DNA of 64,000 bases, taken from assembly GCA_000004985.1 (NCBI GenBank), contig GG738905.1. The stretch is one strand, 5' to 3'. Below, piece after piece: positions 1 to 64,000 of this stretch (its first letter is position 1; each line of letters opens with the position of its first letter). The notes beneath the pieces are model-generated. The model worked only from the letters and a program-made list of their open reading frames with translations, did no database searches and was not told where the DNA came from. The position numbers were made by a program, and so were the translations under genes. The stretch is from Naegleria gruberi (lineage: Eukaryota).

Positions 1-506
1 GATGACAAATAGTTCAACTCTTTCCAATAATGAAGTGACATTACTTTGTTTATTGTTTAATTCACTTTCAGAAAGCTCACTCTGTGATATATTGTAATGA
101 CCTGTCATGACTTTCTTCAAAGAGTTCACATCCAATACCATGAATTTCACATCTTCAAGCTTGTCCCTATGTTTACATATGAGAATTCCAGCACAATCCA
201 ATTTGGTAATAGACATCCATAATTTTACCGCTCAAACTGACTATCTTAGTGAAATAATCTCATCACGATATACTGCCGGCAATTGTGTTAAAATAACACA
301 ATGTTAAAAGTGTGAAATATTGGTTGGTCAATTGGTACATGAAATATAGACCAAGAAATTAGATGTCTTTTCATATATTTTCTGCACTGGAATGTCCATT
401 CAAGGCTTAAAGCGATATTTAGAAGCAATTTTCAAGAATATAAATCTTGTGAGAAAGTATTTAAAAATCTAAAAAGGCAAGTACAATACTTAATGCAAGA
501 GTTGCG

Positions 507-1581
507 TTGCTGAAGTTGGTTCAACACTTACGGCAGCAAATTAATCAAGAAAAAAACAAAGCACTTCTTCAACCATTTACTTGTATATTAGTCATGACTA
601 CTGGTTTATCATTTGTTTTCCAACAAGAGTTATTCGAAAGGAAGGGTTTACATTCGCTTGCAAGTTTTGATTTCTTCTCACCATTGGAAATTGATTTTAC
701 TAACTTGACAGTAGCAGAAATAACAGCTGGCAGTAGATTTCCTCAACTTGTTCAGAATTCAACATCTGTTGCCAATTCTTGCTTCTTTCTAATAATTTAT
801 TCGATTATTACTGCCATTACTGTTCATTTCCTTGTCAAGGCAAAGGATAAGATGATGAGAAATCAAAAGATTTTATTTGGTGTTATGCTCAGTTTCGTCT
901 TTACTCATGCCATTGCCTTGTTCTTTAGATTAATCTATAATTCCACTGGGCTTCATGTGAATCTAAACTATTCGAATATTGATAAGGAAACTGTGATTGG
1001 AAATTTGAAATTAATGTGGGCTACTGCATTCTTGGAGAATGTCATTTCCTTCCTTCAAATGATTCCGTTCAGTTGTTTCTTAATGTCTTTCATTTTGACC
1101 ATCTTGTAAGTTTCACCATGTTTCGAATATATTTTACTGATCGCATGTACATTAGTTTACAAACTGTTGAAAAAGCTGGAGCTATGGGAAGAAAAACATC
1201 CACTGCTTTATTTTGGATTGTCATGGTCATTACTGCTATTGCCATGTTTTTGGCTATTGCCTTGTCAGTGTCCAATGGTACAGTCAACTTGCTTCTCAAG
1301 ATTCAAGAAATCAGATTTGATGTGACACCAATCTATTTGTCCTTATTCGTCTTGTATCTTTCCATCATTGCCACTGAAATAGTTATCTTCTTGGCAAGTG
1401 GTATTCGTTTAGTTTATGTTATCAGAAAGAATTCATTGAATACTTCACAAGTCCAACATAAGAACTCCTTGGTTGCCTTCATGAATCGTCCATATACAAA
1501 GATTGTTGGTTTAATTACTGGTATCTTGCTTTGCCAATTATTTGCTGTCCTTTCCATTGTTTCGTCCATTTCACCTCACTC
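507..1581 (+). CDS. Polytopic membrane protein, 5' end uncertain and 3' end cut by the assembly gap. Exons are about 507..1105 and 1156..1581+.
   Basis: Two ORFs (507..1109, 1016..1636) are joined by a 50-nt GTAAGT...TAG intron with the correct phase. The translation is a run of hydrophobic helices. The ORF runs into the N gap at 1582. The track start is a TTG and there is no obvious upstream ATG. Confidence 0.4.
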
Positions 1582-1631
1582 NNNNNNNNNNNNNNNNNNN
1601 NNNNNNNNNNNNNNNNNNNNNNNNNNNNNNN
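1582..1631. other. Assembly gap (50 N)
   Basis: A run of exactly 50 N. Confidence 0.99.
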
Positions 1632-1765
1632 ATTGAATAGACAATCCAGAGCTATTGATGAAAAATTGGTTACTTCTCCAGATAATAGTCAATCAGTACT
1701 TAGTAATAATAATGAAGAAGAAAAAGTGTAATATAGTAAAATATTATTTCAAACAAACTAAAATT

Positions 1766-1856
1766 TGCCGACACCAGGGATCGAACCAGGGACCTTAAGA
1801 TCTTCAAGATTCAATGGCTTATTAGACCAACGCTCTCCCAACTGAGCTATGTCGGC
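1766..1856 (-). tRNA. tRNA-like gene. It is probably tRNA-Ile (anticodon loop CTAATAA, i.e. AAT) carrying an 18-nt intervening sequence inside the 3' side of the anticodon stem. It may be a pseudogene.
   Basis: The reverse complement reads GCCGACA TA GCTC AGTTGGGA GAGC G TTGGT CTAATAA GCCA[ttgaatcttgaagatctt]A AGGTC CCTGG TTCGATC CCTGG TGTCGGC A. It has a perfect 7-bp acceptor stem, a canonical D-arm and a TTCGATC T-loop. The insert is not at the canonical 37/38 position, and the T-stem has one T:T mismatch. Confidence 0.55.
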
Positions 1857-2110
1857 TTCTTGAAATTTAAGATATTTAATAAGCAATATACTAAGCATCG
1901 TTATATGTCTTTGCTTACTAATTCAACATTTCTCTTTCATAGTCTTCCTTCATTCTTTTAAAGTAGTGTCATTGAGTTCTAAGCTGTCACGTTCCTCACT
2001 TATGTAACACTATGAAATGATTGTAACCTTGGAACTTTAAGTTCCCAATGCAATTTGAAATTAAAATTTACTAATTGTCAGCACTAAACGTTCTCAACCA
2101 ATCAAAAAAA

Positions 2111-3280
2111 ATGGCCAAACGTAAAATAAGTCTGCCCAACGAAATTTTGATTGAAATTTTTCAATTTTTAGAATCATCATTTGTTGTTAACAGTTGTATG
2201 CTCATTTCCAAGAAGTGGTACAAAATCATTTTTAACCAAGTAAAGACACTTTCTTGTGAATTGACATTTCATGACCAGGAGAAGATCGATCGCCTTGTGA
2301 AAAGTCCATGGCTACATAATATTTCAAAGATTAAATTAAGAGCTTGTGATGACTATTTGGAATCAATCAAGGGATTGATGGAAATATTGAAAAGTTACGA
2401 TCAATTACGTAGTGTTGATATTGGTTATTGTTATATTGGAAATAGTCAAACAATTAGTGAAATGAAACAGTTAACATCACTTGATATTGATAATAATTGT
2501 GTGGACGAGCAAGGAGTAAAATTAATTGGTGAATTGCATAATTTGACAAGACTGAACATTGGTTGTAATAGAATTGGCTTGGAAGGTTTCAAATCAATTA
2601 GTGGAATGAAACAGATGAGAGATCTTAATGTCAGTAGTAGTGGTGCTGGAGTAGAAGGAGCTAAATTAATGAGTCAATTGAAACATTTAACAAAGTTTAA
2701 TATTAGTGGAAATGAAATTGGTGAAGAAGGTGCTAAATCGATTGGTGAATTGAAATGGTTAACAATGCTTGACATTTGTAGTAATCAAATTGGTGCAGAA
2801 GGTGCCAAGTCAATTAGTCAATTGGAACGTTTAACAAAGCTATATATTAGTGGTAATGGAATTGGACCAGAAGGAGCTCAATCGATTAGTCAATTGAGTC
2901 ATTTAACGACACTGTTTATTGGTGGTAATCAAATCGGTTCAAAAGGATCCAAATCAATTAGTCAACTGAAACGGTTAACAATTCTGTATATTGATTCTAA
3001 TGAAATTGGTTCTGAAGGAGCAAATTCAATTAGTCAATTGTCAAATTTAAAAGAGCTTTATATTAGTGACAATCAAATTGGTGACGAAGGAGCCAAATCA
3101 ATTAGTCAATTGAAACATTTAACAACACTTGAAATTCTTCGTAATGAAATTGGTGATCAAGGAGCCAAATCAATTAGTCAACTGAAACAATTAACAAGAC
3201 TCCATATAAGTTGCAATCGAATTGGAGATCAAGGAGCAAAATTACTTAATCGAATGAAAATTAATTCTCTAATAAATTAA
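2111..3280 (+). CDS. F-box protein with RNI-type leucine-rich repeats
   Basis: There is an AAAAAAAATGG start context. The N-terminal F-box reads LPNEILIEIFQFL. About 12 regular 28-aa repeats of the form LxxLxIxxNxIGxEGAKxIxxL follow, like ribonuclease-inhibitor LRRs. Confidence 0.7.
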   Translation: MAKRKISLPNEILIEIFQFLESSFVVNSCMLISKKWYKIIFNQVKTLSCELTFHDQEKIDRLVKSPWLHNISKIKLRACDDYLESIKGLMEILKSYDQLRSVDIGYCYIGNSQTISEMKQLTSLDIDNNCVDEQGVKLIGELHNLTRLNIGCNRIGLEGFKSISGMKQMRDLNVSSSGAGVEGAKLMSQLKHLTKFNISGNEIGEEGAKSIGELKWLTMLDICSNQIGAEGAKSISQLERLTKLYISGNGIGPEGAQSISQLSHLTTLFIGGNQIGSKGSKSISQLKRLTILYIDSNEIGSEGANSISQLSNLKELYISDNQIGDEGAKSISQLKHLTTLEILRNEIGDQGAKSISQLKQLTRLHISCNRIGDQGAKLLNRMKINSLIN

Positions 3281-3701
3281 CAAAAAAGCATTGGGAAATA
3301 AATTCAAACCAAATTTTGATAATAATAAAATATCAAAGTGACAATTAGAAATTAATGTCAAAACACCTCACTAATTTTGGACGAATTCAAACACATCTAT
3401 ACAAATATATTTTCAAATTATATTATAATTTGATCAAACACATTGGTAATTGTGCATTTCAATAATTTCTCAATAACACTATCAATTTAATATGTGTGGA
3501 ATAGTTTCAAGTGACTTGTCAATAGACCGAAGAGGAATGGAGGAACTGTATTTTCACATCACAAATAATGCAAAGAAAACAACCCAACTTTAAAAAAGGT
3601 AGTATGTTCTCCCTTTGTTTCCAAATAATAATAATGATTCAATCGGAATCTTAACAACAAGTATTAACGAGGAACCTCTTTTATTACAACAAGAAAAAAA
3701 A

Positions 3702-5321
3702 ATGGACGACGGAATTGATTCAACAAGAGAAGTGCAAGTCTTGAAGGAAGTAGGCTTGAATGCGGATCAAATTTTCCAACTCTTGATGGAGAAGGAAAAG
3801 ACAAGGCAAATAGAATTGGAAATTGTACTCGTGGAAAAGAAGAGAAAATTCTCTGATAACACTACTTCGGATGATGGAGTATTAACAGAATGGAAAAAGA
3901 AAAAACTAAATGAATTATCATCAAGAGCTTTATGTGGGGATGTTTGGATTAATATTTTGGAATTTCTTCCAGGCGTTGAAGGGTTTCGTATGGTGATGCT
4001 TTCTAAACAAGTAATGAGAGCAACAAAACACTTAACTAGAATTGAATTTGACAAACGTGTTAAATCGAGTAGATTAGAAGACTTTATATGTTCTTCACAG
4101 TTTAAGCATATTCAAACCTTGAACATTAACTATACTATTACACAGCCAATGTTTAATATCTTGATAAGGAATTGTGAAAATCTCAAAACATTGACAGTTG
4201 TAGTACCTGATGGTTTTGTTCTTGGCATCCCTAATTCAAACTGTAGTGTGAAAAATTTACGAACTTTACAACTTTCAACGGAATCACTCAACAAAGCCTA
4301 TTTAGAATCGCTCAACTCTTATTTGTTCAACCTCGAAGATTTAAAGTTACCATCATTTAAATCAAAACTTGCTTCTGACTTTCTTAACACCTGCACTAAA
4401 AATATTCGAGTATTAGAAATTGATAAGGTTAATTTCGACTTGGACCCAAAGGACTATCTGCCCAATTTGAAATCTCTGAAAATTCGACGCTTGATATGTA
4501 ATATGAAGATCTTTCTTTCATTTTTTGAAATCAAGACTTTAACTTCACTAAATATGTCCCTTGACAGTTTAAATAATGATGAAGGGTTTACAGAAACAAA
4601 TACTATAATTGAATCCAAGTTGGAATACTTGAAGTTGAATATCACTGGCATGCTTACTGATATAATTTGTAAATATCAATTTCCCAATCTTGAGTGCCTT
4701 TCACTCACTCCTGAATTAACGATGAATTCTGCAACTTCTTTAGGGACCAACTCCAGCTTAGCGAATTTAAAAACGTTGGAACTTTTCGAAACTAGCATTG
4801 ATGAATTGAAAGCGTTATGTAGCTCTATTTATCTTAAGAAGTTAACATCTCTTACTGTAGATTACGAAGATATTCGTGATATCGTTTGTGGTCTAGATTA
4901 TATAACACAATCAGAATCGTTTTCCAATCTATATAACTTGCAATTTTTTGGAAATAATGTAAATTTGGATTTATTTTCCTCCGTTTCTAAATTTTCCAAA
5001 CTCAGATTATTATACCTATATGATCCCGATATTAATTCACTTATTAATTTATCCAAATCCACACATTTTCCACATTTAAGAAAATTAAGGATCTACCTTA
5101 GCGAAATTGTTCCAACCAATTTCCTTGAAAATATTGCTAATAATGAATCATTTCGTAAATTGTTCTATTTAGGCATATGTCTTAATGATGAACAAGTTCC
5201 AATACTAGTTAATGCCAAATATTTCAAATTGAAAAACTTGACAATTTATGGCAAATATGTTACCAATGTAGGAGCTAAAATATTACAGGACCACAACATT
5301 AACTTTGAATTTGACGAATAA
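3702..5321 (+). CDS. F-box-like / LRR protein
   Basis: The start context is A-rich. The F-box-like segment reads WINILEFLPGVEGFRMVMLSKQVM. Irregular Leu-rich repeats (LxxLxLxx) follow through the rest of the 540-aa ORF. Confidence 0.55.
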   Translation: MDDGIDSTREVQVLKEVGLNADQIFQLLMEKEKTRQIELEIVLVEKKRKFSDNTTSDDGVLTEWKKKKLNELSSRALCGDVWINILEFLPGVEGFRMVMLSKQVMRATKHLTRIEFDKRVKSSRLEDFICSSQFKHIQTLNINYTITQPMFNILIRNCENLKTLTVVVPDGFVLGIPNSNCSVKNLRTLQLSTESLNKAYLESLNSYLFNLEDLKLPSFKSKLASDFLNTCTKNIRVLEIDKVNFDLDPKDYLPNLKSLKIRRLICNMKIFLSFFEIKTLTSLNMSLDSLNNDEGFTETNTIIESKLEYLKLNITGMLTDIICKYQFPNLECLSLTPELTMNSATSLGTNSSLANLKTLELFETSIDELKALCSSIYLKKLTSLTVDYEDIRDIVCGLDYITQSESFSNLYNLQFFGNNVNLDLFSSVSKFSKLRLLYLYDPDINSLINLSKSTHFPHLRKLRIYLSEIVPTNFLENIANNESFRKLFYLGICLNDEQVPILVNAKYFKLKNLTIYGKYVTNVGAKILQDHNINFEFDE

Positions 5322-5369
5322 ACCAGAACTTTACAATAGATCTGCTTACAACACCAATGTTTAAAAAAA

Positions 5370-6551
5370 ATGGGAACCAAACCATCACGTACCTCCAAAT
5401 CAGACGCCACTTCGGATGTCATGTTAATACAAAACAATAATAATATTCAACAGGCTTCAACTCGAAAAAGAGAAAAAGTTCTAATACTTGGTCCCTCCGA
5501 TTCTGGTAAATCCACACTATTCCACATGTTGAAACTAATAACTTCGGGACATGACGTTGATGCAAAATTTGAAAATAATTTGCGAATTGTCAGCTCGTGG
5601 GTTATTGAGAGAATTTGGGAAGCGATGGGAGAGCAAGAGCGTAATCACTTGAAAGATCTCATCCCTGAACTGAGATCAGTATTCGAAAATACAGAAGATG
5701 CTAATTTAGCTACTGAATTGCAGAACAGAGATGATTGTTGCGAAATACTGGTCACTCTTTGGAAAATTCCATTCTTTAGAGAGTTCTACGAATCGGTGTG
5801 GAGCAGAGATGGAATTTCAATGTTCGAAAATGTCAAGGAATTAGTCTCAAGAATTGAACACAAAAAAAGCTTTTCTCCATATTCATTGGTACATTGCAGA
5901 ACAACAGGAATATTATCATACGAAACGATGGGAAAAAACACTGAAATTGAAGTGATCGATGTTGGAGGAAGGAGAAATGAAAGAAAGAAATGGATTCATT
6001 GCTTTGAGGATACACATACATTAATTTACATGGTTTCTCTTTCAGAATTTAATCAAACTTTAATAGAAGATAACAGTACTCGTAGAATGGATGAATCTCT
6101 ATCCCTAATTAGTGAAGTAATGAATTCCAGATGGTTCGTTGGTCTGCGTAAAATAATTCTCTTTGTAAAACCGGATATTCTATGCAAAAAATTGGAAAAT
6201 GGAGTGAAATATGGTGGAGAACTCAATCCTAATATTTTACCAGAGCTAGACAGAATTGCTGACCATTATCTTAAACTAGTTATCAACTCGATCATTACAG
6301 AATTCTTCAAGAAAATCGATAGAACTACGATTGATTCCTATCATATTGTTAATAATACCTCAGAAGATGATATCAAATCCGTTTGTGAAATGATCTTTGG
6401 AGAGAGATCAGCTCAAAAAACAACCTTCATCTCACCCTGTATCATACCTGCCAACAATCGAATGATACTATGCCTCTTCAACATTTGTCTGCAAGAAAAA
6501 TTGACAGATATTCAAATCATTACTTCCAACGAAGAAGAAAATTACTACTAA
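5370..6551 (+). CDS. Divergent heterotrimeric G-protein alpha-subunit-like protein
   Basis: The N-terminus MGTKPS resembles a myristoylation site. The P-loop is LILGPSDSGKST. Switch I reads RTTGI. The block DVGGRRNERKKWIHCFEDTHTLIYMVSLSEF aligns to Galpha DVGGQRSERKKWIHCFE, but the catalytic Gln is replaced by Arg. ILFVKPD stands in place of LFLNKKD. A DSYHIVNNTS block replaces the TCATDT guanine-contact motif. Confidence 0.75.
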   Translation: MGTKPSRTSKSDATSDVMLIQNNNNIQQASTRKREKVLILGPSDSGKSTLFHMLKLITSGHDVDAKFENNLRIVSSWVIERIWEAMGEQERNHLKDLIPELRSVFENTEDANLATELQNRDDCCEILVTLWKIPFFREFYESVWSRDGISMFENVKELVSRIEHKKSFSPYSLVHCRTTGILSYETMGKNTEIEVIDVGGRRNERKKWIHCFEDTHTLIYMVSLSEFNQTLIEDNSTRRMDESLSLISEVMNSRWFVGLRKIILFVKPDILCKKLENGVKYGGELNPNILPELDRIADHYLKLVINSIITEFFKKIDRTTIDSYHIVNNTSEDDIKSVCEMIFGERSAQKTTFISPCIIPANNRMILCLFNICLQEKLTDIQIITSNEEENYY

Positions 6552-6704
6552 TTCACATTGATCAGCATTTAATTCATACCATCATTGTACCAATAATATT
6601 CAAAACTATTCACTTCACAATAATTATTCCACACTTTCATCATTTCAACAAGTTTTTTATTTTCAATTCAACAAAAAAATTTACATCACCAAAAACACAA
6701 TAAA

Positions 6705-7472
6705 ATGGTCAATAACAAGAAGAATAACAAGAAAACATCAGCCATTGCTTCCGAAGTTGCTGGATCATCATCAAAACCATCATCAAAGAAGACCACCACA
6801 ACAGCTCCTCCAGCAGCTCCTGTTGCTACAGAAGTAGTAGTTGAAAAAGTAGAAAAAGCCACACCAACAACAACAACAATAGAAAAGAAGCAAACAAAGA
6901 AGGCAACAACAACTAAAACAACACAAGAAAAGAAGAATCCTGATGTTGCTGCTGATAAGAAGAGAAAATTGGATCAAGTTGTTGAAGAACCAGCTAAAAA
7001 GAAGGAAGAAACAAAGTCTTCTGCAGTAGTTGTTGAAAAATCATCAAAGAAACAAAAGAAAGAAACAAAGCCAGCAGTTGTTGTTGAAGAACCAAAGGAA
7101 GAAGAAGAAACTGAAGTTGTTGTTGAAGATGAAAAGGAAGAAAAGAAAAAGAACAAACGTAAGGAAGCCAAAACTGATATTGAAGTCACACTGAGAAAGG
7201 AAGATATTACAATGAGTGAAGAGGAATTTAAAAAGTGTTTCCATGATGCTGTGAAAATATATAGAGGATCCAAACGATGTGTTATTGTGCATTTGAGAGA
7301 TTCCGCTCAATTGGAAAAGTATTTGAGCAAGGAAGGTGAGGATGGTTCATTAATTCCATTGAATAAGAATTTTGTTGAAGTTGGAGGAAAGATTTTTGAA
7401 GTTAAGAGAGCTAAGGTGAAGGATGTTAAGAGAATTGCTAAAAAGAAGGCTGCTTGGGATAGTTTTAAATAA
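6705..7472 (+). CDS. Lys/Glu/Thr-rich basic protein with a small C-terminal globular domain, probably nuclear
   Basis: The start is A-rich. About 160 aa of KKxxE low complexity precede a C-terminal segment without repeats. I recognise no domain confidently. Confidence 0.45.
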   Translation: MVNNKKNNKKTSAIASEVAGSSSKPSSKKTTTTAPPAAPVATEVVVEKVEKATPTTTTIEKKQTKKATTTKTTQEKKNPDVAADKKRKLDQVVEEPAKKKEETKSSAVVVEKSSKKQKKETKPAVVVEEPKEEEETEVVVEDEKEEKKKNKRKEAKTDIEVTLRKEDITMSEEEFKKCFHDAVKIYRGSKRCVIVHLRDSAQLEKYLSKEGEDGSLIPLNKNFVEVGGKIFEVKRAKVKDVKRIAKKKAAWDSFK

Positions 7473-7652
7473 ACTACTAGGTTATTAACTTGTTGATTTG
7501 AATTATCTCTCTTAGCTCAATCTCATGCTGTACACTTTTGTGGAGCTAACTTGTGGTAGATTGTAACATTTGACAAGTCAAGGAATAATGAACTCTGTCC
7601 AAATATTGTAAAAGAAAAATGGGTTTTTGCCTTTTAAAAACAAGTAAAAAAA

Positions 7653-8735
7653 ATGAAAATACATCTCTTGAGTGATTTGCACATTGAACACTTCCCAGAC
7701 TTGGCCCAATTCCAAGACATGTACAAGGAACGATACGGAAATGAACTTTTGGAAAATAACAATCAAGCAAATGTTCTGGTTCTTGCTGGTGATATCGGAA
7801 ATGTTAAAAAGGTAGGCTATCAGCAATTCCTAGTCAAAGCCTCTGCGCTCTATGAACACGTCATTATTGTGGGAGGAAATCATGAATTTTATGGGAATGA
7901 ATATTTCGAATGTATGGCCAAGATGAAGGAGATTTGTAAGGAGGTTGGTGAGAATGTTCACTTTCTGGATAAATCAAAGGTGGAAATTGTGGATTCTGAG
8001 ACGAAGGAGGTATATGTTTTTGTAGGAGCTATTTTATGGTCGAATATTCCAGAAGAATCTCAACTCTATGTGGAATCTGTAGGTTTTTTCGAATGAAATA
8101 TTTATTTTGGAATGTCATTAATTTGAAATAATTTTTAATAGGCAATGAATGATTATCGATTGATTAAAATTAAGGAAAGTGGAGCCGATTCTGCAACCTT
8201 GTTGAGGACTAAACATACTGTTCAAATGTTCAAGGAAGAATCAGAATATATCAAACAAGAAATTGAAAAGGCAAAAATTAATCAACAAAAGGTAATTGTT
8301 GTTTCACACAATGCACCTTTGAATAGAGGAGTGAGTGCTCCACAATTCGAAACTGTAGATAATGGTTCAACAAGGAGTTTAAATTATGCCTTTGCTACTG
8401 ACCTGAGCTCAATCATGGATGATCACGTAATTGCTTGGCTATTTGGCCATACTCACTATAGCTCTCTTCAAAAGTTCAATAATACCATTGTTGCTAGTAA
8501 TCAATTGGGATATTTGAGAGGATTTTCAAAAGAGGAGAATAGTTACAAAGTAGATTGGATTCTCGATACCAATAACTTGAATCTTGCATCAATCCCAAAG
8601 TTTGTTCCCTATCCACCAAAATCACAAACTCAAACTACCAACGCTTCTGGAGCTTCTTCATCTGAAACCGTAAATAGCAATTCATCATCCAATCCTTCTA
8701 AATTTTCTAATATTTTGAGTTTCTTTAAGAAATAA
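7653..8735 (+). CDS. Calcineurin-like metallophosphoesterase. Exons are about 7653..8078 and 8142..8735.
   Basis: The metallophosphatase motifs are present: LSDLHIEH (DxH), VLAGDIGN (GDxxD), GGNHEF (GNHE), and GHTHY in exon 2. The intron is GTAGGT...AATAG with phase 0. Confidence 0.75.
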
Positions 8736-9439
8736 GAAACATTGTAATATATTGTACAGTTATTATTTAAAAAGTAGTTTCGTGGAATTGTTTTAATTTC
8801 TTATTGAGAGGTCTATAAATCTCTTCAACAACAGAAATTTTTGGAGCAAAGCTTGCTGAGGTTGAGTAAATCTCCCAAAGGAAACCCTTCTTTACCAATA
8901 CTTGTGGAGGAGGAAAGCTCAATGACATTGCTTTCAAAAAGTTGAGAACCATGGTTGGAGTTTTCAAACAGCGTTCCCAAGAAACTTGTTTCGATCATAG
9001 TAGGGAATTTCATTGGGTGAGGAGTTCTTTCCGGTAGTCGGCTCGAAATAAGTGTTCTGCCATTTTTTTAAAAGATTTTGGCGCCAAATTTGTGTTCATT
9101 TGATTAAGGTAAAGTGTAACTGTGTTGTAAAGTTATTCGAAATGTTATTGGAAAGTGAAAAAAGTACCTTATCCTTTTTCACAGTAGTGAATTTAAAATG
9201 CTTTTCACTAACGGCGAAATTGTCCATGATTGCTAACTCTAATCCAAATACAACGATTAAATCATTGTTGTTTAGGCAACTTTCGTTTTATCATGCTCCA
9301 AATAAAATTTTTTCATTTCATTCAGGTTCATCCACAAATTCCTTTCCAAGACCCATTATTTTAAAAATGGACAAGGCATCATATCAATAATTCGTTTAGA
9401 ATAGATGAACACTGAAAATCTAATAACATACAAAAAAAA

Positions 9440-11038
9440 ATGGCCAAATCACCCTATCCACCAATTCCACTCTTTAATCTTACCGAAGCCTTTGTGATAA
9501 ACTCAACAAATCATCTCTATGTTCCATTCGAATCTACCACTTTATCCATTGTAGACACTGTCATCATGTCAATATTCATTTTAGCTCATATCGTTGCCAT
9601 CATTTTGGCGTTTACCTTTCTCAGAGTTGGATACTTGATGAAAAAACAAAAAGAAGAAGTGCAAGTAGTATTGAAGAATGTTCAATCGACAAAGGAACAA
9701 TTTTCACCAAATCGACAATCAACGAAACATGTTTCACATTCGACAGCAAATATTGGAACACCGACTGTGAATCATCAGGAGAGTAGTGATGTTTTGGGAA
9801 ATGGTAGTACTACTACTGTTGAATTATTGGAAGTGAATAATGTTAGTGGTATAAGCCTGTCACCTGCCGTGAATGGTAATCATTTGGATAGTGGAAGTTT
9901 GCAAATTAATAGAAATAATAGAACAATGTCGAATTCTAGTGATGTGCAGAATTCATCAACTTCATTCTCTACTACACCTGGATCTGTTTTGTTGAATGTT
10001 GGTGAAGAAGTTCATAATAAGGATAATGTTTCAGTTTCGTCCAATACAAAAATAAGACATTCCACCAGATTGGCAGTAAGCCAACATGCAAATCATCATC
10101 AAATGGATAGCGATGGAATGTCAAAGAATCAGAGGATTTTATTCATTCTTTTACTCTTCTTACTCTTCTTTCAAATGACAAGTTTACTTTTATTGATTAT
10201 TCACCATGCATTGAATTTCAGTGGACACGCTATGATTGATGATTATATTTTAAAAAGGAATAATGATATTGCTTCGGGAATCATTAGTGAATCATCTCCT
10301 ATTGAGCTGGTTCCTAGTAGGGAGTTTAGAATTGCAGACAGATTTGTTGGAATGTTTCAGGCGATTGTTGGAGCTTCATGTTATTTGATTATCCTGTACA
10401 TTTTATGTTTTATTGAAACAGTTTTGTAAGTCATTTGAATTCTAAAGATTGTTCTAAAATAACACATCCAAAATTAAAGCATCCAGACGGTTCAGAAAAC
10501 TGGAACCATGTCAAAGAAGACTGCAAAGATTATTACCACTATTTCTGTAATTGTTACCATTATTACAACCTCTTTAATCTTTGTGAGTATTGTATCCTCC
10601 TGTGTCATGATTCTCCTCGTAAAATCAGGAGTTATTACGGATGATGAGCTTTCTGCCAGTTTACCAGGAGCTGCCTTATTCATTTTCCAAGTTGTCTTTC
10701 ACAACGTCATTTTCAACGTTGTTGGATTTAAGGTACTGAGAACGATTCGTCAATATTCTTCCAAGCTCAACAGACAATCCAGTGAACGACCATTCTATAG
10801 AGTTATTATTTTACAGATAGGATTGACCATTTTTACAATCATTCACTTGTTGGGAGCTGTTTGCTTGGCTCTGTATCCTTCATGGGAATTTTTCGATGCA
10901 ATTTCATTTGCATTTTCTTCAATCGCAATTCTAGGATATACCACAATAATATTCTTCCTCTATAGACCATTATTTAAGGATGCTAGAATTCAAGCTAGGG
11001 AAATGAAGAAACTCATATCAGAAACTCAACATGACTAA
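9440..11038 (+). CDS. Multi-pass membrane protein with a Ser/Asn-rich loop. Exons are about 9440..10425 and 10480..11038.
   Basis: The start is A-rich. Hydrophobic helices flank a Ser/Asn/Thr-rich segment. A putative 54-nt GTAAGT...AAAG intron joins the two ORFs in frame. The C-terminal exon contains several more TM helices. Confidence 0.45.
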
Positions 11039-11148
11039 TGTCAAGAAGTGTATTCTTGATACTATAATATTAAATCTTTTAATATTCATTTAGGAAATTG
11101 TAAAACTCAACAACGAAATTATTCAAAAAAAAATCAAACACTTGAGAA

Positions 11149-12828
11149 ATGACATCTTTTAATGATGTGGAGGATCAAGTTGTCATTTATTTAGATCATC
11201 AAAAAGATGGGAAAATTATCTACTCGGAAACAAATTCTCTTCTCAAGACGAAACTCTTAGCGGAATTAGTACAAAAACGAAACCATATTCAAGATTTGAA
11301 GGAATGTGTAAATTCTGGAGATAACAGTGTGAGAATGATCCTCCTTTCTCACTTTCCGATAATTGATAATCATGATCAAACCTACTTGTTGAATATTTTG
11401 GAGACTTTTAAGGAAGCATTTAAATTTGTTCCACAATCATTGAAGAATGATCGAAATTTTGTTCTGAAATGTTTGGAGGTGAATGGAGAATTATTTAAAG
11501 AGTATGAAATACTCGCGAATTATGTTTATACAGACGAGAGAACAGGGTTTTCATTTATTCGAAAAGCTTTTCAATTAGAAAGTGTCGTGAAACAGTTGGA
11601 TCCAAAGACAATTCTAAGTTTACCCTATAGTCCTTTACAGTATATCATTTCGAATAGAGAATTTTTTATGAAAGCAGTTTCAATCAATCCAACTATATTT
11701 TCATGTGCCTGTAGAACACTAAAGGCAGATGATGAGCTACTATTTGAAGCAGTGAAATATAATAGACAACATTTGAAATTTGCCTCTCTTAAACAGTTGG
11801 AAAATAGAAATTTAATATTTAGAGCTTGTGAAACCAAGGAAAGTAGTAAAATTGGATATTGGAGTTCAGTTTTGACGATTGCTTTGCCATTAGCCAAGTA
11901 TAATCCAGAATTAGCTTTGGAAATAGTGGAGAAAGACCATGAATCTGTTGCATGTGCAATCAAACATTTCAAAAATCACGAGAAAATAATAATGAAAGTA
12001 ATTGAGATAGCTCCATACTTGATATTCAAAGTTATCAAAAGGCAAGAATGGTTTCCAAATATGAAAGAAATTTGTCTATTAGCCCTAAAGAAAGATCCAT
12101 TGATCTACAAATACCTGGGGAGATTTAGATATGATAGGGACATTTTCAAGTTTGCTAGTGATTGTGGTCATATATCTATATCATACTTATATCTGTCACC
12201 TGAAATGCTAGGTGATAAGGTTTTCGCTGTTGGACTTGTAAGAAGTGTAAGTCCATTGTATTTTGAGAGACTTGATGAGAATCTGAAAAGGGATCGTGAT
12301 GTAATCCTAGCTCTTGCTGCACATTTACAAGTACTACAGCAAGAATTTAAAGAGAAGTATTTACCAAATTTAGAGAATGACAAAGAATTTTTATTAGAAG
12401 CAGTGAGAAGGAAGAGAAACGGCTTCTCTATTCTTTCATTCGCCTCAGATGAGTTGAAACAAGATAGAGAACTAATTCTTTCTGACATTAGAAAATGCAA
12501 CAATTTGAATCTAGTTCCTATCCATCTCAGATCAGATCGAGAAATAGTAGAAACTTTTATTAAGAATGTAAATTTATTTCTTTTTGATCCATCAAGTTTT
12601 CCTGATAGTCTATTGGAGGATAGTGAGTTTGTTTGGAGAATGATAGATTTGCGTCCTAATTTGATAAAAAAGTTTCCAAATCATGAATTTTTCAAAGAAA
12701 AGAAAATAATTCTCAAAATGATTTCTAAAAATATTCTCTGTAATGAAATTATTTCAAATGAACTTAGAGAGGACAGGGATATTAAATTGGCATTGATAAA
12801 AATAGGGAATTATCCATTCAAGGAATGA
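11149..12828 (+). CDS. DUF4116-type repeat protein
   Basis: About 10 degenerate repeats of roughly 35-40 aa match the DUF4116 pattern. Examples are LKNDRNFVLKCLEVNG, LKADDELLFEAVKYNRQHL, LKRDRDVILALAAH, LENDKEFLLEAVRRK, LKQDRELILSDI and LREDRDIKLALIKIG. Confidence 0.6.
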   Translation: MTSFNDVEDQVVIYLDHQKDGKIIYSETNSLLKTKLLAELVQKRNHIQDLKECVNSGDNSVRMILLSHFPIIDNHDQTYLLNILETFKEAFKFVPQSLKNDRNFVLKCLEVNGELFKEYEILANYVYTDERTGFSFIRKAFQLESVVKQLDPKTILSLPYSPLQYIISNREFFMKAVSINPTIFSCACRTLKADDELLFEAVKYNRQHLKFASLKQLENRNLIFRACETKESSKIGYWSSVLTIALPLAKYNPELALEIVEKDHESVACAIKHFKNHEKIIMKVIEIAPYLIFKVIKRQEWFPNMKEICLLALKKDPLIYKYLGRFRYDRDIFKFASDCGHISISYLYLSPEMLGDKVFAVGLVRSVSPLYFERLDENLKRDRDVILALAAHLQVLQQEFKEKYLPNLENDKEFLLEAVRRKRNGFSILSFASDELKQDRELILSDIRKCNNLNLVPIHLRSDREIVETFIKNVNLFLFDPSSFPDSLLEDSEFVWRMIDLRPNLIKKFPNHEFFKEKKIILKMISKNILCNEIISNELREDRDIKLALIKIGNYPFKE

Positions 12829-13029
12829 AAGTAAAAGCTCAAAAACAAATGAAAGTGTGAATTTTTTTAATTGAAAAAAATGAGGTTAAACCTGTGGTTA
12901 TTTTCTCCATCGATATAATATATGAAAAGGAGATATTTGAACCGCTGATAGTTTTACCTGCCTAGTTTGTGTGGTTAAAATTTGAAAGACCAAGGCTTTC
13001 CAAAAGGGTTAAAATTGATATCTTTCTGA

Positions 13030-13100
13030 TGCGTCGACCGGGAATTGAACCCGGGTCACGGCGATGGCAACGCCGTATTCTACCACTAAACCATCGACGC
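13030..13100 (-). tRNA. tRNA-Gly (GCC)
   Basis: The reverse complement reads GCGTCGA TG GTTT AGTGGTA GAAT A CGGCG TTGCCAT CGCCG TGAC CCGGG TTCAATT CCCGG TCGACGC A. It makes a full cloverleaf with anticodon GCC and a 7-bp acceptor stem. It is close to canonical eukaryotic tRNA-Gly-GCC. Confidence 0.9.
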
Positions 13101-13196
13101 TTCACATTCACTTAATACTGTTCCTTAATTCCTAACTAAGGAATTGTGGGTTAAGCAGTCTCATAAAATGTTTGCGGTTAGGAACTGCCTCAAAAA

Positions 13197-14916
13197 ATGT
13201 CTCCACATCATCTATTAATTCTGCTCTTGCTCATTTTCTTGCTGGTTGGCATTCAAATCCAACACACAAACCAGCAGGAAATTAAATTTATCAGAAAATC
13301 ATCACTGATACATCAGGAAATATCATCAGATCAATGGCAACTATCTATAGATGATGATCAAGCCTATTTAATGGAAGAAACAGATTGGACACTCTCCGAT
13401 CACTATTTTACACATTGTTGGAATACCACTCGATTGATGAGAGATGATTTGTATTATGATAGGATGTTTACGATGGGAGAGGAGATTCCATCTTCATTCG
13501 GATGTACTTCTATTCGATTACCAACTGTTTATGAATATTATCCATATAATAGGAAATCAATTTATAATTCAGAATTGAGAAATATTGGATTGGAGGATGA
13601 GGCATTATGTTCGAGAGTTGCTGATTGGGAAAGAAATTTAAATGTGAGCTGTCAGACATTATTGTGTGAAATGGATGGGAAAAGTGAAGGATATTCAGAT
13701 TTGAATGCAATGATTAGACAAAGAACTGATTCAAAGACTAGAATTGAAGATTGGGTTAATTATTGTCAATATTGTAAAGTGGATAATTTGAGGAAATATA
13801 GGGAAGAAAAGAAATGTAATCCCAAAGATGAAACTGCCAATTTTTTAATTAGAAAGTTTCCAAACTCTGCATTCTTTTGTGGATTTCACCAATTTGGAAT
13901 ACCCTTCATTATTAATACGTCGAGAATTGTTGATTTATCAGTGCCTCTGGAACATACTGATTTTTCATTCATTTGCTATTGTAGAGAGAGTCAGGCCTTT
14001 CACTTTAAATGTCCAGATGTGACAACTGAATTTGAGTTGAAAACTGAATATTTTGCATTTTTACTCACAATATTTAACAGTGTTTCGATAATATCTACGT
14101 TAGTATTACCAAAAGGATTTTCAATGATTAAGGATCGCAAAATTAATTGGAACATGTTGACAGCTATTTTCATGCTAAGTGCACAATGTGTATTTGCAGG
14201 ATTTTACTTGTACAAGATCATTTCTGAGGAGCAATATTCAAAGGGAATTGTTTTTTTTGAGTGTGGATTTGGTTTGGCAAATTTTGCCCTTATTTCATGG
14301 CTAATTGAATTTCACAAATTTATTCATTATGTGAGAACGAAAGTAATCTATAAGAAATCTCTGATAATATTGCGATTGGTGATATTTACAAGTTTATCTC
14401 TCATTATATTGTTACCAACACTTCTCATTGCTAACTTGGTTCAATTTAAAAAGAGAAAGATTACATTTATATTCCTCCAATTTTATTTTGGTTCATTTGA
14501 AATTGTAACATTGATTTCCTTAATAGTGGGATCAATAATTATTTACAGAGCTATGAAGCAAATTTCAGATATCGATATTTGGAAAACAAAAGTAAGTTTC
14601 AACACAAGGATAACTTGTTATATCAACACTATTCCAACAGTTCTTAAAGTTTACATTACTCGCTGGTCTACTTTTATTGCTGATAACAATTTGTAATTTT
14701 GTGGTAGGAAGTTTATATTTCATTCGTAGCGATATTGACTTATTTTGGTGGAATCTCAAATTCTTTGCCAACCAGGGGCTGTTCATTGCACTTACGTGGA
14801 TAGAGTACGATAAACTAGAGTTTAATCAATGTTACAGTTGTCAAAAATTAGTAAAGAAGGAAAAGTCAGATCTGGAAGTTGATTTGAGTTCAGATTACGT
14901 ACAGGTTAAAGAATAG
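13197..14916 (+). CDS. Orphan 7-TM receptor-like protein with an N-terminal Cys-rich ectodomain. Exons are 13197..14591 and 14641..14916.
   Basis: A signal-peptide-like N-terminus (LLILLLLIFLLVGIQ) precedes a roughly 260-aa Cys-rich region and then seven hydrophobic helices. A 49-nt GTAAGT...AACAG intron joins ORF 13197..14696 to ORF 14677..14916 in frame. Confidence 0.6.
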
Positions 14917-15053
14917 AGTTGATTATAAATTTGATAATATATTTATATTTATTACAGATATTGTTCTAATCAACAATGGTATTCTTGACTTGTTGTCAAG
15001 ATTCTAATCATAATGAGCTTATCAATACTCGCCACACTTGGAAATGGATACAA

Positions 15054-16757
15054 TTATTCTTGAACCTCAATTGTGATTGAGTTTGAATCCACAGCAGTTG
15101 GATCAGTGGTTGGCTTCTTTTTGTCTCCTTCTGCCAAGCATGGAACTCCATTTAACTCTTTTATCGATTGCTTGAATTTAGTCCAATTATTTTCGCAATA
15201 CACTAAACAATCCAAAACTCTATCATTGTGGAAAATGTCAATAAAGTGAGAAATCATAAGTTCACAAACAGAACTGAGGGCAGGTAAGTGTTGAGCCAAG
15301 AATTGTTGCTTTGAAACGTTGAGTGAACTTGGTGGATAGGCAAAGACAGGACCAAAAACAATAGCCAAATTGGTTTCCTTCATCATGTTAATGTGACTGA
15401 ATCTGGTAATTCTGTGCAACAAGCAACACATACATTGCAAAAGGAAGTAGTTATGTTCTGGAAGTTTGTGCATAATTTCTCTGAGGTGATCAATCTTTTC
15501 ATTCTTATCTGAAATTTTATCCAATTGAAGTACCGATGAGTAGAGAGCGTGTGGAATTGGTGGTTCTGGCAATTCTCTCAAAAACAGTTTTAATAAACCT
15601 CCAATTGTATGTTCATCTTCTCCTTCAGAAAATTGAATATCTTGATCTGGATTTTGATCGAATTGAATTTCATAAGCTCTCATACGATTCTTGTTACCAG
15701 GAACACGGAATAAACCTTCAGTTGTCAAATTATTTTGATAAAGTCTAGAAATACACTTGTAACAAATATCAGGTAAAACTCTTTCTGGATGTCTAGCATG
15801 TAAATCAACAAGTGGAACACCAAATGTGACTTTTCCTTGAGTTGACAAATCATAACGACATTCAACTCTCATATGAATTTTACCAGATGATTTTTCACCA
15901 ACAACAACTGGACGAAGAGGGAACCAATCTTCCTTATCTGCTCCAGCTCTAGCACTTTCAATTTTAACAACAACTTGTCCCATAATATCATCAGAGTGGA
16001 ATCTATCCTTATCAAACATGATCACATGCAAATCACAAGGTAATCTAGAAATTTCAAATTGGAATTCTTCACGCCATTTTGGCTCCAAAGTATTTTGTTC
16101 AACTTTTGTATGTTCAACTTTGTGTTCCATATTTAAAACAAGATAAGGATCTGCCAATCCTCCCATCAATGCAGTATCATGTTTTTCCAAATCCTTTGCC
16201 TCTCTAATTTTAACATAAACCTTAGCTTTCATTTGGAAAACTGTTGGTGCAGCCACTCTAATATCATCAGGAACCAATTTTCCAACAGTACTATGAGGAG
16301 CATCAGGATTATTACTCGAATCACTACTACTACCCGATTGTTGTTGTTGTTGATCCTCATTCCTAACATTCTTCTTACTAGTTGTTTTTTTCAAAATTGT
16401 CTCTCTAGCTTGTTCCATTGCTTGTTTCAAGGCTCGCAACCACAAATCCTTTTCATCCCAACTCTGGAATACAATCACATAGTGCGAAATATCAGACTCG
16501 AGGGTGATTTGATATTTTTTCTCATCATTCTTCGACTCGTCGATGAACTTGAGCCGAGGCTCTGTGGTGAGAATGTAGGCTTTGGCTTGTGTAGCCTCGA
16601 CGCGGTGCGGATCAAAGAAAAAGATTCCCTGCGTTGTGACAATGACCCAATTGATACGCCATGAAGGACGGAGGAGGTTTCTACCTTGGCTCTTGATGGT
16701 TTTTCTGTAGAGATAGCCTTGACGAACGGGTATGTCAATGTTATATCTTTGTTTCAA
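15054..16757 (-). CDS. PH - C2 - RhoGAP domain protein. The true start may lie upstream because the reading frame stays open 5' of the track start.
   Basis: The RhoGAP block GLFRVPGNKNRMRAYEIQFD includes the arginine finger. A C2-like block reads VYVKIREAKDLEKHDTALMGGLADPYLVL. The N-terminal PH-like segment reads QGYLYRKT...WRINWVIVTTQGIFFF. The track start is TTG. Confidence 0.75.
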   Translation of the reverse strand: MKQRYNIDIPVRQGYLYRKTIKSQGRNLLRPSWRINWVIVTTQGIFFFDPHRVEATQAKAYILTTEPRLKFIDESKNDEKKYQITLESDISHYVIVFQSWDEKDLWLRALKQAMEQARETILKKTTSKKNVRNEDQQQQQSGSSSDSSNNPDAPHSTVGKLVPDDIRVAAPTVFQMKAKVYVKIREAKDLEKHDTALMGGLADPYLVLNMEHKVEHTKVEQNTLEPKWREEFQFEISRLPCDLHVIMFDKDRFHSDDIMGQVVVKIESARAGADKEDWFPLRPVVVGEKSSGKIHMRVECRYDLSTQGKVTFGVPLVDLHARHPERVLPDICYKCISRLYQNNLTTEGLFRVPGNKNRMRAYEIQFDQNPDQDIQFSEGEDEHTIGGLLKLFLRELPEPPIPHALYSSVLQLDKISDKNEKIDHLREIMHKLPEHNYFLLQCMCCLLHRITRFSHINMMKETNLAIVFGPVFAYPPSSLNVSKQQFLAQHLPALSSVCELMISHFIDIFHNDRVLDCLVYCENNWTKFKQSIKELNGVPCLAEGDKKKPTTDPTAVDSNSITIEVQE

Positions 16758-16772
16758 GAAGGCAATAAAATT

Positions 16773-16839
16773 GGTAGTGTTTTGTTGTGTATTTGATGAT
16801 GATGGTGGTAGTGTTTTGTTGTTGTTGTGTATTTGATGA
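16773..16839. repeat. Tandem duplication of about 30 bp: ggtagtgttttgttg(ttgttg)tgtatttgatga, two copies
   Basis: Direct repeat immediately upstream of the RhoGAP ORF; the second copy carries an extra TTGTTG. Confidence 0.5.
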
Positions 16840-17767
16840 AGTTTTTGGAAGCGGGAGAAAGTTTTTAATTGTTTTTAATTAAATTAAAATAATTCGTGAT
16901 GATGATGTGAAAGATGTTGGAATGATTTATGTTATTTGGGATGTGTTGTGGAATTTTAATGATGATGATGAGTAACGAGGAGAGAAATTAATTTTCGGTT
17001 AATGATGAAATAATTTAGTTTCTCACAAATATTTCGAATATACATACCTCCCAAATTCCTCTAAATCTTTAGAACTGCTAATCATTTGTTTTTTATCAGT
17101 TAGTTTAATAAATAATGTTTCTTTCTACTGTTTCAACGTTAAAAGTGTGTGTAAGTAAAAAAGTGGTATGGGTGCTCCAAACTTTTGGTAGAAGAAACTT
17201 GTCAATTTTTTTTAGGGTGTCAAGTGTCAATCCCTTTAATGTCAAGCAAAGTGTTCATTCTTCATTGATAAGAAGACCTTTCATACAAAACAAATCTCAA
17301 ATATCAAAATATGTAAATGTTCTGTCCCACTATTTCAAACTACAGAATCATGTTGACCTTTTTTACAATTTGATTTTCAACCACTTTCAAAATCAAGGAG
17401 CTATCAACTCCCAATTCCTTCTCAAAGGTTCTATTTTCCTTTCCTAATTACCTTATCTCGACAATCTCTTCCTCATAAAACAAGCAGCTTCTGGCAAGAA
17501 TATCGAGTTTTCTTCCTCATTTCTCAGTTCATCACTTTAACGTGTTGCTGTAATGGGTTGGAAAATTTAATAATAGCACAAAATTGAAAAAAATCGGCAA
17601 AATTCTCTCTACCTCTTTCTTGGAAGCAGATTGAAACTCTTTAGAATTCTCTACTCGAGCAACTTAAAATTGATTGTGTGGTTAATTTTGGTTCATTAGA
17701 ACGTGATTGGAAACAAAAAAAACAAACCTTGTAAATATAAATAACAACAACTAACTAGATTTTGAAA

Positions 17768-18615
17768 ATGGTGTGGGGATTAGGATGGCTTTTGGGAAAT
17801 GGTAAGTTTTCTAATTGTTGTATTGTTCCGATGATGAACGTTAATTGATTTTATATTTGATGATACTATATACAACATTATATAATACTATTTATATTAT
17901 TAAATATTAAATAATTTGCACGTGTAGGAAAGGAAAAGAAGGAAGTGAAGGCAGATACTCACGAACCAGAACACAATAAGAGTATTAATAATATTCATGA
18001 AACTATCGGAACACTGGAAAAGAGAGAAATGGCACTTTTAAAAAAGAGTGAGGAAGAAGAAGCAAAGGCTAGAAAATTCCTCCAAGAAAATAATAGAACG
18101 GCAGCTGCTAATTGTATCAAGAAAAAGAAACAATATCAAACTCAAATTCAACGATTACAAGGACAAAAACAAAATTTAGAAACAACTTTACTGACCCTTG
18201 AAGATTCTGTGACAAATGTAGAGACACTCAAGGCTCAAAAGCAAGCCTCAGATGCAATTAAGAAAGTTTATAATGGTATGAAGACAGAAGATATTGAGGA
18301 TATTATGGATGATATTAGAGATACGTAAGTATAATTTGAATCTTTTTATACGAATTGTTTAATAGTATGGATGATGTGAATCAAATTGGAGATGCTCTAG
18401 CTCAAAATGTAGGTCCTGTATTTGATGAAGGAGAATTATTAGACGAATTGGAACAATTAGAAAGTGATGCTCACGAGGAAGAAATGGCCAAGATTAAATT
18501 ACCAAAAGAAAAGGTTACCAAAGACAAGGATACTACACTGCCTGTTGCATCCAAGAAACAAGTTGATCCTGAAGAGGCTGAACTGGAAAAGGAATTGGAA
18601 GCACTTATGAATTGA
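17768..18615 (+). CDS. Snf7/CHMP4 (Vps32) ESCRT-III subunit. Exons are about 17768..17801, 17928..18324 and 18366..18615.
   Basis: Snf7 hallmarks are present: a coiled-coil core (KKKQYQTQIQRLQGQKQNLETTLLTLE...) and an acidic C-terminal MDDVNQIGDALAQ...DEGELLDELEQLE segment. Two GTAAGT introns are phase-consistent. Confidence 0.8.
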
Positions 18616-18698
18616 TTGTAAATACTAAATTCTCATTTATCATTATTGAATTCTTATTCATTTCCATTTTACAAAGCAATCAACAATCTTTCAAAAAA

Positions 18699-19811
18699 AT
18701 GGGACAATCACAGGCAAAGTCTCCCACACCCGAAATTCAATGCTACTATCCAAAACAATATTTAGTTGGTGGAGGTCTTTACGTTGGAAAATCTACATTT
18801 TGTCGTGGAGTGCTAAGAATGTTTCCAAACTGGAACAAACCTTTCGAATATTCTGATGAGGATTTTGAGAAGGATCTACAACAGATTTCTTGTTTAATTC
18901 TCATTAGACTTTATTTTATGGTAGATGATGATCATCAATATGAGGAATACGAAACGCTGAGACAAGCTATCGGAAATGAACTCAACCTTTCGCGTCATTT
19001 TGATTATGGCCAGGTTACTCATATCATCAATTCAACACCAAATTGCAAACTAATTTTATTGAAAATGTGGAAAGAATTTGAACTGAGACAATTCTATGAA
19101 TCATATTGGATGGACGAAAGAGATTTTAAATTGGGAGAAAATCTGCATCAATTAATTGAAACTATTGAATGTGGAAGGAAGGATTTTGATCCCAAATCGT
19201 TATTTCCTCCAAAAGCTAGAATCAAACATTGTTTCAATGAAAGATTCGTATTCTTTTATTTCTCAACATATGCCTCAAAGTGGATGTATCTCAATCCAGA
19301 AGCAATTATATGTTTTGTATCTTTGAGTGATTTCAATCAAACATCTTATGATTTCTATCCTCGATTTAATGAATCAAAATCTCAAGTAATGGAAGAATTG
19401 CGTAATAGACGATTTTTGAAATGCAAGAAAATTCTAATATTCACTAAACCAGATGTGCTGATTAGGAAATTGAAAGAAAGAATCAAATATAATAGAGAGA
19501 TAGATCATGAAATTAGATCAGAGCTAAAAGTAATTGATCAAGAAAATGTTAAATTGGTTATCAACTCAATCGTTTGTGAATATTTCAAAACCTTATCAGA
19601 TTATGGGGTAGAAATTGACTCATACCACATTATGAACGTGACATCAGATTCAGAAATAATCGAAGTGTGCAACAGGATGTTTCTAGAGAATTCCAACAAA
19701 TCAACTTACATTTCGCCTTGCTTGTTACCGTTTAAATTTCCACCAGACAGACTTTTCAATTATCTCCAACAGGATTTGTTGACAGATGTGTTAATATCAA
19801 CCTTTCAGTAA
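18699..19811 (+). CDS. Second, more degenerate G-alpha-like paralog
   Basis: An MGQSQAK start sits in an A-rich context. A P-loop-like GGGLYVGKST is present. FYESYW matches FYESVW in the first copy. ILIFTKPDVL matches ILFVKPDIL. DSYHIMNVTSDSEI matches DSYHIVNNTSEDDI. There is no DVGGQ block. Confidence 0.65.
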   Translation: MGQSQAKSPTPEIQCYYPKQYLVGGGLYVGKSTFCRGVLRMFPNWNKPFEYSDEDFEKDLQQISCLILIRLYFMVDDDHQYEEYETLRQAIGNELNLSRHFDYGQVTHIINSTPNCKLILLKMWKEFELRQFYESYWMDERDFKLGENLHQLIETIECGRKDFDPKSLFPPKARIKHCFNERFVFFYFSTYASKWMYLNPEAIICFVSLSDFNQTSYDFYPRFNESKSQVMEELRNRRFLKCKKILIFTKPDVLIRKLKERIKYNREIDHEIRSELKVIDQENVKLVINSIVCEYFKTLSDYGVEIDSYHIMNVTSDSEIIEVCNRMFLENSNKSTYISPCLLPFKFPPDRLFNYLQQDLLTDVLISTFQ

Positions 19812-20171
19812 TGAAATTGTTTGAATTTCTAATAATCAAGATTAAGTTTATTTTTGAATAATGAATCAATATCTAGCTTAGATGTGAAATCATTTCATGG
19901 ATGGAAAATTTAATAAGTTGGATTTGTTTGGGAATGGAATTCAAATTTATCAAGAATGAAATATTTTTAGGAGCTTATTGGAAAGATAAGTTTAAAGTCT
20001 TGAATCAAATAGGGGATGAAGATCTTTCACACCAAATTTGAAAAGTGTTAATATCACTAACAACTTTACCATAACTGAGTTTAGAATAAGTATTGGACTT
20101 GAGGGAGATTATATTCCACAATTACCAATTCTCAATTCGAATCGATTTCCCAAAGATGATTTCAATTTATT

Positions 20172-20693
20172 TTAATCTCTCTTTGAACCAGAAGCCTTCT
20201 TAGTCAATTGGATCAACAACATGATAGCACCAAGAGCCATGAATGTAATTGGCAAATGCTTCTTTTCAACAACAGTGAATCTCCAAGCACCCAAACCAGC
20301 CAAAGCAATACTTGAAATGATGGAAACCAAACGAGCATTATCAACACTTCCAGTATAGAACAAGTAAGCAGCAAAGAGGAAAAGAAGAGCAATTGTTAAG
20401 CCACCTGCAAGACTGGCAACAGATCCCTTTGAAATTAAATCCATAATTGTATTATGATGAATAATAAAAACATTCAATTAATGGATTAAATACCATCATT
20501 TGATCATGAAACAATCGGGATGATCATCAAATCATTTAACAATCCAAATATCCAATTATTAGTATTATTGATCATCATTAATAATGTTCAATATATTAAA
20601 AAGCAGATTATCAAACCCTACCTTTTTAGCATAACCCATAAATCCACCACCTCCTAACAACAAGGCATAAACCAAATGCAAAATAACGTCCAT
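20172..20693 (-). CDS. TMEM14-family small membrane protein. Exons are about 20693..20622 and 20426..20172.
   Basis: The protein MDVILHLVYALLLGGGGFMGYAKK|GSVASLAGGLTIALLF... matches the TMEM14 signature (GYxKxGSxxSLxAGL). It has a GTAGGG donor and a CAAAG acceptor. Confidence 0.7.
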
Positions 20694-20933
20694 ATTGATA
20701 ATGATGATCAAAGTTTTTGTTTTTTTTTAAAGTTTGTTCGGAATTCAGCGCTTATTTAGCGGACTAATGGAAGAATCAAATTTTTACTATTTTTCGAATA
20801 TTCAACTTGTATTTAAATTGGTAATTAATTAAAATTAATACTAAATATCAATAGATTTTACAAAAATATTAGAATTACATTAAGATTTTTTTTAATTTTT
20901 AATAAAAATATAAAAGTTGATCAAATTATTGAC

Positions 20934-21636
20934 TTAATCAGTATTGCTTGAAATATCCTTCATGAAAATACTCTTAAATTCTTCAAAATCAACAACACCA
21001 TTTCCATCCCTATTAATTTTCCATTTAAAAAACAAAATATTATTAGAAACTTGACGAAATAAATTCGAAACCTACCTATCAGCTTGTCTAATCATTTCAT
21101 TCAACTCCTTATCAGTTAAAGTTTCACCCAAACTGCTCATCATGGATTTTAATTCTTCATATGAAATAAAACCATCATTATTCTTATCAAAAACTCTGAA
21201 AGCTTCACGAATTTCGTCTTCTGTATCAACATTGTTTCTTCCACCTTCCATCATCTTCATAAATTCTTCAAATTCGATGGTTCCGTTGTTGTCTTGATCA
21301 ACATCAGAAACTATTTTCGGATCATGGAATTATTCGATAGGTAAAATAAACGGTTGGAAAATTCGAAACATGGTAAATTAATAGTAATAATAATAATTAA
21401 TAACAACTCTAGGATTAGAATAAAACATACACATGAGTTGTAATTCTTCAGCTGATGGACATTGACCTAATTTCTTCAAAACAGCTCCCAATTCTATTAG
21501 AAACATTTCGAATAAACAAAAAAATCATAAAATAAGTACCTTCAATAGAAATCTTTCCATCACCATCTTGGTCAAAAAGACTAAAAGCGTCCTTCAATTC
21601 GTTAACAAGTTGATCTTGTGGTTTAGAGTTTGACAT
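20934..21636 (-). CDS. Calmodulin-like EF-hand protein with four exons
   Basis: The EF loops are [36 protein letters not shown] and a C-terminal [10 protein letters not shown]. The block [41 protein letters not shown] aligns to calmodulin [41 protein letters not shown]. Three short introns are present, one with a GTACTT donor. Confidence 0.75.
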
Positions 21637-22243
21637 TTTTTTTGTGTGAGTTTTGACAATCAAAGAACGGTAACTGCCAAGTTTAATCCTTTGAAAGAAT
21701 ATTGCGCATATAGCATAGAGGTAGAAATGGTATGCAAAATAGTGAATGTTGATGGATACTAAGAAAGTAACATGACAGTGGTTACTAATTTTGATTTGAT
21801 GAGTTGATCTATTCGAAGTTGGAATGTTTAATTTATCAGTGAAGGAGCAATAATGAAGAATCATGAAGTACAATGTGAAATATTAAAAGTTAATCATGCA
21901 AGATTACAAAAATGAACCAATTCAAAATGTTCACACTCAAGCATCGTGTGGTTATAGCCATGGTTACATTCATGGTCACTATCACATTGTGTATGTTCCA
22001 GTTAGTTGATCATCAACCTGGGTCAAGGTAGTCAAAGTTGGATTGCTGAGCTAATTTTCTACCTTTGATTCAAGTATGAAATTCAAAATATAATTCAGAA
22101 AATCCAAATATTATCTGCTAATTTTCTATTTTAATTCCAATTTAAATTAATCTAAATAATTTGTTCAATTTTTTGAGAAATCCACTTCTTTTTCTTATTA
22201 TTATAATATGAATGCCAATCTAAAAGAAAGAATACACAATAAG

Positions 22244-22594
22244 TTATTCATCTGGTTGAGGTTTTGATAAATCCAAGCCTGGACATACTATCTGATCCCT
22301 TCTCACAATATTCTCTCGTAACATATATTGTACCACATTCATTCTTTGATCTCCCTGGAGAGTAATGATTTTTCCCCTCTCTTCATCATCAACAACTATT
22401 GCACTGCATTCAAATAGTGATGAGAGGGTTTTAGTTAAGGTTTTGAGTGGAATGTTTTGTGATAATCCCTCAATGGTGGTAATTTTCTTATTGTTGGACC
22501 GGGAAAAGATTCGGACGTGTATTTTGGAAATTTCTGGTTCTTCTTCTTGGAAGGGATCGTTCGATAGGAAATCAGTGTTGCATGGTTTTGACAT
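22244..22594 (-). CDS. Translation initiation factor eIF1 (SUI1 family)
   Basis: The start is A-rich. DPFQEEE...ISKIHVRIFSRSNNKKITTIEGLSQ...ITLQGDQR aligns to eIF1 DPFAD...IHIRIQQRNGRKTLTTVQGI...IQLQGDQR. Confidence 0.75.
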   Translation of the reverse strand: MSKPCNTDFLSNDPFQEEEPEISKIHVRIFSRSNNKKITTIEGLSQNIPLKTLTKTLSSLFECSAIVVDDEERGKIITLQGDQRMNVVQYMLRENIVRRDQIVCPGLDLSKPQPDE

Positions 22595-23010
22595 TTTTTT
22601 TAAATTGCAAAATTGAATAGAAATCAACTGCAAAATTGAATTTTTTGGTGCCTTATTATTCAAAAATAAAATATAAATTTAAAAAATTGTCATCATGGTT
22701 ACATGTATTCGGATGGATTGTTATTCTTCTCGTCTTAACTTTTGGTGTTGAAGGAGTGGAGCATATGAGAGTTTGAAAATGTTGTAATACGATGGATAGA
22801 TTTTTTAAAATAATAATTGAATCAAGTGTTGTTATGTATTAACATAGATTGTTAATAAGTGCTTATAGATTAATTTAAGAAATGTCATCCTTATTTAGAA
22901 TAATACAACAATTCAACACGATATGAGTCAATAATGGCGTCTGTGTTTGTACTGGAAGTGGCGTTTCTTGACACAGTTCTTCGTATTGCTATTGAGTAAC
23001 CAAGTAAAAA

Positions 23011-26000
23011 ATGTCTAGTTTATGGCCTTCATTGGTGTTGCTGGTTATGTGTTTGATTTCTCTCGTTAGTGTTACTACTTTACATGCACAAGTGAACACA
23101 AAACCAGTTGACTACTCAATTACCACAATTATTGGTACTTCTGGAGATGGAGCAAAGGCACTCAATGTTGGTATTTATGATGGAAGAGGATTGGTTGCAG
23201 ATAATAGAAATGGTAACATTTACTATGCAGATGGATTGAATTCTCAAGTAAGATATTTTGACACTAATGGAATATCACATCTCTTTGCTGGTTCTCCTGC
23301 CTATCAATATGGATCTCCTTCTGATAGTTTAGGTTTTGCCAATGATTCACTGAGTCTTCCATATGGAGCCGCTTTAAATTCAAAGGGAGATGTTTTCATT
23401 GTAGATAGTAGTCAAAATAGAGTGAAGAAGGTATTTTACAATTCAACTATCAATGCATTCAACATGATTACTGTTGCTGGCGGTGGTTCATCATTGGCAA
23501 GTGGCATTCCTGCTCTCTCAGCAACATTTACTGCCCCAAGATGTATTGCTGTTTCACCTGATGATGAAGTTTATGTTTGTGATGCTTTTAATTACTTGAT
23601 CAAAAAGATTGTAAACGATACTATTTACAATGTGATTGGAACTGGCATCAAAGGAAATAGCGTTGATGGAACTCTTGCAAATAATACAAAGATTAGCAGT
23701 CCTAGTAGCATTGCTTTCCATCCAATAACTAAAGAACTATTCTATTCTGACCTACTCGCCAATGTCATTCGCTACATTGCTAGAAATGGATCAGTATATA
23801 CATACGCTTCAATAACTAGTCCTAGGACAATTGTTTTCAATTCAAATGGCGACATGTATGTCAGTATTTCAACAGCCAATCAGATCATCAAAGTTGTGAA
23901 CGGTATAGCAACTGTGATTGCTAATAGTTTGTCTACAAACGGATTCAGTGGTGATGGTGGTAATGCTATAAGCGCTTCATTGAGTTTTCCATTTGGCTTA
24001 GCTATTTATAATAACAGTTTATATATTTCAGATTCTTCGAACTATAGAATTAGAAAAATAGATTTGACCTCTAACATTATTAGCACTGTTGCTGGTGATG
24101 GTTCTAAACAATATTCTGCCAGGTATCCTGGTTATATCTTAGACGTTCCACTCGCCAGTCCACTATCAACATTTTACAATTCACAAACAGATGAATTATT
24201 AATGGTAGATAATAACAGAGTATTGAGACTCAATTCTTTAACAAACTACAAAAATTCTCTAATTGAAAGTATTGCTGGAAATGGGGTGTTAGCTGTAGAT
24301 GTTGATGGTAAATTGGGAAATCAAACTTCTCTCAATTCTGCATGTTCAGTCTTCCAGTCTGAAGCAACAGGAGATATTTATATTGGCACAGTAGGATCAG
24401 TACTAAAACTATCTAAGAGCAATCAATTGGTTTCAACCATTGCTGGAACAATTTCAAAATACACAGGAGATGGTTCCTCTGCAATTCAAGCCCAATTAAA
24501 TGGACCCACTGGTGTTGCCATATCACCAAATGGAGAAGTTTACATATCTGATTCAAGTAATGATGTTATTAGAAAGATTGATACAAATGGTGCTATCTCA
24601 ACTGTTGTTGGATCTAGCTCAGGATTCTTGGATGCATCAGCTCGTAGAGCACAACTTGCAAATCCTATGGGTATTGCTTTTCTGCCTAATGGTGACTTGA
24701 TTATTTCTGATGCTAAGAATAATAGAATTAGAAAATTCAGTATCAGCTCAGGAAATGTTACAACAATTGCTGGAACTGGTTTAACCACGTACAATGGGGA
24801 AGGCCTTGTTGGAGTTGCAACAAATATCAATTACCCTACTGGTATTTGTGTTAACAGTAGTAATTCAGAAATTTTCTTTGCAGGTTTGTTTTACTATTCG
24901 ATTATTTTAACACTTTTTCACAGATACCTTCAATTACAGAATTAGAAAAATAGATTCGACAGGAACTATAAGAACAGTAGTAGGAACAGGTTCCTCATCA
25001 TACACTGCAGATGGACAAAATGGAACATCAACTTCTGTTTCAGCTGTTGGCTTACAGATACATCCAATTACAAGAGAATTGTATTATAGTGATGGAGCTT
25101 TTATTAGAAGAGTTGATTCTAAAGATGGCAAAATCTATACAGTCATTGGTGGTGGAAATACTTATTCAGCACTCAGTTTAGCCAACTCTACATACTTGGG
25201 TATTGTTCGTAATTTTACATTCTCCCCAAATGGAGATATTTATGTGAGCTGTCCTTCTTTTAACGTTATCAAAAAGATGGACTATGGCTCCAACATTGTG
25301 TATAATGTGGTTGGAACTGGTAGTACGGTTCTAACTGGAGATGGACCTGCCTTATCAACTTATTTGTCAAATCCTGGTGGATTGGCTGTAAACACTAATG
25401 GTGAATTGATTTTTGCAGCATCTTCAGGATTATCAAATTATGATGGAATTAAAAAACTTTCTGGTGGAATGGTAGCAACAATAGCAGGTGGAATTGGAGA
25501 TGGTGGACTTGCAATCAGAGCAAACATTGGAAAGGTTTCAGCAATATCAGTTACTGACACTGATATTTATCTTTCAGATCAAGGCAATAACAGAATTAGG
25601 AAGATTTCATTATCGACTGGTATCATTTCTTCAGTTGTTGGTGCTTTTTACAGTACTGATAATGGTGATAATTTGGCTAATCAAACCAACATTAATTTAG
25701 TCAATGATGTGAGAATTAGTACTGGTGAAATAGTATTCACTGATTCTGGACATAATAAGATCAGAAAGACAGATCTGTCCGGAAGAGGTAAAGTGATTAC
25801 AATTGCAGGAAATGGAAGCAGTCAAGCAATAGTTTCAGAAAACGTATTGGCAAGTGAAGCGTATTTGAATAATCCTGGATCAATTGGTTATTTATCAACT
25901 GGTGAACTGATTATTACCGATACTGGAAATAATGTTATTAGAAAGGTTGGTTTGAATGGAAATATTTCATTGATTGCAGGTCAATATTTCCAAAGTGGAT

Positions 26001-27535
26001 TCAATGGAGATTCATCAAATGCCAAGAGTTCATTGTTGAGCAATCCAAAGGGTCTTTCAATTTTGAACGATGGAAGAATTGTATTTGTTGATAGTGGCAA
26101 TTTCAGAGTTCGAATGCTCACACCATATTGTCCACAAGGATACTACTTGACCCAAAACTCCAATGGTCTTGTTTGTAACTTTCTAACCTGTTTTGGAATT
26201 GCAAGCAATGATTCGAAAGTTTGCTCAGGAAATGGCGTTTGCCAATCGTTAGACTCGTGTTTATGTTCAAATGGATATAGTGGTGTCAATTGTAACCTTG
26301 CACCTTGTTTTGGAATTGCCTCTAATATTCCACAAGTATGTTCTGGAAGGGGAGTTTGTCAATCATTGAATAATTGTTCATGTTCAATGGGTTACTATGG
26401 TGTGAATTGCGAATTAAAAGCAGATAACCCTACGATTAATGTGACAACATGCTATGGAATTGATTTCAATAATTCAAACGTTTGTTCAGGAAGAGGAATT
26501 TGCCAATCATTGAATAATTGTTCGTGTTTCACAGGATATTCGGGTTTGAATTGTTCTGGCGTGGTTTCAGATAACTCCAATACGTCTCCAAATTCATCAA
26601 ATTTGACAACTTGTTTTGGCATTGCATTCAATGATTCTACTGTTTGTTCAGGAAGGGGAATTTGCCAATTATTGAATAACTGTTCGTGTTTTTCTGGTTA
26701 TTCAGGATTAAATTGCTCCAAAGATAGTACAAAGAATGATGATAATTCAAATGCAGATTACTGCACTCTGTATCCAAACTCGTATGTTTGCTCTCCTCTC
26801 TCATCCTTTAACACAACCGAAACTCAGATTACCAAAGTTTCAAATATTACTCAATTAGATTCAAAGACCATCCAATTTGCCTCAACTTCAACAATTTCCA
26901 TTTCTTTGCCATCAATCATTTCACAATATCTTCAAAATACTGACACATCACTCAAGAATGATTCAGTTCAAGTTGTCTCCTCAATTGCCGAAAGTAAGAA
27001 TTCAAATAGTGATGCAGCTGTCATTTCATCCATTGTTTCTTTGGTTTTATTGAAATCAAGTTCAAGTGAAAAGATTACAGTTCAAAATCTTGAACAACCA
27101 ATTTCACTATCGTTTGAGAATGTTACTCTAACAGTTTCAAGTATTGATACTTTGAATATTTCATGTGTTTATTATGAGGAGAATTCTAAAGAATGGAAAT
27201 CAGACGGAATGGAAACTGAGATTAAAAATTTAGAAATTCACAACCTTGCAGATGGAAATATCACATTAACACTCTCCATCCTATGTAACACCAATCACTT
27301 GACTTCATTTTCTGTAATTGACCAAAATTACAAGAAGGCAGCCACCAAACCAACACCTCAACCTGCTCAATCAAATCAACCAACCAAGGATGCTGAAATA
27401 CTTCAAGATAATACTGTTTTAATTGGAGCTATTGTAGGCGCAGTTGGAGGAGTATGTGTAATTGCAGTTGTCATCTCAATAATTATTATTGTTGTTTGTT
27501 TATTAAGAAAGAGGAAGAAAGAGGAAATAAATTAA
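23011..27535 (+). CDS. Large type-I membrane protein with a signal peptide, about 12 NHL repeats, five tandem EGF/tenascin-type Cys-rich units, a Ser/Thr-rich stalk, a TM helix and a short basic tail. Exons are 23011..24883 and 24924..27535.
   Basis: NHL motifs include IYYADGLNSQVRYFD, FIVDSSQNRVKKV, YISDSSNYRIRKIDL and YLSDQGNNRIRKI. The EGF units read TCFGIASNDSKVCSGNGVCQSLDSCLCSNGYSGVNCN, five times. The C-terminal TM reads IGAIVGAVGGVCVIAVVISIIIIVVCLLRKRKKEE. A 40-nt GTTTGT...CACAG intron joins the ORFs in phase 1. Confidence 0.75.
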
Positions 27536-27622
27536 AACGAATATTTTCATCTAACAGACTCCACAACAACTCATCCCTTAAAAATTCCTGCAAAAAAATA
27601 CCTTTCTCTCCCACCAAAAAAA

Positions 27623-28678
27623 ATGCAAATCTACAACTGCACAACTTCTCATACTGATGATTCACTATTATTACAAATGCACGATGATCAAGATCGGCCT
27701 AATACTGTGCTAATGTTATGTGATATACAACCTCATGATAGAGAACATTTACTTCATAAAGAATTAACCCTCAAATTTAAACAAGCCTCCGATCGTGTTA
27801 TTTTGATTACTAATTCTGTGGAAAGATTTAAAAAACATAGAAAGATTGATGAGAGATTGGTTAGGGACTTGGAATTTGCTTTTAGAGTGGTACAAATTGA
27901 AGGAACAGCACTAAGAAAATTGAGAAATCAAAATAGAAGAGTGGCACTAGCAGCTGTTCAGCAAAATGGAAATGCCTATTCCTATATTAAAGGTCCTTTT
28001 CAGAGGGATTTGGAATGTGTGATGAGTGCTGCTTTAACATGTGGTAATAATATTGCCATGAGAATATTGAATCAGGATACATTATCAGATGAAGAAAGAA
28101 TGGGAGTGATGAAACGATTATTAGATAATAGTAGAGTGAATGTAGTTAGGCTATTTCGATGCATGCCCTCTAGTTGCTTTACAAGCTTGAATTTTTGCAT
28201 AGAATTGCTTCCTAAAGTTAAGAATCATTTGTATGATGTAATGTTTGCTTCATTTTGCAGTGATAGAGACGCCTTATTACAACTATTAAGAAATTGTCAG
28301 ACATTTGATCATGGATTTCCAAATTTTGTGGGTAAAGGGTTATGGGATAAAGAATTGGTTTTAGAGATGGTATCTAGGGACGGTATTTCAATTGAACATA
28401 TACCACGTAACTTACAAGCTGACAGGGATATTATTCTGACAGCTGTGAAAAACGACGGAAGAGCATTGATGTTTGCACATCCTCCACATAATTCTGACTT
28501 TGAAATCGTTACAGAAGCTGTCAAGAGTAATGCAAGAGGGTTTTTTTATGTTGATAATGAATTAAAGTCATCCAAGAAGTTTATTGATATGTGTATGAGA
28601 GAAAATCAAGAAGGATTTAGTTATTTGAGACAATACGATCATGAGGTAGAGAGCGGTTTAAGAAAGTTTGGTTACTAA
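27623..28678 (+). CDS. DUF4116-type repeat protein (second copy of the family)
   Basis: The start is A-rich. Repeats include LRNQNRRVALAAVQQNGNAYSYI, LQADRDIILTAVKNDGRALMFA and DFEIVTEAVKSNARGFFYVDNELKSSKKFIDMCM. Confidence 0.6.
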   Translation: MQIYNCTTSHTDDSLLLQMHDDQDRPNTVLMLCDIQPHDREHLLHKELTLKFKQASDRVILITNSVERFKKHRKIDERLVRDLEFAFRVVQIEGTALRKLRNQNRRVALAAVQQNGNAYSYIKGPFQRDLECVMSAALTCGNNIAMRILNQDTLSDEERMGVMKRLLDNSRVNVVRLFRCMPSSCFTSLNFCIELLPKVKNHLYDVMFASFCSDRDALLQLLRNCQTFDHGFPNFVGKGLWDKELVLEMVSRDGISIEHIPRNLQADRDIILTAVKNDGRALMFAHPPHNSDFEIVTEAVKSNARGFFYVDNELKSSKKFIDMCMRENQEGFSYLRQYDHEVESGLRKFGY

Positions 28679-29237
28679 TTGCCCACAGTATGAGGTTGGA
28701 GGAATGTTTCTGACATTTATTTTGTTTTATGGATTCATTTCTACTAGTGATTAAAAACTGAATTTTTCAATTACTTCCACATGAGATGTACACTATCCAA
28801 TTTCCATTTTTTAAATCAAGCAAAACGTTCATCCATATTAAGGCTGCTGATAAAACCTTTATGGTTTTCATACAGAGATCGTATCGCGTGAAGGAAACGA
28901 TGTTGTAAGTAGAAAATTCAAGACGAATGGTTAAGATTAATTTCCAAAAACGAAAGAAAATGTTCCCAAACAAAAGAAAAATCAACTGTTGTCAAGAATC
29001 ATGAAACAATTCATTTACATCAACTAGTGTAGAATATTTCATTTATTTGGCCGATTAACTCTCCTTTTAGAATGCGTACTATTTCCATTCTGAGTTTTAA
29101 AAGTCAAGACATTTCATGTTTTTTAAAGCAACCTAAACTCTTCGAAAAAAGCGATCTGTAGTAATGAACTAGACATAATTCAGAGATTGGTTGCAGTTTC
29201 GAATACTCTGGTCCAATAAACAAACATCAAAAAAACA

Positions 29238-29696
29238 ATGAGACAGCAAACAGAGAACTCCAAGAAAAAGTACAGCAAATTTTCAATTATTGAGTTTGCT
29301 TCATCAACTAGCTCGCTAAAGAAGGAGAATCATAAAGTTTCGAATACAAATTCATCCACATTAGAACACTTGCCAAAGAAGAGAGGAAGACCAACAAAGA
29401 ATACAACCACCAAATCGAACAAAACATGCATGTTCATAAAATCAACTGAAACAATACATGCGTATCATCTTCCAAGATACCATCCATACATGCGTGTAAA
29501 TACGAAACTGAACCAAACTAATTCTTCACTTGTTAATAATGTAAATTGTAAAGATTCATCCTCTTGCTCTTCAAGATCATCCTCACCACCTACAACACAT
29601 TTAAATTCTCATACAACAAACACTAATTGTAACTCTGTAATTTATAAGCAAAGAATTGTAAGAACTTCAATCTCCATCAGAGAATTGTTAAATTAA
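29238..29696 (+). CDS. Small AT-hook (KKRGRP) protein, paralog A
   Basis: The protein is 152 aa with LPKKRGRPTKNTTT and a conserved C-terminal QRIVRTSISIRELLN. It is about 70% identical to the protein of ORF 30709..31140. Confidence 0.55.
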   Translation: MRQQTENSKKKYSKFSIIEFASSTSSLKKENHKVSNTNSSTLEHLPKKRGRPTKNTTTKSNKTCMFIKSTETIHAYHLPRYHPYMRVNTKLNQTNSSLVNNVNCKDSSSCSSRSSSPPTTHLNSHTTNTNCNSVIYKQRIVRTSISIRELLN

Positions 29697-30708
29697 GGAT
29701 TTTCCATAAGAAATAAACTAATCATTAAGATCTACTGAATTTTACCACCACATAGTATCTCTGTTGAAGTAAATCTCGTGAAGTCTATTGAGATTTCGTT
29801 TAGTTTCGTTTGATAACAAATGAAAAGATCTCTAAAAAACTACAAATGTTATTTCTGTCATTAGAGAGTATTTCAAATTTGAGATATTTAAGCTCTCGGG
29901 AGATTGAAATTTGTTTTTTGAAAATATACACCCTAACATAGTTAGTTCACCTATCGGTTTTGGAATTAACCTTAAACCAGACGAATCATAGAAAGATTGT
30001 TGAGATTGGTATGATTTGGTGCCCTGTTGGACTTCCAAGAGATGTCATCCTTACATCTAAAGCATCAGAGAAAATTGAATCTTATGGAAGAAACCAAACT
30101 AAACAAACAACAAATTAACAAGTCCTCCTTTGTAAATACTCAATATTATCACTTGACAACAACGCATGTTGATAATACTAAACTTGTTGACACCTGTGTT
30201 ATTCCTTTGTAATACAACCGAAAACTAAAACAAACGAAACATTACAGGACTTGAACCTGAAAGAGAATTATTGAACTAATAAACACTTGTGCACTAAACA
30301 GGCAACGTAGCAGTACCTTTTACTTTCCATTTCCAATCTAGCGTACCATTTCCTTTTTAATTATTATAGATTTCTGACATTATTAAAATTCAAAAGTGGA
30401 TCTTCTCTCCCAAGATTTAATTTCACGTCATCTCAACAATTTTATTCTTGGTAATGGTAATGTCTATAAATTTGAGATCAAAACCTGTCATCTGTTTCGA
30501 ATAAAATTAACAACTTTCATTATAAAATAGAGATTATGCGCTTATTTTAAAGTCTCGAAAAGAAGAAACTGGATGTATAAAACAAGCAACAATAGTAACA
30601 AAGGCTCAATGAACCAGAGATTGTGAAGGTTTCGTATATTTAATCGAGTCAGTCTTCACGCATTTCAACAAACAAACATCAAAAAAAACATCATAGAAAT
30701 ATCAGAAA

Positions 30709-31140
30709 ATGTACAGCAAATTTTCCATTGTTGAGTTTACATCCCAAACTTTGTTAACGAAGCAGAAAGAGGAAATGAACAAAGTTTCGAATATGAATTC
30801 ATCTACTTTAGAACACATGCCAAAGAAGAGAGGAAGACCAGCAAAGAATACAACAACCAACAACAAGTCGAACAATACATGTATGTTCATAAAATCGACA
30901 GAAAGCTTTCAAGCATTGAGCTTTCCTTCAAGATATCATCCCTACATACATGTAAATACGAAACTGAGTCAAACCACCACATCCTCACCTCTTGTAAATA
31001 ATGTAAATTGCAAAGATTCATCATCTTCCTCTTCCTCACCGCCTACAACACATGCCAACACACTTACAAATGGTAACTCTGTAAATTTTAAGCAAAGAAT
31101 TGTTAGAACTTCAATATCTATCAGAGAATTGTTAAATTAA
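30709..31140 (+). CDS. Small AT-hook (KKRGRP) protein, paralog B
   Basis: The protein is 143 aa with MPKKRGRPAKNTTT and the same C-terminal QRIVRTSISIRELLN. The 5' flank is also similar to that of paralog A. Confidence 0.55.
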   Translation: MYSKFSIVEFTSQTLLTKQKEEMNKVSNMNSSTLEHMPKKRGRPAKNTTTNNKSNNTCMFIKSTESFQALSFPSRYHPYIHVNTKLSQTTTSSPLVNNVNCKDSSSSSSSPPTTHANTLTNGNSVNFKQRIVRTSISIRELLN

Positions 31141-31380
31141 TAAATTTGCAGTTTTTAAAAATTGAGGTGATGAATCTGAGTCTTGAAACAATAGAAATAT
31201 AATATAAAAAATGAGTTTGAATCAATTTTATATAAATTTATATCATATTCTATTATTTTACAATAGATTAAGATTTAAATGTTGTTATTAAGGTTGAAAA
31301 CATACATCGACTTGACAGCTTTTTACTATTCAAAATTTCAACAATTTACTTGAAAAGCTAATTTTGCAATTCAAAAAAAA

Positions 31381-33006
31381 ATGCAACAAGATGAAGAGAG
31401 AAATTTCTTTTCCTTGCTGAGCAATAATTCGGAAGAAGAATGGATGAATCATCCTCTCCTATTAATTTTCCTCATGATGAGTTTAATATTCGCCTTGTTC
31501 ATATTTAATTACAAGAAGAAGAAAACAATGAATAACACCATGATACAACAAATTGAAACTCTTGATTATTCATCAGTTGAAGAACAAATCAATGATGAAG
31601 ATGATGAAGAATTAATCAATGATGAAGACGATGAAGTAGAACAAGAACTTTCGAAAGATGAAGAATTACTTGCAAAAGTATCATCAACACAATTTGCAAA
31701 GGAAGAAGACACTTTAAATTATTCCATTTCGGAATCATCATCAGATGAAGAAATTGCACAAGAAGAACAACCGACAATAACAGAATTCAAGCAGGAATCA
31801 ACCACAAGAAGAACCTCAAGGAATAGTACTAATACTGATGAAGAAGCTCATGCAATTTCCTCTTCAACAACAACAAACATTGAAGCAGCAATTAATCATA
31901 ATAGATTGTTATTGCAACAATTGCAAAATTCATCCTCATCCTCTCATCAACACGTTTCAGCAACCTCATCTCCTCAGAAACAACAGCAGGGACATTTGCT
32001 TTCCACTCATTCCTTCCTTATGGTATGCTCAAAATGCAATAATCTCTTTGCTACCTTTATTCCACCAAAACAGGATTCAACATTGAAGGAGCCAGTCTTT
32101 CCTGAACGATTTAAAACACATCCATTCACATTTGGAGTTCTTTTAGGAGATAATAAGAGAAGAAATGTTGCATTTACACCTAGGTTTTCTGAGGAAGATG
32201 GAGAACAATTGTTTATTCCAACATTGTGTCAACCTGATTCGAAATATTTGGAAGAGGAATTTGATTGTAGGAAAATTCAAGAATCAGACCTTGCAGAAAT
32301 GAAAGATAAATGTAAAATGGCTAGGGATATGGGAAAACTATTGAGATTATTTTGTAAGAAGTGTGGAACTAAGGTTGGCTCAATTTTAAAAGAACCACTC
32401 CAATTGTCAGTTACTGAAGATATCAAATTACCTTTTAATACTTTTATGGATCAAGAGGATTGTTCCATAGTCGAGAAATGTCACTGCAACCATTCAGACT
32501 CAGTCGATATGAATACGTATATTAACAGTGAAAATATTGTCAATGTTTCAGATTCTTCAACATTTAGAAAAGTTTCTTTGGGTGAATGGAAGTATAGCTC
32601 ATTAGCTAGTATGCTTTTTGATATGCCAGACGTTCCACCAAAGAATTCATCAACTCACCATAACCGAAATAGGAATTACCACAATAATAATAGCAATAAC
32701 AATGGAAGAGGAAGGTTCCCACAAAGAAAGTTCAATAATAATCAACCACACAGAAGAAACAATCAAAGACCAAAATCATCCAATCCACAGCAACAACAAC
32801 AACAGAAACAGCAATCCTCTCAGAAAGTTCAATCACCACCACAACGAACACAAGAATCAACAACAACAAACAAAGAAGGTGGTGGCAAATCAAAGAAGAA
32901 GCGATCCCAAAAGAGAAAGAAAAAGAACAACTCCAATGAACCAGAAAATAAGAAGATTAAAGTTGAAGCATCAACCACTACCACTCCTTCAAATTCTCAA
33001 AATTAA
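31381..33006 (+). CDS. Acidic / Gln-rich low-complexity protein with CxxC pairs and a basic C-terminal tail
   Basis: The start is A-rich. The N-terminus has DDEDDEE tracts. The middle has CSKCNN...CKKCGTK...CHCNH, which may be a zinc ribbon. The C-terminus has a basic KKKRSQKRKKK run that looks like an NLS. Confidence 0.45.
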   Translation: MQQDEERNFFSLLSNNSEEEWMNHPLLLIFLMMSLIFALFIFNYKKKKTMNNTMIQQIETLDYSSVEEQINDEDDEELINDEDDEVEQELSKDEELLAKVSSTQFAKEEDTLNYSISESSSDEEIAQEEQPTITEFKQESTTRRTSRNSTNTDEEAHAISSSTTTNIEAAINHNRLLLQQLQNSSSSSHQHVSATSSPQKQQQGHLLSTHSFLMVCSKCNNLFATFIPPKQDSTLKEPVFPERFKTHPFTFGVLLGDNKRRNVAFTPRFSEEDGEQLFIPTLCQPDSKYLEEEFDCRKIQESDLAEMKDKCKMARDMGKLLRLFCKKCGTKVGSILKEPLQLSVTEDIKLPFNTFMDQEDCSIVEKCHCNHSDSVDMNTYINSENIVNVSDSSTFRKVSLGEWKYSSLASMLFDMPDVPPKNSSTHHNRNRNYHNNNSNNNGRGRFPQRKFNNNQPHRRNNQRPKSSNPQQQQQQKQQSSQKVQSPPQRTQESTTTNKEGGGKSKKKRSQKRKKKNNSNEPENKKIKVEASTTTTPSNSQN

Positions 33007-33056
33007 AGATTTCACATATTTGTGGAATAATTTTTCACTTTTAATTACAAAAAAAA

Positions 33057-35036
33057 ATGTTTTCAAATCTACCACCAGAGATTTTGTACCAAATATTCGC
33101 GTACTATGTCAATCCGTATAATTTGATTGACAATTTGATGGTCTGGCGACAATTAAACATGTCAACCTATTCGATGCTCGAGACGAGTTCTACCTTGTCA
33201 CTATTATTGAACATGTCTATTCGTGATCCATTGGTATTGCAGGCTCCGAGCAGAACTAAATATTATGAACCGTATGGTTTTGTTTTGGATGCTGATAATT
33301 TAGATGATGATGATGATGATGAGGATGAAAAACTTGCATTGAAGAATGGTAATACGGAAGGAGTTGAAAATAATGCTCGTAAAGAAGAAGAAGAAAATAA
33401 TGAAGATGATGATGATGAGGAAGATGAAGAAGGAGAACAGAAATTATTTTACAATAGTCATTGTTTTATTGATCAATTGCTTTTACGTTCTTTACAAAAT
33501 CAATTTATTGGAAGAATGGGAAATAGAGATAAACATCATGAATGGAAGTACAAGACAAGGAATGGAGAGTTGTGTGATCCAAGTGAATATGATTGTTTCA
33601 AAGATGGCCCACAATTTCATGATAAGTTTGAGGAATGGATTGATGCCTACTCTGAGAAGAAGAGTTGGATTTTGCAATTATTGTTGGAAATTAGTCTTGG
33701 AAGGGAAATGATTGAGTATTTGGGGATGAGGAATGTTGGATTTTGCATTGTGCAATATTTTCACAAATTGTTCGAACCTGCCATTCGAACTGTTGAAAAT
33801 TGGAAGGAAAATCCAAAGTCAATTTTGGAATTTTCTGATATTTTCAATAGCAATTTATATGAATTGTTAGAGATGGCCATGAAGAAGGAAACAATTCTCA
33901 AGGATAACATGTCAGATTTCTGGTTTCAAATGGAAACAATTTCAAATTCAATTCCTAGACAAGTTATTTTGTTTATTGCTGAAAACTTTTCACATCTGAA
34001 TATTCGCTTAGGCGAGGGAGAGGAAATGACATGCTCTGTGTTTATATTCCAAGAACTGAGAAAGTTTGGTATTTGTGTGGAGAAGCTCCAATTCTTGGAT
34101 AAACGATCTAAATTTGGAAACTTTGAAAGAACTAGCTTTCTCAACTCGGTCATACCAGAAATTTCCGATGGGTTTTACTTGCAACACTTTGCTGTATGGA
34201 TTAAGAGCATTCCTCTATTAGAATGGTGTTTGGATGTAGATTCAACCCAAATGAATCAAACATTGGCCGAATGTTTACAAAAACCAAACCAATCAATTCT
34301 AAATGTGAAAATGAATTCCTATGCCAAAACCTATCTTGTTGACAAGCTACCATTTACTATTCTACACTATGCTGTATCGATGTGCAATGTTGAAATGGTT
34401 GAATTGTTGACCAACAAATATTTGGCAAATCCAGTGTTTGAAACTACATATCATGCAGTGAGTCCTCTCTCTTTAGCTATAAGAAATAGTAAGAATGTTG
34501 GAAAGGGAAGAAACAATGAAGAGGATGAAATTATGAAAATATTTTCCAAGCATTATCAAAGTGAAATTGAAAAACAAGGCACCAGTTCATCTGTGGGAAG
34601 TGAATCCAAAACTTTCGAAACTGATGGAAGAACGTATGAGGAAGATAATAGTGACCTAGATGAAGAATACTATTCAGATTATTCTTATGATATTCCTCCC
34701 CATCAAAATGTTGTTGTGGAACAATGGAATACTAAAATTTACGATACTCTTGGAGTCACTGACTTTAGTGACGATGAGTACGAGGAGGGATTAGATTTCA
34801 AGCAATTAGGCCACATTTTTAAAAACTTGGAAAATGAAGCAAATAATCCCCTCAAAAGAAAGAGATTTGATCCATTGGCATTCGAAGATTATTCACAAAA
34901 TTTCATTGAAAATAGATTGAAAAATACGATTGCACCTTTTGAATCCAATACATGGGATTACGACCTCAAGCAGGAGTTTGAAGGAGAGTTGACAGAAAAT
35001 ATTCCAGCCATTAAAATTCTGCAAGAGAAGGTGTAA
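33057..35036 (+). CDS. F-box / ankyrin-repeat protein with acidic tracts
   Basis: The start is A-rich. The F-box reads LPPEILYQIFAYYV. An ankyrin-like segment reads ILHYAVSMCNVEMVELLTNKYLANP...SPLSLAIRNS. The ORF ends 12 nt before the N gap. Confidence 0.55.
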   Translation: MFSNLPPEILYQIFAYYVNPYNLIDNLMVWRQLNMSTYSMLETSSTLSLLLNMSIRDPLVLQAPSRTKYYEPYGFVLDADNLDDDDDDEDEKLALKNGNTEGVENNARKEEEENNEDDDDEEDEEGEQKLFYNSHCFIDQLLLRSLQNQFIGRMGNRDKHHEWKYKTRNGELCDPSEYDCFKDGPQFHDKFEEWIDAYSEKKSWILQLLLEISLGREMIEYLGMRNVGFCIVQYFHKLFEPAIRTVENWKENPKSILEFSDIFNSNLYELLEMAMKKETILKDNMSDFWFQMETISNSIPRQVILFIAENFSHLNIRLGEGEEMTCSVFIFQELRKFGICVEKLQFLDKRSKFGNFERTSFLNSVIPEISDGFYLQHFAVWIKSIPLLEWCLDVDSTQMNQTLAECLQKPNQSILNVKMNSYAKTYLVDKLPFTILHYAVSMCNVEMVELLTNKYLANPVFETTYHAVSPLSLAIRNSKNVGKGRNNEEDEIMKIFSKHYQSEIEKQGTSSSVGSESKTFETDGRTYEEDNSDLDEEYYSDYSYDIPPHQNVVVEQWNTKIYDTLGVTDFSDDEYEEGLDFKQLGHIFKNLENEANNPLKRKRFDPLAFEDYSQNFIENRLKNTIAPFESNTWDYDLKQEFEGELTENIPAIKILQEKV

Positions 35037-35049
35037 AAAGAGAAAATGA

Positions 35050-35099
35050 NNNNNNNNNNNNNNNNNNNNNNNNNNNNNNNNNNNNNNNNNNNNNNNNNN
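35050..35099. other. Assembly gap (50 N)
   Basis: A run of 50 N. Confidence 0.99.
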
Positions 35100-35388
35100 T
35101 TGATAACATTTCTTCATGCTCATCTGACAGTATGGTTTCGAATGCTTGCCAACTTAAAATGATTCTGAAATCAAATGAGGAAACAATTTTCGCCGATAAT
35201 ACCTGCATCTCTTGCAAGACCCTTGCCGATTACAAAGAAATGAATCCTGAATTGATTTGCACAACTGGAGATGGTTTTCCAACCATTATAGAATCACACC
35301 AATCTTACGATTATGAAATTAAATTCACAGAGAGCAGAGAAGAAGCAATTCATTGGATGAATGGCAAGTTATTCAATTAAGGACTTTA

Positions 35389-36303
35389 TTAATCTGCAAA
35401 TCCAGAACCTCCATGGCTTGAGGAGCCACCTCCACCACCACCACCTCCTCCTCCAAAATCATTCGAAGTGGTATAATTGGTATCATTGAAAGAGGAATAA
35501 TTACCACCACTCCCATCACCACCATTTCCTCCACCACCTCCACCTTTTCTATTCCTCAAAACACAAAATAATATCAGACCTGTAAGGAGGAAAGTTCCAC
35601 CAATTACACTAAGGATAATGGCTGCATTGATGGCACTTTGGTCAATTAGGCATTTATCGTATTGGTTGGAATTGGTACGAAAGGTTACGGATGGGGTGTA
35701 TTGAGAAATGAGATTTGATTTCTGATAGAAAATGGAATATTGTTGATTGGAATTGAGTGTGAGAATTCCATTGCTGTCAGGAGTTGGGGGATTTGAGAAA
35801 TCAATAGTGGAATCAAAGATGAATGTGGAATTTAGATTTAAAATCTTGTAATTATCCTTGTAATAATACGAAACTTGATAAGCCTTTTGACTTTCAGTTT
35901 GGAAGAAACTGTTCGATCCAGAAATAGTATACGAAAGTTTAAAGGATAGTACAGTTATTCCATTTTCAGGAGTTGACGGCTCCAAATACAGTACTACATA
36001 TGGACTTTCACTAATTTTCTGATACTCACTTCTAATGTTATATCCATTATCCGAAACTAAAGTCACAGAACGATCATATGCATTGGAAGCGAGTGGAGGT
36101 AATGCTCTTCCAATTCTAGAAAAGGTTCCATTAAATTCATATTGAAAATATTCAACAATTTTCAATGAACAATCTCCGTTTCGAATATAAATTTCAGAAG
36201 AAAGTGATTGTAGTGAGTAGGATTTGGCAGTTGAAGAATTGGTCATGGCTGCTAGCAGCAGTAAAGCTATTAGAAATGCAGACAACAGGACGAAGATTCG
36301 CAT
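35389..36303 (-). CDS. Secreted / single-pass membrane glycoprotein with a poly-Gly cytoplasmic tail
   Basis: A signal peptide (MRIFVLLSAFLIALLLLAAM) precedes an ectodomain with many N-x-S/T sites, a TM helix (AAIILSVIGGTFLLTGLILFCVL) and Gly runs. Confidence 0.5.
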   Translation of the reverse strand: MRIFVLLSAFLIALLLLAAMTNSSTAKSYSLQSLSSEIYIRNGDCSLKIVEYFQYEFNGTFSRIGRALPPLASNAYDRSVTLVSDNGYNIRSEYQKISESPYVVLYLEPSTPENGITVLSFKLSYTISGSNSFFQTESQKAYQVSYYYKDNYKILNLNSTFIFDSTIDFSNPPTPDSNGILTLNSNQQYSIFYQKSNLISQYTPSVTFRTNSNQYDKCLIDQSAINAAIILSVIGGTFLLTGLILFCVLRNRKGGGGGGNGGDGSGGNYSSFNDTNYTTSNDFGGGGGGGGGGSSSHGGSGFAD

Positions 36304-36723
36304 TCTAATATTTTTTTTAATGTGTGTGAAAATTGATGTAAATTAGAAAGCTAATATTTGCGCGAGAAATAATTGCATTCGCCATTTTGAGAAAGCATGT
36401 TACCTGATTTTGATTATAATAACGAACTTTTCATTACATAAATTTTGTTGTTCTATCTACAAACAATGTTGTAAATAAAGATGAAGAACTGAGGTGGTGC
36501 CCTATTAAAAAAAAAATAATAATTATTTTGAAGGGATATTACAAGACGTTGGGAGTTTTCCAACAGAAATTAACAATTCATGACATTGAGTGAAATTGCA
36601 GATTTAACAAGTCAAATAGTGGTTAGAACCTGCACCGATTCTTCGGAAGAATTGTTGAATATTTTGATGAATGGTTGGAATGTATTTATTGTTGTATTTA
36701 TGGATCGGTGTAATGGAACACAT

Positions 36724-37189
36724 TCATTTAGTAATTTCTTTCAATTCATTAAGGTGCAACACTTGAACGTCATACGTATTACTCAATGTGTGAACACCAT
36801 AATCATTTGAAAGAAGCTTTACATTATTATTAATGCAAACGTTTTCTTTGAGATATTTGGCTGTCAAAATAATTTCCTCATCCCATGTAATATCTCCAAC
36901 CAACATGCTCCTAATATATTTCTGAACATCTTCTACAGGTTCATTATGTCTCAATGAACCTAATGAATCAGTAATTTGTTGTAGAGCTACTATTTTTTTC
37001 CTCAAAGCATTATCATTCTTCAAGCCATCCAATTCTATAAGAACTCTCCTGGGGAAACAAACTAACTCACCTAATAATTCAATGTAATCAAATACCTTTT
37101 GAGTTTCATCAATTTTCATGGTTATCAAAATATTGGTGTCAAACACCCAAATGCCAGTTATTGGTTTAACTAAATGATGAACAGTGCTG
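36724..37189 (-). CDS. PIN-domain protein, 5' end lost in the assembly gap
   Basis: The frame stays open from the gap (...LVKPITGIWVFDTNILITMKIDE). The PIN signatures are FDTNILI for the first acidic residue and VLIELDGLK and LLSNDYGV for later ones. Confidence 0.55.
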
Positions 37190-37239
37190 NNNNNNNNNNN
37201 NNNNNNNNNNNNNNNNNNNNNNNNNNNNNNNNNNNNNNN
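37190..37239. other. Assembly gap (50 N)
   Basis: A run of 50 N. Confidence 0.99.
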
Positions 37240-39631
37240 AGCGTAAGTTTGGATTCACTTTGTTGACATTAAGATGTTAATTTTCGAAAATTCAGATGGT
37301 GAAATTGTTGAGTGCTACTCTTTAGAACCATTCATTGAGGGAGAATATCAAAAATATTTTAGTAATAGTGGAGAAGTGCCATGTATTGCGGCAGCCATCC
37401 AGTCTCCAGAAGTAATGGCATTATTCCAGACCTCCCAAACGTTCTCCCATTGGACATATGAAATAACCAAACAAAATTTAATAGTTACAGATATTCAGGG
37501 TGTGAAATATAGAATGACAGATCCAGCAATTTCCTCAGTAGGTCAATTATATGGAGAAACAGACACTGGTGAGGAAGGATTTAAAGACTTTTTTGAAGCT
37601 CACTATTGTAATGAACTTTGTTTAAAACTTGGATTGAAACATCCAAACGGTGATTTGTACATGGAACATCCATCTCTTCCAAAAACAATTTCAAACACAA
37701 TTGACCATGTAGACTTCTGTTCAGGATACTGTTGTGGAAACTATATTGAATACAAGATTGGTGAGAAAACACCAGATGGCACGCTTTTTTGCAACAAATG
37801 TAACCAGCGTAATAGTATAACTGAAAAGAAAGTTTGTAAAAAGAAAGGATGTTCCCTTAAATTTGAAATTGAAAGATGGTATTGGGTATCAACTGGAAAA
37901 CATCCACCAACCAAATGTCATCTACACAGAGGAACTATAGCATCTGAATTAAGGGATTGGAAGAAAAACAAAACCCTACCAAATGGAGCTCTCTTCACTC
38001 AAGAAGAAATGCAAAATCAATTAGATAAGGATCCAGATTTGAAAAAGCAATTTGAGAAGAGTATCATCCAAGAAAAGAAACCAGATTTATTTAATACTGT
38101 TGTTATTTCAAATCTCCCTGCTAGAACAAATTCCATGGATATCTTTAATATGCTTCCCCCTTTCTTCACTAATAGAAATCAGAAAGTGAAAGTCACTGAA
38201 CTTGAAGTGCCTTCAACCTTCAGCATTGAGTTTGAGAATGAACCAATTGCGTTAGAGGCATATCAAATTCTTGGATCATACATCCATAGAAGAAGATTAA
38301 TTGTTTGTAGACCTCTACAACACAAACATGAATCAGTGAAACTGGATAAAAGCTCCATCAATATTCAGTTGTCAAAGTATCCAAATGTTAAATGCAGTGA
38401 TATTTTACAATATTTCAAGGATTCGAATTACAAAATTCAAGACAAGTACTATGAGGAAAACAAGTTTGCAAATTTCACATTCTCTGATCCCTCAATAGCA
38501 CCAACCTTGGTCTCAAAAGGTTTATCTATTGATGGCACACTTGTTAAAGTTGTTTATAAGAAGGAGAAGCCAATTACTAAACAAGATGTACCACTAAAGA
38601 ATTTTAAGGAAAAGAAAATAGAAATTGATGAAAACGTTGACAAGACATCTGTACACATCAAATGGAGACCTAAAAATCCATCCGAATCTGTTCAGTTGCA
38701 AGAGATTGATCTTTTAAAACTTTTGAACCAATCTGACATTTTTAAGAAGAAATTCAATTCTGCTAAATCATTTATGCAAATTACTTTCAAATCAGAACAA
38801 TCTGCAGCATTATTGATTAAAAATGGTTTAAAGTTGCCAAACTTCAAGTTTACAATCAATTTCAAGAAGATACAAGAAAATGAAAGGAGCAATGATTGTA
38901 ATGAAAAACGAGTACAAAGTGAGGCCAAATCCAAAAAAGAAAAGCAATATCCAAAGGTTGTGGCAAACTCGCTTACTCCAACATCTGATTCAACTACCAA
39001 AAATCTTAAAAGCAATATTTCAACATCTAACAATCAATCACCCAAGCAACAAAATATTTCTAAAATGCAAAATTTGATGTTTGTTTTTGATATTAACACA
39101 CTTTTGAAAATTGGTAATTTACGTAATTTACTAGGACAATTTCTAGAAAACCACATCCAGTTTTGTGTTCCAGATATTAAATTGGACGAAATGAACGAAG
39201 ACACGTTTGCGGTTCAAAATTTAGTAGATGAATTCAAAGAAATCAATGTACAAGTTCCTGATGAATCAAATAATCTCACTTTAAGAACTCTTAAAGTAAC
39301 CAAAAAGGTGTCTGACAATTATCCAAATAGGAATGTTATGCTTGTGACAGATGATAAAGAATTGAAAGCTAACGCAGATAAATTCAGATTGAATGTTATC
39401 AATAGCTCAGCAATGAATCAATTAATTAGACAGTCAAGCGTAAATAATTCAGTACCAAAGCCAATACCATCAATTTCCAATCCATCACAAAAATCTACAA
39501 CTATTCCAACAACTAATACTGTTGAAACAATTATCATAGAACCATCTAATCAAAGAACAACCAACACACCTGTACCTGTTCCTGTTTTGCAAAGTATGAC
39601 CAAACTGATTAGTCATGGAAAGAGAAAATGA
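37240..39631 (+). CDS. Alpha-kinase (C-terminal half of the catalytic domain) - Cys/His-rich cluster - long Lys-rich linker - C-terminal PIN-like domain. The 5' end is lost in the gap.
   Basis: The frame is open from the gap. LEPFIEGEYQKYFSNSG ... TDIQGVKYRMTDPAI ... GETDTGEEGFKDFFEAHYCNELCLKL matches the alpha-kinase (eEF2K/MHCK) C-lobe, including DxQG, TDP and the Gly-rich and HxCN motifs. The Cys/His cluster is CSGYCCGN...CNKCNQ...CKKKGC...CHLH. The C-terminal FVFDINTLLK...CVPDIKLDEM...VMLVTDDKELKANA is PIN-like. Confidence 0.7.
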
Positions 39632-39772
39632 ATCTAAATCAAAAAATAGACTATTATTAAATAATTTTTATTTTTGGATAATTATTGGATGAGAACAAAT
39701 GTTTGTTACAAACAATACCCTATTGATCGTCCACTGCGAAAGCTTTATGAATGGCAACTATTCATGAGTACT

Positions 39773-42700
39773 CTAATGGAGAGAAATGATAGCTTGTTTT
39801 TCCACATGTTGAGCACTTGAAGACATTCTCAAATTATCTAAACTCATTCTCAATGCAGAATCTCCTCCTCTAAAAACCTCCAAAGTTCCCTCCCTTAAAT
39901 CATCTTCCTTATTTGGTTCGTGAATGTATGTTTTCATTTGACCTTTTCCTTTCACTTCGACATATCGTTCTTGGAATTCGTGTTTATCTTTGAGTCGTTG
40001 ATAGCATGTTTCGGTTACTTGAATGAATCCTGCAGGGCATGTACTTTCCATTCTTGAAGCAGTCTTTGATAATGTTATTTAAATTGTAAAGTGTGAAAAA
40101 TAAACTTACATTCACAGCATCAGACCAGACATCGTAGGCATATTTCAATACTCCACAAACTCCTGCAACTATTGGTCCAGAGTTAATGCCAACTCTTATT
40201 CCAATATTCAATCCATGATCCTCACAAAACAATTGAACTACTTCTGACAACTTGACAGCAAATGTGAAAGTTCTTTCCACATGATGAGCTTCATTCATAC
40301 CATCAGGTTTCAATCCAGCAGTACAGAAATACTTGGATCCAATTGTCTTTATCTTTTCCAAATTGAAATTGATGGTCAAGTCATCAAATTCATGAATAAT
40401 TTCATTCAAAGTTTGAACCAAATCAAAAGCAGATAAATTCAAATCCAATAATCCAACAATATCACTAAACAAAATGGTTACATCATCGAACTTGTCAGCA
40501 ATCAGAGTTTCTCCTGCAATCAGACGTTGAGCTACACTCTCTGGCATGATATTCATCAAGAGAGATTCGCTTTTTTTCTTTTCCTCAGCTAGTTCCTTAA
40601 CTTGTACTTTGTGTTCTGAAATATCACGCATGAAACATGAAATGATGTTTCGTCCTTCTAGTGCCGAAACTGAAATTCTCAATTCAACTGGGAATGATGA
40701 AGAATTCTTTCTTAAACCATTTAGTTCAAGAGTTTCAGAATAGCTTGTGGCAGAAACTCCCATTTTGGAAATGACTGGTTCTAGATTGGCAGCTGATTCC
40801 TTGTCAAATAATTTGTGGAGTGGAAATCCAATAATTTGATCTCCTCTGAATCCAAATAACTTTTCAGAAGCATTGTTGAAAATGTCAATTGTGCCACTTG
40901 ATGAGCAAATGACAGCACTCGTTAAGGCAGCTTCTAGAATGGCTCTTTCTTTTGTCGTTTTGAATTTGTTTTTCGATCTGGACTTTCCATTAGATAAGAG
41001 ATGGAAGAAGATATAGTTTCGAATATCGTCATTGGTATCCAATATTTCCCATGGAATGTAATTGAACAATTTTCTGAGAACATAATTTTCATTCTCAATG
41101 GTAGAGGTATACGTGTAGGTAATCCATGTCAGAAATAGCAATAATGGACAACCTAGGACAGCTGACAGTATTGTCATCAATGGTTGTTCTTGGAAAAAGT
41201 TGTAATAACAGAGTTTGTTTAAGGTTTCCAAATTGGTGAGTAGTACTATGGAATGATCAAAGAGAAATTCTGCCAATTCATTGATTTGTTTCATTTCTAG
41301 AGAGATAGTTTCGTTTGAGATTAGTAATTGATTGAAATTCAAAATGCTAGTTCTGAACTGCCCTATTTGGGTATCCAAAGATTGACAATCAAAATGAGAA
41401 CAATTAGTTGGCAATGTCAATAATAAATTGTCGATATTCGGATTGAATCCACTCAAACTAAAGTAATCATCAATTTGAGAACCATATCTCAACATATTCC
41501 AGTTTCTGTCAAATAAACTCATATCTGCCAATAATCTGTCATGAAATTTAACTCTCTTCTCATAATCTGCAATTGAAGCTACTTGAAGAAGATCATATCT
41601 TAAACTCTGAGATATATGCATTGATTGTGCTGTAGATTCCAACTTGTAAAGTCCATGTTCCAATATTTTCAATTTTCTGAAAATATCAGCAACGATCAAA
41701 GACATGGTTGCTGTGGCCACAATGAAGGACAAACAAACAACAATTACCAAAAAACTATTGGATGAGATACTATCCTTTGTGGAGTCTACATTCGTACCAT
41801 CCTTATCAATCAATCTCTCCATTCCAATAATGACCTTCTTGGATTCGTCTTTTGGAATTTTCTTAAACAAGTTTAGGATTTGTTTTCTCTGGTGAAGGAA
41901 TTTAAAACTACAAAAACCATTGAAAATCAAATATAGAAAGAAAATTAATCCAATAAATGATGATAAGGCAATGTAAGCATATGAATAGTTCCTTAATTCG
42001 CCTTGTTGGAATTGAAGAGTTTTTTGGAAGAAATCTAACATTCCATCTGAGAATGCTACTCGATTCATTTCAATGAAATTCAATAATTCTTGACTGATCT
42101 TCAAGTTGGATGTGTTTGTGGAAATAATTGTTTCAGATAGAACTCGTTTCGTCTTTTTCACAAACCATGAAGTTGAGGAATTTTTGTAAACTTGATTATC
42201 AAGAAGGAGAGTCTTGTCTTGTTTAGTATACAATAAGGAAACCAATTCATTGAATGAGAAGGAATCGAATAGAGTTTCGAACGAGTCAATCTTTGCAAGG
42301 TCGTTTTCCAGAACGTTCTGAAATGATTTTCTATACTCTAAAGATGAGCTATAATTCAAAGTTGACATTGCTCCAATATTTCCATTCACATTCGAAACTC
42401 CACAAAGTGTAGAAGTCGGAATTGAACTCAACATGGCAGATTTCAACAAAATATCGAATACACTATCATTCTGTGTAAATGAAAGTCCAACAATTAACAA
42501 AATTGCAATCAACACAATCGAAACCAAACCAGAGCTCACAATAAAATAAAACGTCGTTCTATTCTCATCCTTCTTATGAAGTGCCGAGCTGAAAACTTCT
42601 TGTTGCTTATCAGCTTGATCCATCAACTCTTCTGGTTGTTGTTCACTTACAGAGATGGAATCAAAGGCCTCATCATTGACATTCTCACTGAACATGTCGA

Positions 42701-44705
42701 CTCTCATGCCGTTGTTGTTATTGCTGCTACTACTTGTGTAGCTCTTTGTTATGATGAGTTCTCCGTGTGTTTTATCTGATCTTTCATTATCTGAGTTGTT
42801 GTTATTGGATGAAGAATGTTGTGAGGATGGTTTGAATTTGAATTCTTCCTGATATTGAGCGAACATTTTCTGAATGGCATGATCTTCCTCATTGTCTATA
42901 AGGAGATTGTGGAAAGCTAGGTCGCATTCATTGGATAATCTTTGAATTTGTTGAACAATAGTGTCAACAGCAACAGAGGCCAATAAATTCTTCCAAAATT
43001 GGACAATTAGTAATCTAAGCATTTTGATTCTACGCTTCGTTCCCTCCATAATGATATCAGAGGCTCCCGAAGATGAAGTTCTCCCTTCAGATAAATTCTT
43101 TTCCAACTCTTTTGTTCGAATATAGAGAGAATATTGAATGAAAATGTTGGCTCTCTTTTTCTCTGCCTTCTTAATCACTATTAAGGCAAGAAAGAAGTTT
43201 GGTATTTCCTTGTAGAACATGGAAATGAGAATTAAACTCTGAGCATCATGGACTTCTGATTTGTGAACGATTCTAATGGCATCATTTGCTAATTTCTTAT
43301 CCTCATCCGATCCTTTCAATGAAAATTTAATAAAAGTTGACAAGTAAGGCAACTCTCTCTGTGTTAACAGGACATCAGATCCACAATTTACAATTGCCTT
43401 AGCGAGATGCGACCCCCTCCTCTTCACAGACTTGGAATAGAATTCCAATATCAGAAATCCAATCACGAAAAAGATGATTCCCAAAACAAGAGGTGAAAAA
43501 GTCAATCCCAATCCAAATTCCCACATGTCATCCACGTTGATGAGAGTACTCACGAGTGAGGCAATTCCTACTCCAACTCGAGCAAATCCAATTCCACCAT
43601 AAACTGCATTGGCTTTCCTCCTCAAGAATGGTAAATCGACAAACATCAAGACAATAAATCCAATAGAAAGAACAATATAATAGACAGGTCTCAGGAAATT
43701 GACTATATGAGGAGTCACTCCTGCCACAATCAAGTACAATTGATTCGTTCCAATCAGATAGCTCATCACGAATGGATTCTCCAAAACAAATTTGGCCTTA
43801 CTCGCCACCATCGTATCACAAAATATCATGACCGCGCTCATAGTGATCAGAATTTGAATGATACAGAACAGTAAACTGATACTAGCCAATATACCATTCA
43901 TCGTGCCCCAGCATTCCACATTTCTGAAATTCCTCAATGCAAATGAAGGTGGAGCTCCCTGAACAATAGAAACCTTACTAGTAAAATCACAATCAAAGAA
44001 ACCTTGCATGAGACCATAGGTTATTGGCAGAGAGAGGAAGGTCATTAGGAAGAAGACAAATCTACCTCCAGTTCTGATCTTTTTCCAATAAGAGCTACCC
44101 AGAATGATGGATCGGTAGGTAATGTAAATAATCAGAAAGCAAATTGACTGCATCACAAAGACAATCACTGCCAATGCAATAAATCCTTCATAGGGCAAGT
44201 ATTGAAATCCCAATGTTCTTGGTATGAGTAATATGTTATAAATGTATCTGCCATATTCACCCCAATTATAATCGATGGCCACTCCTAGTGAAAGCGTCTG
44301 ATAGGCAATCAGCATGTGTATCGAGAGACACATGAGTGGATGCAATGGTTTTTCCAATTTGAGTGATTGAACAAACATGAATAGTTTCCTAGTGATGGCT
44401 CCTTGATTGTCTGTTTGTGAAGGTTGTGAATTCACACCAGACAGTTCATCAGAAATTACATTAAAGTAACCACCTCCTCCTGCTGTTGTTTTTGTTATTG
44501 CTGCTGCTTGATTCCCTGAAGCATTATTAAGACTACTAGTACTTCCATTGATGGGAAGGATTGAGTTGGAGCTGGGAGCTTCGGAGAGTCTGTTAGTCGA
44601 TCGTCTGGAGAGAAAATTCGACCTCGTCTTGAGATTCCTTCCACTATTACTAGTATGAAGTGTATTGTTATTGTTATTATTTGAATTTGAATTTGATTTA
44701 TCCAT
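39773..44705 (-). CDS. Polytopic membrane protein with a PAS domain and a single C-terminal class III nucleotidyl cyclase homology domain. Exons are 44705..40110 and 40063..39773.
   Basis: The N-terminus is Asn-rich, followed by at least 8 TM helices, a roughly 300-aa loop and more TM helices. The PAS domain reads ILEAALTSAVICSSSGTIDIFNNASEKLFGFRGDQIIGFPL...FPVELRISV...CFMRDISEHK. The cyclase block reads FSDIVGL...EKIKTIGSKYFC...GIRVGINSGPIVAGVCG...YDVWSDAVN|TASRMEST. A 47-nt GTAAGT...CAAAG intron is present. Confidence 0.8.
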
Positions 44706-45739
44706 ATTGATGAAATCTGGATTATGTTGAATAGGAATTGTATTCTTCCTTAATGTTCTAATAACAAAATATATGAACAGTTCGTTTTAACTAATTAGCT
44801 AATTGATATACTACTATTCTGTGTCAAAATATTTCCTTAGTCGTTAAAATTTCAACAATTTATGCCGCCTACTAATAATTTCACCACTTTTTTGCAATTA
44901 TTTGCAATAATTAAAGGTTCTATTTTGAATAAATTGATGTATAATATTGATGCAAATGATGATAAAGGAAAGATGTAGTGAGCCAAATTTTACTCTTGAT
45001 GATAATAATTCTTTGCTTTTTGTTTTAATATTGAGCGAAGAATAAGCTAGCTTACAGGAGCTAGTTTGCACAGCTCAAAGATGCAACAACAGCTCCAACC
45101 ACAACAACACACCACCACCAAAACAGTAGAAGCCACTATATTTCATTTGGCTTAAATTCATGTTTAGAAGTCGGTGTGATACGTTTATGGAAACTCCATC
45201 ACCTTCAAGAGATTTGTTTTCCAAATGGCCTTATTTACAGCTCCTCAGATTTTCGCCTCAATTTGAAGTTCGGCCTTAGAGTGGCGCGTTTACCAATTTT
45301 GAGTTCATCATATGTGCAACAGCAAAGAGTGAAAGCTTGGCATGAGAATGCTGTTTGAACCTATCAGAGAAAAGATGTGCAATTTGAAACCCAACATCTG
45401 GTAATGTGAGGTTGTGAATTATTAATGTTGTTGTTGTTTTTTTAGTATCTCTTGATCAGTTGAGTTGTGGTAAAATATCATGATTGAAGTTTCGTGTGGT
45501 TAAAAGTGGAGTATTCTGTTATGGGCCATGTCTTGATTGGGATTGAAAATCCTTAATTCCACCTTTGAATAAGATCAGGTTTGATCAATTCAACCTGAAA
45601 TGGCTTGATAAACCATAAAGTGATTTTTGCAATTCATTAGAACCCATGAGATATTGCCTTATCAATAAAAGACAAAATCAAACAGTTGTTATTATTATTG
45701 TTGCTGTTTATTAACATAAATGATTAACATAGAGGCGTG

Positions 45740-46246
45740 TTAGATTGAATCAGAATCAATAGTATTATCGACATCATTGGATTCTTCATTCACTTGCTCA
45801 ACAAATTGAGACATGAGTAATTTCATACAACGACCCTTATCTTCCAATGAAAGTTTCTTGAATTGTTTCAAGATTTGCTTGACTGAATCTTGTGTACTTT
45901 CTGATGATTCCTTCTTCTCCTTCTTTTCCTTTTTTACTATAGTTGGCAGTGGAGATCCACTTAGTAAACAGTGAAGTGCCTTTAGCTTTTCCTTCTTGTG
46001 ATAATCTTGAACCTTCTCTTTGAAATCACTGTATTCTCCAATCTCCTTTCCATTCAAGCTGAATTTAATTCTATCAGCAACTTGGCCACTTGTTTTATAA
46101 TCTGTAACTTCATTGCAAAATTCTGTAATACTGTCCAGTGAATTATTTGCATAGTGAATATGACCATCGGAGGACAATACTGCCTTGTGATCAACTTTTG
46201 TGTAGGTGAGGCTTAACTGAATAACAGTAGGAGTGGATGATGACAT
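45740..46246 (-). CDS. Hypothetical protein, Lys/Glu-rich, no recognisable domain
   Basis: The first ATG has an A-rich context and a 168-codon ORF follows. Confidence 0.4.
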   Translation of the reverse strand: MSSSTPTVIQLSLTYTKVDHKAVLSSDGHIHYANNSLDSITEFCNEVTDYKTSGQVADRIKFSLNGKEIGEYSDFKEKVQDYHKKEKLKALHCLLSGSPLPTIVKKEKKEKKESSESTQDSVKQILKQFKKLSLEDKGRCMKLLMSQFVEQVNEESNDVDNTIDSDSI

Positions 46247-46397
46247 TTTTTTTGTGATTGATTGGATGAGTTGTGTAGTATCTTTTTTTATTCTAAAATT
46301 GTCTAAAATTAGAATTGATAAGGAATTCCCTTAATATTCAATCAAAACAAGAAATTGTGTGTCGAAATACAATAATTTACACTTTTGTAGAGATGAT

Positions 46398-47547
46398 TTA
46401 TTTCTCCCAACCATATCTTTGAGCAACTCTGAAGAAAGCTTCCTTAGCTTCGTGTTCAGAGTATGGGGAGGTGTTTGAGAAATCCAATTGAGCTTCACCT
46501 GCAACCATTTCAGATCTGATTTGAACAAAGATTGATTCAAGAGAACAGACTGAACTCCAACCAGAGCTAGTCAACAATTCCATACAAATGGAACCACCAA
46601 TAGTGACGTGACCAGTACGGAAGGCAAATCTTGGCTTGAGAACTCTGATGAATGGTGGCTTGAACGGGAATTCAAGAGGGAAGGTCAAATCCAATGTAAT
46701 GTAACTGGTTGTGTTAATCAATTTGAAATAAAGAGATACTTACTCGATACCATTCTTCTTCTTGTATTCTTGCAAATCCTTGGCAATTTTACCATCTTCC
46801 TTGATATCAAAATTGAAGAATCTGATTTCCCAATGGAAAAGATCATCATTGACAGGATTGGCACTAATACCAAACTTTTCAGTGTTAGCTTGTTTAATCT
46901 TCATATATTCCTTCATAATGCAATTAACACAACCTTCTGAGGCACCAGTTGGTTTTTTGAATTTCTTCTTCATTTCTTCAAATTCTGGATCATATCCTCC
47001 ACTTGATTGATGAGTAACTGGTTGGATTGGATCATCATCCATATCATCACCAATATCAATTTCAACTTCCTCTGGTTCTTCGTCACCACCATCTTCATCA
47101 CCCAACAAGGCAGATTCAACTTCCTTGTAGAGAGCAGTAGCCTTTTGTAAAATATCAGTGAGAGATCTCTTTCCACTTCCACAATAATCACTCAATGATT
47201 TGACAAATTTAACATCTCCAACTTCTTCCAAAAGATAGTATTGACTGGTAACTTTCTATCATGATCAAGAATTAAATTATAATAATTGATGTATTTGATT
47301 GATAATTGATGTTGATCAATTTAATAACAAATAGTACATAAACTCTCCATCATCATTCAAATACTAAATTACTTACGAATGAATCTCCATTCTTTGTTAC
47401 GGAAAAGTATGGATTATCTTCAGCATCTACTTCGCTATCTACAATGACAATAATCTTCTCATCAGTACTATTACTCTTCAAAGTCCAAGAGAAGGAATTT
47501 TCCTTTGGGTTGTTGATGAACTTTTCTGCTTCAGCCTTTAAACTCAT
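46398..47547 (-). CDS. UBE2Q-like ubiquitin-conjugating enzyme with an N-terminal RWD-like extension and a C-terminal UBC fold. It has three exons.
   Basis: The UBC core reads RIMKEYMKIKQ...NDDLFHWEIRFFNFD...FPFKPPFIRVLKPRFAFRTGHVTIGGSICMELLT...GWSS, with the Cys of the HxxxxxGxIC active site. Two GTAAGT introns keep the frame. Confidence 0.65.
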
Positions 47548-47994
47548 CTCTGATCAATTCGTGAATTTTTTTTGCTGGAAATTACTTTTGGGTCTAAATT
47601 TAGCTCAGATTGCTTCTGTTGGAAAATTCAATATTGAACTGAACAATGAACCAGCTGTTAAATTTTGTAATGTATTGAAATTGATATCAAATAAATTTAA
47701 CATTTCATATTAGTTTTTAATATTAGTACTAGCCAACAGTAACCAATCAAAATTATTCAATATTTGGAGTTAAAAAACTCCACTGAATTCTTCCTCCGCA
47801 AAATGCACTCCTCATTACTTCTCCAATATTGACCAGCAGCATCTTTCCACTTCGATATCGATTCCAACAATGCCTAACCACATCGGAGAAGTAAATCAAA
47901 AAAGAATCTTGTCAATTTTTCAAATATTTTTCAAATTTTTGTTATTTTAAAATTTTCTCTCACAGAAAAATCATCAACACCAAAGATTATTAAC

Positions 47995-49812
47995 ATGTCC
48001 TTGCAAAGAAGTTTAGAAGCAATCAAGGGTTTGCATCCTGCTCCATTGTGGAATTACTTTGTCAAACTCTCCCAATGCCCACGTCCATCCAAGAAGGAAG
48101 AAAAGGCTATTGAATTTTTGAGAGCCTACGCTAAGGAAAATAACTTTGATATCAATGTTGATAATGTTGGCAATTGTTTGATCAAGGTTCCAGCTACTCC
48201 AGGCTATGAAAATACTCCAACTGTTGCTATTCAAGGACATATTGATATGGTTTGTGAGGTAGGTTTATTGTTGCTGTGTGGATTGTTTAAATGTTTGGAT
48301 TAATACTTTCATGTGATGATGAATTAATTTATTATTATTTATATATTTAAATATTTAATATATGTGATAATGTGATTTATAATCATCATGATGATAATGC
48401 AATTTCCATATTGAAAATCATGCAATTTCCTGTTGTTTCCATCAATTTATCTTCATCATCAATTTATATAGAAAAATGTAAGCTTTAACATTTGGAAGTT
48501 TTCTCATCACTCTATTACTCTAATCAAACTAATTTAAATTATTCATCATGCTATTTAATAATTATCATAATAGAAAACCACTCAACATGATTTTGACACT
48601 GATCCAATTACATTGATTCGTAGTCAAGATGGTGATTGGATTCATGCTGATGGTACTACTCTCGGATCTGACAATGGTATTGGTGTTTGTTGTGGATTGG
48701 CTCTTGCCACTGATAAGGATGTTGTCCACGGACCAATTGAATTGTTGTTGACCATTGATGAAGAAACTGGCATGTCAGGAGTTATGGCATTAAAGCCAGA
48801 ATTCTGTACTGCCAAGTATTTGTTGAATTTGGATGCTGAAGAACTTGGTGCTTTCTATGTTGGTTGTGCTGGTGGTCAAGATACTACTGCTTCTTTCGAT
48901 ATTGTTGAAGAAGAATTGGTTGACTCATCTTCATTTGAACAAGTTTCAATTATGGTTTCTGGTTTGAAGGGTGGTCACTCTGGTATTGATATTCACACTG
49001 GACGTGGTAATGCCATTAAATTGTTGGCCAGAACTTTGAAGCATGTTTTGGATGAAGTTCCATCTGATAATCTCAAAGTTTTCTATATTGAAGCTGGTAG
49101 TAAGAGAAATGCAATTCCAAGAGAAGCTTGGGTTAATGCCTATGTCAAGAAGGATAAATTGGAAGCTGTTAAGGAAAGAGTTGCTGCTTTTGAAAAGTTA
49201 GCTGTTTCTGAATTCAGTGTTCCAGAACCAAACTTGAAGATTTCTGTTGGTCCAGTTGAATCTGCCACTACTTCTACTAAGGTCTTTGCTAGTGAATTCT
49301 TGTCCAAATTGATTTCAGTCATCTTTGCTGTTCCTCATGGTGTTTTCCAAATGAGTCCAGTTATTGAAGGTCTCGTTGAAACCTCTACCAACTTGGCTAT
49401 TGTCAATACTCGTGATGGTAAGATTGAATTCTGTACTTCTCAAAGATCAAGTGTCAACTCTGCCAAGAACTACGCTGCTCACAGTGTTGCTTCTGTCTTT
49501 GCCTTGTCAGGTGCTGACGTCAAACACTCTGATGGTTATGTTGGATGGCAACCAGATATGAATTCTCCACTCCTCAAGTTATGTAAGGATGTTTACACTG
49601 AAAAGTATAAGGCTACTCCAGAAATTAAGGCTATTCATGCTGGTTTGGAATGTGGTTTGCTCTTGGAAACTTATCCAAACATGCACATGATTGCTTATGG
49701 TCCAACCATTGTTGGTGCTCACTCTCCAGACGAAAAGGTCAGAATTGCTGATGTTGCTCATACTTATGAATTGACCAGTGCTATTTTGGAAGCTATTGCC
49801 AAGAGTCAATAA
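47995..49812 (+). CDS. pepD: Xaa-His (aminoacyl-histidine) dipeptidase PepD, peptidase family M20C. Exons are 47995..48258 and 48574..49812.
   Basis: Colinear similarity to E. coli PepD runs end to end: LWNYFVKLSQCPRPSKKE against LWDIFAKICSIPHPS; HIDMVCE|KTTQHDFDTDPI against HLDMVPQKNNDTVHDFTKDPI; GTTLGSDNGIG, LLTIDEETGMSG, YVGCAGG, GLKGGHSG and IHAGLECGLL...AYGPTIVGAHSPDE all match. A 315-nt GTAGGT...AATAG intron interrupts at phase 0. Confidence 0.85.
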
Positions 49813-49981
49813 ATTGTAATTTCCACATCATTTATTAATATCAAATCAGGTCTTTTTCAAGAGTTTAAATTTCAATTCATGTCTTTCTAATTCATTCGAA
49901 TTGAATGAAATTGTGAGCTAAAAGTCTTTTGGTTAGCTGTACAGTAAATTATTCCACCATCTTATTTAAATGATAACATCA

Positions 49982-50386
49982 TTATTCCTCATCCTCGTCT
50001 TCTTCATATCTGTAACGTTGTCTCTTTTGGAGCTGTCTCTCATATTCTGCTTGATAAACTTGACGAAGTTGTTCATCTTGAATTTCCTCAGGTTTTATAA
50101 TTGGTTTTCCTTGATTCGTTCTTTCTACATTTTCCTTGTAAATCTATTGTGAAAATTAAATTCCGAAATAATTCCAAATATTAAAAACGACATCAAATGT
50201 GAAATCCAAAGTTGATGTCACCAAATTTTTAAAAACACCTACTGAATAAAGAGGATTTTCATTGGCTTTCTTATCTAACCATTGTTTACTCCACTTGTTA
50301 ATTTGCAGCGAGAGGAACACTACTCCGATGACTGATAGTGGAGCAGCTACTGTGACAACCTTCATCCATGTCTTCGGTTTTTGCAT
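49982..50386 (-). CDS. Small single-TM protein with a Glu/Gln-rich acidic C-terminus (two exons)
   Basis: The start is A-rich. The protein is MQKPKTWMKVVTVAAPLSVIGVVFLSLQINKW...NENPLYS|IYKENVERTNQGK...YRYEEDEDEE, joined across a GTAGGT...CAATAG intron. Confidence 0.4.
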
Positions 50387-50491
50387 TTTTTTTGAATTGT
50401 ACAAGTTTTTGATTGAATCAATTAATTTATTTTTCTTTGGAGGTTATTCCTGTTTAAGGTTGATAGACAAGCAAAAGTTAAATAATGTGGT

Positions 50492-51923
50492 TTATTGATA
50501 GACAATTGTGGCTGATTTGGCAGCATACTCAACCAAGTTATGCTCGTTTTCGCCAACACCAAATGAGGTTTCAATAAATGCACACAACATTACGTTAAGA
50601 CCCTTAGGTTTAAAAATGTATAGCAAATGGTCAACTTCTGCAAAACCAATCCTCTTTACAAAATGGAAGTGGTATCGCGAAACTGAATCGAATGCACTAG
50701 CTCCAAATTTTGATGTGGCATCTTCATCCCTTACAATTGTCTCAATGCCATTGAAAGCATCATGGCTCAATTTGTGGAATAGCATATTTTCATATAGACC
50801 TTTTGTAAATTCGTAATCTTCATCTGTACATGAACTAATTTTCTGATAAACTATGGAGAGAATTTCAATTTGATCAGTTTCAGGACCGAGGCATCTGGTA
50901 GACCAAAATTCTGCTTCATAGTGGCTATGGCTATCCTTATTTACAGATTGTGCTTTCTTTACAATCCAATCGGCTGGAAGAAGAATGGTCAAATTCTTGC
51001 TTACAGATCTCTTTGTCCATCCCTTTACAAATTCATCAACATCAGAATTTTCCACAACAGGACGACTATTCGAGACGACACTATTACCATCCCAGTGACC
51101 TAATTCAATTCGAGCATGCTTATTACTCTCTTCGAGTAATAATGCTGCTGTAAAATGTTCGTTACGAATAATTTTAACTGATGCCTCAAGAGCTCCAGAG
51201 ATAGAGTTATCCTCCCTCAAAGAAGATAAATTTCCTTGTGATGCACTAGCCCTCAATTCGTGAGAGTCTGTATCTGGAGTACCGTTTGTATGATCAATTG
51301 TTGAACTATTGGAAGAAGTTGGAGAGCCAGGTCTAGAATTATGCATTCCCTTCATAGCAATCTTGATCGATTTTTCCACGTTCACACAACTCAAATCATC
51401 CCCATCCACATAAAAATCTCCTTCTGCAATCTTTTTATCCTTTCTCAATGTATGGGACTCCATTAATGTGAACCAAAATTTAATTCCATGCTGAGAACAT
51501 TCAATGGATGGAAAATCAAATTCTAATCACCATTAAATAATCAATATTGGAATCCAATATAAATTCAAAACAACTCTCAAAGAACTTACCTTGATTCCAA
51601 TTAAATACAAATTCATCTGTTTGATCATTGATCTTGACTTGAACTCCTGAAATATTATCATGAGATTCAATTGGTGTTGAGGCACATGATTCGGGATCAT
51701 AGGTTGACAATGCCTCATGACTATTTACACGATCCATTCCCAAATTTTCCAAACAAGGTGTCGATTTAACCTTAACAACTGTCTGTTTGTGACTCTTTTG
51801 ATCACAATGATGAGTTCCAGCCTGTTGTACCATCAAATAACATTTTCGTGGCAAATCCGCATGAGGAGCAAAGTGTCCAGCAAGAACTCGAAAATGTATT
51901 GAATCACCCTTAGCAAATACCAT
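50492..51923 (-). CDS. Conserved-looking hypothetical protein (two exons). No confident domain assignment.
   Basis: The N-terminal exon (MVFAKGDSIHFRVLAGHFAPHAD...) is joined by a GTAAGT...CTCAG intron to a 323-aa exon containing His-rich motifs (DSHSHYEAEFW, HFHFVKRIGFAEVDH). Confidence 0.45.
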
Positions 51924-52705
51924 CTTGTTTATATTCGATTGATGATGATCGTATTCGATTTTTCAAAATTCTCTCAAAATTCTCTATTATAATACTCTTT
52001 TGAATAATATTTGTACTCTACTACAAGTAACAAGTAAACTGTTCCGCAACTACTTTTTGATGAAATAATAATAGAGTTTCAACTGTTCGGAAAAAAGCGA
52101 GGGAAATTTCCAAAGACTTGTTTTGAATTTTTTTTTTGTGATTGTTGTTAGAGCGATAATATTCGTAACCGTTCATCTATGCATAGTTTCTGTTATTTGT
52201 CCGCCAAGAATCGCATTAAATGGGACAATTTGTCTTGTATTGGAGGGTAGACACAAGACGGCGAAATGGTGCATTGATGACATTTGGCAGTTTTAAAGTG
52301 AGGAAATAAGGGAAATGAAAATATCTTTTCCATTTCTCCTATCAATAATCTAATTGAATTTAGTTTACAACAGTTTACAATGAAATGCAAATTTAAGGTT
52401 ATATATAGTTGAATGCTTACTAAGATGAAGGTACTAGATAATACTAATAATTGATAGAAAATACTGGTACTCGATTCATTTCATCCTCTATCTAACTGTT
52501 TGAAAATTGTTATTTTTGGGTTGGATTAATTTTCCATAGAGGTTTCGAATTTCTGCAAAAAAGTTCTTTTTCTAATCTAGAGCACTCTTTACTTTCAAAA
52601 ATGAATTTCATTCATAAAAAGAACATTTGATTTTAAGTGTTAATAATAATTAAATATTAAATAGTCATTTGTAATTTATTATTTAAAAAAATAATTTTAA
52701 AAAAA

Positions 52706-55700
52706 ATGGACTCACACAATATCAGAGTTTTTCAATCACAAGATATTTTGTGCCCACACGATCTCGGACAGCCCTACTGCAGTGCTGCGAGTGATAGTTT
52801 ATTCTGGGTCGCATACAATGGAATTGTCAAAGGCTACTCGACACAAACAACACAGAAAGAGTTTCATTGCCTTTATGAATTTCAGCCTTTGTGGAATCAA
52901 GTGGATGCTATTCATTATTTGCCAGATATTAGGAGAGTAATTACGGTGGAAAGGAGAGTTTTATATTCATCATCTTCATCATCATTGAATGGAGGAGCAA
53001 CAATAACATCCTCTCCGATGAATAATAGTTTAAATGTTTTGGCAACATCATCAAATTTGACGGATTTTAAATCAAATCTCACGAGTGTTAATAATAATAA
53101 CAGTCAGGGAACAAATGGTGGAGTGAGTGTGGAGCAATGTTGTAGAGTTTATCATTTTGATTATGATAAGAAGGAGAGAAAGACAATAATTACACCTTCT
53201 ACATTACCGATTCAACATTTTACGACATTTGCTAGTGGAGATTCTTTAAATAGTGAATTGCTTATTTCTGTCTGTACATATAGTAATCAACTGTTGACTT
53301 GTGTGAAGGATGTTATTTCATTGTGGAAATTTACAAATCATGATACATCTGTTTGTGTGTTAAAACTTCACACTTCTTGGAATGTCAAGTGTATTTCTGT
53401 TTTTAACCAATTTATTGGGTACGGAACAACAAAAGATGTCCGTGTTGTGGAATTAAAATTAAAAGACAGTCAAAAGTTTGAATTTGTGGAGAATATTCAA
53501 GAGGATGACCTCATGGAAGAAGCTGAATTACAAAACAATGCAGAAATTCTCAACACTAAAAATCTATCACTATTGGATATTCAAAAGAAAATTCAATCAA
53601 GAATTCAGGATCAATTTATTGGACCAACTATTGAAACTCAATCCACACCAACCAGTACTTCCATTCTACAAAGGCAAAGAAATGGATCTGGTCCCCTCAC
53701 AAACAAGACAATGGCCATGTATTGGGGTAAAAGTCAATTGGAATCTAGTGACGAAATACAAATTCGTCTCGATATGGCAACCAAAGAATTACTTCCTTCT
53801 CCAGCCACTCAGAAATACAGTGAGGCTGTAGCAATAACACCTGAGGATAGAAAGAAGAAAAAGACTGCCATTACATTTTCAACTAATATTGCCTATGATA
53901 TTGTTGGAGAAACCACAACAGTCGATCACCCAGCTTTTGTAAATACTCACTACATGTAAGTTATCAATATTATTGACCTATGAATTTGTTTATTCATTAA
54001 TAATTACAGTGAGGCTTGTACCAATTTACTTCACAAACATTTCACCGATGAGGAAAGTCCAAGATCTATTCACTTTCTTCAAAACATTGCTCAAAAGAGA
54101 GACTTTAATCAAAATACAGGCATGAAATGTATTTTGAGTACTTCAACTTGTGGTTATGTTTATGGATTATCGAGTCCTCAACAATTACTTTGCGAATTTG
54201 AATATACAGGAGAATGCTTAATGAGTGCTGTCAATTCATTGTTCCTTTATGCTATTACACCAGTAGGATTGGAAATTTGGTCAGTTCTTGGCAGTAATAA
54301 TGGTTGCCTTCTCAGGTTCCATCCTTTCATTGGTCTCAAGAACGTCTCTGCCACAGACAAGCATGTCATTCTTCTCTCCAAGATGAGCAGCAACGAGAAT
54401 GTTTCCATTGCTGCCTATTATAACCAACAGACAGAGAAGACTGTTCTCGTGTCTGACATGAGAAGCATTGAGAAAGTCAGTAGAGCTTCAACAGCCAAAG
54501 AGGGTTCAAGAAGTGGCTCACTCCTACCAATTTTCAGTGCAAGAAGAAAAAAGGAAGAACCAAAATCCACAGCCCAACCAGTTGTTGAAGAATTTTCCTA
54601 TAACATTTATGCCCTGAACTCGGTAGAATTATGTGAAATTTATGAAGACATGCTCGAACATGCCATAATGTACAAGACCCAAGATAATGCCAAGTATATG
54701 AAACTTTTGAAGGAATCTCACAGCTTATTGCAATCAAAATATTTTGAACTTTTAGCAAAGGAAAAGAAATTGGATAGACCAGAGACAGATCCGGTCATTA
54801 TTTTAAAAACAAGAGTGGACTTGCAAAACTATACTACATTATTGAAGAGATCATTCGGATTAATAGGTGATACCTATGTTTCTGCTGGACAAATCGATAA
54901 GGCAGCCTATGCTTATTCGAATAGTGACAGACCAATCGATAATGTCTTTGAGAATTTGTCTGTTAGAGAAGAATCTCTTCTTCTCTTCCTGGATCATGTT
55001 CTCTTTGATAATGACATTAGCAATATGGAGAAGGTTTGCTCAGAAGAATTGGGTGATAAAATACTCTCCATTTACAGGCAAAGAACGCCACACAGATTGT
55101 CCAATGTCATCTTATCTGGTAGTATTAACTTTTCCAAGAGTCATGCCATCTCACTATTGCATGAAATCAGTGAAGAATATATCAAGGCTCAACAGACTGT
55201 TTCTCAACTTGAAATGAGTCAAGGAGAGCAAAACTGCATTGGAGAACAATCTTGGTTTGATATCATGCCTAAAGATGCAATTGTTCTTTCATTGATGCAA
55301 TTGAACAATGGAGAAGCTGAGCAAGCTATTACAATTTTAAGGTCTGTGGAAGGCAACTGTTTGGTTGACTTTTTGATCAATTATCCAAACTTGTTAACTT
55401 CACCAAGCGAGCCATTCTCCTTGTTTGCAAAAACTATTAGAGAATATGCTCCATGGTGTTTATTGGAAGCCCTTGTACGTTTGACCTCTGCTAATTGTTG
55501 TCCATTAGAAACTCAACACGTTCTCAATTTGCTGAAGGGAGAAGAAATCAAATTTACAGCTGAAGAACTTCCAATTACACCTCTTGTGATGCAACAAATC
55601 TACTTGTCCTCACTACTTATTGCTGGCGATTATACAAATGAGAAAATACTAATTGATAATGCTCTCCTATTACTCAAAGTATTCATATCGGAATTGGAAC

Positions 55701-56695
55701 AAGTAACTCTAACATTGAAGCAATCTGACATTGAGTTATTGGTCAAGTGTGTTAAGAGTAAGGTGGATTTGATTAATTCTTTGAATTCTCCTCAACCTTT
55801 CATGTCTCCTTCAGATATTTCATCAAATGAAGATATTATAGGTCAAGAGTTTGCTCCCCTCATCTCAAACCTTTCACAACTTCAAGATTTGAAGCAATAT
55901 TGTTCCTTCCTCCACTATTCATTTATTCCTTTCCGTGAAAATCTCAAATGGCCAAAAGAATTTGTAAATTATGAGTTTGAAAAGAATAGAGACTCGTTTG
56001 GAAATGTAAACTCTAAAACCCTCTCAGAAAAGTACAACGATGTTAATAGTATTTTAGAGAGCATTTCAATGGCAGATGCTACCCTCTTTTCTCTTACAGA
56101 GAATGACCCATTCCTTTTAATGATTCACTTGTTGTACAGTGCCCAAGGTTTGATTTGCTTCTTTGTTCAACTTCTTTCAGGAAATGGCGATCTTTTCCAA
56201 GAATTTATCAAGATTATTGAATCTTCCAACGCTCATTCTACAGTTGGTTTTGAGACTTTGAAAATTTTGTGTATGACTGGTTCAAAACAACTCAAGGAAG
56301 GCATTGAAAGATTATTTGAAATTCTTGGACAAGTGAATGAAGACAATGAAAATTTCAAATCTAAAATGGATGTTCTCTATGGATTCATTCAGGAACACTG
56401 CAAGAATGTTGAGGAATGGAAGTGTGTTCTCCAGTTAATCTTTGAATACATTCAACAAGTCGAATCAGTCAATACCCAAGATTCCAAGCCTGCCATCTGT
56501 CCTAAATTCCTCTACAATTTACTAGATCGTGTGTTGAGAAATTTGGCACTTACCAACACTCCTGAGGAATTCCTCACTCTAATCCCAAAGAATGGCAGTA
56601 TGAAATTCTTCTTTACCTACATTCAATTGTGTTATTCACATTTCACAATGAATATTACCAACAATACCAATCTCCTTAATTTTGAAATTTTGTAA
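52706..56695 (+). CDS. Large protein of about 1,310 aa, likely beta-rich at the N-terminus and alpha-solenoid at the C-terminus. Function unknown. Exons are 52706..53955 and 54010..56695.
   Basis: The start is A-rich. The two long ORFs are joined by a 54-nt GTAAGT...TTACAG intron with the correct phase. No diagnostic motif was recognised. Confidence 0.55.
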
Positions 56696-56794
56696 TGTCA
56701 CCTCCACCAAGTAAAGACAATCCATTTACATTATCCACTCTCTCTTGATTTTCACTGTTATTTAAGTACATTCATAAAACACTTTACAAAAAAA

Positions 56795-57908
56795 ATGGTA
56801 GACAACGAGATTGGTAATCAGCCTCACGAACAACACAACGTTGTTACTCCTCCGAATAATTATAATAATGCAACGAATACAACGGATGATGAGGTAGGTT
56901 TGAAAATAATCAAAATAGAAAAAAAATAGAATCAACATATTGATGATGAATTTTACATCATTAAATAATCGACGAAAATCGGAAAAGGATTTGGAATTGG
57001 GAGTGGATGATTTGGATTTTATTAATAGTTCCTTCTCGGACCGTACACCATTGAATAAGGATTTTAATGATGATGCAAGATCAGATTTTTCAAACACTGA
57101 TAATTTAATACAGACACCATCAGAAAGAGTGAACAGTGGAGGGAGATCTATTCAGACAATTGTTGGATCTTGGTTTGAGAGAGTTAAAAAATGGTTTGGC
57201 AGTAGTATTTCATGGCTGATTTTTGCATCAATAGTTACAGTTTTAATTTGGCAGCTGCCATCGGATGTTGGACGATATATTGCTTATCCATTTACGATAT
57301 TTGGAACATTTTGGCACGAGATGGGACATGCCACAAGCGCTTTACTTTGTGGAAATAGTTTGAAATACATTATTATTGAAAGCAATGGATCAGGATTGAC
57401 TGTCTATGCCGATTATGCAGATAGTAGGATATGTAATGCTATCATTAGTGTGAATGGACCTCTTGGTCCAACATTCTTTGGCTGTTTAATCATTTGCTTA
57501 TCTGTTCTCTTTGTGAAACATGAAATATTCTCGAGAATTTTACTTGGTTTAATTTCAGTCATTGTATTTGTTTGTACAGTTTTACTGGTGAGAAAATCAT
57601 TATTTGGTATCATTTTCTTACCATGTCTTGCTGTAATTCTCTTGGTAATGTCTGTCAAAGCAAATGGAAAGATACTGACATTTTCATTGCAATTCATTGG
57701 AGTTCAAATGGCTATTTCCATGTATCAGAATATTCTCTACCTCTTCTCCAAAATGGATGGTAAATCAGATACTGGCTCTGTAGAGGTTCTCTTCAATGGA
57801 TTAGTTCCCTATTGGATGGTAGCAATATTCATCATTATTGTGAATGTCATTTTAATCTTGGTGAGCTTTCTCTTTGTCTTTCGTCAATCCCTCAAACAGA
57901 GTACCTAA
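56795..57908 (+). CDS. Polytopic HExxH membrane metalloprotease, Peptidase_M50B-like (two exons)
   Basis: The start is A-rich (MVDNEIGNQ...). WHEMGHA sits inside a TM helix. About 7 TM helices follow. There is an N-terminal GTAGGT intron. Confidence 0.6.
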
Positions 57909-58323
57909 GAATCAATCAACAATTACAAACCAAACACACAATTTTCACAATATGTCTTGCATTCTTAATGAAAAGTATCAAATTACTTAATTTACAGAAA
58001 GCATTCCTGTGCGGCATTACAATCCCTCCTTTCTTTGCTCATTGGAGAGAGCAAATAAATTGGAAAGGCCTCTTTTTGACACTTCAAAAACTTCGGGTCC
58101 TTACTTGCCTCGTCATCTATACTCTCTAACAACAACAGCACCACATCAATGGAATATTCACAACAAATTTAATTGTCAATATACACAGTAGAAAAAAACA
58201 AGAAGAACCGTTCATTGTTGTGGATAAGATCATAAGAGATATTTATAATAGCGGAGTTTGTGTAGAATAGTTTGACATCATCATTGTAGAGAAATATATA
58301 TTAATTCATCATCAGTAATAGAC

Positions 58324-60483
58324 ATGTGGAAGACATTGCAAAAGAGAGGAATAATTTCCTCCATTGTTGCCAATAACAGCAGTGGCAGCACTTCTACTAC
58401 CAATATTCATTCGAAAAGTCGTTTGATGATCAATTCTTCCTCTTCTTCATTGTCCAATTCTCTCATCACCAATAATAAGAAAAGATCTTTTGTACAGCCT
58501 GTAAATAAGCTTTTTACATCTAATCAACAACAAGAATTAATAGATATTAATAATAAGAATAATAATTTATCATCATCATCTTTATCAACAATACAACAAA
58601 CACGTAAATTCAGTACCATCAATAATTCTACAAATAATTCAACAACAACAGCAAGTTCTAAACAAATCATTGAAGAAAATAGTAATATAATTATTAATTT
58701 ATTGAGAAAGCTTGGAAAGGGAATCTTTTATCTTTCCTTTGGAATATTAGGTGCTTTAATTTCAGCCTTTCTATTGATGAAGGGTTGTTTAGAACTTTTT
58801 ACTAGATTTAAACTCGATGATCCAGAAGATGCACTCTTTTATAATGAAGCACTCATCAAATTCATGTATAATTTGGAGAATTTAGATAGATTTGTTAGGG
58901 CTTTCTTTACACTCTTTGTTATTGCTGGAGATTATTTCCTTCTCTTGGATACATCATGGAAGAATCCAAAGTATTGGTTCGGAGCACCTTTTCCTGATAA
59001 GAATTCAGATGAATTCAAGCAATTAAAGAAGGCACATCACTATATGAATGCAGTAAGATTGAAGAATTTGTTCATGTCTTTCAAGGGAATATATATCAAG
59101 TATGGTCAATTCTTTGCTTCGTTGGGAGGATGGATTCCAGATGAATATTGTACTGTAATGGCTGCTATGAGAGATCAAGCACCTACTGTTGGATATGATG
59201 AAGTGAGAAAGGTCATTCATCAAGATTTTGGAAAACCACTCGAGGAATTGTTTATTGAATTTGAGAAGGAACCAATTGCTTCTGCCTCTATTGCTCAAGT
59301 ACACAGAGCAAGAACTAAGGATGGCACTCTTGTTGCTGTTAAAATTCAATATCCCTATGTAAGAAGATTCTTCTTCAATGACATGGAAACCAATGATATT
59401 GCAAACAAGTTTTCAATTAATGTATACTATTTGCAAGATGATGCAGAGAATATTGATGCATTGGTAGCTCTCAACAACAAGTTCAATGAGGAGTTGAAGG
59501 ATGGTCTCTATACGGAACTTAACTTTTTACATGAGGCCAACAATGCAACCAAGGCAGCCGCAAACATGAAAAAGAGAAAGGACATTTACATTCCTAAAGT
59601 CTACTCTGATTTGACTAGTTCAAGAGTTTTGACTATGGAATTTATTGAGAATGCAGTGAAGGCAGACAATGTTGAAGCTATTAGAAAGATGGGATTTAGT
59701 GAATCAGACATTTCCAAGAGAATTTTAAAGTCCTTCTCTGAACAAATCATGGTTCATGGCTTGTTCCATTGCGACCCTCACCCTTCCAATATTCTTGTTA
59801 GACAAAACCCAAAGAATCCATCTGAACCACAAATTGTCATTCTCGACCATGGTTTATATAAGGAAATTGATGATGACTTCCGTAGAAATTATGCTAATTT
59901 TTGGATGAGTATTATTCTTGGAGATACCAAACACATGGAAAGATATTGCAATCAATTGGGAATTTCTGATTACAAGCTCTATGCTTCCATTATCATGATG
60001 CAAGGTTTTGACTCTCTTGTTTCTACTCAAAACGAAAAACAACTTACTGAAAAGGATTGGGAAGAGTTCTTCACAGCCATGCAAGTTCAAAGAGATGATT
60101 TTGTGAATATTTACAAGAATATGCCAGACAATATGGTCTTTATTTTGAGAACTGATAATATCCTCCGTGCTCTTAACAGAGATTTAGGAGCTAAGGTCAA
60201 TAGATTTTCAATCATGGCTAGAGCTGCTGCTAAGGGATGTTCCATTAGAAGTGACGATGGTAATATGAGTCGTTTGAGGAGAATTACTCAAAGAATTTCT
60301 TCCTTGTCAAGCAGAGCTTATTTTGAAATGAGATTATTCTGGCTCACCTATGTTAAATCATCACTCCTAGCTCTCTACGTTTCATTGTTTGGTATTTATG
60401 CTGAATGGAAGAGAAATACCACAATCGAACGTAATTTGTACATACTTGAAACATCCAAGCACATTTCTGCTGGATTTGAGTAA
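58324..60483 (+). CDS. ABC1/ADCK (UbiB-family) atypical protein kinase
   Basis: The ABC1 domain is clear: IKYGQFFAS...IPDEY, PIASASIAQVHRA...DGTLVAVKIQYP, FHCDPHPSNILV, ILDHGLYKEID. An Asn/Ser-rich N-terminal extension precedes it. Confidence 0.8.
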   Translation: MWKTLQKRGIISSIVANNSSGSTSTTNIHSKSRLMINSSSSSLSNSLITNNKKRSFVQPVNKLFTSNQQQELIDINNKNNNLSSSSLSTIQQTRKFSTINNSTNNSTTTASSKQIIEENSNIIINLLRKLGKGIFYLSFGILGALISAFLLMKGCLELFTRFKLDDPEDALFYNEALIKFMYNLENLDRFVRAFFTLFVIAGDYFLLLDTSWKNPKYWFGAPFPDKNSDEFKQLKKAHHYMNAVRLKNLFMSFKGIYIKYGQFFASLGGWIPDEYCTVMAAMRDQAPTVGYDEVRKVIHQDFGKPLEELFIEFEKEPIASASIAQVHRARTKDGTLVAVKIQYPYVRRFFFNDMETNDIANKFSINVYYLQDDAENIDALVALNNKFNEELKDGLYTELNFLHEANNATKAAANMKKRKDIYIPKVYSDLTSSRVLTMEFIENAVKADNVEAIRKMGFSESDISKRILKSFSEQIMVHGLFHCDPHPSNILVRQNPKNPSEPQIVILDHGLYKEIDDDFRRNYANFWMSIILGDTKHMERYCNQLGISDYKLYASIIMMQGFDSLVSTQNEKQLTEKDWEEFFTAMQVQRDDFVNIYKNMPDNMVFILRTDNILRALNRDLGAKVNRFSIMARAAAKGCSIRSDDGNMSRLRRITQRISSLSSRAYFEMRLFWLTYVKSSLLALYVSLFGIYAEWKRNTTIERNLYILETSKHISAGFE

Positions 60484-60841
60484 ATAGTTTTGTTTTCAAT
60501 CACTACAACTTCCATCTTTCAATTCTTCCTTCTGATTATGAATTGAATTATTAAACTTGAACTATGAGGTTTAATAATGGTATCAAGATCAAGTACTTCT
60601 ATTGTCAACTTTATCTAGAGACTTATCCTTAATGGACAAAAAGGAAACTTGACTAAACCTATCCCTCACAACCTTTTATTAATTTTTATAACCTTTTATT
60701 ATACTTTAATATTATTAAGGTATATGAACTCCGCTCCAAGGAGGAATACAATATCACACCGACAATTGCTATTTTACTACACATAAGGTAGGTACCTTCA
60801 CTGTTTCACGCACTTATTAAAAACAATGTTTGATAAAAAAA

Positions 60842-61578
60842 ATGTTCAGTGAGTTCTCGCTCTCAGTTACCTTGACAACTTGGCTCTTGTTACTTCTTGC
60901 GCTTACTGCTGTTTGCGTTCAAGGCTCATTGAGTATTCTTAACGAGCAGCAACACAACAACAAAACCAAGAAACGAAACGTTATTATCCAACTCCAAATC
61001 CTAATGATTTACCATATTATGGTTATCCATTCAGTTTTAATACCAGCACTGAATTGTTTAAAGTCTATACATATGAAGGCCCTACATGTAGTAAGGACTA
61101 TTTGATCAGCATGGAAACTCAACCTCTCTACCAACCATCTCAATCATGCCTTCAAGTGAGTCCAGGTGTCTATCAACAATCACATTGTACCTATGCAAAC
61201 TTTATTCTTAGGGAGGAATGTGATGAAGAATGTAAGGTGTGTGCAAAGATGACAACTCTCCCTCTTCAACAATGTACTCCAACAGGTGATGGTCATGCAG
61301 TCATTAGAATGTGTGGTGTTCTTCCAAGAGAGAGACCACCTAAAATGTTGTGGAAACTTCAACATGAAGAGAATGGTAAAACATCATCATGCATTCATAA
61401 TAAGGTCATTAAGGTCAATGGAACAGTCATAAAGAAGAAAAAACCTATTTGGATACCAAGAGGTTTGAGAGGTAAAATTGAAGATGATGTTTCGTGTGAC
61501 ATTAGAGATTACAATGATGGAAAGAATACTGGAAAGATTGGAATTTGTAAAGGAAATCTTGAATATGAATGTTCTTAA
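60842..61578 (+). CDS. Secreted Cys-rich protein. An intron probably separates the signal-peptide exon from the mature part.
   Basis: The signal peptide reads MFSEFSLSVTLTTWLLLLLALTAVCVQG. About 14 Cys are spread over a 170-aa downstream ORF in an overlapping frame. Confidence 0.4.
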
Positions 61579-61831
61579 AGATCACTTGCTGGAACAGAAT
61601 GGCTCATCATGCACATGAATAAATCTCAGGGCATGAGAAAACAACATTGTGTGAATAACTGATTATTGAAAGAATTGATATTGACCTCATTGTAAACAAT
61701 CGGATAATCTTTTTACATACCAAGCCAGTGACATACAATGTTGTTTCTGTATTAACAGACAATGTTTTCCTTATTGAAATGTGAAAGTTAAGAAGGATTC
61801 GAGAAGTGTCAACTTTCAACAAACAAAAAAA

Positions 61832-62250
61832 ATGAAAAAATTCTTCCAAAGCAAAAGTGTACCACAGATTGACGTTATCGATGTTCCTATAAACACGTGG
61901 ACTGTCAATAACTTTGCAGAGTGGTTAACCAGAGAACGTTACAACAAAACTGTTATTCAAGGTATGTAAAATAATCCGAAACTTTCTCTAACACTTTCCA
62001 ATAACTTTTCTCAGCCATTACTAAAGCCGGATTTGATGGTGGAGCTCTCATGAATTTCCACATTGATGATTTGGTGGATAGCAAAGTTCCCGAACCAACT
62101 GCACTCACAATCTACATTAAAATTCAAGATTTAAAAAAGAGACAAAGTCAAATGGGAATTCTTCATGGATATGTTGCAAATGATGGTTCTGATATGGTTG
62201 TTGTTGTGGCAGAAACAACCACTACATCAACTTATAGTGGTGATTTGTAA
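61832..62250 (+). CDS. Small SAM-domain protein. Exons are 61832..61961 and 62015..62250.
   Basis: The start is A-rich. WTVNNFAEWLTRERYNKTVIQ|AITKAGFDGGALMNFHIDDL fits the SAM pattern (W..V..WL...Y...F....IDG..L..L...DL). The intron is GTATGT...CTCAG in phase 1. Confidence 0.65.
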
Positions 62251-62578
62251 ATTGATTCATTGAAATGGATGGAAAATTGACTATTTTTAAATAGTTAATA
62301 TTTTTAAATATTTAATAGTAACAATAGTATTAGATAATTATTCGATGTAAAATAATGTAGAGTGGTTGGAGATGTTGGAGATGAGGAAAATTTTGTTATA
62401 TTATTTCTTGATAATTGTAAATTTATAAAACAATTTGTAAAATTAATTTCACACAAAACACAAAATGTCAATATATGAAAAGTAGATAAATAAATGTAAT
62501 TTTATTTATGAACACATTTCGATTTCCAATAAATTTGGAGAAACTCTTTGAATGAAATGATTGAGAAATGAAAATGGA

Positions 62579-63331
62579 TCATTCACCAAAATAAATTAAA
62601 ATTGAGGGCGAATCTGTTAAAAACTTCCAAGTATTTTTCAGTGAGATTCTTCTAATGTTTGGATAATCCAATTGCAACTTGACATTTACTCTTTCTGAAT
62701 CCTTAAAAAATGATTCGTATTCAGCATTCGATTCTCGAATTCTTTCTTCCTCAACCCTCAAAACTCTTTCAATTTCAGCTTCACAAATTGAATGATTATT
62801 TACAATTTTTCTCCTCAAAAAGTAAAACAAAACTCCCACAACAATTCCAATACCCAAAACGAAAGGAATTGCAATCAGAAAATAAACTAAACTATTGTCC
62901 ATGTCCACAATGAGTGGAATCACAAGACACAATGAAATTACACACAAAATCACAACTCCAACCACCACTCCAACACTATAATATTTATCCAATTTAGAAA
63001 CATGTTTTTCCATCAATGAATTGCACGGATACACAACATTTCTGATTAAATAATTTTCCTGATCTGAACTCAGCTGATTTTCCTCTTTTTCATTAATTTT
63101 CAATGATAATAACTTGGTATGAGAATCCAACTGAATGGTGGCTACTAATTTTACATCGTGTTCCTGTTCAAATGTTGGTTTTTCATCCTGTTTTTCCATT
63201 TTTGGTTTTTCCACAATAATTGATGTGGTATGTTCATCAGAAGAAAAATTGTGGATTAAATCCAATGGATCATAGGTCGGGATGGAAGTAGTTGTTTGTG
63301 CCGTGCTAGTGGATGTATCATGTTGAGCCAT
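62579..63331 (-). CDS. Single-pass membrane protein of unknown function
   Basis: The start is A-rich (MAQHDTS). One strong TM helix reads VVGVVILCVISLCLVIPLIV, followed by a second hydrophobic stretch. Confidence 0.45.
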   Translation of the reverse strand: MAQHDTSTSTAQTTTSIPTYDPLDLIHNFSSDEHTTSIIVEKPKMEKQDEKPTFEQEHDVKLVATIQLDSHTKLLSLKINEKEENQLSSDQENYLIRNVVYPCNSLMEKHVSKLDKYYSVGVVVGVVILCVISLCLVIPLIVDMDNSLVYFLIAIPFVLGIGIVVGVLFYFLRRKIVNNHSICEAEIERVLRVEEERIRESNAEYESFFKDSERVNVKLQLDYPNIRRISLKNTWKFLTDSPSILIYFGE

Positions 63332-63480
63332 TTTTTTTAAAGAAGATTTTAAAACTTTTCAACTCCTTTTTCATCTCCGAAAAACTCCTGAACATGTTTT
63401 GATAATTCAAAACATTGTTTCCAGTGGACAAACTTTGCAATTTATTACACTCCTTCTAAATTTCATGTTCTAATTATCAT

Positions 63481-63765
63481 CTAATAGTTGGCCACATGAA
63501 GAATAAGGCACCCAAAGTTCCTCCACTCAACAAGATTGCAGCCAAAAATCCTCCCCAACCAAACAAGAAGAGAGTCAACGAAAATGGAAATACTCAATCC
63601 CATCAAACCACCAGCCAGAGGTGTTCTAGCTCTAAAGTGAGTCGCTCCAATCGAATAGCCAACAATATTGATTGCAATTGGAGCTAGGAAATATTTACCA
63701 ACTAAAAGACCGTAATGGGATAAAAGTTGTTGGAAATCTGGTGAGTTGGAGGTGGTGGTAGACAT
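63481..63765 (-). CDS. Small hydrophobic protein of about 94 aa, unknown function
   Basis: There is an ATG start and two predicted helices. No motif was recognised. Confidence 0.3.
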   Translation of the reverse strand: MSTTTSNSPDFQQLLSHYGLLVGKYFLAPIAINIVGYSIGATHFRARTPLAGGLMGLSISIFVDSLLVWLGRIFGCNLVEWRNFGCLILHVANY

Positions 63766-64000
63766 GTTGTTGTGTGTTTGTTTTTTTTTAAGATCAATTG
63801 ATTGGAATGGTTAAATGTTGAATTACGGGAATAGTCCACTTGATAAGGTGATTTTAAAAGTGTGACATGACAGCTAGTTATCAGTTATGACTTGTTTTTC
63901 TCAACATGTTTTGTTTTGTATCATGCATGAAAATGAATATATAGATGCAAATCCAATTTAAAGTTGATTTTGTAAATGGTGAACTTGCAAATTGATTGCT

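What the first reader, a model, noticed from the sequence alone, without database searches (positions are those of the whole stretch)
39773..44705. Polytopic membrane - PAS - single C2-type cyclase homology domain protein lacking the second metal-binding Asp
The protein is about 1,630 aa. It has an Asn-rich N-terminus and two clusters of TM helices separated by a roughly 300-aa non-catalytic loop. A bona fide PAS fold and a coiled linker follow. There is one class III cyclase domain. In that domain the first metal Asp is present (FSDIVG). The second is replaced (EKIKTIGSKY instead of IGDxY), exactly as in the C2 halves of mammalian tmACs. The ATP-specifying Lys/Asp pair (IKTIGS ... YDVWSD) and the transition-state Asn/Arg pair (VNTASRMES) are retained. 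As a homodimer, this combination would give sites with incomplete metal coordination. The protein is therefore either a regulatory pseudo-cyclase, an obligate heterodimer partner, or an unusual enzyme. The topology (12-TM-like, but with C1 replaced by a non-cyclase loop and PAS inserted) does not match ACA, ACG, ACB, GCA or sGC as I know them.
Basis: partly seen in the sequence, partly recalled or inferred. Interest (0 to 1): 0.72.

Follow-up and report, generated by a model that had tools for sequence, protein, structure and literature searches.

The report
Half-site membrane adenylyl cyclase of Naegleria
This is a Naegleria gruberi receptor-like membrane adenylyl cyclase whose catalytic domain has lost part of its metal-binding half, and because the same genome also encodes a sister protein with the opposite defect, the two probably have to pair to make cAMP, much as the two halves of animal adenylyl cyclases do.

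Summary
The minus-strand gene at 44705..39773 has one 46-nt intron and encodes a 1628-aa protein. It is identical to N. gruberi XP_002671507.1 (NAEGRDRAFT_73533), annotated only as "predicted protein". It has one class III cyclase domain. In that domain the first metal Asp (D1415), K1453, D1525, N1532, R1536 and KGKG are present. The second metal Asp is Ser1457, and the P-loop Thr is also lost (GFT to GLL).

The organism is a heterolobosean, not a dictyostelid. The layout is 8 TM, a TmcB-type TPR region, two TM-flanked helical-bundle ectodomains, PAS and the cyclase domain. This layout is standard for a large heterolobosean cyclase family and is distantly related to trichomonad TMACs.

Two things are new. 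The defect marks a conserved clade: 10 of 10 members have Ser or Glu at the second metal position and have lost the P-loop Thr, and wherever the sequence is complete K, D, N, R and KGKG are kept. A second clade has the mirror-image defect, with both Asp intact, Asn changed to Thr/Ile and Arg changed to Lys. It includes N. gruberi NAEGRDRAFT_69664.

The best reading is a C2-like subunit of a heteromeric cyclase. This is inferred from sequence and has not been shown experimentally.

The parts
39773..44705 (-). Whole gene (CDS plus one intron). It encodes 1628 aa and equals N. gruberi NAEGRDRAFT_73533 / XP_002671507.1.
40064..40109 (-). 46-nt GT..AG intron between the codons of N1532 and T1533. 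It separates the transition-state Asn and Arg.
   Evidence: The spliced product is identical to the database protein.
44346..44705 (-). Asn/Ser-rich, basic N-terminal tail (aa 1-120), inferred to be cytosolic.
   Evidence: Sequence; positive-inside reasoning.
43431..44345 (-). N-terminal bundle of 8 TM helices (aa about 121-425). It has an extracellular beta-hairpin loop carrying the invariant Cys239/Cys265 pair.
   Evidence: Hydropathy. AF2 model, pLDDT 80-90 in this part. Invariant Cys columns. No PDB counterpart.
42546..43430 (-). Cytosolic TmcB-type TPR region (aa 426-720) with a disordered Ser/Asn-rich tail.
41121..42545 (-). Sensor module (aa 721-1195): TM9, ectodomain 1, TM10, short cytosolic loop, TM11, ectodomain 2 (Cys1102/Cys1107), TM12. 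Both ectodomains are helical bundles.
40614..40946 (-). PAS domain (aa 1254-1364).
   Evidence: Pfam PAS_9, E 9.8e-16. The closest solved relatives are the FixL/DosP haem-PAS domains, but the proximal His is not conserved.
40500..40613 (-). Helical linker / cyclase transducer helix (aa 1365-1402). The PAS-to-FSD spacing is fixed at 49 aa in the 17 family members where it could be measured.
   Evidence: Weak HNOBA C-terminal hit.
39923..40499 (-). Class III cyclase homology domain (aa 1403-1579, intron included), of C2-like type.
   Evidence: Pfam, E 2e-47; PDB alignments; residue table.
40335..40337 (-). Ser1457 (TCC) at the position of the second metal-binding Asp.
40443..40463 (-). D1415-I-V-G-L-L-D1421. 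The first metal Asp is kept, the P-loop GFT has degenerated to GLL, and there is an acidic residue at +6.

Best explanation
The protein is a receptor-type membrane adenylyl cyclase subunit of the heterolobosean 'TmcB-TPR / PAS' family. Its catalytic domain works like a mammalian C2 domain. It supplies the adenine-specifying Lys/Asp, the transition-state Asn/Arg and the KGKG lysine. It cannot supply a complete two-metal, phosphate-binding half-site, because Ser replaces the second Asp and the P-loop Thr is lost.

Class III active sites form across a dimer interface. It should therefore be productive only when paired with a subunit that brings an intact Asp/Asp plus GFT half. The prime candidate is the mirror-image 'C1-like' paralogue in the same genome, NAEGRDRAFT_69664. 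That protein has both Asp and the P-loop Thr intact, but Asn is changed to Thr and Arg to Lys.

Such a heterodimer would have one canonical ATP site and one degenerate, possibly regulatory, pseudo-site. Signals would enter through the two extracellular helical-bundle domains and the PAS domain of each subunit, and pass down the 49-residue helical linker.

Shown: the residues, the two clades, and the co-occurrence of both types in N. gruberi and in Willaertia magna.
Inferred: the physical pairing, the activity, and the signal path.
For: 1. Residue pattern. All 10 members of the clade that contains the window protein have Ser or Glu at the second metal position and a non-Thr residue in the P-loop. 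These members come from N. gruberi (2), N. fowleri (4), N. lovaniensis (2), Willaertia magna (1) and one metagenome. All keep the substrate Lys and Asp. Wherever the sequence is complete and not mis-spliced, they also keep Asn, Arg and KGKG.
2. Ser and Glu forms are interleaved in the tree. The carboxylate was therefore lost more than once, as expected if this half-site is not under selection.
3. The clade has 93.5% bootstrap support, and 82.5% with the signature columns removed.
4. A second clade (100% bootstrap) has the mirror pattern: D, (G/N/Q)FT and D are kept, Asn is changed to Thr/Thr/Ile, and Arg is changed to Lys. Its members are N. gruberi P0355 (NAEGRDRAFT_69664), Willaertia P0138 and metagenome locus L004. 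The motif WGENVTLASKMES is read from one continuous exon in L005.
5. N. gruberi and Willaertia each encode both types.
6. All 23 other heterolobosean family members examined are fully canonical. The two defects are therefore specific and do not reflect general decay.
7. The P0138 membrane module is the closest full-length relative of the C2-like clade outside that clade.
8. Experimental analogue. Rv1625c D300A (second metal Asp) and R376A (transition-state Arg) are each inactive, but together they form an active dimer (PMC4821796; residue roles in PMC4174876).
9. The PAS-to-catalytic linker is exactly 49 aa in both clades, so in-register pairing is possible.
Against: - No interaction, expression or activity data exist.
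- The catalytic-domain tree does not support the two clades as sisters (about 25% bootstrap).
- I could not find, or test for, a C1-like orthologue in N. fowleri or N. lovaniensis.
- The first metal Asp is kept in all 10 C2-like members, whereas mammalian C2 lost it. This hints at residual metal binding.
- Glu-type members might still bind metal.
- An acidic residue at +6 (D1421) is present in 9 of 10 C2-like members and could be a substitute ligand.
- Any of the many canonical paralogues could equally complement the defect, so the specific partner is not established.
Confidence: 0.55

Rival explanations
1. Regulatory pseudo-cyclase. The protein forms homodimers that bind ATP or another nucleotide but do not turn it over. 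It would act as a receptor or scaffold, or as a dominant-negative partner that titrates active paralogues.
For: The second metal Asp and the P-loop Thr are missing. The equivalent Rv1625c D300A mutant is inactive alone. The Swin subclade also has a 2-residue deletion after the P-loop.
Against: K, D, N, R and KGKG are strictly retained across Naegleria and Willaertia wherever the sequence is complete. That is hard to explain if catalysis is never needed. A mirror-image clade exists in the same genomes.
Confidence: 0.15
2. Unusual but self-sufficient enzyme. The homodimer is active with altered metal ligation, for example Mn2+ dependence, water-mediated binding through Ser1457, or D1421 at the start of helix alpha-1 standing in for the missing carboxylate.
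For: The first Asp is kept in 10 of 10 members. An acidic residue occupies +6 in 9 of 10 C2-like members, against 2 of the 27 canonical members listed and none of the 3 C1-like ones. Glu-type relatives keep a carboxylate at the second site.
Against: The P-loop Thr that contacts the phosphates is lost as well. Ser and Glu alternate within the clade, so the carboxylate is not conserved. One member has Gln at +6. I had no model coordinates with which to test the geometry.
Confidence: 0.15
3. Promiscuous heterodimer. The protein pairs with any of the canonical family members and has no dedicated C1-like partner. Each such dimer would have one competent site.
For: At least 23 canonical relatives share the same domain order. 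The 49-aa linker was measured in 6 of them. A canonical partner supplies everything that is missing.
Against: It leaves the conserved Asn/Arg-deficient clade unexplained. That clade also needs a partner.
Confidence: 0.15

Closest known systems
C2 domain of mammalian membrane adenylyl cyclases (AC5, AC9, AC2)
   Same: It gives the best PDB sequence matches. Ser sits at the second metal position inside the same EKIKTIGS motif. K, D, N, R and KGKG are kept. The domain is predicted to need a partner that brings the metal Asp pair.
   Different: It lies on its own polypeptide and is not fused to a C1. The first metal Asp is retained. The membrane part is 8+4 TM with a TPR domain, ectodomains and PAS, rather than 6+6 TM. 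It arose independently inside a heterolobosean family.
Rv1625c (M. tuberculosis Cya) complementing point mutants D300A + R376A
   Same: The same two positions are affected, and the logic is the same: each half-defective homodimer is dead and the mixed dimer is active.
   Different: Those are laboratory mutants of one gene. Here the two states are natural, conserved paralogue clades.
Heterolobosean TmcB-TPR / PAS cyclase family (Naegleria, Willaertia, Pharyngomonas; annotated 'predicted protein' or 'hypothetical protein')
   Same: The whole architecture is shared, and the membrane module is clearly homologous.
   Different: All 23 other members examined have a fully canonical catalytic domain. 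This protein belongs to the metal-site-deficient clade.
Trichomonas transmembrane adenylyl cyclases (TMACs; PMC2914791)
   Same: [quoted passage not shown] The TPR_TmcB-type region is homologous (hhalign probability 91.5%, E 8.8e-7). Recombinant TMAC domains make cAMP.
   Different: BLASTP of the membrane parts is not significant. In the two TMAC-like relatives compared, from Tritrichomonas foetus and an unnamed assembly, both metal Asp are kept and the other half-site varies instead (Asp to Glu, Arg to Gln).
Separate-chain heterodimeric class III cyclases (sGC alpha/beta; chytrid RGC1/2 + NeoR, PMC8815786)
   Same: Two membrane or soluble subunits on separate polypeptides form one active and one pseudo-symmetric site.
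   Different: RGC1 and RGC2 keep all catalytic residues. The sensors are different, and none of these families is related through its sensor parts.

Membership tests
Class III nucleotidyl cyclase (Pfam PF00211) | Cyclase homology domain scoring above the curated threshold | tested here: met
   161.6 bits against a cut-off of 21.9, aa 1403-1579. PDB hits reach E 2e-60.
Self-sufficient homodimeric class III adenylyl cyclase | First metal Asp | tested here: met
   D1415
Self-sufficient homodimeric class III adenylyl cyclase | Second metal Asp (Rv1625c D300, the Asp of the C1 (L)GDCYY motif) | tested here: not met
   S1457, codon TCC
Self-sufficient homodimeric class III adenylyl cyclase | P-loop GFT with the phosphate-binding Thr | tested here: not met
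   GLL here. GFT or NFT in all 27 canonical sequences compared.
Self-sufficient homodimeric class III adenylyl cyclase | Substrate Lys/Asp, transition-state Asn/Arg, KGKG Lys | tested here: met
   K1453, D1525, N1532, R1536, K1570
Mammalian-type tmAC (pseudo-heterodimer) | C1 and C2 in one chain, each preceded by a 6-TM bundle | tested here: not met
   One cyclase domain only. The membrane part is 8+4 TM with a TPR region, ectodomains and PAS.
Heterolobosean TmcB-TPR / PAS cyclase family | Homologous N-terminal membrane module | tested here: met
   phmmer of aa 100-1240 gives 99 hits, 24 of them below 1e-30. All named hits are from Naegleria, Willaertia or Pharyngomonas.
Heterolobosean TmcB-TPR / PAS cyclase family | TPR_TmcB domain between the two TM clusters | tested here: inconclusive
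   [not shown]
Proposed C2-like clade of that family | Second metal position Ser or Glu, P-loop Thr lost, other half-site intact, monophyletic | tested here: met
   10 of 10 members; bootstrap 93.5% (82.5% without the signature columns).
Obligate heterodimeric cyclase | Physical pairing with a complementary subunit, and activity only in the pair | not testable with these tools
   Only the existence of a complementary paralogue (NAEGRDRAFT_69664) is shown.
Dictyostelium cyclases ACA / ACG / ACB / GCA / sGC | Orthology and domain order | tested here: not met
   The sequence is N. gruberi. No dictyostelid protein appears among the hits that were given names.
FixL-type haem PAS | Proximal His on the F-alpha helix | tested here: not met
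   The FixL His aligns with Leu in the HMMER alignment.
Four-helix-bundle / NIT-type extracellular sensor | Antiparallel helical-bundle ectodomain between two TM helices | tested here: inconclusive
   [not shown]

The most novel reading that the evidence does not exclude
Heterolobosean amoebae independently re-invented the animal C1/C2 solution, but on two separate receptor-like polypeptides. One 'C1-like' 12-TM/PAS subunit (NAEGRDRAFT_69664 type) would serve as the common catalytic partner for several 'C2-like' subunits (this gene and its paralogues), each with different ectodomains. cAMP would then be made only when two different sensors are brought together. That would be a combinatorial, coincidence-detecting cyclase system.
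Probability: 0.4. Interest if true: 0.65.

Novelty: new variant of a known kind. Interest (0 to 1): 0.5.

Why it matters
Naegleria carries roughly 80-100 cyclase genes (PMC9928731). In the searches I made I found no biochemical work on these membrane cyclases. Suppose part of this expansion consists of complementary half-enzymes.

- Gene counts would then overstate the number of independent cAMP sources.
- Signalling specificity would lie in which subunits pair.
- It would be another independent origin of the asymmetric one-active-site, one-pseudo-site dimer seen in animal tmACs and sGC. That speaks to why this asymmetry keeps evolving.
- The same clade exists in the pathogen N. fowleri, in at least three genes (L001/L003, L002, FDP41_009812).

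The hypothesis can be tested directly with two recombinant catalytic domains. If it is false, this remains an ordinary, slightly degenerate member of a lineage-specific family.

Tried and rejected
- Second cyclase domain or partner nearby: none in the gene or the window. None of the ten neighbouring ORFs scanned is a cyclase; those with a Pfam hit are an alpha-kinase, an M20 peptidase, an HPS3-like protein and an ABC1 kinase.
- Mis-translation or a hidden intron creating the Ser: rejected. The Ser codon lies inside the 4.6-kb exon. The model equals the database protein. The same Ser is read from N. fowleri genomic DNA at two distinct loci, L001/L003 and L002.
- Dictyostelid origin: rejected.
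- C1-like and C2-like clades as sisters: not supported by the catalytic-domain NJ tree (about 25% bootstrap). Only overall similarity of the membrane module points that way.
- Pharyngomonas P0185 (Thr/Glu at the metal sites) does not group with the C2-like clade. It is probably an independent loss.
- Two JGI metagenome scans for further C1-like genes found no relative: nothing, and only bacterial PAS proteins of about 30% identity.
- The locus of N. gruberi P0001 is not on record, so its mis-spliced 3' end could not be repaired.
- BLASTP of the membrane part against trichomonad TMACs was not significant. Only the profile comparison was.
- Literature: no paper mentions either locus tag or accession. 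A search for Naegleria cyclase heterodimers returned nothing relevant among the 10 best of 161 papers.
- Geometry of D1421 as a substitute metal ligand could not be tested, because model coordinates are not exposed.
Full report
**What is there**

The finding sits on the minus strand. Two ORFs, 39984..44705 and 39773..40051, are joined by a 46-nt GT..AG intron at 40109..40064. The spliced CDS is 4887 nt and encodes 1628 aa. This protein is residue-for-residue identical to Naegleria gruberi XP_002671507.1 / EFC38763.1 / UniProt D2VWX0, locus NAEGRDRAFT_73533, annotated only as "predicted protein".

The window is therefore N. gruberi (Heterolobosea) and not a dictyostelid. Its roughly 33% G+C and sparse short introns fit that. 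No paper in the searchable library mentions the locus.

**Checking the observation**

Pfam finds one Guanylate_cyc domain (aa 1403-1579, E 2e-47), one PAS_9 domain (1264-1364, E 9.8e-16) and a weak TPR_TmcB hit at 554-627. tblastn with the catalytic domain finds no second copy in the gene or anywhere in the 64 kb. None of the ten neighbouring ORFs scanned is a cyclase.

Against solved structures the domain aligns best with the C2 halves of AC9 and AC5 (115 and 107 bits) and less well with their C1 halves (about 90 bits). In those alignments Ser1457 lies under the Asp of C1 "(L)GDCYY" and under the Ser/Ala of C2 "IKTIG(S/A)TY". Multiple alignments give the full signature:

| Position | State in this protein |
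|---|---|
| First metal Asp | D1415, present |
| P-loop | G-L-L in place of G-F-T |
| Position +6 after the first Asp | D1421 |
| Just after the P-loop | two-residue deletion |
| Substrate Lys | K1453, present |
| Second metal Asp | S1457 (TCC) |
| Arg on beta-4 | R1504, present |
| Substrate Asp | D1525, present |
| Transition-state Asn | N1532, present |
| Transition-state Arg | R1536, present |
| KGKG Lys | K1570, present |

The intron falls between N1532 and T1533 and has no bearing on the Ser.

**Anatomy of the rest**

Three lines of evidence agree on an 8 + 4 TM topology with the N-terminus inside:
- hydropathy;
- two AlphaFold models built on family alignments: aa 105-720, pLDDT 71 overall with 80-90 in the membrane part, and aa 715-1200, pLDDT 80 and pTM 0.77;
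- basic residues in the predicted cytosolic loops and conserved Cys pairs in the predicted outside loops (C239/C265, C1102/C1107).

The PAS domain is closest to the FixL/DosP haem-PAS domains (E 1.6e-7), but the FixL proximal His aligns with Leu. Its ligand is unknown.

**The family**

An exhaustive phmmer search of aa 100-1240 against 1.84 billion representatives returns only 99 proteins. Every hit that carries a name is from Naegleria, Willaertia magna or Pharyngomonas.

The architecture is thus the ordinary one for a lineage-specific cyclase family and is not peculiar to this gene. Its TPR region is also homologous to that of trichomonad transmembrane adenylyl cyclases (hhalign probability 91.5%, E 8.8e-7). 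Recombinant catalytic domains of those enzymes make cAMP (PMC2914791).

Of the heterolobosean family members with a readable catalytic domain, 23 are canonical at every diagnostic position.

**The defect defines a clade**

Ten sequences share a non-Asp residue at the second metal site and a non-Thr P-loop:
- the window protein;
- N. gruberi P0001;
- N. fowleri P0013 (loci L001/L003), P0015 (L002), P0362 and P0357;
- N. lovaniensis P0002 and P0014;
- Willaertia P0137;
- metagenomic P0370.

The second metal site is Ser in five and Glu in five. All keep the first Asp, the substrate Lys and the substrate Asp. They also keep Asn, Arg and KGKG, except where a gene model is truncated or reads through an intron.

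In a neighbour-joining tree of 197 catalytic-domain columns they form one clade. Bootstrap support is 93.5%, or 82.5% with the ten signature columns removed. Ser and Glu forms are interleaved, so the carboxylate was lost more than once. The state predates the Naegleria-Willaertia split.

Two things argue against simple pseudogenisation: the degeneration is confined to one half-site, and the other half-site is strictly conserved.

**The mirror image**

A second clade (100% bootstrap) has the opposite pattern. Both metal Asp, the P-loop Thr and the beta-4 Arg are intact. The transition-state Asn is Thr or Ile and the Arg is Lys. Members:
- Willaertia P0138 (…WGETVIVGSKMES…);
- metagenome locus L004 (…WGDTVTLANKMES…);
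- N. gruberi P0355 = XP_002675302.1 / NAEGRDRAFT_69664 (…WGENVTLASKMES…).

The motif is read from a continuous exon in the near-identical metagenomic contig L005, so it is not a splicing artefact.

P0355 has the same domain order (TPR_TmcB, PAS, cyclase). N. gruberi and Willaertia therefore each carry both a "C2-like" and a "C1-like" form. The membrane module of P0138 is the closest full-length relative of the C2-like clade outside that clade (E 2e-105). The catalytic-domain tree alone does not support the two clades as sisters (about 25% bootstrap).

**Mechanism proposed**

In class III cyclases the active site spans the dimer interface. One subunit gives the two metal Asp and the P-loop. The other gives the base-specifying and transition-state residues. 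In mammals these are C1 and C2 (PMC4174876).

For Rv1625c, the D300A mutant (second metal Asp) and the R376A mutant (transition-state Arg) are each inactive. Together they form an active, regulated dimer (PMC4821796, citing Guo et al. 2001). The window protein is a natural D300-type variant and NAEGRDRAFT_69664 is a natural N372/R376-type variant.

The simplest reading is that they, or the window protein and some canonical paralogue, form a heterodimer with one complete ATP site and one degenerate pseudo-site. The PAS-to-catalytic linker is exactly 49 residues in both clades and in the canonical members where it could be measured. In-register pairing of the transducer helices is therefore possible.

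Lys/Asp at the specificity positions predicts ATP as substrate. Separate-chain heterodimeric membrane cyclases have a precedent in chytrid RGC1/2 + NeoR (PMC8815786).

All of this is inference from sequence. No interaction or activity has been measured.

**Rivals**

1. A non-catalytic pseudo-cyclase homodimer. This leaves the intact Asn/Arg/Lys/Asp/KGKG set and the mirror clade unexplained.
2. A self-sufficient enzyme with unusual metal ligation. In its favour are the retained first Asp and an acidic residue at +6 in 9 of 10 clade members, against 2 of 27 canonical sequences and none of the 3 C1-like ones. Against it are the lost P-loop Thr and the Ser/Glu alternation.
3. Promiscuous pairing with canonical paralogues. 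This is compatible with everything except that it leaves the C1-like clade without a role.

**What could not be settled**

- Whether N. fowleri and N. lovaniensis have a C1-like gene.
- The true 3' end of P0001.
- The fold class of the 8-TM bundle.

**Verdict**

It is partly off target, because the organism and comparison set were wrong and the topology is family-standard.

The gene is an already-deposited but uncharacterised protein. The new element is the pair of complementary, conserved half-site clades, which makes a heteromeric Naegleria cyclase a concrete and testable hypothesis. I rate it a new variant of a known kind, of moderate interest.

Noticed in passing
window 40614-40946 (-), aa 1254-1364: The PAS domain's closest solved relatives are the haem-binding PAS domains of FixL and DosP (E 1.6e-7). 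The FixL proximal His aligns with Leu, so any cofactor or ligand is of a different kind.
   Followed up: partly
[not shown]
   Followed up: partly
window 40443-40445 (-), D1421: An acidic residue sits six positions after the first metal Asp in 9 of 10 C2-like proteins. It is rare elsewhere (2 of 27 canonical sequences, 0 of 3 C1-like). It may be a compensating ligand or simply a clade marker.
   Followed up: partly
N. gruberi protein P0001 (2426 aa; paralogue, not in the window): Its gene model reads through the intron that, in the window gene, lies right after the transition-state Asn (…DAVNAASLEVATES…). It then continues into unrelated sequence. This is probably a fused, mis-annotated model.
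   Followed up: partly
L001:4989-10171, L002:3411-8828, L003:9001-14399 (N. fowleri GCA_008403515.1): The N. fowleri orthologues are annotated as two separate genes each, a membrane part and a PAS-cyclase part. The contigs behind L001 and L003 are 99.8% identical over 12.9 kb, so they are haplotigs or a very recent duplication.
   Followed up: partly
P0185 (Pharyngomonas kirbyi transcript, 1519 aa): This deep-branching heterolobosean has a family member with both metal positions changed (Thr and Glu) but K, D, N, R and KGKG intact. It does not group with the Naegleria/Willaertia C2-like clade, which suggests an independent origin of the same half-site loss.
   Followed up: partly
window 37274-39631 (+): An alpha-kinase-domain gene (Pfam E 3.9e-34; the domain match starts at profile position 81, so an upstream exon is likely) converges on the cyclase gene. 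The two stop codons are about 140 nt apart.
   Followed up: no
window 54122-56695 (+), 58324-60483 (+), 48613-49812 (+): The other neighbours with a Pfam hit are ordinary eukaryotic genes: HPS3-like, ABC1/COQ8-type atypical kinase and M20 peptidase. Several ORFs of 300-650 aa have no Pfam hit (33057-35036, 31381-33006, 35389-36303, 50492-51463, 52706-53959).
   Followed up: no
family-wide: The distance from the PAS 'DI(S/T)' motif to the 'FSD' of the cyclase domain is exactly 49 residues in the 17 family members where it could be measured. The exception is P0001, with 50. This implies a rigid helical transducer of fixed register.
   Followed up: partly
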